A stretch of 32,000 nt of DNA. Source: Xanthomonas campestris pv. campestris str. ATCC 33913. GTDB taxonomy: Bacteria; Pseudomonadota; Gammaproteobacteria; Xanthomonadales; Xanthomonadaceae. A program made the position numbers and the translations under genes. A model generated the notes under the pieces. It made no database searches. It had not been told where the DNA came from and was given only the letters and a program-made list of their open reading frames with translations. This document shows positions 1 to 32,000 of the stretch, one piece after another. The stretch covers positions 3,866,497-3,898,496 of the forward strand of contig NC_003902.1 in the NCBI RefSeq assembly GCF_000007145.1, written 5' to 3'. How positions within the stretch are numbered: position 1 is the stretch's first letter; the number at the start of each line of letters is the position of its first letter.

Positions 1-15
1 ACGAGCCCTGCACGG

Positions 16-2454
16 ATGTCCACGCCCGCTTCTTCCCTGCCGCACGCCCTCACCGGCCCGATTGCCGACGCCGCGGTGTCTGCGCGTGGCCGCCGCCTGC
101 TGGCCACCGTGCATGCGCAATGCGCGCAAACCCTGGGCGGCCCGCTGCGACTGACCATTGTCGAGCTGGAGCGCGAACTGCTGCACCAGGCCGAATTCGC
201 CCGTAACAGCCAGCAGCAGGCCGAGGCGTATGCGCAGATGCGCGGGTTGCGCGAGCACGTGGAGCGGTTTCCGCAGGCGTTCCTGCACCACCTGGCGCAG
301 GCGCTGGCCGAACTGCGCGCGCCCAAGGCCGCTGCGCCATCGGCCGACGCGCCTACGCATCCGCAGATGTTGACGCTGGTGGAAGACACCGACATCGATC
401 GCGACATCGTGCTCAACGACATCGCGCGCCGCGAAACCGCGCGACGTGCCGGTGTGTTGCAGTTGCTGGCGCAGCGCTTGGCGGTGGTCGGCGCGGTGCC
501 CGAATTCGAACTGGAAGCCGTGCCGCTAGGCCCCTGGGCGTTGTGCCGGGTGTTGCGCCAGTGCGGTGAGACGCTGGGCCTGAGCCTGGACGGCCAGCTC
601 ACGTTGTATCGCGTGTTCGAACGCCAGGTGATCGAGCGCCTGGGCGATCTGTTCGAGCGCATCAACGCCACGCTGGCCCACGAAGGCATCCTGCCGGGGC
701 TGATCTATCACCCCTATCTGGTCAAGCCAACGCAGGTGCAAAACCGGCGGCCTGCTCCTGCAGCGCAGGGCATGACCAAGGACGTGGGCGCGGGCGCGGG
801 CAAGCGTGCACCGGCGTCACGGCCAGCCACCGGGTGGAGCGGCCAGGCCGCGCCGACCGCCTGGCAGAGCGCCTTGATTGAACCGTCCGCAGCGCCGTCG
901 CCGGCATCGACTGCAGCGCAGGATCAAGCGACCCCACCGGCGCTGGCCGATGCGGCGCAGGCGCTCGGCGGGCTGATGTCGTCCGCGCGCCAGGGCCAGG
1001 CGGGTGCAGCGCAGGCAGGCAATAGGCAAACGCCCTCGTCGTCGCTCGCGCAGCCAGGCGCCATGACCGCCGCAGCGGCGGCCGCCGGACACTCCGCCAG
1101 CGCGCAGCCGCCTGCTACCGCCGTGCCCAAGGCCGCGCTCAACGCGGCACTGGCCAGCCTGCAAGGCGCCATGGCTGCGCCTGCCGCCGCGTCGACCGCT
1201 GCACCGGCCGGCATCGAGGCAATCCAGCGCCAGCTGTTGGACGTACTGCGTACCCAGCACGGGCCGCAGGCTGCGCTGTCGGCGCAGGAGACCGACACCT
1301 TCGACCTGCTCGGCCTGCTCTACGCGCAGATGCAGCGCGAGGTGCGTGAGCAGACCCCGGCGCAGGCGTTGTTGGCCAAGTTGCAGGTACCGGTCGTGCG
1401 CGCCGCGTTGGCCGATGCGCATTTCTTCGTGCGCGACCAGCACCCGGTGCGCGAGTTGCTCAACACCGTGGCCGAGTCCGGCGCCGTGTGGCTGGGCGAA
1501 GATGACGTCGACCCGCAGCTACTGCAGAAGCTGGCCACCGCGGTCGACAGCATCGTGCATACCTACCAGGGCGATGAAGCGGTGTTCGCCGCCGCCAACG
1601 AGGACATCCAGAGCCATCTGCGCACGCTGGCTCGCAAGGCCGAGGTGGCCGAGCGGCGCCATGTGGACGCCGCACGCGGCAAGGAACGGCTGGAATCGGC
1701 CAAGCAGCAAGCGCAGGCGCGTATCGAACAGGTCTGCGAGGACGCGGCGCCGCCTCCGCGCTTTGTGCAATCGCTACTGCGCCAGGCCTGGTCGGATGTG
1801 CTCACGCTCACCCTGCTGCGCCAGGGCGAACAGTCGCCGGAATGGGACGAGCGCCAGGCGCTGACCGCCCGGATCGCCGAGGTCACCTGCCGCACCAAGG
1901 ATCACCCCACCGATACCGCGCTGGGCAGTGAGGTGGAAGCCGCGCTGTTGCAGGTGGGCTACCACGGCGATGAAGCGGCGGCGATTGCGCGCCGCCTTTC
2001 CACGCCCGGCGGCGAGGACGCGCTGACCTCGCGCACCGAGCTGACCGCCAAGCTCAAGGCACGCACGCGCCTGGGCGATCAAGGTGACAGCGCGGCGCGC
2101 AAGCAAAATGCAGTGCCGCGTTCCCCGGAAGAAGAAGCCTGCTACACGCAGCTGCGCAGCCTGCCGTTCGGCATCTGGTTCGAGTTCGTGGTCAACCAGC
2201 AAGGCGATCTGCGCCGGCAGCGGCTGTCCTGGTACAGCCCGATGACCGACCACGCGCTGTTCGTCAATCAACGCGGGCAGAAAGTGGCCGACCATTCGCT
2301 CGACGGCCTGGCACGGCTAATGGCCGCCGGCCAGGTGCGTTTGCTGGTCGAAGAAAAATCGCGGCTGATCGATCGCGCCTGGCACGCCACTGTGCGCACG
2401 CTGCGCACGCTGGCCGGCCAATCCACTGCAGCGGACACAGAGGCGCGCGCATGA
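16..2454 (+). CDS. DUF1631 family protein
   Basis: 812-aa ORF from ATG at 16. The N- and C-terminal regions read like the conserved DUF1631 family (recognised by eye, not searched). Residues ~236-405 are an Ala/Pro/Gln/Ser-rich low-complexity linker. The stop overlaps the next start (ATGA at 2451-2454). Confidence 0.7.
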   Translation: MSTPASSLPHALTGPIADAAVSARGRRLLATVHAQCAQTLGGPLRLTIVELERELLHQAEFARNSQQQAEAYAQMRGLREHVERFPQAFLHHLAQALAELRAPKAAAPSADAPTHPQMLTLVEDTDIDRDIVLNDIARRETARRAGVLQLLAQRLAVVGAVPEFELEAVPLGPWALCRVLRQCGETLGLSLDGQLTLYRVFERQVIERLGDLFERINATLAHEGILPGLIYHPYLVKPTQVQNRRPAPAAQGMTKDVGAGAGKRAPASRPATGWSGQAAPTAWQSALIEPSAAPSPASTAAQDQATPPALADAAQALGGLMSSARQGQAGAAQAGNRQTPSSSLAQPGAMTAAAAAAGHSASAQPPATAVPKAALNAALASLQGAMAAPAAASTAAPAGIEAIQRQLLDVLRTQHGPQAALSAQETDTFDLLGLLYAQMQREVREQTPAQALLAKLQVPVVRAALADAHFFVRDQHPVRELLNTVAESGAVWLGEDDVDPQLLQKLATAVDSIVHTYQGDEAVFAAANEDIQSHLRTLARKAEVAERRHVDAARGKERLESAKQQAQARIEQVCEDAAPPPRFVQSLLRQAWSDVLTLTLLRQGEQSPEWDERQALTARIAEVTCRTKDHPTDTALGSEVEAALLQVGYHGDEAAAIARRLSTPGGEDALTSRTELTAKLKARTRLGDQGDSAARKQNAVPRSPEEEACYTQLRSLPFGIWFEFVVNQQGDLRRQRLSWYSPMTDHALFVNQRGQKVADHSLDGLARLMAAGQVRLLVEEKSRLIDRAWHATVRTLRTLAGQSTAADTEARA

Positions 2455-2795
2455 TCCAGGACACCCGCCGCGCCCCACGCCGCCAGCCGACCGACCTGGT
2501 GCCGGTTACCGACATGCTCAGCGAGGCGCAGATCGGCCGGCTGGGCAATGTCTCGGAAACCGGCATGCTGCTGCTGGCTTCGGTACCGCTGCACGACGAT
2601 GCGCTGTATCAGCTGCGGTTCGCCCTACCCGAGCGCGCCGGCCGCGCCACCGAAATCGATGTCGGCGTGCACCTGCTGTGGTCCGAGGCGGCCCACGCAC
2701 CAGGCCAGGCCTGGGCTGGCTTCCGTTTCCTGACCATGTCCGAGCCGCACCGCCAACGCCTGCGCGCCTGGATTGCGGAAGAGCATCTGGTCTAG
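2451..2795 (+). CDS. PilZ domain protein (candidate c-di-GMP receptor)
   Basis: 114-aa ORF. The N-terminal RRAPRR fits the RxxxR motif and NVSETG fits the (D/N)xSxxG motif of canonical PilZ domains. It is translationally coupled to the upstream gene. Confidence 0.8.
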   Translation: MIQDTRRAPRRQPTDLVPVTDMLSEAQIGRLGNVSETGMLLLASVPLHDDALYQLRFALPERAGRATEIDVGVHLLWSEAAHAPGQAWAGFRFLTMSEPHRQRLRAWIAEEHLV

Positions 2796-2992
2796 CGCCC
2801 AGGGGCGTGACGACGCCCGCCGCGTTCGCGCAGAATTGCAACGCCGCAGGTGAGCGGGTCGCGGCAGGCAGATCCACGCTGGCGGCAGCACGCAACCAAC
2901 TTCCCCAGCGCAGCTCACGCTCGCCGCACCAGGACAGCCTCACAACGATTGCGGCAAAATTGCGCATTGCCTTGCAACGCGATCGAGCCCGT

Positions 2993-4318
2993 ATGACCCA
3001 GCCATCCCTGAGCGTCCTGTATTCCGACCACCTGCGCACGCTCACCGCGCGCGCCGACCAGGCGCTGCAGCGTGGCGGCTTCGATCATCTGGTCATTCCC
3101 AGCGGCACCACGCATTACCAGCTGTTCGACGACCGCGACTACCCGTTTGCGGTCAATCCGCAGTTCAAGGCCTGGGTGCCGCTTACCCGCATGCCGCACA
3201 GCTGGCTGGTCTACACGCCCGGCAAGCGGCCGACGGTGATTTTCTATCAGCCGTTCGACTACTGGCACGTGGTGCCCGATGCGCCCAGCGGCTGGTGGGT
3301 GGAGCACTGCGACATCCACATCATCCGCACGCCGGAGGCCGCATTGCCGCTGCTGCCCGCCCGCACCGAGCGCTGCGCCATCCTGGGCGAGGCCGCCAGT
3401 GCGCTGGGCGCGTGCGTGCCCAACAACCCGGCCGCGGTGCTCGACTTCCTGGACTATCAACGCGCCTTCAAGACACCGTACGAACTGGCGGTGATGCGGC
3501 TGGCGCAGCAGTTGGCGGTGCGTGGCCACCGCGCCGCCGAGGCTGCGTTCCGCGCGGGCCAGAGCGAGTTCGGCATCCACATGGCGTATTGCAGCGCAGT
3601 CGGCCAGGACGCCAACGAATTGCCGTACGGCAACATCATCGCGCTCAACGAGCACGGTGCGGTGCTGCACTACACCGAACTCGGCCGGCAGGCGCCGCAG
3701 CCACTGCGCAGCTTTCTGATCGATGCCGGCGCCTCGGCACATGGCTATGCCAGCGACATCACCCGCACCTACGCCGCCGATGCCGGCAGCGAGTTCCAGG
3801 CGCTGATCGATGCGGTGGATGCCGCGCAGCTGCGCATGGGCAATGCGGTGCGTGCCGGCATGGATTACAAGCAACTGCATGTGGACGCGCACCTGTCGCT
3901 GATGGGCATCCTGCACGACTTCGGCATCATTACGGTTTCGCCTGAAGCCGCGCTGGCCACCGGCGTCAGCGCCGCATTCTTCCCGCATGGCCTCGGCCAC
4001 TTGATCGGCCTGCAGGTGCATGACGTGGCCGGGTTTGCAGCCAGCGATCGCGGCGGGCGCATCGAGCGCCCGGACGGCCACCCGTATCTGCGCCTGACCC
4101 GCGTGCTCGAACCAGGCATGGTGGTCACCATCGAGCCCGGCGTGTACTTCATCGACATGCTGCTGGACGAGGTCAAGAAAAACGGCCATGCCGCCAGCGT
4201 GAACTGGGACCGCGTGGCGCAGTTCGCGCCGTACGGCGGCATCCGCATCGAAGACGAAGTGGTCTGCACCGACGGCGATCCGGAAAACCTGACCCGCCCG
4301 GTGTTTGCGGCGCCGTGA
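2993..4318 (+). CDS. pepQ: Xaa-Pro dipeptidase (prolidase, M24B)
   Basis: A 441-aa product from ATG 2993 (MTQPSLSVLYSDHLRTL...) is colinear with PepQ. M24 metal-ligand context is visible (DAGASAHGYASDITRT, HGLGHLIGLQVHD, EPGVYF, GGIRIEDEV). The upstream part of the 546-aa ORF (2678-2992) is Arg/Pro-rich and looks non-coding. Confidence 0.9.
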   Translation: MTQPSLSVLYSDHLRTLTARADQALQRGGFDHLVIPSGTTHYQLFDDRDYPFAVNPQFKAWVPLTRMPHSWLVYTPGKRPTVIFYQPFDYWHVVPDAPSGWWVEHCDIHIIRTPEAALPLLPARTERCAILGEAASALGACVPNNPAAVLDFLDYQRAFKTPYELAVMRLAQQLAVRGHRAAEAAFRAGQSEFGIHMAYCSAVGQDANELPYGNIIALNEHGAVLHYTELGRQAPQPLRSFLIDAGASAHGYASDITRTYAADAGSEFQALIDAVDAAQLRMGNAVRAGMDYKQLHVDAHLSLMGILHDFGIITVSPEAALATGVSAAFFPHGLGHLIGLQVHDVAGFAASDRGGRIERPDGHPYLRLTRVLEPGMVVTIEPGVYFIDMLLDEVKKNGHAASVNWDRVAQFAPYGGIRIEDEVVCTDGDPENLTRPVFAAP

Positions 4319-4509
4319 CCATCAAGGATCAGTCCGTACGCGAGTCGGTGCCTGATATTCCGACAGCATCGATTACGATGCTCCCATTCAATAGCGCGAT
4401 AGCCAGATCGCGCTGAATCTTGTGTGGGCAGCGGCCGCTACATGCCGGTAACACCCACAGCACATCGTCCAACCCCTGCCAGTTCGTGCCAGACGATCAG
4501 CTTTTGCAA

Positions 4510-4549
4510 CCCGCCTGCGCCCGCAACGGAGGTTGCGGGCGCAGGCGGG
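4510..4549. terminator. Perfect 18-bp GC-rich hairpin between convergent pepQ and the effector gene
   Basis: cccgcctgcgcccgcaac / ggag / gttgcgggcgcaggcggg. It begins 6 nt after the effector stop codon (TAA, 4558-4556 on the minus strand). There is no strong U-tract on either strand. Confidence 0.55.
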
Positions 4550-4555
4550 CTATCC

Positions 4556-5179
4556 TTAACCGGCATAATGCTTTCTTATCGGGAGACCATTCTCCGCACG
4601 AATACTGTTTTCGGAAACACGCTCTGAAGCATACTTTCCGAGCCCAGTTGCACGCAGCTCTTCTTTGCCAGACTTACTTTTCGGATCAAGACGGTCACCA
4701 CCGTGCTTGAAGTCTCCTGACATGATGTGCTTTGCATGAATCAACTCGTGCGCAAGCCCCACAAATGCCTGTTCTGCATATTCGGAACTTTGCCCCTGGG
4801 GACGGCCTTCACTATCGACCATCAAACCAACACCAGGGCTCCAGTTCACTGTTGCGTTGGTACCTTCGCCCTTACAGAAGCGACCTTTTGTGATGAGGCC
4901 AAGTTCTACAGCAGCCTCACCTTCCGATTCACGCTCTCCGTATTTTCTTCTTTGTTTATCGGTAAACACCGCACCTGCGCTTGGAGCAGGATTCCAGGGA
5001 GGCGACTCATTGAGCAAGACCTTTTTTCCATGCGCAGCCAAAGGCTTCAAACCTTCAAGCAAGTGATTCCCTGAGGGAGTACTTTCAATCTTGGCCAAGG
5101 CAGCATCCACCCGATCCGGGTAATCCGCGCTGCGATAGCGATTTATTTCAATAGTCGGATGCCGCGTCGATATTGTCAT
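4556..5179 (-). CDS. xopG: HopH1/XopG-family zinc-metalloprotease type III effector candidate
   Basis: 207 aa from ATG 5179 (MTISTRHPTIEINRY...). It has an HExxH motif in GLAHELIHAKH and overall resembles the HopH1/XopG/RipAX effectors as I remember them. GC is ~47% against ~66% in the flanks. A perfect PIP box and a -10 element lie upstream. GAAGG sits ~13 nt upstream of ATG 5179. The longer start at 5230 lies upstream of the predicted transcription start. Confidence 0.75.
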   Translation of the reverse strand: MTISTRHPTIEINRYRSADYPDRVDAALAKIESTPSGNHLLEGLKPLAAHGKKVLLNESPPWNPAPSAGAVFTDKQRRKYGERESEGEAAVELGLITKGRFCKGEGTNATVNWSPGVGLMVDSEGRPQGQSSEYAEQAFVGLAHELIHAKHIMSGDFKHGGDRLDPKSKSGKEELRATGLGKYASERVSENSIRAENGLPIRKHYAG

Positions 5180-5243
5180 AGTCAATTCAACCTTCGGGAG
5201 ATTCAAACAATATCCGACGTCGGAAAGCACCTCATCCCGGCAG

Positions 5244-5268
5244 GCGAAGATTGAAACTAAAATGCGAA
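5244..5268 (-). promoter_or_regulatory. PIP box (HrpX-binding plant-inducible promoter element), perfect TTCGC-N15-TTCGC
   Basis: The plus strand reads GCGAA at 5244-5248 and GCGAA at 5264-5268, exactly 15 nt apart, which is TTCGC-N15-TTCGC on the effector strand. TATTGT (plus 5207-5212), which fits the YANNNT -10 pattern, follows 31 nt downstream, inside the 30-32 bp spacing described for HrpX promoters. Confidence 0.75.
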
Positions 5269-5467
5269 AAATCTCGACTTGTTACTTCAAGCGCAAAACG
5301 ATTGGTGAAAATCTCGATACACTCATGTCTCGATCGGTCAACCTATCGCCAGAAATCAGCCGATCAGCACGACACTGCTTTCAGACATTGAAAACAACTT
5401 TCATCGATTGAGAGTTTGTCTGCAGTCACGTGCGTCTAGCACAACCACCGCTCTCCATTGGCATTTC

Positions 5468-6802
5468 CTATTCCCGGTTTCCTCCAGCCATCGCCCCCTG
5501 GATTTCGTCGGCGCTGCGCGCCAAGGCATCGGTCAGCACGCGGTGGCCGTCGGCGGTGATCAGCACGTTGTCTTCGGTGCGGATACCGATGCCGCGCCAC
5601 TTGGCGTCCACGCTCGTATCGTCGGCCGAGACATACAACCCAGGCTCGATGGTGAACACCATGCCGGGCTCCAGAAGGCGTGACTCGCCCGCGAGGCGAT
5701 ACTCGCCAACGTCATGCACATCCAGGCCAAGCCAGTGGCCGGTCTTGTGCCGATAAAACCGCTTGTAGTGCCCTTCGGCGAGGTTGCGCTCCAGCGTGCC
5801 TTTGAGCAGCCCCAGGCGCAGCAACCCTTCGGTCAGTGTCTGCACCGCCGCCAGGTGACCGGCCTCGTAGGCAATGCCAGGTTGTGCCTGCGCCAGGGCG
5901 GCCGCCTGCGCGGCGCCGACCAGATCGTGCAGGGCACGTTGCGCCGCGCTGAAGCGGCCGTTGACCGGAAATGTGCGGGTGATGTCGGCCGCATAGCCGC
6001 GGTATTCGGCGCCGGCGTCCACCAGCACCAGCTCGCCATCGCGGCTGCGCGCGTTGTTGGCGCGGTAATGCAGCACGCAGGCATTGCTGCCGGTGCCGAC
6101 GATGCTGCCGTACGCCGGCCACGCATCGGCGGCGCGGAATTCGCGTTCGATCTCGGCCTGCAGTTGATACTCGTGCACGCCCGGGCGTGCCAACTGCATC
6201 GCCGCGCGATGCGCACGCACGCTGATGTCGGCGGCCTGCTGCATCAATGCGATCTCGTCGCGCGACTTGAACAGGCGCTGCTCGTGCAGCAGATGGCCCA
6301 ACTCCAGGAACTCATGCGGCGGTTGCGCGCCATGGCGCACCTGCTCGCGCACCCGCTTGAGCCAGCCGATCAGCTTGAGATCGAAATCCACATCGCGGCC
6401 GAAGTGGTAGTAGACGCGGCTGCGTCCTTCCAGCAGGCCGGGCAGGATCTCGTCGACATCGTCGATGGGGTACGCATCGTCCATGCCGTACTGCGCCACC
6501 GCGCCTTCCTGGCCCGCGCGCGGGCCGTCCCAGGCTTCGCGCTCGGCATCGCGCTCGCGGCAGAACAGGATTGCCTCACCGTGCTTGCGCCCTGGCACCA
6601 GCACCAGCACCGCCTCCGGTTCCGGAAACCCGCTCAGGTACCAGAAATCCGAATCCTGCCGGTACGGGTAATGGGTGTCGTGGCTGCGCACCCGCTCCGG
6701 TGCCGCCGGCAGGATCAGGATGGCCTGCTCGCCGGCCATCTGCATGAGCTGCTTGCGTCGGCGCGCGTACTCGGCCGCGCCAATGCCGGTGAGCTTCTTC
6801 AT
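5468..6802 (-). CDS. pepP: Xaa-Pro aminopeptidase (aminopeptidase P, M24B)
   Basis: The 444-aa ORF is colinear with PepP. Visible motifs include VDAGAEYRGYAADITRTFP, HKTGHWLGLDVHD, EPGLY and GIRTEDNV. Confidence 0.92.
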   Translation of the reverse strand: MKKLTGIGAAEYARRRKQLMQMAGEQAILILPAAPERVRSHDTHYPYRQDSDFWYLSGFPEPEAVLVLVPGRKHGEAILFCRERDAEREAWDGPRAGQEGAVAQYGMDDAYPIDDVDEILPGLLEGRSRVYYHFGRDVDFDLKLIGWLKRVREQVRHGAQPPHEFLELGHLLHEQRLFKSRDEIALMQQAADISVRAHRAAMQLARPGVHEYQLQAEIEREFRAADAWPAYGSIVGTGSNACVLHYRANNARSRDGELVLVDAGAEYRGYAADITRTFPVNGRFSAAQRALHDLVGAAQAAALAQAQPGIAYEAGHLAAVQTLTEGLLRLGLLKGTLERNLAEGHYKRFYRHKTGHWLGLDVHDVGEYRLAGESRLLEPGMVFTIEPGLYVSADDTSVDAKWRGIGIRTEDNVLITADGHRVLTDALARSADEIQGAMAGGNRE

Positions 6803-6814
6803 ATCGTGCGGCGG

Positions 6815-7357
6815 TCAGTTCAGGCGTTGGCGAAAGCGCGGCCCCATCACGCAGTCGCCATGCAGCAACAGCACCGCCACGCGCACGAATTCCTCGATCT
6901 CGGCCAGGGCGGTGTCGTCTTCCTCGGCGGTATCGAAGTCGTCGCTGGACGCCTGCGCGAGCCGGGCCAGATCCTGCAGCGCTTCTTCGCCTTCTTCGGA
7001 CAGTGCCGGGCGCTGCTGCGCAGCCAGGCCAAACCCGCCCAGAAACGCGCGGCACCAGTCGAACAGCGCATCGGTGCGGGCCGGCAGCGGTGCGCCGTCC
7101 TCGGTCAGCAGCAGCTCGAAGGCAAAGTCGCGGTCTTCCAGCTGCGCCACGGTGGCCTGCCGCATCTGATCCAGGGCGCCGCCCTGCGCGGGGGCCACCT
7201 GCGCGGTGTCGGCCAGGATGCGCGCCAGCCAGTCGGCACTGTCGGCGCCGCCGCCGGACAGCCAGCCGCACAGGCCGCCATGCAGTTCCGCCGCGGAGGA
7301 AGCCAGGTCCAACTGGCGACTTTCGTGTTGCACAGCGGCTACATCGGGCAGATCCAT
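6815..7357 (-). CDS. ygfB: UPF0149 family protein (YgfB-like)
   Basis: 180 aa from ATG 7357 ([18 protein letters not shown]...). It has an acidic C-terminal region ([22 protein letters not shown]) and sits immediately upstream of pepP, as in E. coli and Pseudomonas. The start is uncertain; ATG 7459 is an alternative. Confidence 0.75.
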
Positions 7358-7556
7358 CAGGTCATCCAGGCTGAGTCGAAAAGATGCCGGCCCGGGGCCG
7401 GCGATATGACTACCCAGTGTACCAAGGCACCCGCCGCTCGCCCCACTACCATGTTCCATGCAGCGTTCCACGCGGTGCGCCGGGTGGGCCGTCAACGCTG
7501 CGCCAGCCCTTGCGGCGGCTGCGCTTGCGGCGTTTACGGCCAGCGCGTGCAGGCGC

Positions 7557-7586
7557 TTGACCGGCGCGCGCACGCGCCCCTATCGT
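7557..7586 (+). promoter_or_regulatory. Candidate sigma70 promoter for the zapB-like/zapA pair
   Basis: TTGACC (7557-7562), an 18-nt spacer, then TATCGT (7581-7586). The -10 ends only 6 nt before ATG 7593, so either the mRNA is leaderless or this is not the promoter. Confidence 0.25.
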
Positions 7587-7592
7587 GGGCGG

Positions 7593-7814
7593 ATGGACAA
7601 CGCCGCCGCCCTCGCCCAGCTCCGCGCACTCGCCGCCCGTGTGGAGGCGTTGGTGGAGCGCACCCAGCGGCTCACCGACGAAAACCGCAGCCTGCGCCAC
7701 CAACAGGAACAGTTGATCGGCGAGCGCGCGCAGCTGCTGACCAAGAACGAACAGGCACGCTCGCGCGTGGAAGCCATGATCGTGCGATTGAAGTCACTGG
7801 AGCAGCACACGTGA
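7593..7814 (+). CDS. Small coiled-coil protein, ZapB-like / TIGR02449-like
   Basis: 73 aa from ATG 7593 (MDNAAALAQLRALAARVEALVERTQRLTDENRSLRHQQEQL...). It has a heptad-like coiled coil and sits directly upstream of zapA, overlapping it (GTGA at 7811-7814). Confidence 0.65.
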   Translation: MDNAAALAQLRALAARVEALVERTQRLTDENRSLRHQQEQLIGERAQLLTKNEQARSRVEAMIVRLKSLEQHT

Positions 7815-8107
7815 GCAATGAGCCGGTCAGCGTCCGTATTCTGGATCGTGAATACACGGTGGGCGTCACCGCCGAGGAACGCGAGAGCCTCACCGCCGCC
7901 GCGCGCCTGCTGGATCTGCGCATGCGCGAGATCCGCGGCAGCAACCGCATGGCGGCGGTGGATCGGGTCGCGGTGCTGGCCGCGTTGAATCTGGCGCATG
8001 AGTTGCAGCAGCTGCGCGAGCAGCAGGCCATGTACGAACGCGAGCTCGCCAACACGCTGGAAAGCATGAATCGGCGTCTAGATGGCGTGATCGATACACC
8101 GCGTTGA
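7811..8107 (+). CDS. zapA: Cell division protein ZapA
   Basis: 98 aa from GTG 7811 (VSNEPVSVRILDREYTVGVTAEERESLTAAARLLDLRMREIR...), a typical ZapA N-terminal pattern. It occupies the conserved position upstream of 6S RNA. Confidence 0.85.
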   Translation: MSNEPVSVRILDREYTVGVTAEERESLTAAARLLDLRMREIRGSNRMAAVDRVAVLAALNLAHELQQLREQQAMYERELANTLESMNRRLDGVIDTPR

Positions 8108-8202
8108 AGTGCAATACGCACTGTCATCGCAAATATGAATCTCCAGGAACGCATTACCGACGAATGGGCTAGCCATCGGGGCGCGGAGGTCTATAATTCA
8201 CC

Positions 8203-8390
8203 TGCGTTCTCTGCTGTGAACGACGGTGTGCAAAACATTCGCCTTGTCCCTTAATTACGACCACGGGGGCGCGACGAAGCCGGGAGTGCAAGTCCGCCTT
8301 GTAGCGGGAAGCCCGACGGCCTAACAACGTCCCCACTTGAACCCCGGGTTCAAGGTCGTTTCGCACACATCGTCATGGCGGAGAATGCAA
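8203..8390 (+). ncRNA. ssrS: 6S RNA
   Basis: It lies in the conserved zapA-ssrS-ygfA position. A TATAAT -10 sits at 8192-8197. The 5' end (gcgttctctgctgtgaacgacggtgtgc) pairs with the 3' end (gcacacatcgtcatggcggagaatgc) to form the closing stem. The internal acTTGAACCccGGGTTCAAGG matches the conserved E. coli 6S segment CCUUGAACCAAGGGUUCAAGG. Ends are approximate (+/- 5 nt). Confidence 0.85.
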
Positions 8391-8397
8391 TTTTTCT

Positions 8398-8430
8398 GAA
8401 ACGGCGCCCTAGGGCGCCGTTTCTTTTTGT
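8398..8430 (+). terminator. Rho-independent terminator after 6S RNA
   Basis: gaaacggcgccct/agggcgccgtttc is a perfect 13-nt inverted repeat, followed by TTTTTGT. Confidence 0.8.
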
Positions 8431-8670
8431 GCGTTGTCCAATGTCATATGCGCACGCGCTTCGCGATGTGGTAAAGCACTCACTGGTGTTCAATGCGCTC
8501 CGGCGAATCACGTGGCGTGCGCCGCCTCGCACTCCCGCAACCGGGTGCGAACGCCGACCGCACCCTCCACGCGGCAGGTTGCGATCAGTCATCCACGCAT
8601 CAACACCGCGCAGCTAGGCATGCGCGCGCCCGCGGCCGACAATGCCGCTTCCCTTTGCGCCGAGATCCCG

Positions 8671-9257
8671 ATGTCCGACGACCGAGATGCGCTGCGTCAG
8701 CAATTACGTGCCGCGCGGCGCAGCCTGCCCGCTGCGCAACGCCTCGCCGCCGCCGACGCGCTGGCCGAGCGTCTGCTGGCGCTGCCGTTTGCACCGCAGC
8801 AGGGCGCGGTGGCCGGCTACTGGGCGATGGATGGTGAGATCGCGCTGCACCGCTGGCAACTGAGCCTGCCGCAGGGCGTGCGCTATTGCCTGCCGGTGCT
8901 GGACGGGCGCGTGCTGCGCTTTGCACCGTGGAAGCCGGGCCAGGGCCTGGTCAGCAATCGCTATGGCATCCCCGAGCCAGACGTGGACCGCGCCGACACG
9001 CTGGGCCCGGAAGACATGGACCTGGTGGTGACGCCGTTGACCGGCTTCGACGCCGCCTGCGGGCGCTTGGGCATGGGAGGCGGCTGGTATGATCGCAGCT
9101 TCGCGTTCCGGCATCGCCAGGCGCCGCCGCCCTGGCTGGTCGGCGTGGGCTTTGCCGCGCAGCAGGTTCCCGCCTTGCCCGTCGCCGCCTGGGACGTGCC
9201 GGTGGATGCCATCTGCACCGAACACGCCACCTTCCTGAAAGACGACACCGCTCCCGC

Positions 9258-9261
<4 letters not shown>
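8671..9261 (+). CDS. ygfA: 5-formyltetrahydrofolate cyclo-ligase
   Basis: 196 aa from ATG 8671 (MSDDRDALRQQLRAARRSLPAAQR...GMGGGWYDR...). It has the family-typical G(M/K)GGG(Y/W)YDR motif and lies downstream of ssrS. Confidence 0.85.
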
Positions 9262-9728
<467 letters not shown>

Positions 9729-9740
9729 CCGGGAGTAGAG

Positions 9741-9820
9741 ATTCGGGATTTGAGATTTGCAAATCCCGGCTCAGCCCAGCCGCTCTTGCGATTCCCCAAT
9801 CCCGATTCCCTAATCCCGAG
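9741..9820. repeat. GGGATT/AATCCC-type intergenic repeat element with hairpin
   Basis: attcgggatt...cgggatttg(agatttg)caaatcccg is a 9-bp perfect hairpin at 9744-9768. It is followed by gattccccaatcccgattccctaatcccgag, which contains iterated AATCCC/GATTCC units complementary to the 5' GGGATT. It resembles the G3ATT-type intergenic repeats I associate with Xanthomonas genomes. Confidence 0.4.
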
Positions 9821-9829
9821 CTCTTACCC

Positions 9830-10477
9830 ATGTCCGAAGCAAAACGCCTGGCCGCCGAGAAGGCGATCGATTACGTGGAAGACGGCATGATCGTCGGGGT
9901 CGGCACCGGCTCGACGGTGGCGTATTTCATCGACGCACTCGGCCGCATCGGCCATCGCATCAAGGGTGCGGTGTCCAGCTCGGAACAGAGCACCGCGCGG
10001 CTGCGCCAGCACGGCATCGAGGTGCTGGACCTCAACCACACCGGCACGCTGTCGCTGTATGTGGATGGCGCCGACGAGTGCGACCCGAACCGCTGCCTGA
10101 TCAAGGGCGGCGGCGCGGCGCTCACGCGCGAGAAGATCATTGCCGAAGCGAGCGAGCGCTTCATCTGCATCGTCGACCCGAGCAAGCAGGTGCCGGTGCT
10201 GGGCAACTTCCCGCTGCCGGTGGAGGTGATCCCGATGGCGCGCAGCCTGGTGGCCCGGCAGATCCTGGCGCTCACGGGCGGGCAGCCGGTCTGGCGTGAC
10301 GGCGTGGTCACCGACAACGGCAACGTGGTGCTGGATGTGCACAACCTGCACATCACCGACCCGGTGGCGCTGGAGCGTAACTTGAATCAGATTCCCGGCG
10401 TGGTCTGCGTGGGTCTGTTCGCGCGCCGCCCGGCCGACGTGGTGATCGTCGGCGGCGAGACACCGCGCGTGCTGTAA
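9830..10477 (+). CDS. rpiA: Ribose-5-phosphate isomerase A
   Basis: 215 aa from ATG 9830 ([30 protein letters not shown]...DGADE...[12 protein letters not shown]...), with canonical RpiA motifs. Confidence 0.93.
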
Positions 10478-10491
10478 GCACGCCCGCATGC

Positions 10492-10524
10492 GGCCGCAGC
10501 CTGGGCACACCACAGGCTGCGGCC
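10492..10524 (+). terminator. Hairpin downstream of rpiA (terminator-like, no U-tract)
   Basis: ggccgcagcctg / 9-nt loop / caggctgcggcc, a 12-bp perfect stem that starts 15 nt after the rpiA stop. Confidence 0.4.
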
Positions 10525-10609
10525 ACAGCCGTGCGATGGCCGAACCGGCTTGACGCACGCTGGCGCTTGGCAGAAGGTGCGCGCTCCCCCCTCCAGCGGT
10601 GCATCGCCC

Positions 10610-11059
10610 ATGCGTGTTTTCCATCTGTTTGGCCTGGCCCTGTTGTTGGCGCTCAGCGGTTGCGCCAGTGCCGGCAGTTCCTGGGTGGAGCTGGCCGGCA
10701 CCCGCTACAGCGTGGAGCTGGCGCAAAACGATGCCGACCGGGCGCAGGGGCTGATGTTTCGCGATGCCATGCCGGAAGACCACGGCATGCTGTTCATCCA
10801 CGACAGCCAGACGCCGCAGGCGTACTGGATGAAGAACACCAAGATCGCGCTGGACATCCTGTATTTCGACAACCAGCGCCGGCTGGTGTCGCAACAGCGC
10901 GACGTGCCGCCGTGCTCGGCCGGCGATGCCTGCCCGCCCTACCCCAGCAAGCAACCGGCGCGCTACGTGCTCGAGCTCAACGCCGGCCAGGCCGCCAAGC
11001 TCGACCTGCGTGACGGGGCCGAGCTTACTTTCAGCCCGGATATTCCCAAGCTGAAGTGA
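10610..11059 (+). CDS. DUF192 domain lipoprotein
   Basis: 149 aa from ATG 10610. It has a lipobox signal (MRVFHLFGLALLLALSGC) and DUF192-like motifs (GLMFR, HGMLFI, YWMKNT, ALDILY). Confidence 0.8.
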   Translation: MRVFHLFGLALLLALSGCASAGSSWVELAGTRYSVELAQNDADRAQGLMFRDAMPEDHGMLFIHDSQTPQAYWMKNTKIALDILYFDNQRRLVSQQRDVPPCSAGDACPPYPSKQPARYVLELNAGQAAKLDLRDGAELTFSPDIPKLK

Positions 11060-11090
11060 TTCACAGCGATGCGGTGTCTCCTGTCAGGAA

Positions 11091-11981
11091 GTGCCGGACT
11101 TGAACCCCGCGCCGCTTGCCGACACTCTTGTCGTCATGGTCGACATGCTCCCACTTCCCCATTGGACCGCGCTCGCCAGCCTGGACGACGACGCGGTGCC
11201 GCTGATGTCCACCGCGCTACTGATCGCGCGCGACGAGTATCCGCAGCTGGACGCCGAGCTGTATGACACGCTCGTGCAAAGCCATGTGGAGCACTTGCGA
11301 CGCGAGGTCGACGCAATCGATCTGTGGCCGCTGAAGATGGCCGCGGTGAACCGCTACCTGTTCGACGAGCTGGGCTACTCGGGTAACCACGACGAGTACT
11401 ACGACCCGCGCAACAGCTACCTCAACGAAGTGTTCGAGCGCCGGCTGGGCAACCCGATTTCGCTGGCGATGGTGCAGATCGAAGTCGCGCGCCGGCTGGG
11501 CATTCCGTTGGCCGGGGTGTCGTTCCCAGGGCACTTCCTGGTACGCCTGCCGGTAGACGACGGGGTGCTGGTGATGGATCCGTTCAACGGCGGCCGCCCG
11601 CTGGGCGTGGACGAGCTGCGTGAACGCGCGCGCCCGCATCTGGGCGGGGAAATCCCCGACGACCGCGCATTGGCGCAGATCCTGGACCCGGCGCCGCACC
11701 GGGCGATCCTGATCCGCATCCTGCGCAACCTGTATGGCGTCTACGCCGATGCCGAGCATTGGGACCGCGCCGCCCGCAGCGCCGACCGCATTCTCAAGCT
11801 GGTGCCGGACCAGCCCGAAGCGCTGCGCGATCGCGGCATGGCGTATCTGCACCTCGGGCACCGCAGCGGCGCCCGCCACGACCTGGCGCGTTACCTGCAG
11901 CTGCACCCCAGCGCGCAGGACGCCGCAAGCCTGCATGAGCACCTGGTTGAATTGAACAGCCAGCGCTCACGCGCGCACTAG
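11091..11981 (+). CDS. SirB1/YchA-like transglutaminase-fold + TPR protein
   Basis: The 296-aa ORF contains the central LGNPISLAMVQIEVARRLGIPLAGVSFPGHFLVRL, typical of the SirB1 N-terminal domain, and a C-terminal TPR-like region. The start is uncertain: GTG 11091 has its SD too close, and ATG 11136 and 11145 are alternatives. Confidence 0.7.
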   Translation: MPDLNPAPLADTLVVMVDMLPLPHWTALASLDDDAVPLMSTALLIARDEYPQLDAELYDTLVQSHVEHLRREVDAIDLWPLKMAAVNRYLFDELGYSGNHDEYYDPRNSYLNEVFERRLGNPISLAMVQIEVARRLGIPLAGVSFPGHFLVRLPVDDGVLVMDPFNGGRPLGVDELRERARPHLGGEIPDDRALAQILDPAPHRAILIRILRNLYGVYADAEHWDRAARSADRILKLVPDQPEALRDRGMAYLHLGHRSGARHDLARYLQLHPSAQDAASLHEHLVELNSQRSRAH

Positions 11982-12078
11982 GTACTCACTGCGCACTACG
12001 CACTGCTCAGCGCTGCAGGGCACCGCAGGCAGCATCAGGCCGGTTGCGCAGACGCCTTGCGGCGCTGCGCATGCAGGC

Positions 12079-12270
12079 TCAGTCGATCTCCACCATTTCG
12101 AAATCGTCCTTGGTCACGCCGCAGTCCGGGCAGGTCCAGCTGTCGGGCACGTCTTCCCAGCGGGTGCCCGGTGCGATGCCTTCTTCGGGAATGCCGTCGG
12201 CCTCGTGGTAGAGAAACCCGCAGACGACGCACATCCAGGTGCGGTAGGTGGTCGTGGATGTCTCGCTCAT
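12079..12270 (-). CDS. Rubredoxin
   Basis: 63 aa from ATG 12270. It has two CxxC pairs (CVVCG...CPDCG) and a rubredoxin core ([31 protein letters not shown]). Confidence 0.9.
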
Positions 12271-12341
12271 CGGATAATCGCGGTCACGCAACGGTGGGGC
12301 TGCATTGTCCCATCCCACCCACCGCTTTCGGAAGCGCTGCC

Positions 12342-12965
12342 ATGCCGACCCTCCAAAACGCCCGCGGCGTCTACCTGATTACCCCCGACACCCGCGACAC
12401 CGCGCAGTTGCTTGCGTGCACGTTGCCGCTGCTGCCGCACATCACCTGGTTGCAATACCGCAACAAGCAGGCCGATGCAGCACTGCGCCTGGCCCAGGCC
12501 ACCGCACTGCGCGCGGCATGCACCGCGCATGGCGTGCCATTGATCATCAACGACGACGCGGCGCTTGCGCAGCAGGTGGGCGCGGACGGTGTGCACCTGG
12601 GTGAAGACGATGGCGAGGTGGCGGCAGCGCGCGCGTTGCTGGGTGCCTCGGCCATCATTGGGGTGTCGTGCTACGACGAGATCGAACGCGCGCGCGCAGC
12701 GGCGGCGGCCGGTGCGAACTATGTGGCCTTTGGGGCGTTCTTCCCCACCGCCACCAAGGTGACCACGCGCCGTGCCACGCCTGCATTGCTGCACGAGGCC
12801 GCTGCGTTGGGACTGCCACGTGTGGCGATCGGCGGCATCACGCCTTCGCAGGTGCCCGAGCTGGTGACCGCGGGCGCCGACTTGATTGCGGTGGTCAGCG
12901 GCGTGTATGCGGCGGCGGACCCGGTCGCCGCAGTGCAGGCGTATCGCGCAGGATTTACGCAGTAG
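12342..12965 (+). CDS. thiE: Thiamine-phosphate synthase
   Basis: 207 aa from ATG 12342 ([16 protein letters not shown]...LQYRNK...INDD...GVHLGEDD...IGVSCY...[10 protein letters not shown]...VAIGGI), colinear with ThiE. Confidence 0.9.
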
Positions 12966-13079
12966 CGCAACGAGTGTGAAGCGCTGAGATTTTTATCTCA
13001 GCGGTGTCATCTGTTTCAAGACAGCAAGATCTCTTTCGCCGCAGTGCTTGGCTTGAAACGCCAGATGCGTCGCGTGCGC

Positions 13080-13178
13080 GGTGCCCTCGCCGCTGGCGGG
13101 ACACGCCGTAAATCCGTCCATGGAGGCTACGTAGCGGCATCCATGCCGCCACACAGTCCCGCAATCGGCAAGGACACC
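13080..13178. repeat. ~100-bp palindromic (MITE/REP-like) element, copy 1
   Basis: Terminal inverted arms ggtgccctcgccgctggcgggac and gtcccgcaatcggcaaggacacc flank a core acgccgtaaatccgtccatggaggctacgtagcggcatccatgccgcc. The core is homologous to the reverse complement of copy 2. Confidence 0.6.
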
Positions 13179-13336
13179 GCACCAGGACGTTGGTCGGTAG
13201 CCGGATCAAAAGCTGGCTGCCTCGCAAGTTGCGTAAGTTGCGCAGGCTTGCTGGCATGGTTCGCAGCACACGCTAGCTAACGAATTAAAAGCGCGTCATG
13301 CCCTGCTTGCAACCATGCATACCGTCCATCTCGACT

Positions 13337-13445
13337 GGTCCTTGCCCCGCCTACCGTCGCGGGACCTTACGCGGCATGGATGCCGCGTAAGAGGCTACAT
13401 GGACGTACTTGCGCCGTGTCCCGCGATGGTAGGCGGGCAAGGGCC
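13337..13445. repeat. ~100-bp palindromic (MITE/REP-like) element, copy 2 (inverted relative to copy 1)
   Basis: Arms ggtccttgccccgcctaccgtcgcgggac and gtcccgcgatggtaggcgggcaagggcc flank a core that contains the perfect nested palindrome cttacgcggcat-gg-atgccgcgtaag. Confidence 0.6.
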
Positions 13446-13676
13446 CTGCAGCCAAACCGCAGATCAACCGCTCTGCAAGTGATCTATCCGCATCATCCAC
13501 CCCACTCGAGACAACCGAATGATCGAGTCGTCGCGTCGGATAGATGCAGGCAATAGCGCAGTGGGCCGAGGACGCGCTGCCTCGCCGACCCAGAACTTTG
13601 GTCATGACCCGGTAAAAAATTCACGCGCGTCGCGTGTCTTATTCAGACGATTGACGCTGGTCAGAGCCCATACCGC

Positions 13677-13721
13677 AAAAAAAAGCAGCGACGCGTGCCA
13701 TTACGCGTCGCTGCTGGTTTT
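13677..13721 (-). terminator. Rho-independent terminator of the Oar-like receptor gene (bidirectional shape)
   Basis: A8 (13677-13684), then stem agcagcgacgcgt / loop gccatt / acgcgtcgctgct, then GGTTTT. On the minus strand the hairpin is followed by U8, about 20 nt after the TAA at 13744-13742. Confidence 0.8.
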
Positions 13722-13741
13722 GCCTCCGTCGCCTAACGCAA

Positions 13742-16700
13742 TTAGAAGTCGTAGCTCAGCGTCACCCGGCCCGAGCGCGGCGCCTGGTAGGCGACGACCT
13801 GGTCCCACAGGGGATTGGTGGTGTTGTCGGGCAACTGCGAGAACGGGTAGATGTTGGTCGCGGTCTGCTCGTTGGTGATGTTGAACACATCGAAGCGCAG
13901 CGCCAGCTTGCCGTCGGCGAAGGCCGGCTTGTAAGTCACGCCCATGTCGAGCTGGGCGATCCAGCCCAGGCGGCCCTGCGAGCCCGGCGGCGATGCACTG
14001 CCGGTGCCTGTTTCCGGGTTGTAGCAGTAGTGGTACGGCCCACCGGTGATCGCGCTGCCGCCGTAACCGGCCGGATCGCGACCGCTGTATTCGGTGCCGT
14101 AGTAATTGCCCAGGCAGTTGTGCGGTGCGCCCGAGATCAGGCTGAAGTTAGCCGACGCGCCCCATTGCGGAGTGAACTGATAGAAGCCGAACAGCTTCAA
14201 CTGGTGGCGGTGATCGTTGGATTGATCGCCATTGAAGTGCTCCATCAGCGCTGCGTGGTCCCAGCTCTGCGTGGTCGAGACCGAGGCCTGGCCCTGGTAG
14301 CTGCCCAACGCGCCGCCGGTGCGCCACAGGTCCGAACGCACCTGGCCTTCGGTGGTGCCGTAGCTATGCGACCACACGTAGTTGACCTTGGCGTACCACT
14401 TGCCGTCGAACGGGCGCTCCAGGTTGAACTCCACGGCCGAATAGTTGCGCTTGAACTTCGGGAACCCGGCTGCTTCGCGGCTGACCGAGATTTCATGGAA
14501 CTGGCCATCGGTGCCGATCACGCCCCACTTGTTGGTCTGGCCCGGGTTGATCAGCGAGGCGCCGGCCACCTGCGAGAAATCGATGGTCACGCCCTGTGCG
14601 GCGGCGGCGTCGATCAGCGCGGTGTTGGAGACGTCGTAGTTCTGGTCGTCGATGCCGGCATTGAGGTGGCGGTGCGTGCCGCGCACGCCGAACACCCAAC
14701 CACTGTCCAGCTGCTTGGTCAGGCCCAGGATGATTTCGTCCTGGTTTTCGCCCTCGATGTCCTTGACCACGGCGGTGCGCACATCGGCGATGCGGCCGAA
14801 ACGCGAATTGGCCGAGACCGCCGACCCCAGTTGCTGCGCCAGCACCGGCGTGCCATCGGCGTTGATGCCGCTGTAGGTGTAGTAGGTGTCGGTGGTGGTG
14901 GCCGGCGTGAACAGGCTCACCGCCGACAACGGCAGACCCAGGTAGTAACGGCCGATGTTGCCGAACACCTTCAGGCTGGAATCGCCGTTGACGTCCCAGC
15001 TGAAACCCAGCCGCGGCGCCCAGGCGTTGTCGACTTCGATATAGGGGTCGCCGAACGGGGTGTAGTTGGTGAACTCGTCCTTGCGCAGGCCCAGGCTCAG
15101 CAACAGGTTGTCGGTGACCTGCCACTTGTCTTCGATGTAGTAGGCGCGCTGCTTGGCCTCGTACGAATACAGGCTGGTGTTGATGTTGCGTACCACGTAA
15201 TAGCCACTGGAACCGTTGACCGGATCCACCAGGCCGGGGCTGGGCGCGCCGATGCCGCCGGCTTCGTTGCCGATTGGCTGACCAGGCCGCCAGTCGCCAG
15301 GCCGTTCGGATCGTTGGTCTGCCCATAAGTCCACGCGTAGCCGGGGCCGGACAGTACCGAGCCGACGTCGATGCCTTCGGATTTTTGGTTGTCGATACCG
15401 AAGTTGAGCGTGTGGTGGCCCACGCGCCATTCCAGATTCAGGCGTTGGTTGTCTTTTTTGTCCTCGCGGTCGGGCGAGCTGACCGAGGTCACCAGCTGGT
15501 TGCCGATGCGCGGCGTGCCACCGGTGTAGGCCGGATTCTGCAGCGCGGCGCTATTGATCACCGGGCCGCCGGCCGGGTCGTAGTTGAAAGCGGTCAGCTC
15601 ATCGGGCGTGCGCATCTTGCCGTACAGCGCGGTCACGGTGAGGTTGTCGCCGATATAGCCGGTGTACTTGCCGGTGAACAGCGTCGGACCGGTCTTCCAG
15701 GTGGATTCGTTGGTGAAGTAGCTGCCGCGTTCGCGCGCCAGATAGTCGTACCGATAGATGGCGCCGTTGGTTTCGGCTTCGTCGCTGGCACCGGTCACCT
15801 CGATCAGGTGGTTGTCGGTGATGTTCCAGTCCACCTTGGCGTACCAGCGCTTCTGCTTGTAGTCGTAGTCGGTCAGGCCGCCGGTGCGGCCGTTGTCCGA
15901 GTCGCGGTTGGTCGCGGTGCGGGTGCCGTCGGAATCCACCTGCTCGGCGGCCAGGAAGAAGAACAGCTTGTCCTGGATGATCGGGCCACCGACATAGGCG
16001 CTGTAGGTGGTCTGGTTGGCTTCGGCTTCGCTGGAGGGCTGGTACAGGCCGTTGGCTGCACGCGCATAACGGTATGCGGCATTGTTGACGGTGCCGGCCT
16101 GTGCATCCGGGCGCCAATAGATGTCGCGCTGGTTGGTGCGCAGGCCGTTGGGTTCCCAGATCACCGCGGCGCCGAACTTCCACTCGTTGGTGCCGCGCTT
16201 GCCGATCTGGTTGATCACGCCGCCGTTGGAGCGGCCGAACTGCGCGCCGTAGCCGCCGGTGAAGATTTCCTGCTGGTCGATGGCGCCGTAAGGCAGGGTC
16301 AGGCCGCCCAGGTTGTTGCTGATGGCGGTGGTGTTGAAGCCGTTGAGGTAATAGGCGTTCTCGCTGGCGGCCGAGCCACCGAAGCTGGGCAGCGAGCCGC
16401 CGAGCGGGCCGTTGTCGAAGCCGCCGCTGTTGACCACCACACCCGGCGCCAGCAGCGCGATCGCTTCGGCGGTGCGCCCCAGCGGCAGCTGCGCCAGCTG
16501 TTCGGAAGTGACCACGGTGCGGGTGTCCACGCTGCTGACGTCGATGGTGGCCAGGCTGGCGGCGTTGACGGTGACGCTATCCAGCGTCTGCACGCCGCTC
16601 CCCGCGGCAGCAAACGACACATCGGTATTGGCGCCCACCGTGATGCCCACGTTCTCGCGCGTTTCCACCACCGCGCCATCGCGCTTGACGGTGACCTTGT

Positions 16701-16914
16701 AGGTGCCCAGCGGCAGGTTGCCGGCGGCGTAGCGGCCGCGCGCGTCTACCGGCACTTCGCGGCTGAAGCCGCTGTTGTTTTCGACCAGTACGGTGGTGCC
16801 GACACCTTCGCCGACACTGCCGACGATGCTGCCGGTGGTGGACTGCGCTTGCGCGGCGCCCAGTGCAACGAGCAGTGCCACTGCCAAGGCACGTCTCTGG
16901 ATACTACGGTTCAT
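13742..16914 (-). pseudogene. Oar-like TonB-dependent outer-membrane receptor, interrupted by a frameshift near 15270-15300
   Basis: Two overlapping ORFs in different frames (15097-16914 and 13742-15430) together encode ~1057 codons. Order of parts: signal peptide (MNRSIQRRALAVALLVALGAAQA), a carboxypeptidase-regulatory-like domain (GSIVGSV...YKVTVKRDG), a plug, a long beta-barrel and a terminal ...LSYDF. Sense switches from ...NDPNGLATGGLV (frame A) to GQPIGNEAGGIGAPSPGLVDP (frame B), which needs a 1-nt loss or 2-nt gain. A sequencing error cannot be excluded. Confidence 0.8.
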
Positions 16915-17222
16915 GCTCTCTCCCCGGGGTCTGAAACGGTCGCAAGGCGACCACGTGGCAACGCCGGACGCGGCGTTGCCAGAAACACTGTGTGAAGACG
17001 TGGACCGCTCGCCAATGACCTGCCGCCATCAGCTCATGCCCAAACGTCGCGGCCGCTGTCGCATTCGATAATAGGCAGCGCACCTGCCCGGAAATTTGGC
17101 CGCAACGGGTAGGGATGGCCTTGGTGGGTAGGCGGCGGGCGGCCGAAGCCTGACAATGGCCGGCGCGTCGCCCCGCTCCGGGTGCCGACGCCCCCACCGG
17201 CACCACTCAAGGATCTGCGCTC

Positions 17223-18512
17223 ATGAACCACTCCCGCTCCCACGCCCTGTTTTCCCAGGCGCAGAACCTGATGCCCGGCGGCGTCAACTCGCCGGTGCGT
17301 GCGTTCAAGTCGGTGGGCGGCGAGCCGTTCTTCGTCGCGCGTGCCGACGGCGCGTACCTGTTCGACGTGGATGGCAACCGCTATATCGACTACGTGGGTT
17401 CGTGGGGGCCGATGATTGCCGGCCACAACCACCCGGCCGTGCGCGAAGCGGTGGAACGCGCCATCCGCGATGGCCTGTCGTTCGGCGCGCCCTGCGAGGC
17501 CGAGGTGACCATGGCCGAAACCATCACCCGGCTGGTGCCATCCTGCGAAATGGTGCGGATGGTCAATTCCGGCACCGAAGCCACGCTGTCGGCGATCCGC
17601 CTGGCACGCGGCGCCACCGGGCGCAACCGCATCGTCAAGTTCGAGGGCTGCTACCACGGCCACGGCGACTCGTTCCTGGTCAAGGCCGGCAGCGGCATGC
17701 TGACCCTGGGTGTGCCCACCTCGCCAGGCGTGCCGGCAGGCCTGAGCGAGCTCACCGCCACGCTCAGCTTCAATGATTTCGAAGGCGCCACCGCGTTGTT
17801 CGACGAGATCGGCGCCGAAGTGGCGGCGGTGATCATCGAGCCGGTGGTCGGCAATGCCAACTGCATTCCGCCGCAGGCCGGCTATCTGCAGCACCTGCGC
17901 ACGCTGTGCACCCGCCACGGCGCGCTGCTGATCTTCGACGAAGTGATGACCGGCTTCCGCGTGGCGCTGGGCGGCGCGCAGGCGCACTACGGCGTGACCC
18001 CGGACCTGACCACCTTCGGCAAGATCATCGGCGGCGGCATGCCGGTGGGCGCCTACGGCGGCGGCCGCGACCTGATGGAACAGATCTCCCCGGCCGGCCC
18101 GATCTACCAGGCCGGCACTTTGTCTGGCAACCCGGTGGCAATGGCCGCGGGCCTGGCGATGCTGCAACTGGTGCAGGAACCGGGCTTCCACGCCCGCCTC
18201 AGCGAGACCACCAGCCTGCTGTGCGAAGGCCTGGAAGACGCCGCCCGCGCCGCCGGGGTAGCGGTGACCACCAACCAGGTGGGCGGCATGTTCGGGCTGT
18301 TCTTCACCGACCAGATCGTGGAGAACTACGCCCAGGCCACCGCCTGCGACGTAACCACCTTCAACCGCTTCTTCCACGCGATGCTGCAGCAGGGCGTGTA
18401 CCTGGCGCCATCGGCCTACGAGGCGGGCTTCGTATCCAGCGCCCACGACGAGGCCGTCATCGAGGCCACCCTGGCCGCCGCACGCGAAGCCTTTGCCGAC
18501 GTCATGCGCTGA
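17223..18512 (+). CDS. hemL: Glutamate-1-semialdehyde 2,1-aminomutase
   Basis: The 429-aa ORF is colinear with HemL ([13 protein letters not shown]...[10 protein letters not shown]...FDEVMTGFR...[11 protein letters not shown]). Confidence 0.95.
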
Positions 18513-18545
18513 GCTCATGCGCGCGGCTGTGACCTGGTCCCACCT

Positions 18546-18574
18546 TTGCTTTTGTCTTGTGGCTGTCATACCTT
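18546..18574 (+). promoter_or_regulatory. Candidate sigma70 promoter for the LuxR/MalT-type regulator
   Basis: TTGCTT (18546-18551), a 17-nt spacer, then TACCTT (18569-18574), in a locally AT-richer stretch after hemL. Pattern match only. Confidence 0.25.
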
Positions 18575-18740
18575 GCTGACAGGTGCCAAGGGATGGGCAT
18601 GGGTGGGGACCCACGAAGCAGCGCAGTGCAGCCGATCTCACCGTTCGCGGTGATTCCGGCGCCGTCGCCGCTGCTTCATCGTGTTGCGCGGCGTGTCGGT
18701 TGGCACGCGGCCAACGCTTTGCCACGGCCGCCCTCGCCTC

Positions 18741-21506
18741 ATGCTCAAGCCTGTTGCGTTGCTCACCCCGCGCCCGTCACCGTCGCGCGACCTCCCCCTT
18801 CCCGATTGGCTGCTCGCCAGCAAGCTGGAGCCGCCGTTGCCGCGTGTCGGCGCGGTTGTGCGTGGCGGCCTGCTGGCCGTGCTGGATCAGGCGCAGGCGC
18901 GGCCGCTGACCCTGCTGCTGGCACCGCCCGGCTTCGGCAAGAGCACGCTGCTGACGCAGTGGCATGCGCAGCTGCTGGCGCGCGAGCCGGTCGCCGTGGC
19001 ATGGCTGTCGCTGGATGAAGAAGACGCCGAGCCCGCGCGCTTTCTCGGCCATCTCGCGCTTGCCCTGCAAGGCGCCGGTGCGGACCCTGCCCTGTGCGCG
19101 CCAGCCCTGCACGGCCGCGACCACGATCCGCGCGACGCACTCAATGCGCTGATCCGCGCCCTGCGCGCGGCACCGCGCCGCATCAGCGTGATCCTGGACG
19201 ACTACGACCGCCCCGGCGGCAGCGCGATCGACGAGCTGGTGTTGCGGCTGATCGAACACGCTGGTGGCCGCCTGCACCTGCTGTTGTCCACCCGCCGCGT
19301 CCCTGGCCTGCCACTGGCGCGGCTGGAATTGCAGGCCCAGCTCACGCGCGTCGGCAGCGGCGAACTGGCGCTGGACGAGGACGAAGCACAGGCGCTGCTG
19401 GGTGCGCAGGTGGCGGCCCCGGTGGTGGACGAACTACGCCGCTATACCGAAGGCTGGCCGGTCGCCCTGCATCTGGCCCGGCTGTGGCTGGAAGGCGGCG
19501 CACAACGCCAGCAGGAAGTGGCCACGCGGTTTTCCGGGCGCAACGCACAGATTGCTGCGTATCTGGCCGAACAGGTGGTCAACGACCTGGATGCGGACAC
19601 GCGCGACCTGTTGCTGCGCACCAGCCCGCTGGAGCGGGTCAACGCGGCGCTGGCCGATGCGGTACGCCAGCGCGACGACAGTGGCCGGCTGTTGGCCGGG
19701 CTGGAACATTTCCATGGCTTGCTGATCCCGCTGGATGGCGAGCGCGAATGGTTCCGTTACCACCCGTTGTTCGCAGATTTCCTGCAGCAGTTGCTCGATC
19801 GCGAACATCCCGCCGGCGCGCTGCAGATTCACCAGCGTGCCGCGCGCTGGTTCGGCGAACACCAGTACCTGTCCGACGCGGTCCGTCACGCCTCGCGCGG
19901 CGAATGCGGCGACCTGGCCGCCAGCTACGTGGCACGCGCCGGCACCTGGCAGTTGCTGCTCACCCATGGCACCCATCAGGTGCGCGCGCTGCTGCGCCAC
20001 TTCGACCACCGCACCATCCGCGACACGCCTGCGTTGAATCTCACCCAGGCGCATCTGCACATGAAGCTGGGCGAGTTCAGTCATGCCCGTCTGCTGCTGG
20101 AGCGCTTTCGCGATTTTCCCGCCGCGCTGCGCGAGCCGTTGCAACGCGACTACACCGTGGTGGTGGCAGCACTGCGCGAGCGGCTGGATGAAATCTGCGG
20201 CAACCCGCATGGCCTGACCCAGATCGCGGGCCAGGCGGCCGCGCTGGACGAAGACGACCATCTTGGCCGCGGCATGCTGCTGTGCATCTGCGCCGCCACC
20301 GCACTCGCGCAAGGTGGCTTCGCGCTGGCCGAGCGCTATGCGCATGGCGGGCGCGAGGCCATGGGACGCGGCGGCAGCGAGCTCGGCACCGGTCATGCAC
20401 TGCTGGTGCTGGGGCAGAGTTTTTTCTATCGCGGCCGGCTGGGCGATGCCGAGGCGTGCTATCAGCACGCACTCAACGGCTGCCTGCGTGCGCCGCAGCC
20501 AGACCGCGTCCTGCAGGCCACCGCACACTGCCTGCTGGCGCAATTGCATTACGAACGCGGGCACCACGACGATGCCGCCGACCTGCTGCATCCGGCGCTG
20601 GACATCCTGGAGCAGCACGACGGCAGCACCGACGTGCTGGCCGCCGGCTACGACACCGCGCTGGGGCTGGAGCGCCTGCGCGATCACAGTGGCCGCAGCG
20701 CGGCCGCTTTGCTGGAACACGTGGAGCAGATTGCACACGGGCGCAAGCTCGCGCGCCTGTCCGAACTGGCCGCCGCCTGGCGCTTGATGGTGATGCTGGA
20801 GCACCCGGGCAACGCCGCCATCGATGTGCTGATTGCACGCACCGGCGGCGAATCCGGGCTGGCGCATACCCTGCGCTCGCCGCACCGCTGGCGCGACCGA
20901 GCAGCGATGGGGTTCGCGCTAGCGCGCTGGCATCGCCTGGCCGGCCGCAGCAGCGCGGCGCTGACCATCCTGGGCCAGATCGAACAGGCCTGCCTTGCCA
21001 GCGACAACCTCTGCCACCTGGCACGCACCCGCGCACGCATCGCCCTGGTACTGCAACAGCGTGGTGAACTGGCTGCGGCATTGCCGTATCTGTACAGCGC
21101 GCTGGACCACGTTGCGCTGACCCGCAGCTGGCAAGCCATTGCAGAACTGGGGCTGCCGGCAAAAGCGATGCTGCGCTCGCTACGCCAGCACGACCCGCAG
21201 ACCGTGGCCGGCACCACCCGCGCGCTCACCATCCAGGCCTTGCTGGACAGGCTCAGTGGCGACGACGATCCGGCCAACGATCTGTTTAGCGAACGCGAAC
21301 TGGAAGTGCTTGCGCAACTGGCGCGCGGCTATTCCAACAAGCAGATCGCACGCTGCCTGCACCTGTCGGAAAACACCGTCAAATTTCACTTGAAGAACGT
21401 GTACCGCAAGCTCGATGCACGCAGCCGCGAAGGTGCACTGGCGCAGGCCTTGCAGCGCGGCTTGTTGCGCGAGATGGACCCACCAACAGGGCCAACCACA
21501 CTCTGA
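18741..21506 (+). CDS. Large ATP-binding LuxR-family regulator (MalT/LAL type)
   Basis: ~921 aa from ATG 18741; the ORF also opens at 18681. It has an N-terminal Walker A (LLLAPPGFGKSTLL), a long helical/TPR-like middle and a C-terminal LuxR HTH (SERELEVLAQLARGYSNKQIARCLHLSENTVKFHLKNVYRKLDARSR). Confidence 0.85.
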   Translation: MLKPVALLTPRPSPSRDLPLPDWLLASKLEPPLPRVGAVVRGGLLAVLDQAQARPLTLLLAPPGFGKSTLLTQWHAQLLAREPVAVAWLSLDEEDAEPARFLGHLALALQGAGADPALCAPALHGRDHDPRDALNALIRALRAAPRRISVILDDYDRPGGSAIDELVLRLIEHAGGRLHLLLSTRRVPGLPLARLELQAQLTRVGSGELALDEDEAQALLGAQVAAPVVDELRRYTEGWPVALHLARLWLEGGAQRQQEVATRFSGRNAQIAAYLAEQVVNDLDADTRDLLLRTSPLERVNAALADAVRQRDDSGRLLAGLEHFHGLLIPLDGEREWFRYHPLFADFLQQLLDREHPAGALQIHQRAARWFGEHQYLSDAVRHASRGECGDLAASYVARAGTWQLLLTHGTHQVRALLRHFDHRTIRDTPALNLTQAHLHMKLGEFSHARLLLERFRDFPAALREPLQRDYTVVVAALRERLDEICGNPHGLTQIAGQAAALDEDDHLGRGMLLCICAATALAQGGFALAERYAHGGREAMGRGGSELGTGHALLVLGQSFFYRGRLGDAEACYQHALNGCLRAPQPDRVLQATAHCLLAQLHYERGHHDDAADLLHPALDILEQHDGSTDVLAAGYDTALGLERLRDHSGRSAAALLEHVEQIAHGRKLARLSELAAAWRLMVMLEHPGNAAIDVLIARTGGESGLAHTLRSPHRWRDRAAMGFALARWHRLAGRSSAALTILGQIEQACLASDNLCHLARTRARIALVLQQRGELAAALPYLYSALDHVALTRSWQAIAELGLPAKAMLRSLRQHDPQTVAGTTRALTIQALLDRLSGDDDPANDLFSERELEVLAQLARGYSNKQIARCLHLSENTVKFHLKNVYRKLDARSREGALAQALQRGLLREMDPPTGPTTL

Positions 21507-21513
21507 GTTCAGC

Positions 21514-21577
21514 CGCGCATCACAGCCGTGGCTGGATGCGCGACAGGCGTAGAGCGATGCAGCGCGTGCGCTGCATC
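21514..21577. terminator. Two tandem GC hairpins between the convergent regulator and azurin genes
   Basis: The first is cgcgcatc-a-cagcc-gt-ggctg-gatgcgcg (21514-21542). The second is gatgcagcgc-gt-gcgctgcatc (21556-21577), which overlaps the azurin stop. Neither has a U-tract. Confidence 0.35.
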
Positions 21578-22025
21578 ACCCGAAGCGCAGCGTACCCTTC
21601 ATCATGGCCCAGTGGCCGGGGAACGAGCAGAAAAACGTATACGCGCCACCCTTGCTCAACTTGCTGGTCGGGAAGGTCACCGTGGCGGTTTCGCCAGCGC
21701 CGATCACCTTGGTGTGCGCGATCACGCGCGGGTCGGCCTTGGGCAGGTAGCTGTCGGCGATGGTGGAGCGCACGCCGGCGTTGGCCACGGCCTGGAAATC
21801 GTCGCTCTTGGTCAGCACCCAGTTGTGCCCCATCACCGTGGCGGCAAGTTTGCCGGAGTGCTTGAGCGTCACGGCGACTTCGGTGCAATCGGGAGCGATC
21901 GTGATCGCGCTCTGGTCGAATTTCATCTGGTCGGTACCGGTGATGGTCACCGCACAGGTCTTCGCCCACGCTGATGGTGCCAATGACACCAGCGCAAGCA
22001 CGGCAATGGTCGAAAGCAGCTTCAA
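21576..22025 (-). CDS. azu: Azurin (blue copper electron carrier), Sec signal peptide
   Basis: 149 aa if started at TTG 22025, with AGGAG 7 nt upstream. The signal is (M)KLLSTIAVLALVSLAPSAWA. The mature part aligns by eye with P. aeruginosa azurin (DQMKFD, VMGHNWVL, RVIAHTK, FFCSFPGHWAMMKGTL, which carries the Cys/His/Met copper ligands). Confidence 0.9.
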   Translation of the reverse strand: MKLLSTIAVLALVSLAPSAWAKTCAVTITGTDQMKFDQSAITIAPDCTEVAVTLKHSGKLAATVMGHNWVLTKSDDFQAVANAGVRSTIADSYLPKADPRVIAHTKVIGAGETATVTFPTSKLSKGGAYTFFCSFPGHWAMMKGTLRFG

Positions 22026-22187
22026 GGACACACTCCTGCAAAAAGGGTTGCGCGCTGCCCGGCCACGTAGATGCCGGTGCCGGATGCCTGACGCGGCGCG
22101 CATGCGTCGGCGCCGTCAGAGTACCGCGAGCAGGCACGCGGCAGGCAACCCCTGCCCGATGTTTTTTGTCGCACGCGGCGCCCTGCG

Positions 22188-23387
22188 CTAGGCGTAGCGG
22201 AAGAAGGCATCCATCGGCGTCTGTACGCTTGCGGTGGCGTCGGGCAGCGGCAACGGGCCACGTTTGCCGGCCATGACCTGCACGAAGGCCTGCTTGAAGC
22301 GCGCCATCTCCTCGGGCGTGCCCACCGTGATCCGCGACCAGGTGGGCCACACCGGCCAGCTGCGGCCGATAAATACACCGAAGGTGGCCATGGCGTCCTT
22401 GAAGCCGGCCGCAGGCTGTTTTACATCGACCATGAAGCAGTTGCTTTCCGAAGCGGTGCAGGCATAGCCCTGCTTGGTGAGGAAGTCGATGACATCGGCG
22501 CGGGTGGCCGCAGTGCGTGCGCGCCGTTGCGGCACCAGCGTGGCATCGCGCAGGCTGGCCAGGCCCGCCGCGGCCGCGGTCACCGGCAGGCTGTTGACGC
22601 TGTAGAACATCAGCTTGGCCAGCAGGTCCGGGCGTGCTGCCGCATAGCCCAGGCGGATGCCGGCCATGCCGTAGAGCTTGGAGAAGGTGCGCAGTACCAC
22701 CACGTCTTCTCCCGCGGCCACCATGTCCACCACGCTGCGGGTGCTCTGCGCGAAATGGATGTAGGCCTCGTCCACCACCAAAATGCTGTCCTTGGGCTTG
22801 TGCGCCAGCGCGTAGTCCAGATCCTTGCGTGCGGTCACTGAGCCAGTGGGATTATTGGGATTGCAGATGTAGATCACGCCAGCGTTGGCATCGGCTGCGC
22901 ACATCGCCTGCACGTCGTGCGAGAAGTCCTTGCGCAACGGCACCTTGACCAGCTTGGCGCCATTGCGGGACGCAGCGCGCCAGCCGGATTCGTAGGTGGG
23001 GTCGGCGCTGACCAGCGCGGCACTGGGCGAGGTGAAGGCCAGCATCGTGTAGTCCAGCGGCTCGGTAGAACCGGCATAGGCCATCAGGTGGTTCACCGGC
23101 AGCTTGAGCTCAGCGGCCAGGGTGGTCATCAGTTCCATCTGCAGCTCACGCAGATATCGCCCACCCTGCGGCGCAATCTGGGTGATTGCCTTGATCGCCG
23201 CAGCACACGGGCCATCGGGAAACTCGTTGGAGCCGATCATCACCGGCGCCATTGCGCCCGCTGCGGCAGGCGCGATGGCGGCCGAGCGTTCGGCGGCGCT
23301 GGCCAGCAGCGGCAGGGCGCCCCCGGCGGCACCGGCAAACAGGGCGGAATCACGCAGGAACCTGCGGCGCGACAGAGCGGTATGCAT
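22188..23387 (-). CDS. Class I/II PLP-dependent aminotransferase (HisC-like) with twin-arginine signal peptide
   Basis: 399 aa from ATG 23387, with GGAGG 7 nt upstream. The N-terminus MHTALSRRRFLRDSALFAGAAGGALPLLASA fits the Tat consensus S/T-R-R-x-F-L. The PLP lysine context is RTFSKLYGMAGIRLGY. Confidence 0.85.
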   Translation of the reverse strand: MHTALSRRRFLRDSALFAGAAGGALPLLASAAERSAAIAPAAAGAMAPVMIGSNEFPDGPCAAAIKAITQIAPQGGRYLRELQMELMTTLAAELKLPVNHLMAYAGSTEPLDYTMLAFTSPSAALVSADPTYESGWRAASRNGAKLVKVPLRKDFSHDVQAMCAADANAGVIYICNPNNPTGSVTARKDLDYALAHKPKDSILVVDEAYIHFAQSTRSVVDMVAAGEDVVVLRTFSKLYGMAGIRLGYAAARPDLLAKLMFYSVNSLPVTAAAAGLASLRDATLVPQRRARTAATRADVIDFLTKQGYACTASESNCFMVDVKQPAAGFKDAMATFGVFIGRSWPVWPTWSRITVGTPEEMARFKQAFVQVMAGKRGPLPLPDATASVQTPMDAFFRYA

Positions 23388-23419
23388 GGTGAACCTCCAG
23401 CAAGATGACGAAGACGAAC

Positions 23420-23923
23420 TCAAGGACGCACGGCAACCACTTCGATCTCTACCCGGTACAACGGGTTGCCCAGCGCGGCGATCTGAAACGCCGAGCGCGC
23501 CGGCAGATTGGGTTGCTCCTTGGTGCCGAAATACTGCCGGTAGCCCTCCATGAATCCGTTGAAATCCATCTTGCCGTCCATGGCCGGATCGCCGACCAGG
23601 AACACCTGCATCTTCACCACATCGCCCATCCCCAGGCCCAGCGATTCCAGCTGCTGCTTGATCTGCGCAAGCACGCTGATGGTCTGCGCATTGGTATCGC
23701 CGTAGGCGGCGGCCGAGCCCTTCGGCGCTGTGGTATCCACCACCGCCGGCACCTTGCCGCTGACATACACGGTGGCCTTGCCGGCCGGTACCTCCACGGC
23801 CGCGGCAATCGGGAAATCGCTATTGGGAATCTTGTGGCGGATCACCTCGGCGGCCTGTGCGGCGGCAACACTTCCACACCACAGCACGGCGGCGGTGGCG
23901 GCAATCACGGCGGGACGGAACAT
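23420..23923 (-). CDS. RidA/YjgF family imine deaminase with Sec signal peptide
   Basis: 167 aa from ATG 23923, with AAGGAG 6 nt upstream. The signal is MFRPAVIAATAAVLWCGSVAAAQA. The C-terminal PARSAFQIAAL...RVEIEVVAV matches the E. coli RidA PARSCVEVA...KIEIEAIAV region, including the Arg needed for imine hydrolysis. Confidence 0.85.
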   Translation of the reverse strand: MFRPAVIAATAAVLWCGSVAAAQAAEVIRHKIPNSDFPIAAAVEVPAGKATVYVSGKVPAVVDTTAPKGSAAAYGDTNAQTISVLAQIKQQLESLGLGMGDVVKMQVFLVGDPAMDGKMDFNGFMEGYRQYFGTKEQPNLPARSAFQIAALGNPLYRVEIEVVAVRP

Positions 23924-23948
23924 GGCAACTCCTTGCATGAGGAAACGG

Positions 23949-24374
23949 TCAGTGGCGCAGCAGTTTGACGTCGTCGACAGTAACCACTTCGGCGTGGTCA
24001 TTACCGAAATGAGTTCGCACATAGCTCACCACTTCGGCCACCTGGCGGTCGGTGAGCATGTCACCGAAACCCGGCATGCCGGCGTGGCCGTCGAGCACCA
24101 TCATGGTGACGTACGGCGCGGCGGCGAGTTTGGGGTTGCCGGCCAGCGCCGGATATTCGCCCGCCCCCTGCACCCCAGTGCCGCTGGGCATGTGACAGCC
24201 CTGGCACACGGCCTGGTAGACATGCTGGCCGGAGGCGGTGGCAAAGCCTTTCTGCGGATACAGCGCGGTGGCATCGGAACTCTGCGCCTGTGCATCGTGC
24301 AGGCCAGGCGGCAGCAGCAATGCACCGATGCACAGCACCGCTGCCGCAGCGAACACACGGGGGAACAGCGTCAT
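23949..24374 (-). CDS. Monoheme class I cytochrome c with signal peptide
   Basis: 141 aa from ATG 24374. The signal is MTLFPRVFAAAAVLCIGALLLPPGLHDAQA. There is a single CQGCH heme site and a distal Met candidate in HAGMPGFG. The start overlaps the stop of the upstream flavoenzyme gene (ATGA at 24374-24371). Confidence 0.85.
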   Translation of the reverse strand: MTLFPRVFAAAAVLCIGALLLPPGLHDAQAQSSDATALYPQKGFATASGQHVYQAVCQGCHMPSGTGVQGAGEYPALAGNPKLAAAPYVTMMVLDGHAGMPGFGDMLTDRQVAEVVSYVRTHFGNDHAEVVTVDDVKLLRH

Positions 24375-25978
24375 GCGCGAGCTCCTTGGGCAAGCACCTT
24401 GCGATGCAGGCGGCCGACCACGTCGTGCGCGGACAAGATCGCGCCCTCCTGCCAGGCCGGGATGTAAGACACGTGCTCGCCGGCCAGCGCCAGGCGGCCA
24501 TCGATCTGGCACAGCGGCGCGTAATGCTCGGCGCGCGCGGCCTCGCTCCACATGCCAAAGCACCCATGCGTAAACGGCACACGATGCCAGCCCACTGCAA
24601 TGCCGGTTTCGAATTCGCGTGGATATTGCGGATGCAATTGCGTGCCGTATTCGACCGCCTTGCGCACACGCTGCTCCGGGGACATCGAGGTGAACTGGTA
24701 GGCGTCCAAACCCCAGACGTAGGCGCCCAGCAACACACCCTTGCCGGGGCTGTGATAGCCGGTACTGGGATAGCTGATCAGCGTGATCGGCAGATCCGTG
24801 TAGCTGATGCCGCCGTAGATCACCTCGTCCTCTTCCCAGAAGCGGCGCTTGAACTGCAGCCCCACCTTCACCGACGCCGCATACGGCACCTTGCCGATCG
24901 CCGTGGTCATCGCATCGCTGGCAGTGGCCGGGATGCGGCTCAAGACCGAGAGGGGGATCGTGCAGATGCACCAGTCGGCACTGGCCACCTGTTCGGCGCC
25001 ACCGCGCGCGGCATCCTGCCAGGACACGCGCACGCCGCTGCCGTCCTGATCAATCCTGGTGACCTTGGCGTTATAGGTGATGGCATTGCCGAGCTGGCGG
25101 GCAAACGCCTTGCCGATCTGGTCCATGCCGCCCACCGGCTGGAACATGGTGGTCTGCATTTCGTAGTTGTTACCAGCCGCCAGCGTGGTCCACAGCCGTG
25201 ACCGCAGCACGTCCTGCACGCTGAAGGGATCGGAAAACTCCGGTTTGCCGGACAAACCGCCACCCGGGTAGCGCGCAAAGCCGCGGCGCTCGCTGCTGTC
25301 CTTGCCCTTGACGTAGCCAAAGCGTTTGTCGAGCGCGCCCCAGGTGCGCAGCGATTCGAGCAGGATCTGCTGATCCTCAGTGCTCACCAGGCTGTCCAGT
25401 GCGTGTTGCTGGGTGCACTTGGCCAGCAGTTCGGAGACATGGCCCTTGTAGTCCGCATCGATGGCGCGGAAGCGCTGCGGCTTGCCATCGAAGCCGTGCT
25501 GGCTGTGCAGCAAGGCGTTGTAGTTGACCTGATTGAATGCCTCCAGCGCCACGCCGAACTGCTTGCAGTAACTCAGCACCGCGCGGTGGTGATGCGGGAT
25601 GCGCCACGGACCGGGATTGAGGTAATGGCCCTCATCGAACTGGCAGTGCTGCGCCGCGCCACCGAGTTCGGTGTAACGGTCGCCGCCGCGCAGTGTCCAG
25701 TTCCGGCCGCCCGGGCGGTCGTTGTATTCCAGCACCTGTACGCGGTACCCCGCCTTGCGCAATTCGAACGCCGCCGTCATGCCCGCCAGGCCGGCACCGA
25801 GAATCAGCACCGATGCCCCCTTGGCGTCGCCATCGAGTTGCAGCGGCCCGGTAAAGGTGGATTCGGCCGCCATGCCCAGGCTGCTCATCGCCTGATACAT
25901 CATCGCGCCGCCCGCGGTCATGCCGATCCGTGCCAGCAGCTGCCGGCGTGTCATTGCCCCAGTGTGTTTGCCTTGCAT
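24371..25978 (-). CDS. Flavin amine-oxidase-fold enzyme with twin-arginine signal peptide
   Basis: 535 aa from ATG 25978; TTG 25981 and ATG 25954 are alternatives. The Tat signal is TRRQLLARIGMTAGGAMMYQAMSSLGMA. It has an FAD dinucleotide fold (VLILGAGLAGMTAAFELRKAGYRVQVLEYNDRPGGR) and length and architecture typical of the monoamine / L-amino-acid oxidase family. Confidence 0.85.
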   Translation of the reverse strand: MQGKHTGAMTRRQLLARIGMTAGGAMMYQAMSSLGMAAESTFTGPLQLDGDAKGASVLILGAGLAGMTAAFELRKAGYRVQVLEYNDRPGGRNWTLRGGDRYTELGGAAQHCQFDEGHYLNPGPWRIPHHHRAVLSYCKQFGVALEAFNQVNYNALLHSQHGFDGKPQRFRAIDADYKGHVSELLAKCTQQHALDSLVSTEDQQILLESLRTWGALDKRFGYVKGKDSSERRGFARYPGGGLSGKPEFSDPFSVQDVLRSRLWTTLAAGNNYEMQTTMFQPVGGMDQIGKAFARQLGNAITYNAKVTRIDQDGSGVRVSWQDAARGGAEQVASADWCICTIPLSVLSRIPATASDAMTTAIGKVPYAASVKVGLQFKRRFWEEDEVIYGGISYTDLPITLISYPSTGYHSPGKGVLLGAYVWGLDAYQFTSMSPEQRVRKAVEYGTQLHPQYPREFETGIAVGWHRVPFTHGCFGMWSEAARAEHYAPLCQIDGRLALAGEHVSYIPAWQEGAILSAHDVVGRLHRKVLAQGARA

Positions 25979-26075
25979 CAACGCGTGTACCCCTGCATGT
26001 CATGGACCGGACCCGACCAACTACCGTGCGCTGTGCCTGCGGCAACCGCGCGCACCCTGCAGCGCCACTCACACA

Positions 26076-26101
26076 CGCGGCCGGCAACACGGCCGGCCGC
26101 G
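26076..26101 (-). terminator. GC hairpin 10 nt after the receptor stop (possible attenuator or processing site)
   Basis: cgcggccgg / 8-nt loop / ccggccgcg. There is no U-tract, and it lies in the ~130-nt gap before the flavoenzyme gene. Confidence 0.3.
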
Positions 26102-26110
26102 TTGGCGCCG

Positions 26111-28402
26111 TCAAAATTTGTACGAAAGACTCGCAAACACCTGCCGCGGTGCAATCAGCTGATACGAGCCGGAACTTTCATTCGGGAACACCGCGCCGAT
26201 CGCGTCGTCCTTGTCGAACAGGTTGTAGACCGACAGTTGCAGCCGGCCGCCGGCCAGAAACCCGTCACTGCCGCCCTGATAGCCGACACTGCCATTGACA
26301 ATGAAGGTGGCATCCACCTGATCGGTATTGAGCGTGTCGCCGTAGCGCTTGCCGGTATATTTGGTATCCAGGTTGGCGAAGAAGTTCTCGCCCTCCCAGC
26401 CGCCATTGACGCTGAACATCACCTTCGGCGAATCCGGCACCTCGTTGCCTTCCACCTGCACCAGGCTGCCGCTGACCGGTCCGAAATAGTTGTCCTGGAA
26501 TTCGGATTTGTTCCAGGTCAGCGAGGCACCCAGCCGCCAGCCCGGCGCCGGCTTCCACATGCCGGAGACTTCTGCGCCATAGGTCTGCACGTCGCCGACG
26601 TTGGCATACACCGTGGGCGCCACCACCAACGGGTCCGGGTCGGTCAACGCGATGATGCGGTTTTCGTAATCGATCTTGTAGGCGGCGATGTAACCGCTCC
26701 ACTGGCTGGATTCGGCGCGAATGCCGATGTCGATATTGGTGGATTCTTCCGGTGCGATATCCGGATTGAACGCGCCCGAGGTCAGTGCCAGCCGCGGTGC
26801 GGAGCTGAAGTTCTCCGCATAGTTGGCGAACACCTGCACGCCATCGGCCAGCTGGAAACTGGCACCCACCTGCGGCTGGAACCAGTCGCTGTTCTTGATG
26901 GTGACATCGCGACGCACGCCGACATTGAAATCGTCGAGATTAGCGATGCCGTTGTAGTCGCGTTTGACATCCAGCCCCTTGGCGCCGAGTTCCAGCGTGA
27001 GCCGGTCATCGAGCAGGCGCAGTGTGTCCTTGATGTAGAGCTGCTTCACTTCGGTGGAGAAGTGGTTGTCGTAGTAGATGACGATCGGCAAGGCGCTTTT
27101 CAGCAACGCACCGGTGGCCGGGTCCAGGTTGTACAGCGGGCGCACCTGATCGAAATCGTAGTTCTCATACCAGGCACCGACTTCGAGTTTGTTGTGCTCG
27201 GTTTCCCACGACACCGCGGTGGTCGCGCCATAGCGGTCGCCGCCCATGATTTCCTCGCGCCGGGTCATCGCACCAACGCGGGTCACGTTGCCGGCGGCAT
27301 CCACAATCTGTGGGTCGTTGATGGCGATATCGGTGCGCCCTGGCGTGCCGGCGATGGCGTCGTTGTACAGGCCCGTCGCCGTGCTCGGCGGAGTTCCGCC
27401 AACGCCATAGCCGTGCTTGTTCTCGTAGTAGCCGGTGAAGGTGAAGCCGATCGCATCGTTGAACAGGAAATCGCCGTGCAGGCTGAGCAAGGAATCGCGG
27501 CGGCCGTTCTGCCACTCGCTGTAGTGCTCGGCGTCCACTTCGGGATTGCCGGTGATGCGTTCGTGCAGGTCCCACGACACCGAGCCATCGGAGTTGTACG
27601 ACTGCACGTCGTAGTCCTTGCGGTTGTTGTAGATCCAGCCCAGCGTCAGGCTGCCCGCGTCCCAGGCCTGGCGGATCTTGGCTTCGAAGTGATCGCTCTT
27701 CTGCGTGGCCGGCTCCATGTCCCACACCCCGCCCTGCGTGCGCGAGGCCGAGACGTAGGCACTCGGGCCACCGTCCCACCACTGCGGCGTATCCAGCCGC
27801 ACGAAGCTGCGCACCAGATCGTCCGAGCCAATGGTCTGGGTGAGGTTGCCACTCCAGGTATCGCCGCCCTTCGGTGGCAGGCTGGTGTAGCGGATCGCCC
27901 CGCCGAGAGCGTGGTAAGAGGGCTGGGTGACATCGCCCGAGCCAGCAGATACGGTGACATCGAGCAGGTTTTCGCTGGACACATAGCGGGTGATCGGCCC
28001 GCCTTCGCGGGTGTCGAAGGTTTCGATCGGAATCCCATCCAGGGTCACGCCGATCTGGTTGGCAGAAAACCCGCGGATGGTCATCGAATCACCGAACTCG
28101 TACAGACCGAACGGGTCGGTGGTCTGCACATTCACGCCCGGCAGGCTGGCCAGCAATTGCTGCGGGGCCACACCGGGCACCTGCGCCTGGATTTCCGCCA
28201 CGGAGATGGACGCGGTGGTGCGGGTGGAGCCGGTGCCCACCACACTGACGGCATCGAGCGTGCGTGCTTCCTGTGCAATCGCTGGCAGGCTGGAAGCACC
28301 CAGTAACAGTGCCATGGAGGCCGCGGCAGGGCGGCGGGTGAGCGTGGTGAGAGCGGCGGCGACCGAGGTCGCCAGATGGTCGGTCTTCAAGCGCTTGCGC
28401 AT
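26111..28402 (-). CDS. TonB-dependent outer-membrane receptor
   Basis: 763 aa from ATG 28402. A signal peptide ends in ...SSLPAIAQE. A TonB-box-like TLDAVSVVG is present, followed by plug and barrel motifs and the terminal ...SLSYKF. Confidence 0.9.
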   Translation of the reverse strand: MRKRLKTDHLATSVAAALTTLTRRPAAASMALLLGASSLPAIAQEARTLDAVSVVGTGSTRTTASISVAEIQAQVPGVAPQQLLASLPGVNVQTTDPFGLYEFGDSMTIRGFSANQIGVTLDGIPIETFDTREGGPITRYVSSENLLDVTVSAGSGDVTQPSYHALGGAIRYTSLPPKGGDTWSGNLTQTIGSDDLVRSFVRLDTPQWWDGGPSAYVSASRTQGGVWDMEPATQKSDHFEAKIRQAWDAGSLTLGWIYNNRKDYDVQSYNSDGSVSWDLHERITGNPEVDAEHYSEWQNGRRDSLLSLHGDFLFNDAIGFTFTGYYENKHGYGVGGTPPSTATGLYNDAIAGTPGRTDIAINDPQIVDAAGNVTRVGAMTRREEIMGGDRYGATTAVSWETEHNKLEVGAWYENYDFDQVRPLYNLDPATGALLKSALPIVIYYDNHFSTEVKQLYIKDTLRLLDDRLTLELGAKGLDVKRDYNGIANLDDFNVGVRRDVTIKNSDWFQPQVGASFQLADGVQVFANYAENFSSAPRLALTSGAFNPDIAPEESTNIDIGIRAESSQWSGYIAAYKIDYENRIIALTDPDPLVVAPTVYANVGDVQTYGAEVSGMWKPAPGWRLGASLTWNKSEFQDNYFGPVSGSLVQVEGNEVPDSPKVMFSVNGGWEGENFFANLDTKYTGKRYGDTLNTDQVDATFIVNGSVGYQGGSDGFLAGGRLQLSVYNLFDKDDAIGAVFPNESSGSYQLIAPRQVFASLSYKF

Positions 28403-28683
28403 GCAATCCACCCCTGGAGTCGTGTGACGTGCTGGATGACCGGGAGCTCCCCAACCCGGTTGACACCGCGCTGTGCGGTACAGCTCGACCATACCCAGCA
28501 CTACCGCAGCGCATGCCGCGCGCGGAGGGTAGGGGCGGCGCAGGTGGGTAGGCTGCTATCGAATTCAACTAGATGAAGCTGGAATGTGCCTACCCGTGTG
28601 CGGGGAGGTGCGCTGCGGTGGTGATGACTTGCCAGCGCATGCACGGATCGACGACGCTGCTGCGTTGCACATCGAACACGGCC

Positions 28684-29302
28684 ATGCCCGCTCCGCGTCC
28701 CTCCCTGTTATTGCTCGATTTCGATGGCGTGCTCGCCAGCTATGCGCGGCCCAAACGCATGGCGGCGCTGGCTGCGATGGCCAAGTGCACGCCGGCGCAG
28801 GTGCACGCCGTGTTGTTCGCGCAGGGGCTGGAGCGCAGCTACGACAGCGGCGACATCGATACGCCCACGTACTTGGCCCGTTTGAGCGATGCAGTAGGCC
28901 AGCGCATCGATCCTGCGGCCTGGGTGGCGGCACGCGTGGCCGCCTGCCGCGCCGATACATCGGTGTTGGCGCAGGTGCTTGCCGTGTCTGCACACACCCC
29001 GGTCGCCGTGCTCACGAACAACGGCCCGCTGATGGTCAGAGGCGATCGAGCAGATCGTGCCGGCGCTGTTCCCGCTGCTGCGCGGCCGGGTGCTGTGCAG
29101 CGGTGCCCTGGGCGGCCGCAAGCCCGATGCACGCGTCTATGCACGCGCACTCGCGCAGCTGGGCGCACGCGCTGCACACACGCTGTTTGTGGATGATTTG
29201 TTCGTCAACGTGCGCGGCGCACGCGCGGCCGGCCTGGAAGCGGACACTGTGCGTGATGCACGCGGACTGCGCCGGGTGTTGAAGCGGTATGGGCTGGCGT
29301 AG
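28684..29302 (+). pseudogene. HAD-superfamily hydrolase, interrupted by a +1 frameshift near 29038
   Basis: From ATG 28684, motif I is LLLLDFDGVL and motif II is AVLTNNG. After ...GPLMV the frame is lost. The downstream frame (ORF 29057-29302) carries EAIEQIVPALFPLL...GGRKPD (motif III Lys)...LFVDD (motif IV). Removing the single A at 29038 restores one ORF (...PLMVEAIEQIVP...). Confidence 0.75.
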
Positions 29303-29666
29303 GCGCGGTTGGTGTATCTCTGCGTCATCGTGCTACCTAGCGCTTCTGAATGTGTCTGCTAGGCCGCGTCGCAACTTGCCCAGACACGCTGCAGCTTTCC
29401 CACTCACTGCAACCAGAGCTGATCGCCGCAAACCGATCGCAGCGGCAGCGGCCAGTCATTGCGCCGCATCGGTTTTGACATCAGCCGCCAGAACAGATGC
29501 ATGACGGATTGCACATACGACGCGGTGCAATCAACAGGCACCGCCTCAGCTGCTGCTGAGGGCTCGCATCTAGATAACTCTCTCGCACCGCGATAAAAAC
29601 GCGAGCCAGTACCCCACGCTGGCCGGCGCGGTGCCGGCCACGATGGTGCAGAACGCGCAGTCGCTG

Positions 29667-29693
29667 CTGTCAGTGCTGTCAGTGCTGTCAGTG
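29667..29693. repeat. Perfect 9-bp tandem repeat x3 (ctgtcagtg) spanning the argD stop codon
   Basis: The plus strand reads ctgtcagtg three times. On the argD strand this is CACTGACAG x3, and the first unit provides the His codon plus TGA. Confidence 0.85.
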
Positions 29694-30914
29694 CTGCGCA
29701 ACGTACGCGGCGATCGCCAGGCGCAGGCGTGCCAACCCGTCGGCCAGCTCGGCATCGGTGAGATTCAACGCCGGCACAAAGCGCAGCACGTCCGGGCCGG
29801 CCTGCAGCAACAGCAGGCCGTGCGCGGCCGCCAGGTCCAGGATCGCGCCCGCCTGGCCGGCATGCGCCGGTGCCAGCACCGCGCCCAGCATCAGGCCACG
29901 TCCACGGATCTGCGCAAACACACCGAACTCGGCATTCAGCGCTTCCAGGCCAGCGCGCAAGGCGGCCGACTGACGCGCCACATTCTCGGCAATCTGCGGC
30001 GAGGCCAGCTTGCGCAACGCGACCCGCGCCACCGCCGCCGCCAGCGGATTGCCGCCGAAGGTGGTGCCGTGCGCGCCGAACTGCATGGTCTCGGCCACTT
30101 TCGGCCCGGCCAGCATCGCGCCGATCGGGAAGCCGCCACCCAGCGCCTTGGCCAGGGTGACGATGTCCGGGGTGACCTGCTCCTGCCAATGCGCGAACAG
30201 GCTGCCGGTGCGGCCCATGCCGCACTGGATCTCGTCCAGCACCAGCAGTGCGTCGTGCTGGTCGCACAGCGCGCGCACGCGCGCCAAAAAGCCCGGTGCG
30301 GCCGGCATCACCCCGCCCTCGCCCTGGATCGGCTCCAGCATCACCGCCGCCACATCGCCGCTGGCCATGGCGCTTTCCAGCGCCGGCACATCGTTGAAAT
30401 CCACGTAGCGGAATCCGCCCGGCAACGGTTCGTAGCCTTCCTGGTATTTGGGCTGCGCGGTGGCGGTGACCGAGGCCAGCGTGCGGCCGTGGAAACTGCC
30501 GCGGAAGGTGACGATCACCCGCTTGTCGGCCGGCCGGCCCTGGCTGCTGGCCCACTTGCGCACCAGCTTGATCGCCGCCTCGTTGGCCTCGGTGCCGGAG
30601 TTGCACAGGAACACCTTCTGCGCAAAGCGCGAGGCAGTGACCAGTTCTTCGGCCAGCTTCAGCGGCGGCGCGCTGAAGAACACGTTGCTGGTGTGCCACA
30701 GCTTGCCGGCCTGCTCGGTGAGCGCGGCCATCAGGTCCGGATCGTTGTGCCCCAGCCCGCTGACCGCGATGCCGGAGGACAGATCCAGATATTCGCGGCC
30801 CTGGTCGTCCCACACGCGACTGCCCTGGCCACGCTCCAGCACCACCTGGCGCGGGCGGTACACCGGCAGGTAGTAATGCGCGAGGGACAGGGGCGAATCG
30901 GCAGCGGTGCTCAT
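29688..30914 (-). CDS. argD: Acetylornithine/succinylornithine aminotransferase (class III PLP)
   Basis: 408 aa from ATG 30914 (MSTAADSPLSLAHYYLPVY...NSGTEANEAAIKL...FHGRT...DEIQCGMGRTG...TLAKALGGGFP...). The upstream 330 codons of the 738-aa ORF are antisense to the channel gene and are rejected. Confidence 0.9.
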   Translation of the reverse strand: MSTAADSPLSLAHYYLPVYRPRQVVLERGQGSRVWDDQGREYLDLSSGIAVSGLGHNDPDLMAALTEQAGKLWHTSNVFFSAPPLKLAEELVTASRFAQKVFLCNSGTEANEAAIKLVRKWASSQGRPADKRVIVTFRGSFHGRTLASVTATAQPKYQEGYEPLPGGFRYVDFNDVPALESAMASGDVAAVMLEPIQGEGGVMPAAPGFLARVRALCDQHDALLVLDEIQCGMGRTGSLFAHWQEQVTPDIVTLAKALGGGFPIGAMLAGPKVAETMQFGAHGTTFGGNPLAAAVARVALRKLASPQIAENVARQSAALRAGLEALNAEFGVFAQIRGRGLMLGAVLAPAHAGQAGAILDLAAAHGLLLLQAGPDVLRFVPALNLTDAELADGLARLRLAIAAYVAQH

Positions 30915-30986
30915 GATGGCGGGGTCGCGGAAGCGGAGGGAGACCGGCATTCTCGCGCATTCGCCAGCCTGCGGCACAATGCACGC

Positions 30987-31859
30987 ATGCGACCGCTTTC
31001 CGATCCCCAGCTCAATCCCGCCACCACCGACGGTTGGCGTCGCCAGTGGTTCGACATCATCTACCGCCACGACACCCGCCCGTCGCGCAATTTCGACCTG
31101 CTGCTGGTGGTCACCATCCTCACCAGCGTGGTGGTGATCATGATCGACAGCGTGCCGCGCATCCACGCGCAGTCCGCGCACTGGCTGGTGCCGCTGGAGT
31201 GGGCGTTTACGGTGGTGTTCACCATCGAATACGCGCTGCGCCTGGCAGTAGTACGGCGCCCGCCGCGCTATGCGCTGAGCATCTGGGGCGTGATCGACCT
31301 GCTCTCGATCCTGCCCAGCTACCTGTCGTTCTTCGTGCCCGGCGCGCAGACGCTGCTGGTGGTGCGCGTGCTGCGCATCCTGCGGCTGTTCCGCATCCTC
31401 AAGCTCACCCGCTACGTGGAAGAAAGCGGCCAGTTGCTCGATGCGCTGTGGCGCAGCCGGCGCAAGGTGCTGGTGTTCCTGTTCACGGTACTCACCATCA
31501 CCGTGATCGCCGGCGCCACGATGTATGTGATTGAAGGCCCGCAGCACGGCTTCACCAGCATCCCGACCAGCATGTACTGGGCCATCGTCACCATGGCCAC
31601 GGTGGGCTTTGGCGACCTCGTTCCGCAGACCACGCTCGGCCGCTTCGTGACCTCGGCGCTGATCCTGATCGGCTACAGCATCATCGCCGTGCCGACCGGC
31701 ATCTACACCGCCGAACTGGCCAGCAATCTGCGGCGCAAGGACGACGCCCAGCACCACGATGCGCGCGGCTGCCCGGCCTGCGGGCTGGAAGGCCACGAGC
31801 CCGACGCACGGTTCTGCCGGCAATGTGCCGGGCCACTCCCTGCTGCGTTCACTCACTGA
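30987..31859 (+). CDS. Voltage-gated-type (6TM) potassium channel with C-terminal zinc-ribbon-like tail
   Basis: 290 aa from ATG 30987. It has an S4-like helix (VRVLRILRLFRILKLTRY), a pore with filter TVGFGD and the tail CPACG...(10)...CRQCG. Confidence 0.85.
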   Translation: MRPLSDPQLNPATTDGWRRQWFDIIYRHDTRPSRNFDLLLVVTILTSVVVIMIDSVPRIHAQSAHWLVPLEWAFTVVFTIEYALRLAVVRRPPRYALSIWGVIDLLSILPSYLSFFVPGAQTLLVVRVLRILRLFRILKLTRYVEESGQLLDALWRSRRKVLVFLFTVLTITVIAGATMYVIEGPQHGFTSIPTSMYWAIVTMATVGFGDLVPQTTLGRFVTSALILIGYSIIAVPTGIYTAELASNLRRKDDAQHHDARGCPACGLEGHEPDARFCRQCAGPLPAAFTH

Positions 31860-32000
31860 GGCAAACGCGCACGCGGTGAGGTGTGCCGTCGCGTGCGGCG
31901 ACATCTGCGTGCGCGCGCCTGCTGTACTGGCGGCAGCGTGTGCTGTTCCTCCAGCGCAATTGCCGCGCCACTTCCTGTGAGGAAGCGCGGCTAGGCCGTC

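Follow-up and report, generated by a model that had tools for sequence, protein, structure and literature searches.

What do six co-directional genes of Xanthomonas campestris pv. campestris ATCC 33913 (Xcc), beginning with a TonB-dependent receptor (TBDR) gene, do together? The genes, XCC3279 to XCC3274, lie in a 32,000 nucleotide stretch of DNA (the window) that was analysed as a whole. In minus-strand order, they encode the TBDR, a flavoenzyme, a cytochrome c, a Rid protein, a class I/II aminotransferase and an azurin (Table 1). An earlier sequence-only reading of the window had listed six genes in this order. All are present, and an independent public gene call has the same six products (763, 527, 141, 167, 399 and 149 aa).

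Table 1. Features of the XCC3279 to XCC3274 gene cluster and its flank. Positions are those of the window.
Feature	Position	Strand	Details
TonB-dependent receptor XCC3279 ('TBDR_A' type)	26111..28402	-	ATG start; Pfam Plug and TonB_dep_Rec_b-barrel
GC-rich stem-loop, 11 bp	26077..26100	-	11 nt past receptor stop codon; without U tract
FAD flavoenzyme XCC3278, predicted Tat-exported	24371..25954	-	Pfam Amino_oxidase; starts MTRRQLLARIG
Monohaem class I cytochrome c XCC3277, Sec-type N-terminus	23949..24374	-	CQGCH; Pfam Cytochrome_CBB3 and Cytochrom_C
Putative Rid3-subfamily imine deaminase XCC3276, Sec-type N-terminus	23420..23923	-	Pfam Ribonuc_L-PSP; annotated TdcF/RidA
PLP aminotransferase XCC3275, Tat motif SRRRFLRDS	22188..23387	-	NCBIfam PRK09105; PtaA-like
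Azurin XCC3274, Sec-type N-terminus	21576..22031 (GTG start) or 22025 (TTG start)	-	NCBIfam azurin equivalog
MalT-type STAND/LuxR regulator XCC3273 ('acoK')	18741..21506	+	Pfam GerE, TPR_MalT and AAA_22

The spacing of the genes is operon-like, as had been claimed. The flavoenzyme stop codon and the cytochrome c start codon share a 4-nt overlap (ATGA). Gaps of 25 nt and 32 nt separate the cytochrome c gene from the Rid gene, and the Rid gene from the aminotransferase gene. Ribosome-binding sites precede the cytochrome c and Rid genes (AAGGAG in both cases) and the aminotransferase gene (GGAGG). The gaps beside the receptor and azurin genes are wider. Thus, the receptor is separated from the flavoenzyme by 156 nt if the latter starts at the Tat-signal ATG, and by 132 nt if it starts at an upstream ATG. 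The gap between the aminotransferase and azurin genes is 156-162 nt, according to the azurin start. The stem-loop in the receptor gap has a folding energy of -28.5 kcal/mol (z = -3.4; equalled by 0 of 200 shuffles). Its possible roles, at the boundary of receptor and enzyme genes, are those of a terminator, an attenuator or an mRNA-stabilising hairpin. We infer co-transcription of the cluster. A single transcript is not assured because of this hairpin, the ~150-nt gap after the receptor and the ~160-nt gap before azurin.

Export signals were read from motifs and from conservation across orthologues. All 22 lineages inspected retain the flavoenzyme RR motif, and a hydrophobic stretch follows MTRRQLLARIG. 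Similarly, an SRRxF motif occurs in 10 of 10 XCC3275 orthologues inspected, with a Tat motif also found in three distant homologues. The hydrophobic Sec-type N-termini of the cytochrome c, Rid and azurin proteins are kept in every orthologue inspected. Because these features are conserved in orthologues, the predicted signal peptides of the five proteins are not artefacts of start codon choice. The proposal that every soluble product carries an export signal is therefore upheld at the level of conserved motifs.

To place the cluster among its relatives we surveyed 80 genomes; denominators below are the informative loci for each question. Xanthomonas species share the six-gene block and the regulator gene in synteny. 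Several orders of proteobacteria have the core of flavoenzyme, cytochrome c and Rid genes. The cytochrome c gene adjoins the flavoenzyme gene in 78 of 79 loci, which span Xanthomonadales, Steroidobacterales, Nevskiales, Alphaproteobacteria and Ferrovum. The Rid gene is adjacent, after the flavoenzyme and cytochrome c genes, in 45 of 75 loci. In 28 of 72 loci, from several orders, the gene immediately upstream runs in the same direction and encodes a TBDR of one of two distinct types. This gene arrangement is far from chance.

The closest solved relatives of XCC3278 are L-amino acid oxidases (LAAOs). The protein matches Pfam Amino_oxidase (E 1.5e-61, residues 65-523) and gives a full-length match to the Rhodococcus opacus enzyme, roLAAO (PDB 2jae; E 7e-95, residues 41-521). 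In a Foldseek search, the LAAO structures 2jb1 and 2jae came top (E 3e-37; 35-36% identity). NicA2 was absent among the best 60 sequence hits and best 50 fold hits. The GPWRIP Arg of XCC3278 has its counterpart in GATRIP of roLAAO, and the GAYVWG Tyr in the roLAAO YY. In an alignment of 14 orthologues, this Arg and Tyr (R118 and Y412) are invariant, as is the TRRQLL motif with its RR pair. We take the aligned Arg to be carboxylate-binding; the roles of this Arg and of the Tyr are presumed to be those that the residues have in the roLAAO structure.

By these comparisons, XCC3278 is a homologue of the roLAAO type, its closest solved full-length relative, and not a generic amine oxidase. The suggestion that it oxidises a C-N bond is supported. 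The sequence-only reading had held that the substrate could not be inferred, and had guessed at a plant amine, alkaloid or unusual amino acid. The first statement needs revision since full-length homology to roLAAO predicts the substrate class: an L-alpha-amino acid. An alkaloid or simple amine is unlikely, because the enzyme is of the roLAAO type and not of the NicA2, Pnao or MAO type. The source of roLAAO is a Gram-positive bacterium, and the enzyme is an oxidase that depends on O2; it has no known cytochrome c or Rid partner.

The adjacent Rid protein had been described as RidA, hydrolysing an imine. The best solved relatives of XCC3276 are PSPTO3006 (E 7e-35) and PFL1385 (E 6e-31), both assigned to the Rid3 subfamily (PMC5619798). 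Matches to RidA, TdcF and YjgF reach only E 3e-8 to 1e-5. On this basis, XCC3276 belongs to the Rid3 subfamily. Its LPARSAF motif aligns with KPARTAL of PSPTO3006, which places the catalytic Arg that is retained in Rid1 to Rid3 (PMC4433059). Imino acids made by LAAO are hydrolysed in vitro by Rid3 proteins (PMC5619798). By analogy, the imine hydrolysis part of the claim is supported but the subfamily is Rid3 and not RidA. Clustering of Rid3 genes with amine oxidase genes has already been published (PMC4433059). A comparable pairing, cited in PMC5053998, is found in Chlamydomonas, which has a periplasmic or extracellular LAAO with a Rid-family subunit; that algal enzyme is an oxidase.

The electron acceptor of XCC3278 is most plausibly XCC3277 rather than O2, as had been proposed; the two genes are translationally coupled. 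Close parallels are NicA2/CycN and Pnao/CycN of Pseudomonas putida S16, and the wider set of Tat-FAO and CytC dehydrogenases described by the Stull laboratory (PMC9396064, PMC12224317). Here too, a Tat-exported flavoprotein amine oxidoreductase (FAO) and a monohaem class I cytochrome c are encoded in one operon. The Xcc pair has these gene features as well: an FAO fold, an N-terminal twin-arginine signal and a cytochrome c encoded beside the enzyme in one operon. That the cytochrome, and not O2, is the acceptor has been demonstrated for those enzymes, whereas for the Xcc pair it is a prediction. Furthermore, NicA2 and Pnao occupy another branch of the superfamily and act on nicotine-pathway amines, whereas alpha-amino acids are predicted for the Xcc enzyme. 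Tat-exported FAOs with an adjacent CytC are poor with O2 and fast with their cognate CytC (PMC12224317). That data set comprised the top 5000 BLAST hits of NicA2, from which clades 1-3 were defined; XCC3278 probably represents a further clade, unsampled there. The same study makes no mention of Rid, transaminase, azurin or TBDR genes.

Parts of this arrangement have been described before. In Gluconacetobacter diazotrophicus PAL5, which is also plant-associated, the genes lao-cccA-ridA (GDI2456-2454) have the same order, and encode a Tat-signal LAAO-like flavoenzyme (~530 aa), a cytochrome c and a Rid protein (Rodrigues et al., 2016; PMC5053998). That paper describes the cluster as conserved in Xanthomonas. 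This description and the length of lao (1602 bp, 533 aa) are indirect evidence that lao and XCC3278 are orthologous; the best 120 hits of a Roseomonas orthologue did not include G. diazotrophicus. Loci of Acetobacteraceae (Roseomonas) contain the same trio, with flavoenzymes 65-67% identical to the Xcc enzyme. No receptor, transaminase, azurin or MalT regulator was reported for the G. diazotrophicus cluster, the function of which was assigned solely from a tryptophan-to-indole-3-acetic acid (IAA) phenotype. The sequence-only reading knew of no characterised system with this combination. This needs revision, since published work covers the trio (PMC5053998), the pairing of a Tat-exported FAO with CytC as a dehydrogenase (PMC12224317) and Rid3 clustering (PMC4433059). 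Hence, the three-gene core was already known; the receptor, exported transaminase and azurin are the additions made here.

We next consider these additions. XCC3275 scores 590 bits against NCBIfam PRK09105 (cut-off 444) and 396 bits against the PtaA equivalog, under the cut-off of 500. The PLP lysine motif FSKLYGMAG is seen in its translation. Like XCC3275, the pyoverdine tailoring enzyme PtaA is a Tat-exported, HisC-like PLP transaminase (Ringel et al., 2017). PtaA converts a free alpha-amino-acid end (Glu) to a 2-oxo acid in the periplasm, where the mode of PLP regeneration is unknown (PMC6206403). Conversely, XCC3275 is not in a pyoverdine context and adjoins a TBDR and a LAAO-type enzyme instead. 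Tat-exported transaminase homologues adjoin a TBDR in eight of nine unrelated contexts outside the group. Two of these contexts, in acidobacteria-like genomes, add an FAO and a Rid gene, and one homologue adjoins an M19 dipeptidase gene. The recurrence of the TBDR association in independent lineages favours the functional link that had been claimed, both for the aminotransferase and for the receptor.

The XCC3279 protein is identical to AAM42549.1; its signal peptide is 43 aa long and its TonB box reads TLDAVSV (Blanvillain 2007, supplementary file 3). Free amino acids normally pass through porins and the need for a TBDR is therefore unexplained. In Xanthomonas CUT-type loci, a TBDR gene is accompanied by genes for an inner-membrane transporter, for degradative enzymes and for a regulator (Blanvillain 2007). 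No inner-membrane transporter gene was found in or beside the Xcc cluster, and its enzymes are oxidative and transaminating rather than glycoside hydrolases.

XCC3274 scores 188.5 bits against the TIGR02695 azurin equivalog (cut-off 105), and the Cu ligands His, Cys, His and Met are visible in GHNW...CSFPGHWAMM. Inclusion of azurin in the cluster is supported by synteny, but this is confined to one clade, where azurin adjoins the aminotransferase in 17 loci. It is the weakest member of the cluster and a possible second electron acceptor. Methylamine dehydrogenase pairs with amicyanin, and aromatic amine dehydrogenase with azurin; both are periplasmic amine dehydrogenases with cupredoxin acceptors. 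As predicted for Xcc, oxidative deamination in such systems is periplasmic and uses a small soluble redox acceptor, although the amine dehydrogenases have a quinone cofactor (TTQ) and the Xcc enzyme has FAD. Convergent with the azurin gene is XCC3273 (921 aa in the public gene call), which matches NCBIfam MalT (E 8e-87) and probably regulates the cluster. Sixteen loci contain it together with the aminotransferase gene. At one outside locus (L088) a MalT-like regulator, 57% identical, is beside a transaminase homologue. Association of the transaminase, azurin and regulator with a cytochrome-bearing core is restricted to a single clade, and could reflect inheritance rather than function.

Taking gene identities, export motifs and conserved linkage together, we consider it fairly probable that the cluster specifies a periplasmic, cytochrome c-linked L-amino acid dehydrogenase core in a receptor, transaminase and regulator frame. 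An unlikely alternative is that the cluster serves auxin synthesis and pathogenesis in Xanthomonas. Here, the flavoenzyme and transaminase would both act in the periplasm to turn tryptophan into indole-3-pyruvate, for conversion to IAA, which is the role proposed for lao-cccA-ridA of G. diazotrophicus (PMC5053998). The first step of the indole-3-pyruvate route is usually catalysed by an aminotransferase, and the cluster contains one. The host is also a plant pathogen. Furthermore, Tn5 insertions in lao of G. diazotrophicus, whose cluster has its counterpart in Xanthomonas, abolished IAA production from Trp and left tryptophan unmetabolised (PMC5053998). Against this, no indole-3-pyruvate decarboxylase or aldehyde dehydrogenase gene is within the cluster. 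Enzymes of the roLAAO type are broad in specificity, so that IAA formed from added tryptophan is possibly a side product. The core is also found in many soil and freshwater bacteria, and is widespread in groups such as Steroidobacteraceae, Nevskia, Ferrovum and Dyella, for which no plant link is obvious. Elsewhere, peptidase and peptide transporter genes are its neighbours; an S15 peptidase gene is upstream in 12 Dyella-group loci, and M20 peptidase and Dpp-like ABC transporter genes are downstream in rhizobial loci. These neighbourhoods, like the M19 dipeptidase gene beside a transaminase homologue, point to peptides and amino acids. Thus, the distribution gives no sign of the plant-specific role that had been suggested.

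Slightly less likely is that XCC3278 is an O2-using L-amino acid oxidase, with neither cytochrome c nor azurin as acceptor; the ammonium and H2O2 released in the periplasm would then serve nitrogen scavenging or antagonism. Its nearest relative with a solved structure is a true oxidase, and certain Tat-exported FAOs without CytC act as oxidases (PMC12224317). In addition, no cytochrome c gene was found within 6 kb of the acidobacterial TBDR-FAO-Rid and transaminase loci. Conversely, the flavoenzyme and cytochrome c genes overlap in Xcc, at the flavoenzyme stop codon, and the two have been kept together over very long evolutionary distances. In G. diazotrophicus, mutations in cytochrome c maturation (ccm) cost 95% of the lao-dependent product and leave 5% of IAA production (PMC5053998). 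Most tested Tat-exported FAO/CytC pairs favour CytC; clade 1 pairs, with dihaem c4-type cytochromes, react only modestly with their own cytochrome (PMC12224317). Slightly less probable again is that the unit comprises only flavoenzyme, cytochrome c and Rid, perhaps with the transaminase, and that the receptor, azurin and regulator genes lie nearby through shared descent while serving unrelated roles. The tight four-gene block is flanked by hairpin-containing gaps, azurin is retained alone in Xylella, and azurin and regulator accompany the core in one clade only. Receptor type has been exchanged between sister clades. Moreover, an XCC3279 reporter fusion gave no measurable expression in any condition tested, and the gene was classed as a pseudo-TBDR (Blanvillain 2007). 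However, two receptor types are found directly upstream of the core in several orders, and transaminase homologues elsewhere adjoin a TBDR, once together with a MalT-like regulator.

The favoured cytochrome c-linked L-amino acid dehydrogenase would work as follows. XCC3278 would take up FAD and fold in the cytoplasm before export by Tat. The TBDR would carry the substrate through the outer membrane. In the periplasm, XCC3278 would act on an L-amino acid, or on a compound bearing a free L-alpha-amino-acid end, and oxidise its alpha C-N bond to yield an imino acid. The reduced flavin would be reoxidised in two one-electron steps by soluble, co-translated XCC3277. This would pass electrons to the respiratory chain, with azurin as a second or next carrier, maybe. 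Exported XCC3276 would accelerate hydrolysis of the imino acid to a 2-oxo acid and ammonium. The PtaA-like transaminase would remove a second amino group in the same compartment, and the MalT-type regulator probably governs the set. The most economical coupling would have the dehydrogenase and Rid3 protein regenerate the 2-oxo-acid amino acceptor for the periplasmic transaminase. If this is correct, the net result would be deamination driven by the respiratory chain, without O2, H2O2 or cytoplasmic cofactors.

The receptor, flavoenzyme and aminotransferase of the cluster were looked up and were identical to proteins of X. campestris pv. campestris (Xcc) ATCC 33913 (receptor, AAM42549.1; flavoenzyme, AAM42548.1 and UniProt Q8P5Q8). 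In the supplementary tables of Blanvillain et al. (2007), XCC3279 is listed as a TonB-dependent receptor (TBDR), XCC3278 as ‘flavin monoamine oxidase-related’, XCC3277 as ‘cytochrome c6’, XCC3276 as ‘TdcF’, XCC3274 as ‘azurin I’ and XCC3273 as ‘acoK’. The aminotransferase lies between XCC3276 and XCC3274 and is therefore XCC3275. The sequence-only reading had described six minus-strand genes with operon-like spacing. Their order and spacing agreed with the ORF listing, start codons, ribosome-binding sites and Pfam and NCBIfam matches, and an independent public gene call gave the same six products. An operon was only partly supported. Four genes, from flavoenzyme through transaminase, are closely packed (a −4 nt overlap, then 25 nt and 32 nt, as proposed). 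Start-codon inspection placed 132–156 nt after the receptor and 156–162 nt before azurin, and an 11-bp GC stem-loop lies 3′ of the receptor gene (−28.5 kcal/mol, z = −3.4; significant against shuffles). This hairpin was the sole significant element; scanning for consensus promoters and terminators gave no match beyond shuffle expectation and, with folding included, no signal exceeded shuffles in the gaps before and after azurin.

Export signals, read from motifs and their conservation, were as proposed. The Tat motifs of the flavoenzyme (TRRQLL) and aminotransferase (SRRRFL) are present and conserved in orthologues, as are the Sec-type N-termini of cytochrome c, the Rid protein and azurin; the receptor N-terminus is likewise of Sec type. 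Because the motifs are kept in orthologues, they are not artefacts of start codon choice. A lipoprotein signal (VLC) on cytochrome c was discounted since the Cys varies among orthologues. Beside the regulator, the Aminotran_3 gene XCC3272 was considered as a system member and rejected; it encodes a genuine HemL (628 bits; cut-off 527). On the opposite flank of the cluster, the Aminotran_3 gene is argD. Other features of the window, and of two outside loci described below, are collected in the table. Its Peptidase_M91 match makes the 224-aa ORF a candidate gene for a type III effector, a zinc protease like NleD, HopH1 or XopG.

Coordinates of further features in the window and at two outside loci
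Feature	Location	Strand	Observation
224-aa ORF	window 4556..5230	−	Low-GC patch (0.58 vs about 0.67–0.70 nearby); Pfam Peptidase_M91 ‘Effector protein’, E 7e-32; flanked by two M24 peptidase genes
Oar-like TBDR (XCC3270, XCC3271)	window 13742..16914	−	Frameshifted into two ORFs; described as pseudogenic in the two Xcc strains but as intact in Xac and Xcv
HAD-family hydrolase gene (XCC3280, XCC3281)	window 28573..29302	+	Split between two overlapping ORFs; divergent from the receptor gene and immediately upstream of it; a single gene (about 205–264 aa) in related genomes
L088, Myxococcales-labelled locus	1..13242 of L088 (from a 9.5-Mb contig)		Additionally has PAP2/LssY_C; proteins 57% identical to the Xanthomonas ones
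Gene set in L087, Silvibacterium dinghuense locus	2115..4464		MbnB/TglH-like, HvfC-like and DoxX genes with an ECF sigma/anti-sigma pair; adjoins the transaminase, Rid, flavoenzyme and TBDR genes; multicopper oxidase farther along

The flavoenzyme had been described as having an amine-oxidase fold, with a plant amine, alkaloid or unusual amino acid as the guessed substrate. XCC3278 is no generic amine oxidase. XCC3278 aligned over its full length with the L-amino acid oxidase (LAAO) of Rhodococcus opacus (roLAAO; E 7e-95), and vertebrate LAAOs came next (E about 1e-43 to 1e-28). Putrescine oxidase and MAO matched via the FAD-binding N-terminus only (E about 1e-11), and NicA2 was absent from the list of sequence matches. 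An AlphaFold2 model made from a 14-sequence alignment was poor (mean pLDDT 62.6) and was used solely for coarse fold ranking. With this low-confidence model, Foldseek placed roLAAO at the top (E 3e-37), followed by snake-venom LAAOs (1e-21) and MAO (1e-16). In sequence and fold searches alike, LAAOs were ahead by at least 15 orders of magnitude, and we rejected an enzyme of the NicA2, Pnao or MAO type with an alkaloid or amine substrate. The Arg of a GPWRIP motif, invariant in 14 orthologues, aligns with the substrate carboxylate-binding Arg of LAAOs. Together, the homology, fold ranking and aligned Arg make an L-alpha-amino acid, or a molecule bearing a free alpha-amino-acid end, the most likely substrate. 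Many homologues are named ‘Tryptophan 2-monooxygenase’ in UniRef and ‘monoamine oxidase’ in JGI; these automatic names are probably misleading, because homology indicates LAAO-type enzymes.

In X. oryzae, the flavoenzyme cluster representative (P0064; 29 member sequences, 74% of the query covered) is shortened to 402 aa. The joint tag XOO1222-1 of the receptor orthologue suggests a split gene, and decay of the locus may be under way in this species; X. oryzae pv. oryzicola retains a 527-aa protein.

More than 7,000 database proteins match the flavoenzyme family at E ≤ 1e-20. A scan of one genome per species found a relative in at least 598 species genomes (at least 598 homologous loci); of these loci, the 80 nearest were examined. 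In this set, cytochrome c was encoded directly 3′ of the flavoenzyme at 78 of 79 informative loci, the Rid protein came next in order at 45 of 75, and a co-directional TBDR gene was directly upstream at 28 of 72. The cytochrome c linkage spans Xanthomonadales, Steroidobacterales, Nevskiales, several alphaproteobacterial families and Ferrovum. Two types of upstream receptor, which do not cluster together, were found: the XCC3279 type and an 864-aa type. The latter occurs in Dyella, Luteibacter, Nevskia, Solimonas, Pseudoxanthomonas, X. bonasiae and [Pseudomonas] boreopolis; Solimonas carries both. Genes for the aminotransferase (19 loci), azurin (17) and MalT-type regulator (16) join the cytochrome-bearing core, with either receptor type, only in a clade of Xanthomonas, Pseudoxanthomonas and Lysobacteraceae. 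Elsewhere, a secreted S15 X-Pro dipeptidyl peptidase adjoins the core in 12 Dyella-group loci, and an M20 peptidase with a Dpp/Opp-like ABC transporter does so in Mesorhizobium, Aminobacter and Pseudaminobacter. These neighbours point to amino acids and peptides.

The protein previously called RidA is an exported member of the Rid family, as proposed, but its nearest solved relatives place it in the Rid3 subfamily (PSPTO_3006, E 7e-35; PFL_1385, E 6e-31). RidA and TdcF match XCC3276 only at about 1e-7. The catalytic Arg is present. Rid3 proteins are imine deaminases that hydrolyse iminoarginine as well as the imino acids formed when an L-amino acid oxidase acts on Leu, Gln, Phe, Met and His (PMC5619798). 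XCC3274 passes the azurin equivalog model and has the full set of copper ligands; azurin adjoins the cluster in one clade only and is kept on its own in Xylella (Blanvillain et al., 2007). For the receptor XCC3279, no solved relative that could indicate its ligand was found at E 1e-5. A reporter fusion to its gene was silent under all conditions tested, and it has been labelled a pseudo-TBDR, yet every receptor feature is present (Blanvillain et al., 2007).

With the PRK09105 subfamily model, XCC3275 scored 590 bits, above the cut-off of 444. The protein is similar to PtaA, the periplasmic pyoverdine transaminase, but falls under the PtaA equivalog threshold (396 bits against 500). We inspected nine contexts of homologues (51–57% identity) outside the Xanthomonas clade. 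A TBDR gene was adjacent or within two genes in eight of the nine, and the Tat motif was retained in all three homologues checked. In Hyphomonadaceae and a Myxococcales-labelled genome, the adjoining receptor is of the 864-aa type (36–38% identity). One context adjoins an M19 dipeptidase and a secreted metalloprotease. Two of the nine, in Silvibacterium and a ‘Dormibacteraeota’ MAG, include genes for an Oar-like receptor, a flavoenzyme with a Tat signal (in Silvibacterium, 38% identical to XCC3278) and a Rid protein that also bears a signal; no cytochrome c was in view at these two loci. The Myxococcales-labelled locus L088 has the order argD, receptor, transaminase, Oar-like receptor, MalT-like regulator, which matches the Xcc frame except that flavoenzyme, cytochrome c, Rid and azurin are missing. 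Since the frame occurs here without them, the flavoenzyme–cytochrome–Rid trio behaves as a cassette set into a receptor–transaminase–regulator frame. L088 would reflect either insertion or loss of the cassette or movement of the region from one phylum to another.

Published work on relatives bears on function. Tat-exported flavoprotein amine oxidoreductases with an adjacent cytochrome c are dehydrogenases, slow with O2 and reacting with their own cytochrome at 1e4–1e6 per M per s (PMC12224317). In Gluconacetobacter diazotrophicus, which has a related lao-cccA-ridA cluster, lao insertions stopped IAA being made from tryptophan, and mutants in cytochrome c maturation retained just 5% (PMC5053998). 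Orthology with GDI2456 (CAP56399) of that species was probed by a search seeded with a Roseomonas orthologue, and Gluconacetobacter was not among the best 120 matches. The transaminase PtaA, exported by Tat, turns a free Glu end into 2-oxoglutarate; its route of periplasmic PLP regeneration is stated as unknown (PMC6206403).

Gene identities, export motifs and conserved linkages are shown directly; the following scheme is inferred. XCC3279 would supply the substrate, and XCC3278 would oxidise an L-amino acid in the periplasm, passing electrons to XCC3277 and perhaps onward to azurin. XCC3276 would hydrolyse the imino acid to a 2-oxo acid and ammonium. XCC3275 may form the same 2-oxo product in parallel, or may be recycled by the 2-oxo acid that the dehydrogenase makes. 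XCC3273 would regulate the cluster genes. In the more ambitious form, which we consider rather unlikely, the Xanthomonas arrangement is a self-contained periplasmic deamination cycle of transaminase, LAAO-type dehydrogenase, Rid3 and electron carriers. The PtaA-like transaminase would move the amino group of a TBDR-imported compound onto a 2-oxo acid, which dehydrogenase and Rid3 would restore, freeing ammonium. Cytochrome c, perhaps with azurin, would take the electrons to the respiratory chain. Two observations weaken the dehydrogenase model: the closest solved relative, roLAAO, is an oxidase, and the acidobacterial loci are without a nearby cytochrome c. To our knowledge, no cytochrome c assay exists for any enzyme of this LAAO-type clade. 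An amino acid would have no obvious need of a TBDR.

Several components are already published: Rid3 clustering with amine oxidases (2015), the three-gene core (2016), periplasmic Tat-exported transaminases (2017) and the dehydrogenase principle (2021–2025). In the literature searched, we found no description of recurrent linkage between core and TBDR, of the core with PtaA-like transaminase, azurin and MalT-type regulator in xanthomonads, or of the sets in acidobacteria-like genomes that independently combine receptor, flavoenzyme, Rid and transaminase. The text of the papers searched did not mention locus tags XCC3273–3279, XC_0885/6, XAC3424–7 or XCV3541.

No new principle is involved; what is gained is a clearly delimited variant, open to experiment in a model organism for which mutants already exist, among them the XP055 insertion in XCC3279. 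If the proposed cycle operates, XCC3278 would be the first enzyme of the LAAO branch described as dependent on cytochrome c. The dehydrogenase reading would carry over a recent result, the recognition of many nominal amine oxidases as cytochrome c dehydrogenases, to a branch still annotated throughout as monoamine oxidase or tryptophan 2-monooxygenase. The PtaA-like linkage suggests a specific and testable solution to a recognised gap, the return of the amino acceptor for a periplasmic transaminase, and the cycle, if true, would be the first co-substrate recycling system described for such an enzyme. In a crop pathogen, the system is a candidate for scavenging nitrogen from amino compounds of the apoplast or xylem, or for making auxin precursors.

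What the first reader, a model, noticed from the sequence alone, without database searches (positions are those of the whole stretch)
22188..23387. Twin-arginine-exported PLP aminotransferase
The best start (ATG 23387, with GGAGG 7 nt upstream) gives MHTALSRRRFLRDSALFAGAAGGALPLLASAAE. This is a textbook Tat signal, followed by a HisC-like aminotransferase with the SKxxGxAGxRxGY lysine motif. Periplasmic aminotransferases are uncommon, because transamination normally depends on cytoplasmic amino and keto acid pools. Export by Tat implies PLP is loaded before transport. Its partner substrates in the periplasm are unknown.
Basis: partly seen in the sequence, partly recalled or inferred. Interest (0 to 1): 0.6.

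Follow-up and report, generated by a model that had tools for sequence, protein, structure and literature searches.

The report
Periplasmic transaminase in amino-acid oxidation operon
This Xanthomonas gene encodes a vitamin-B6 enzyme that is exported, already folded, to the space between the two cell membranes; it is a cousin of the known Pseudomonas enzyme PtaA, and its neighbours suggest it works in an exported pathway that strips nitrogen and electrons from amino compounds taken up from outside.

Summary
ATG 23387 has a ribosome-binding site and starts a 399-aa HisC-fold PLP aminotransferase with a twin-arginine signal, kept in 111 of 114 homologs (the other three are truncated). The kind is known: the protein passes NCBIfam subfamily PRK09105, which also holds Pseudomonas PtaA, a proven Tat-exported, PLP-loaded periplasmic transaminase. 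It is 44% identical to PtaA but fails the PtaA-specific cut-off, and this genome (Xanthomonas campestris) cannot make pyoverdine. The oxidase-cytochrome-Rid core is the published lao-cccA-ridA cluster. Related transaminases sit beside that oxidase in three separate lineages. In four Xanthomonas genomes the transaminase is lost or broken together with the receptor, in three of them with the oxidase intact. Best model (inferred, untested): it deaminates a receptor-imported amino compound, using 2-oxo acids made next door by oxidase plus Rid, with electrons going to cytochrome c and azurin. The substrate is unknown. New member of a known kind; interest 0.37.

The parts
22188..23387 (-). PtaA-like Tat-exported PLP aminotransferase, 399 aa (NCBIfam PRK09105 subfamily)
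   Evidence: PRK09105 590 bits (cut-off 444); PtaA equivalog 396 (cut-off 500); hisC 209 (cut-off 277)
23394..23398 (-). GGAGG ribosome-binding site, 6 nt before the ATG; a GGAG core is kept in all 24 genus orthologs read
23292..23387 (-). Predicted Tat signal peptide, residues 1-32; cleavage inferred after Ala31 or Ala32
   Evidence: residues 22-38 have pLDDT under 50 in the model
23352..23372 (-). Twin-arginine motif S6-R12
22644..22682 (-). PLP-lysine motif S236-Y248 (K237 = predicted Schiff-base lysine)
   Evidence: alignments to 3LY1 and 4R2N
22191..22271 (-). C-terminal tail (residues 373-399), Pro-rich then a short helix; present in this clade, absent from PtaA and from the stand-alone paralog; role unknown
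23420..23923 (-). Rid-family imine hydrolase with a Sec-type signal peptide and the catalytic Arg motif
   Evidence: role of Rid with amino acid oxidases: PMC4433059
23949..24374 (-). Monoheme cytochrome c with signal peptide (CxxCH); start overlaps the oxidase stop by 4 nt
24371..25954 (-). FAD-dependent L-amino acid oxidase/dehydrogenase with a twin-arginine N-terminus; closest solved structure R. opacus LAAO 2JAE
   Evidence: E 7e-95, next hit 2e-43
26111..28402 (-). TonB-dependent receptor, first gene of the cluster; ligand unknown
   Evidence: no solved-structure relative at E 1e-8
21576..22025 (-). Azurin (TTG start), with His/Cys/His/Met copper ligands
   Evidence: TIGR02695 188 bits, cut-off 105
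18741..21506 (+). MalT-like LuxR regulator, convergent; conserved beside this clade of transaminases, candidate regulator

Best explanation
The protein folds and binds PLP in the cytoplasm, is exported by Tat, and works as a dimeric transaminase in the periplasm, like PtaA. It is the accessory arm of an exported nitrogen- and electron-scavenging operon. Step 1 (inferred): the TonB receptor brings in an amino compound that carries a free alpha-amino acid group, probably a bulky one. Step 2 (inferred from PtaA and from the missing N-terminal lid): the transaminase removes that amino group and is left in the PMP form. Step 3 (precedent in other species): the neighbouring flavoenzyme oxidises free L-amino acids to imino acids, and the exported Rid hydrolyses them to 2-oxo acids plus ammonium. 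Step 4 (inferred): these 2-oxo acids accept the amino group and regenerate PLP; the amino acid formed can be oxidised again. Step 5 (precedent for the cytochrome, inference for azurin): electrons pass to cytochrome c and azurin and on to respiration. Net result: oxidative deamination in the periplasm of substrates that the oxidase alone cannot handle. Shown here: sequence, family, fold prediction, gene order and patterns of loss. Not shown: export, activity, substrate, co-transcription.
For: All six co-oriented genes carry export signals, with gaps of 156, -4, 25, 32 and 162 nt. The order oxidase-cytochrome-Rid-transaminase-azurin is kept in 10 loci from other genera at 67-75% identity. In this clade 19 of 20 loci have a TonB receptor within 4.5 kb and 13 of 20 have the oxidase; the PtaA/paralog group has 1 of 14 and 0 of 14. 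Relatives lie next to the same oxidase in Acidobacteria-type loci, a Caulobacteraceae MAG (L091) and Bacteroidota (L134, L242). One clade for the oxidase-linked transaminases is rejected (AU p 5e-86), and the Xanthomonadaceae oxidases nest among oxidases that have no transaminase neighbour, so the pairing arose more than once or was lost many times. Asymmetric loss in the genus: G171, G158 and G162 lost or broke receptor and transaminase while oxidase-cytochrome-Rid-azurin stayed intact; G182 lost receptor, oxidase, cytochrome and Rid and its transaminase is frameshifted; G164, G175 and G176 gave no match for either the oxidase or this copy. Precedents: PtaA (PMC6206403); lao-cccA-ridA (PMC5053998); Rid hydrolyses oxidase-made imines (PMC4433059); Tat signal plus adjacent cytochrome c marks cytochrome-using dehydrogenases (PMC12224317).
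Against: Most of the subfamily does without the oxidase: only 6 of 71 loci with long flanks have it nearby, PtaA and the paralog group never do, and G114, G421, G487 and G578 encode a relative but gave no oxidase match. Thirteen of 13 close oxidases from other proteobacterial families have no transaminase beside them. So neither partner needs the other in general. L084 shows receptor-transaminase and oxidase-cytochrome-Rid-azurin as two separate blocks, so the operon may be two merged modules. The genomes compared are related, the loci were sampled through one partner, and frameshifts in draft genomes may be assembly errors. No substrate, expression or biochemical data exist here.
Confidence: 0.5

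Rival explanations
1. Receptor-coupled tailoring enzyme, independent of the oxidase. The transaminase modifies one specific imported or recycled molecule (a siderophore, metallophore or gamma-linked amino acid conjugate), as PtaA does with pyoverdine, and takes its amino acceptor from 2-oxo acids that leak from the cytoplasm. The oxidase block is a separate module that happens to share the island and its regulator.
For: The receptor is the more faithful neighbour (19 of 20 against 13 of 20). Receptor and transaminase decay together in G158, G162 and G171. Receptor-transaminase-regulator loci without the oxidase exist (L049, L078). PtaA works without a linked oxidase.
Against: The oxidase pairing recurs in distant lineages, and in Pedobacter the two genes lie 21 nt apart with no receptor detected nearby. 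The genome has a single condensation domain, so no pyoverdine-type siderophore of its own.
Confidence: 0.27
2. Broad-range periplasmic amino acid transaminase that rebalances the oxidase products. It converts oxidase-made 2-oxo acids (for example indole-3-pyruvate or phenylpyruvate) back to amino acids, or makes them from aromatic amino acids in parallel, and so tunes auxin precursor or keto acid levels in the plant.
For: The lao cluster is needed for tryptophan to indole-3-pyruvate to IAA conversion in Gluconacetobacter (PMC5053998). Type I-beta aminotransferases often accept aromatic amino acids (PMC4703992).
Against: The pocket positions are Thr108, Tyr132, Ser134 and Asn265, small and polar, unlike the hydrophobic Val/Phe/Leu/Phe set of the aromatic enzyme. 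The family is common in soil Acidobacteria and Bacteroidota with no plant link. Free amino acids do not obviously need a TonB receptor (own knowledge).
Confidence: 0.15
3. The PLP chemistry is not transamination (for example decarboxylation, as in CobD or PvdN, or an elimination that makes imines for Rid).
For: The fold also holds CobD decarboxylases, and Rid genes cluster with imine-forming PLP enzymes.
Against: It is 44% identical to a true PtaA transaminase over 367 residues, with both carboxylate-binding arginines kept; CobD scores 148 bits against a cut-off of 291.
Confidence: 0.05
4. A cytoplasmic second HisC translated from a downstream start; the twin-arginine stretch is incidental.
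For: Some sources name homologs histidinol-phosphate aminotransferase.
Against: The genome has a true hisC in its his operon. The hisC model is under its cut-off. The lid tyrosine of HisC has no counterpart. The signal region is conserved at protein level and the downstream starts lack an RBS.
Confidence: 0.03

Closest known systems
PtaA, periplasmic transaminase A of Pseudomonas (Ringel et al. 2017, read through the review PMC6206403)
   Same: Same NCBIfam subfamily PRK09105 (two true PtaA proteins score 502 and 504 against the cut-off 444); 44% identity; twin-arginine signal; HisC-like fold without the N-terminal lid; same PLP and arginine residues.
   Different: Under the PtaA equivalog cut-off (396 against 500); a separate, well-supported clade with a C-terminal tail; no pyoverdine synthetases in the genome; sits in a receptor-oxidase operon, whereas the two PtaA loci have neither neighbour; three of four compared pocket positions differ.
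lao-cccA-ridA cluster of Gluconacetobacter diazotrophicus (PMC5053998)
   Same: Same three genes in the same order, Tat signal on the oxidase; the paper states that the arrangement is conserved in Xanthomonas and Caulobacter.
   Different: Here extended by a TonB receptor, the transaminase and azurin; the searched passages of the paper name no transaminase in the cluster. Direct sequence comparison with GDI2456 was not made.
Cytochrome c-using dehydrogenases of the flavoprotein amine oxidoreductase family (NicA2, Pnao; PMC12224317)
   Same: Both genetic marks are present: Tat signal on the flavoenzyme and an adjacent cytochrome c with a signal peptide.
   Different: The flavoenzyme here is closest to R. 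opacus LAAO; the paper's text does not mention Xanthomonas, Rid, azurin or aminotransferases; electron acceptor untested.
PvdN of Pseudomonas
   Same: Tat-exported, PLP loaded in the cytoplasm, periplasmic.
   Different: PvdN catalyses an oxidative decarboxylation and is a class V type enzyme (own knowledge); this protein is class I/II.
HisC and aromatic aminotransferases, type I-beta (E. coli HisC, M. tuberculosis Rv1600 and Rv3772; PDB 3LY1)
   Same: Fold, PLP site and the two C-domain arginines.
   Different: 24-30% identity; cytoplasmic enzymes with a tyrosine-bearing lid, which the signal peptide and a flexible linker replace here.

Membership tests
NCBIfam PRK09105 subfamily (PtaA-like) | HMM score over the curated cut-off | tested here: met
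   590 bits against 444
PtaA-like periplasmic transaminases | N-terminal twin-arginine signal, conserved in the family | tested here: met
PtaA-like periplasmic transaminases | Type I-beta PLP fold with Schiff-base lysine and PLP-binding residues | tested here: met
PtaA-like periplasmic transaminases | TatC-dependent periplasmic location with PLP bound; transaminase activity | not testable with these tools
   tatC is present; needs fractionation and an enzyme assay
PtaA proper (pyoverdine transaminase, NF051461) | Equivalog HMM cut-off | tested here: not met
   396 bits against 500; true PtaA scores 682-685
PtaA proper (pyoverdine transaminase, NF051461) | Host makes pyoverdine (multimodular NRPS) | tested here: not met
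   one condensation domain in a complete genome
HisC (TIGR01141) | Equivalog cut-off | tested here: not met
   209 bits against 277
HisC (TIGR01141) | N-terminal lid with tyrosine and Asn/Tyr/Met/Tyr pocket | tested here: not met
   no lid tyrosine; Thr108/Tyr132/Ser134/Asn265 by alignment
Aromatic aminotransferase (Rv3772 type) | Hydrophobic Val/Phe/Leu/Phe pocket | tested here: not met
   (position 132 is Tyr in 38 and Phe in 19 of 57 homologs)
lao-cccA-ridA cluster | Tat oxidase, cytochrome c and Rid adjacent in this order | tested here: met
lao-cccA-ridA cluster | Needed for tryptophan to IAA conversion | not testable with these tools
   shown only in G. diazotrophicus
Cytochrome c-using flavoprotein amine dehydrogenases | Flavin reoxidised faster by the adjacent cytochrome c than by oxygen | not testable with these tools
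   genetic marks met; kinetics needed

The most novel reading that the evidence does not exclude
The operon is a self-contained periplasmic transdeamination loop. An exported transaminase is recharged by 2-oxo acids that an exported cytochrome-linked L-amino acid dehydrogenase and an exported Rid make on the spot, so that a receptor-imported amino compound is oxidatively deaminated without entering the cytoplasm. The pairing was assembled independently in Xanthomonadaceae, Acidobacteria and Bacteroidota. I found no description of such a loop in the papers I could search.
Probability: 0.35. Interest if true: 0.62.

Novelty: new member of a known kind. Interest (0 to 1): 0.37.

Why it matters
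The PtaA review (PMC6206403) leaves two points open: how PLP is regenerated in the periplasm, and what PtaA-like enzymes do in species without pyoverdine. This locus puts a candidate source of amino acceptors in the same operon and names the receptor whose ligand is the likely substrate, so both questions can be tested with three purified proteins. It would also describe a nitrogen-scavenging route kept by most Xanthomonas species, and correct the common hisC label on this widespread exported subfamily. Periplasmic PLP transamination itself is not new.

Tried and rejected
The primary PtaA paper is not held; PtaA facts come from reviews. Literature searches for this locus found nothing: locus tags guessed from memory, Xanthomonas Tat substrates, flavin monoamine oxidase in Xanthomonas. 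No sigma-70 promoter was found, and terminator-like sites were at chance level (5 found, 4.2 expected); the intergenic stretches on both sides of the core did not fold better than shuffles, so operon borders rest on spacing and synteny. My strict twin-arginine pattern scored only 77 of 130 distant loci; reading the misses showed that nearly all carry RR motifs with other flanking residues, the clear exception being an ordinary HisC-like outgroup, L160. The upstream TTG at 23423 was rejected as start: it overlaps the Rid stop and homologs begin at the ATG. The class III aminotransferases nearby are hemL and argD, housekeeping genes flanking the island, not partners. The receptor has no solved relative that hints at a ligand. 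The ESM Atlas gave only generic aminotransferase clusters. The careful tree did not finish; the quick tree and an AU test on 26 rows were used. No complex prediction was run, because no binding is claimed.

Full report
Observation. The frame 22188-23387 on the minus strand gives 399 residues without a stop. A GGAGG lies 6 nt before the ATG; the Met codons at residues 46 and 50 have no such site. The N-terminus has the Tat consensus at S6-R12, a Gly/Ala-rich h-region and an A-x-A site near residue 32. This is not chance. The strict motif starts only 5 of 1,839 likely genes in this genome. It is present in 111 of 114 homologs, the rest being truncated. Both arginines are invariant in a 57-row alignment, and in 31 orthologs the motif codons change only synonymously while the free position varies. 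tatC is in the genome. The closest named homologs, at 97-98% identity, are from Xanthomonas campestris.

The protein. Pfam gives class I/II aminotransferase. NCBIfam gives subfamily PRK09105 over its cut-off (590 against 444), then pyoverdine transaminase PtaA (396 against 500) and hisC (209 against 277), both under theirs. Two true Pseudomonas PtaA proteins also pass PRK09105, and one is 44% identical to this protein, so they share a subfamily. The model (pLDDT 89) matches type I-beta enzymes, best 3LY1 with TM 0.79. The Schiff-base lysine K237, D206, Y209, Y78 and the arginines R342 and R352 are invariant. In HisC and in the aromatic aminotransferase a lid of about 40 residues with a tyrosine closes the site, and four pocket residues set specificity (PMC4703992). 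Here the lid region is the signal peptide and a disordered linker, and the four positions are Thr108, Tyr132, Ser134 and Asn265. I infer an open, polar site that suits a bulky substrate, as with PtaA, whose substrate is a gamma-linked glutamate with free alpha-amino and alpha-carboxyl groups. A true hisC sits in the his operon. The genome has one condensation domain and so no pyoverdine. A second subfamily member, 50% identical and also with a twin-arginine start, stands alone upstream of the DNA ligase-like gene; in the trees it falls near PtaA, with moderate support.

The neighbourhood. Six genes run in one direction: TonB receptor, flavoenzyme, cytochrome c, Rid, the transaminase and azurin, with gaps of 156, -4, 25, 32 and 162 nt, each with an export signal by inspection. 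The flavoenzyme is closest to R. opacus L-amino acid oxidase (E 7e-95). Oxidase, cytochrome and Rid form the lao-cccA-ridA cluster that is needed for IAA synthesis in G. diazotrophicus and is reported as conserved in Xanthomonas (PMC5053998). Rid proteins hydrolyse the imines that such oxidases make (PMC4433059), and a Tat signal plus an adjacent cytochrome c marks cytochrome-using dehydrogenases (PMC12224317).

Comparative evidence. The five-gene order is kept in 10 loci from other genera of the family. In the clade of this protein, 19 of 20 loci have a receptor within 4.5 kb and 13 of 20 the oxidase; the PtaA/paralog group has 1 of 14 and 0 of 14; a random spot of this genome scores 5%, an underestimate because the seeds found only 27 receptors. 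Outside the family, relatives lie beside the same oxidase in Silvibacterium and other Acidobacteria-type loci, a Caulobacteraceae MAG, and Pedobacter plus one metagenome contig, where the transaminase is only about 34% identical. One clade for the oxidase-linked enzymes is rejected, and the Xanthomonadaceae oxidases nest among 14 oxidases with no transaminase neighbour. Within the genus the loss is one-sided: three genomes lost or broke receptor and transaminase and kept oxidase, cytochrome, Rid and azurin; one lost receptor and oxidase block and has a frameshifted transaminase; three gave no match for the oxidase or for this copy. Against this, the link is not general. Only 6 of 71 well-flanked loci of the wider family have the oxidase, 13 close oxidases from other families have no transaminase, four genomes have a relative but no oxidase match, and L084 shows the two halves as separate blocks. 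The genomes are related and the sampling went through one partner at a time.

Mechanism. The pattern fits an accessory enzyme that serves the receptor and benefits from the oxidase. It takes the amino group from an imported compound; 2-oxo acids from oxidase plus Rid regenerate PLP; the amino acid formed is oxidised again; ammonium is released and electrons go to cytochrome c and azurin. Export and transaminase chemistry rest on PtaA and are likely (my estimate: about 0.9). Coupling to the oxidase rests on gene context alone (about 0.5), and a closed loop on one imported substrate is less sure (0.35). The main rival is a receptor-linked tailoring role that does not need the oxidase.

Verdict. 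The feature is real and correctly described, but Tat-exported PLP transaminases are known through PtaA and PvdN, and the whole subfamily has the signal. This is a new member of a known kind, not PtaA itself. The added value is the recurrent pairing with an exported 2-oxo acid generator, which makes the open question of the periplasmic amino acceptor testable. Interest 0.37.

Noticed in passing
window 13742-16914 (-): A second TonB-dependent receptor is split into two overlapping frames near 15262-15325; an intact 1058-aa ortholog is in L083. Pseudogene or sequencing error.
   Followed up: partly
G000:C1:1831065-1832208 (-), L002: Second PRK09105 member with a twin-arginine start, standing alone between a zipA-like and a DNA ligase-like gene; this position is shared by about 10 loci of the family. 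It is kept in most of the genus without pyoverdine, and its function is unknown.
   Followed up: partly
L251:4916-6924 (G173): A second oxidase-cytochrome c pair (82% and 68% identity) lies just upstream of the full operon, without Rid or transaminase.
   Followed up: no
L038-L047, L083, L084: The receptor at the head of the cluster is of two different types (about 760 aa and about 920 aa) in different genera, while the downstream genes stay the same; the ligand may differ.
   Followed up: partly
L134:8387-12193 (Pedobacter westerhofensis): Oxidase and a distant Tat transaminase are 21 nt apart and followed closely by a 333-aa gene with a weak Hint-module match; no cytochrome c or Rid was detected.
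   Followed up: partly
L099, L101, L102, L108, L182, L199, L201, L203, L204, L207, L209, L220: An Acidobacteria clade of this subfamily, with a longer n-region before the RR motif, is repeatedly followed by a sulfate-permease-family transporter (13 loci in the cluster).
   Followed up: no
window 21440-21575: Strong hairpin between the convergent azurin and MalT-like regulator genes (z -2.3); possible terminator.
   Followed up: no
window 16-2454 (+): 812-aa ORF with a partial match to the PacR family model (209 bits against a cut-off of 1200); not examined.
   Followed up: no
P0068, P0069, P0072, P0083, P0090 and relatives: A subgroup (18 of 57 aligned rows) replaces the conserved Glu after N54 by Thr and has longer C-terminal tails; possibly a different specificity.
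   Followed up: no

Follow-up and report, generated by a model that had tools for sequence, protein, structure and literature searches.

A lao-cccA-ridA-like cluster of Xanthomonas campestris probably couples a Tat-exported L-amino-acid-oxidase-type flavoenzyme to a cytochrome c

Within a 32,000-nucleotide stretch of Xanthomonas campestris pv. campestris str. [quoted passage not shown] Judged from sequence, this cluster is likely to represent, in X. campestris, the lao-cccA-ridA module of proteobacteria, a predicted system for periplasmic, respiration-linked deamination of L-amino acids. Since the pairing of flavoenzyme and cytochrome is kept across proteobacteria, the flavoenzyme probably passes its electrons to the respiratory chain rather than forming H2O2. 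The concept that such enzymes act as dehydrogenases is already in the literature; the gain here is its extension and a correction of annotation. The features of the cluster are collected in Table 1.

Table 1. Coordinates of the cluster genes and associated elements within the window.
Feature	Coordinates	Strand	Basis
MalT-like STAND/LuxR-family regulator, convergent with azurin	18681..21506	(+)	GerE + TPR_MalT + AAA_22
Azurin, TTG start, 149 aa with signal peptide	21576..22025	(-)	TIGR02695; exact match to Q8P5R2_XANCP
Tat-exported (SRRRFL) PLP aminotransferase, PRK09105 family, PtaA-like	22188..23387	(-)	NF006580, Pfam Aminotran_1_2
Sec-exported Rid3-subfamily imine deaminase, 167 aa	23420..23923	(-)	PF01042; PDB 9bka, 9bkc
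Sec-exported class I monohaem cytochrome c, 141 aa; proposed electron acceptor	23949..24374	(-)	Pfam, CQGCH + MPGF
ATGA stop/start overlap, translational coupling	24371..24374	(-)	Read from sequence; same 4-nt overlap in 59/70 related loci
AAGGAG Shine-Dalgarno for the cytochrome c gene, within the flavoprotein gene 3' end	24382..24387	(-)	Read from sequence
Tat-exported LAAO-type flavin amine oxidoreductase, 535 aa; proposed L-amino acid:cytochrome c oxidoreductase	24371..25978	(-)	PF01593, RoLAAO match, active-site residues
Perfect GC-rich hairpin GCGGCCGGC-CGTGTT-GCCGGCCGC in the 132-nt receptor-flavoprotein spacer, without a following T-run	26077..26100	(-)	Read from sequence
TonB-dependent outer-membrane receptor, first gene of the cluster	26111..28402	(-)	Pfam Plug + TonB_dep_Rec_b-barrel

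The flavoenzyme matches PF01593 (Pfam Amino_oxidase; 1.5e-61) over residues 65-523 and carries at its N-terminus an FAD-binding motif of the GxGxxG type (ILGAGLAG), together with an NAD_binding_8 match. In its Tat signal, TRRQLL precedes a hydrophobic stretch and an A-x-A-like site, and the two arginines are invariant in the family alignment. An earlier note on this DNA had described a flavin enzyme of amine-oxidase fold next to a cytochrome c, and these matches, with those of the cytochrome given below, bear out both identifications. The best PDB match of the flavoenzyme is RoLAAO of Rhodococcus opacus (2jae; 7.8e-95, 39% identity). The carboxylate-binding R84 and Y371 of RoLAAO correspond to R126 and Y420 in the flavoenzyme (ATG numbering), and the pocket residues Y226, A466 and W467 to Y272, A508 and W509; E stands in place of D227 and F in place of W426. 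The lysine by the flavin N5, K323 in RoLAAO, aligns with K371 and is invariant in 32 sequences, as are the R, Y and W of the RoLAAO-type active site across the 32 aligned family members. A structure model built from a 32-sequence alignment was weak (pLDDT 63.7, with the helical domain unresolved) and was used for coarse fold ranking only; at that level Foldseek placed RoLAAO at the top, followed by snake, fungal, Glu and Lys alpha-amino-acid oxidases ahead of the MAOs, with ranks 1-25 all LAAO, Glu-oxidase or Lys-oxidase. Together these data assign the flavoenzyme to the LAAO type.

The same analyses changed the choice of precedent. NicA2 and Pnao of Pseudomonas putida S16 had been put forward as the closest one known, but the enzyme lies outside the NicA2 neighbourhood. 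Compared directly with the NicA2 sequence (identical to 7c4a), the flavoenzyme was only 21% identical over 283 residues (35 bits), and NicA2 was absent among the best 60 PDB sequence matches and the best 50 fold matches of the flavoenzyme; a close relationship to NicA2 and Pnao was rejected on these grounds. The K340 motif GAKLYV of NicA2 matched at the motif level only. The lao-cccA-ridA cluster of Gluconacetobacter diazotrophicus (PMC5053998) is a closer precedent.

The junction between the flavoprotein and cytochrome genes was read directly from the sequence. The flavoprotein reading frame ends ...GCT CGC GCA TGA, with the TGA at 24373-24371, and the cytochrome c frame begins ATG ACG CTG, with its ATG at 24374-24372; the stop and start share ATGA at exactly the position first reported for it. 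The Shine-Dalgarno sequence lies 7 nt 5' of this ATG, and with these starts both proteins are identical to database entries for X. campestris pv. campestris. A lone 4-nt gene overlap is common in bacteria, and it is the conservation of this overlap, not the overlap itself, that exceeds chance.

The cytochrome matches Pfam Cytochrome_CBB3 (3.4e-14) and Cytochrom_C (1e-9) and has the haem motif CQGCH, the Met-ligand motif MPGF and a Sec signal ending AQA. A lipobox was considered and rejected, because orthologues do not share the signal-peptide Cys and the residue at -1 is unsuitable. The nearest solved relatives are haem domains of membrane-dehydrogenase cytochrome subunits (8gy2_B, 7w2j_C and 8hdd_B), and the similarity to AdhB, FdhC and GDH-beta extends to one haem domain only (E 1e-11 to 7e-6). 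These subunits accept electrons from flavo- or quinoprotein dehydrogenases.

Related loci from Gamma-, Alpha- and Betaproteobacteria, with flavoproteins of 53-95% identity, were located through peptide words of the query, and the sample is therefore non-exhaustive. A CxxCH ORF lies directly 3' of the flavoprotein gene in all 70 loci with downstream sequence, and the identical 4-nt overlap recurs in 59 of them, spanning Xanthomonadales, Acetobacteraceae, Sphingomonas and Burkholderiaceae. The cytochrome orthologues carry CxxCH and an MP(x)F Met-ligand motif, and the flavoprotein and cytochrome distance matrices are correlated (r=0.96), indicating co-divergence. A Rid gene follows the cytochrome gene in 56/68 loci, and in these the order Tat-LAAO, cytochrome c, Rid is kept on one strand, as it is in the window (25978-23420). 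The adjacency of flavoenzyme and cytochrome c, on which the proposal of the earlier note depended, is conserved.

RoLAAO and its actinobacterial relatives resemble the window enzyme in their active-site residues and Tat signal, and the RoLAAO-type genes of Rhodococcus, Kribbella and Paenibacillus likewise encode Tat signals and have a Rid (RidA) gene directly 3'. RoLAAO is, in contrast, a proven O2-using, H2O2-forming oxidase, and no cytochrome gene was found between lao and rid in any of the three contexts inspected for this Gram-positive clade. A midpoint-rooted NJ tree splits the cytochrome-paired proteobacterial clade from the RoLAAO-type clade.

The lao-cccA-ridA cluster of G. diazotrophicus PAL5 (GDI2456-GDI2454; Rodrigues et al. 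2016, PMC5053998) has the same families in the same order, namely a Tat-exported LAAO-type flavoprotein, a cytochrome c and a Rid protein. The published primers for GDI2456 (lao) and GDI2455 (cccA) map to homologous positions of the window family, and the window enzyme shares 54% identity and a clade with the flavoproteins of two Gluconacetobacter loci (L060 and L061); by homology and gene order, the two clusters are the same system. The examined Gluconacetobacter loci have a 2-nt gap between the genes where the window has a 4-nt overlap, and PAL5 is without an orthologous co-directional receptor, periplasmic aminotransferase, azurin or MalT-type regulator. The authors noted that the cluster is conserved in Xanthomonas and suggested that the cytochrome serves electron transfer (PMC5053998). 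The G. diazotrophicus cluster takes tryptophan to indole-3-pyruvate on the way to auxin, and lao::Tn5 mutants lose the conversion of Trp to IPyA/IAA (PMC5053998). Cytochrome-c-maturation (ccm) mutants retain only 5% of IAA (Lee et al. 2004, via PMC5053998). The ccm phenotype is pleiotropic and the Tn5 insertions are polar on cccA and ridA, so that these mutants do not isolate the cytochrome's own role. Literature searches returned no work on the Xanthomonas operon itself.

The kinetic precedent comes from the NicA2/Pnao class. NicA2, Pnao and nine further Tat-exported amine oxidoreductases react at 10^4-10^6 M-1 s-1 with the cytochrome c of their operon and poorly with O2, clade 1 pairs reacting only sluggishly with their cytochromes (PMC12224317). 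Within this superfamily, dehydrogenase function is best predicted by a neighbouring CytC gene, and the flavin-N5 Lys is kept in proven dehydrogenases as well (Akram et al. 2025, PMC12224317). [quoted passage not shown] They differ in lineage, the window enzyme being LAAO-type, outside clades 1-3 and kin to NicA2 at the superfamily level only; in substrate, which is predicted to be an L-alpha-amino acid rather than an alkaloid or amine; and in the imine deaminase built into the window operon. It is very unlikely that the LAAO-type clade was included in the 'top 5000 NicA2 BLAST hits' sampled by Akram et al., and the accessible part of their supplement holds no Xanthomonas, Acetobacter or LAAO entries. 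Our literature search likewise found no publication linking LAAO with NicA2-type cytochrome dependence. The suggestion that partnerships of flavin dehydrogenase and cytochrome c reach beyond the nicotine pathway had, as a general point, been published in 2025 (PMC12224317).

Adjacency in 70/70 loci, co-divergence, a cytochrome-free oxidase sister clade and the published CytC-adjacency rule (PMC12224317) support in silico the proposal that the flavoenzyme is a dehydrogenase rather than an oxidase. Some observations run counter to it: the O2-promoting Lys by the flavin N5 is retained, RoLAAO, the closest homologue with known biochemistry, is a true H2O2-forming oxidase, and the adjacency rule was validated only within the NicA2 BLAST neighbourhood, outside which the window enzyme lies. 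It is conceivable, but in our estimate unlikely, that the flavoenzyme acts in the periplasm as a true L-amino-acid oxidase, turning O2 into H2O2 in nitrogen scavenging or antagonism, with the cytochrome c as an accessory that feeds, for example, an H2O2-removing cytochrome c peroxidase, or that it is bifunctional and uses both oxidants. Such a function would agree with the active-site residues and N5 Lys held in common with RoLAAO, with the finding that Tat-exported FAOs without CytC are periplasmic oxidases, and with the B. anthina enzyme of the validated set, an FAO comparably reactive with O2 and CytC (PMC12224317). The invariable adjacency and widely identical overlap, however, point to a stoichiometric redox partner and not to an accessory, and the oxidase clade manages without a cytochrome despite sharing Tat export and Rid. 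No peroxidase or catalase gene was found in the cluster, and the ccm mutants of G. diazotrophicus lose the LAAO-dependent product.

These data allow us to propose how the dehydrogenase module may work. From their signal motifs, the FAD-loaded flavoenzyme would be exported via Tat, and the cytochrome c, Rid3 and azurin via Sec. The flavoenzyme would oxidise the C-alpha-N bond of an L-alpha-amino acid to give a 2-imino acid, as the retained carboxylate-binding Arg and Tyr and the remaining RoLAAO active site suggest. The co-translated monohaem cytochrome c, rather than O2, would then reoxidise the reduced flavin, taking its electrons one at a time in two steps, in line with the conserved coupling and with the published kinetics of other Tat-exported pairs, while Rid3 may hydrolyse the imino acid to a 2-oxo acid and ammonium, an activity that its subfamily has in vitro. 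Reduced cytochrome c would in turn supply a terminal cytochrome c oxidase, in xanthomonads perhaps with azurin as an intermediate or parallel carrier. With electrons passing to a terminal oxidase, amino-acid nitrogen would be freed without H2O2 and with energy conservation.

The Rid3 assignment is consistent with this scheme. The protein matches PSPTO_3006 (9bka, 7e-35) and PFL_1385 (9bkc, 6e-31), and its PARS motif aligns with PAR(T) of these proteins, so that the catalytic Arg equivalent to RidA R105 is present. Rid3 proteins deaminate LAAO-made imino acids in vitro (PMC5619798, also the source of the subfamily assignment), and Rid genes are known to cluster with FAD-amine-oxidase genes (PMC4433059). 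A paired extracytoplasmic LAAO and Rid protein also occurs in Chlamydomonas reinhardtii, whose periplasmic LAO1 consists of a catalytic M-alpha and a Rid-like M-beta subunit; as described in PMC5053998, LAO1 yields ammonium from external amino acids and IAA from Trp and, unlike the window system, is eukaryotic, uses O2 and has no cytochrome partner. Periplasmic transfer from a flavin or quinone to a c-type haem or azurin, as predicted for the window, is also found in the fructose dehydrogenase and FAD-glucose dehydrogenase complexes and in p-cresol methylhydroxylase and aromatic amine dehydrogenase with azurin. The cytochromes of these systems differ from that of the window in being multihaem, membrane-bound subunits that reduce ubiquinone, and their flavoproteins come from other families (GMC, VAO).

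In the Xanthomonas lineage, this core stands behind a TonB-dependent receptor, is extended by a PtaA-like aminotransferase and azurin, and lies beside a MalT-type regulator. The secreted Rid3, the Tat-exported aminotransferase, the receptor and the regulator had been overlooked in the earlier note, and current annotation of the cluster uses the names 'tryptophan 2-monooxygenase', 'cytochrome c6', 'TdcF' and 'histidinol-phosphate aminotransferase'. The receptor, with the start given here, matches Xcc AAM42549.1 exactly; in 37/66 loci an ortholog is the next gene upstream in the same orientation, and no PDB relative was found at an E of 1e-5 or better. The hairpin in the spacer behind it may be an mRNA-stabilising or attenuating element. 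The aminotransferase scores 590 bits against NF006580 (PRK09105; cutoff 444) and occurs in 39/63 loci, all from the Xanthomonas/Pseudoxanthomonas/Stenotrophomonas group. The regulator (NF003420 MalT, 8e-87, below cutoff) adjoins the cluster in 37/58 loci and, from its position, may control it. A promoter scan of 21300-28900 returned no promoters, and terminator-like sites were as frequent as expected from shuffling.

These xanthomonad additions suggest a further alternative, quite improbable in our view, in which the cluster is a dedicated pathway for biosynthesis or modification of a TonB-imported compound, for example a siderophore-like molecule with a free alpha-amino-acid moiety, rather than for general amino-acid catabolism. 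The aminotransferase is closest to PtaA, the periplasmic transaminase that acts on the glutamate side chain of pyoverdine, the receptor has a weak siderophore-receptor profile match, and a dedicated MalT-type regulator adjoins. The PtaA score (NF051461, 396 bits) nevertheless falls under the family cutoff of 500; most non-xanthomonad loci have no such receptor, aminotransferase or regulator, and several Xanthomonas species have lost the aminotransferase. Contexts elsewhere carry peptidases, an amino-acid permease and a 2-hydroxyacid dehydrogenase, which speak for amino-acid and keto-acid metabolism. No Fur box was found 5' of the receptor, where the best match (10/19) is ordinary for this window, and iron regulation or a siderophore system was rejected for want of such a site.

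The azurin highlighted in the earlier note is real (TIGR02695, 189 bits against a cutoff of 105; four genes downstream), but it proved to be a lineage-specific addition rather than part of the partnership's conserved core, lying 3' on the same strand in 42/63 loci. Azurin is an electron acceptor for aromatic amine dehydrogenase and p-cresol methylhydroxylase, and with its gene at the cluster end it might itself be the physiological acceptor of the Xanthomonas flavoenzyme, the cytochrome serving the aminotransferase branch or another enzyme; we regard this as highly improbable, as the Acetobacteraceae, Sphingomonas, Burkholderiaceae, Dyella and Luteibacter loci all have the overlapping cytochrome gene and no azurin, the azurin gene is separated from the core by two genes and a 162-nt spacer behind the aminotransferase gene (with no canonical terminator), and aminotransferases need no redox partner.

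Taking cytochrome c as the probable acceptor, a broader picture can be drawn tentatively, although as a whole it is more doubtful than the module itself. The proteobacterial LAAO-type enzymes may form a further lineage of CytC-dependent amine dehydrogenases outside the 2025 survey, with a cytochrome c gene lying inside an older lao-rid pair. In xanthomonads the cluster might then act as a periplasmic 'transdeamination' engine: the TonB receptor would admit an amino compound, the PtaA-like aminotransferase would move its amino group onto a 2-oxo acid made by the dehydrogenase and Rid3, and this pair would regenerate the 2-oxo acid and release ammonium, with electrons passing via cytochrome c and azurin to the terminal oxidase. 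An unrecognised indole-3-pyruvate/auxin route in Xanthomonas is a possible corollary.

If confirmed, the dehydrogenase function would add the proteobacterial 'L-amino acid oxidases' to NicA2 and Pnao as misnamed dehydrogenases, and would carry the revision from oxidase to dehydrogenase into the alpha-amino-acid branch of the amine oxidoreductase superfamily. The cytochrome-free Gram-positive oxidase clade and the cytochrome-coupled proteobacterial clade would offer a natural comparison for the control of flavin-O2 reactivity, and an LAAO that forms no H2O2 and passes its electrons to a protein would serve keto-acid biocatalysis and amperometric sensors for amino acids. The dehydrogenase function would also supply a mechanistic reason for the loss of auxin in the cytochrome-c-maturation mutants of G. 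diazotrophicus, and would indicate a possible path to auxin, or for scavenging nitrogen, in an important plant pathogen.

The flavoprotein gene lies within an array of genes headed by a TonB-dependent receptor, whose coordinates are collected in the table. The earlier note on this DNA had recognised the flavoprotein, the cytochrome and the nearby azurin, and overlooked the remaining parts of the module. The stop codon of the flavoprotein gene and the start codon of the cytochrome gene share ATGA at 24374-24371, read from the sequence and exactly where that note had placed it. This corresponds to a spacing of -4 nt, followed by spacers of 25 nt (cytochrome/Rid) and 32 nt (Rid/aminotransferase), and Shine-Dalgarno-like sequences precede the cytochrome, Rid and aminotransferase starts (AAGGAG, CAAGGAG and GGAGG, respectively). 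The five products from flavoprotein to azurin all have export signals, read from the translations. The chosen starts give exact matches to X. campestris pv. campestris (Xcc) database sequences for the receptor, flavoprotein, cytochrome, aminotransferase and azurin (e.g. AAM42549.1, Q8P5Q9_XANCP, Q8P5R2_XANCP), while the Rid protein shows 100% identity to an X. campestris entry. The public names of these proteins are misleading: the flavoprotein is annotated as 'tryptophan 2-monooxygenase' or 'monoamine oxidase', the cytochrome as 'cytochrome c6', the Rid protein as 'TdcF protein' and the aminotransferase as 'histidinol-phosphate aminotransferase'.

Features of the window and of related loci (locus handles in brackets; positions within each locus)
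Feature	Position	Strand	Remarks
TonB-dependent receptor	26111-28402	-	heads the array
Perfect GC hairpin	26077-26100	-	in the 132-nt receptor/flavoprotein spacer
Flavin amine-oxidase-family protein	24371-25978	-	Tat motif TRRQLL
Cytochrome c	23949-24374	-	Sec-type signal
Rid-family protein	23420-23923	-	Sec-type signal
Class I/II aminotransferase	22188-23387	-	Tat motif SRRRFL
Azurin	21576-22025	-	Sec-type signal; after a 162-nt spacer 3' of the aminotransferase
MalT-like LuxR/STAND regulator	18681-21506	+	convergent with azurin
Split TonB-dependent receptor	13742-16914	-	two overlapping ORFs in different frames
N-terminal half	15097-16914	-	CarboxypepD_reg, Plug, barrel start
C-terminal half	13742-15430	-	OMP_b-brl_4 435-810
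HAD-type hydrolase	28573-29302	+	divergent from the receptor gene
First ORF	28573-29196	+	DxDGV motif I region
Second ORF	29057-29302	+	Pfam Hydrolase C-terminal match
224-aa ORF	4556-5230	-	Pfam Peptidase_M91 'Effector protein', 6.7e-32
PepQ-like M24 peptidase	2678-4318		flanks the 224-aa ORF
Aminopeptidase P (M24)	5468-6802		flanks the 224-aa ORF
Pseudoxanthomonas composti, second locus (L044)	8001-11728		flavoprotein, cytochrome c, second flavoprotein paralogue
Lichenicoccus (L055)	9903-12933		D-isomer-specific 2-hydroxyacid dehydrogenase and MmgE/PrpD-family protein downstream of flavoprotein-cytochrome-Rid
Gluconacetobacter (L060, L061)	~5158-7749	-	different TonB-dependent receptor, divergent, just upstream of the flavoprotein gene
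Rhodococcus LAAO-Rid (L073)	4001-6487		tatA/E-like gene next
Kribbella LAAO-Rid (L074)	4001-6237		LAAO and Rid genes overlap by 4 nt
Paenibacillus LAAO-Rid (L076)	4001-6318		

The best solved relative of the flavoprotein is the Rhodococcus opacus L-amino acid oxidase RoLAAO (PDB 2jae; E=7.8e-95, 39% identity, 471 aligned residues), followed by reconstructed and snake-venom L-amino acid oxidases (LAAOs) and then by L-glutamate and L-lysine oxidases. Matches to MAO, putrescine oxidase and the relatives of NicA2 (8eef group) are confined to the N-terminal dinucleotide-binding motif. Foldseek returned the same order, with RoLAAO at the top and alpha-amino-acid oxidases at all of ranks 1-25, using a model of mediocre quality (pLDDT 63.7). 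The earlier note had compared the enzyme with NicA2 and Pnao; we reject a close kinship and place it with the LAAO type, given that LAAOs are the best matches in both searches and that NicA2 (the sequence used being identical to PDB 7c4a) aligns directly at only 21% identity over 283 residues, with 35 bits. Comparison with the residues that bind the carboxylate and line the substrate pocket of RoLAAO (PMC10900486) showed that R84, Y226, Y371, A466 and W467 are kept, while D227 is replaced by Glu and W426 by Phe; the Lys beside flavin N5 (RoLAAO K323) is also retained. Across the 32 sequences of a family alignment, the Arg, Tyr, Lys and Trp and the twin arginines do not vary. Because of its relatedness to RoLAAO, the retained active-site residues and the Tat twin arginines, the flavoprotein is predicted to be a Tat-exported enzyme built for L-alpha-amino-acid oxidation.

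NicA2 and Pnao had also been named as the closest precedent, and here a nearer one was overlooked. In Gluconacetobacter diazotrophicus, Tn5 insertions in GDI2456, which encodes a Tat-signal LAAO homologue clustered with cccA (cytochrome c) and ridA, abolish the conversion of tryptophan to indole-3-pyruvate and indole-3-acetic acid (IAA; Rodrigues et al. 2016, PMC5053998). The same authors noted that Xanthomonas and Caulobacter share the lao-cccA-ridA cluster in conserved form and suggested that the cytochrome serves LAAO electron transfer; they also cite cytochrome-c-maturation mutants in which IAA falls to 5% (Lee et al. 2004, cited in PMC5053998). The Gluconacetobacter loci encode enzymes 54% identical to the Xcc flavoprotein in the same gene order, and the published G. 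diazotrophicus lao and cccA primers map to homologous positions of its family. On this sequence evidence the window holds the X. campestris member of the lao-cccA-ridA cluster. In the NicA2 system, the Stull laboratory has shown that NicA2 and Pnao use CycN, and in 2025 reported more than 100 Tat-signal flavin amine oxidases (FAOs) whose genes lie beside one for a cytochrome c; the representatives tested reacted poorly with O2 and at 10^4-10^6 M-1 s-1 with the cognate cytochrome, and an adjacent cytochrome gene predicted a dehydrogenase better than a Tat signal (Akram et al. 2025, PMC12224317). That survey set comprised the top 5000 NicA2 BLAST hits, among which, at 35 bits, the LAAO-type family of the window is very unlikely to have fallen, and the paper mentions neither LAAOs, Xanthomonas, Rid proteins nor azurin. 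In the literature searched, we found no paper joining LAAO-type enzymes with NicA2-type cytochrome dependence, and none on the Xanthomonas operon.

Scanning a single genome for each GTDB species yielded 72 loci with flavoprotein relatives at 53-95% identity, from Xanthomonas, Pseudoxanthomonas, Stenotrophomonas, Dyella, Luteibacter, Coralloluteibacterium, Acetobacter, Gluconacetobacter, Komagataeibacter, Lichenicoccus, Rhizosaccharibacter, Sphingomonas, and Burkholderiaceae and other MAGs. The scan was not exhaustive: the X. campestris locus is itself missing (best match 94-95% identity, other species) though the window proteins are exact X. campestris sequences, its representative possibly having been masked or missed by the word patterns used. 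Where downstream sequence was available, a homologue of the window cytochrome with CxxCH was the next same-strand ORF in every locus (70/70), and the identical 4-nt overlap was found in 59 of these, including Sphingomonas, Lichenicoccus, Burkholderiaceae, Luteibacter and Dyella. Among the other 11, L007 looks like a frameshifted gene, three (L063-L065) are probably start-choice artefacts, and the rest have gaps of -1 to 79 nt. Flavoprotein and cytochrome pairwise distances correlate at r=0.96, reached by 0 of 999 permutations; this is expected for linked genes, and adds that the cytochrome was not repeatedly re-recruited. Judged by these comparisons, the pair is conserved far beyond chance, and its inheritance as one unit predates the divergence of the sampled classes.

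The cytochrome has the conserved core ...Y...CQ.CHM..G.G...P.LA.N...MP...L.D.Q.A.V..YVRTHFGN. Among solved structures it most resembles individual haem domains from the cytochrome subunits of membrane-bound alcohol, fructose and FAD-glucose dehydrogenases, subunits whose task is to take electrons from a dehydrogenase. The best match is haem domain three of the trihaem subunits (8gy2_B, 7w2j_C, 8hdd_B), with which the window cytochrome shares a C-terminal YV/MR..(F/W)GN motif, and soluble c551/c6 types are less similar. The resemblance may reflect a shared ancestry of haem domains dedicated to dehydrogenases. At the second Pseudoxanthomonas composti locus, two flavoproteins (65% and 63% identical to the window enzyme) flank one cytochrome, a layout that recalls nicA2-cycN-pnao.

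With RoLAAO as query, all the relatives retrieved were Gram-positive (Rhodococcus, Nocardia, Gordonia, Streptomyces, Pseudonocardia, Kribbella, Kineococcus and one Paenibacillus), and these too carry Tat signals. In Rhodococcus, Kribbella and Paenibacillus, the three contexts examined, the gene directly 3' of the LAAO gene encodes an unusually long Rid-family protein (218-227 aa), and none of the three contains a cytochrome c gene. The Kribbella Rid protein is homologous to that of the window (31% identity, 5e-17). In a midpoint-rooted NJ tree the Gram-positive clade, with the proven oxidase RoLAAO, stands apart from the proteobacterial clade. In the loci compared, Tat export and a Rid partner are thus common to both clades and the interposed cytochrome gene is found only in the proteobacterial one. 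The LAAO-Rid pair seems older than the cytochrome partnership, and gain of the cytochrome may have gone with a switch of oxidant, mirroring the experimentally based rule of Akram et al. on adjacent cytochrome genes. The alternative, that the flavoprotein is a true or dual oxidase, is unlikely; the conserved adjacency and the cytochrome-less oxidase clade support the earlier note's dehydrogenase reading of the flavoprotein-cytochrome core, which we regard as probably correct. Other rival readings of the cluster carry little weight.

The solved structures closest to the Rid protein are PSPTO_3006 (7e-35) and PFL_1385 (6e-31), whose catalytic Arg motif aligns with its own. These Rid3 representatives deaminate imino acids generated by an L-amino acid oxidase and by DauA (Hodge-Hanson and Downs, PMC5619798), and clustering of genes for RidA and Rid3 with those for FAD amine oxidases had been noted earlier (Niehaus et al., PMC4433059). 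A Rid gene follows the cytochrome in 56/68 loci, and the conserved core, by gene content, is flavoprotein-cytochrome(-Rid). The aminotransferase (39/63), azurin (42/63), MalT-like regulator (37/58) and orthologous receptor (37/66) are confined to the Xanthomonas/Pseudoxanthomonas/Stenotrophomonas group, and some Xanthomonas species have lost the aminotransferase. Azurin is a lineage-specific extra outside the core; on this distribution it cannot be a universal partner of the flavoprotein, and it is plausibly a relay or alternative acceptor. The aminotransferase scores above the PRK09105 family threshold; its nearest relative is the periplasmic pyoverdine transaminase PtaA, though under the PtaA equivalog cutoff.

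Gene contexts elsewhere vary, but genes connected with the metabolism of amino acids, peptides or keto acids are frequent: Dyella has an X-Pro dipeptidyl peptidase, Kribbella trypsin and M43 peptidases, Paenibacillus a gamma-glutamyltranspeptidase, Rhodococcus an amino-acid permease and Lichenicoccus a D-2-hydroxyacid dehydrogenase. The downstream Lichenicoccus genes fit further processing of a 2-oxo-acid product; indole-3-lactate has been observed in G. diazotrophicus cultures. Given the different receptor in Gluconacetobacter, association with outer-membrane receptors may be wider than the orthologue count indicates.

Elsewhere in the window, the two halves of a single large TonB-dependent receptor suggest either a pseudogene with a frameshift or an error in the sequence near 15100-15430, and the HAD-type hydrolase, seemingly split across two frames, is possibly another frameshift. 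The 224-aa ORF between M24 peptidase genes is a candidate secreted effector-like metalloprotease.

These data allow us to propose a mechanism that draws its gene anatomy, export motifs, active-site and haem motifs and conservation from the present analysis, Rid3 imine deaminase activity and cytochrome-dependent reoxidation in other FAO clades from the literature on relatives, and the genetic need for lao and c-type cytochromes for the Trp-derived product from G. diazotrophicus. The Xcc flavoenzyme would oxidise L-amino acids in the periplasm, with two co-translated cytochrome c molecules reoxidising its FADH2. Rid3 would hydrolyse the imino acid to keto acid and ammonium, and a terminal cytochrome c oxidase would receive the electrons, with azurin serving as relay or alternative. 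This core may be fitted to an imported substrate by the receptor, aminotransferase and regulator. A coherent but speculative extension is a periplasmic transdeamination cycle, in which the keto acid from the dehydrogenase and Rid3 would serve the aminotransferase as amino acceptor and then be regenerated. A dehydrogenase paired with its cytochrome is a published concept, and descriptions of the cluster also exist in the literature. The Xcc cluster is a further member of that described system with a lineage-specific elaboration, and would hold no surprise for specialists after 2025.
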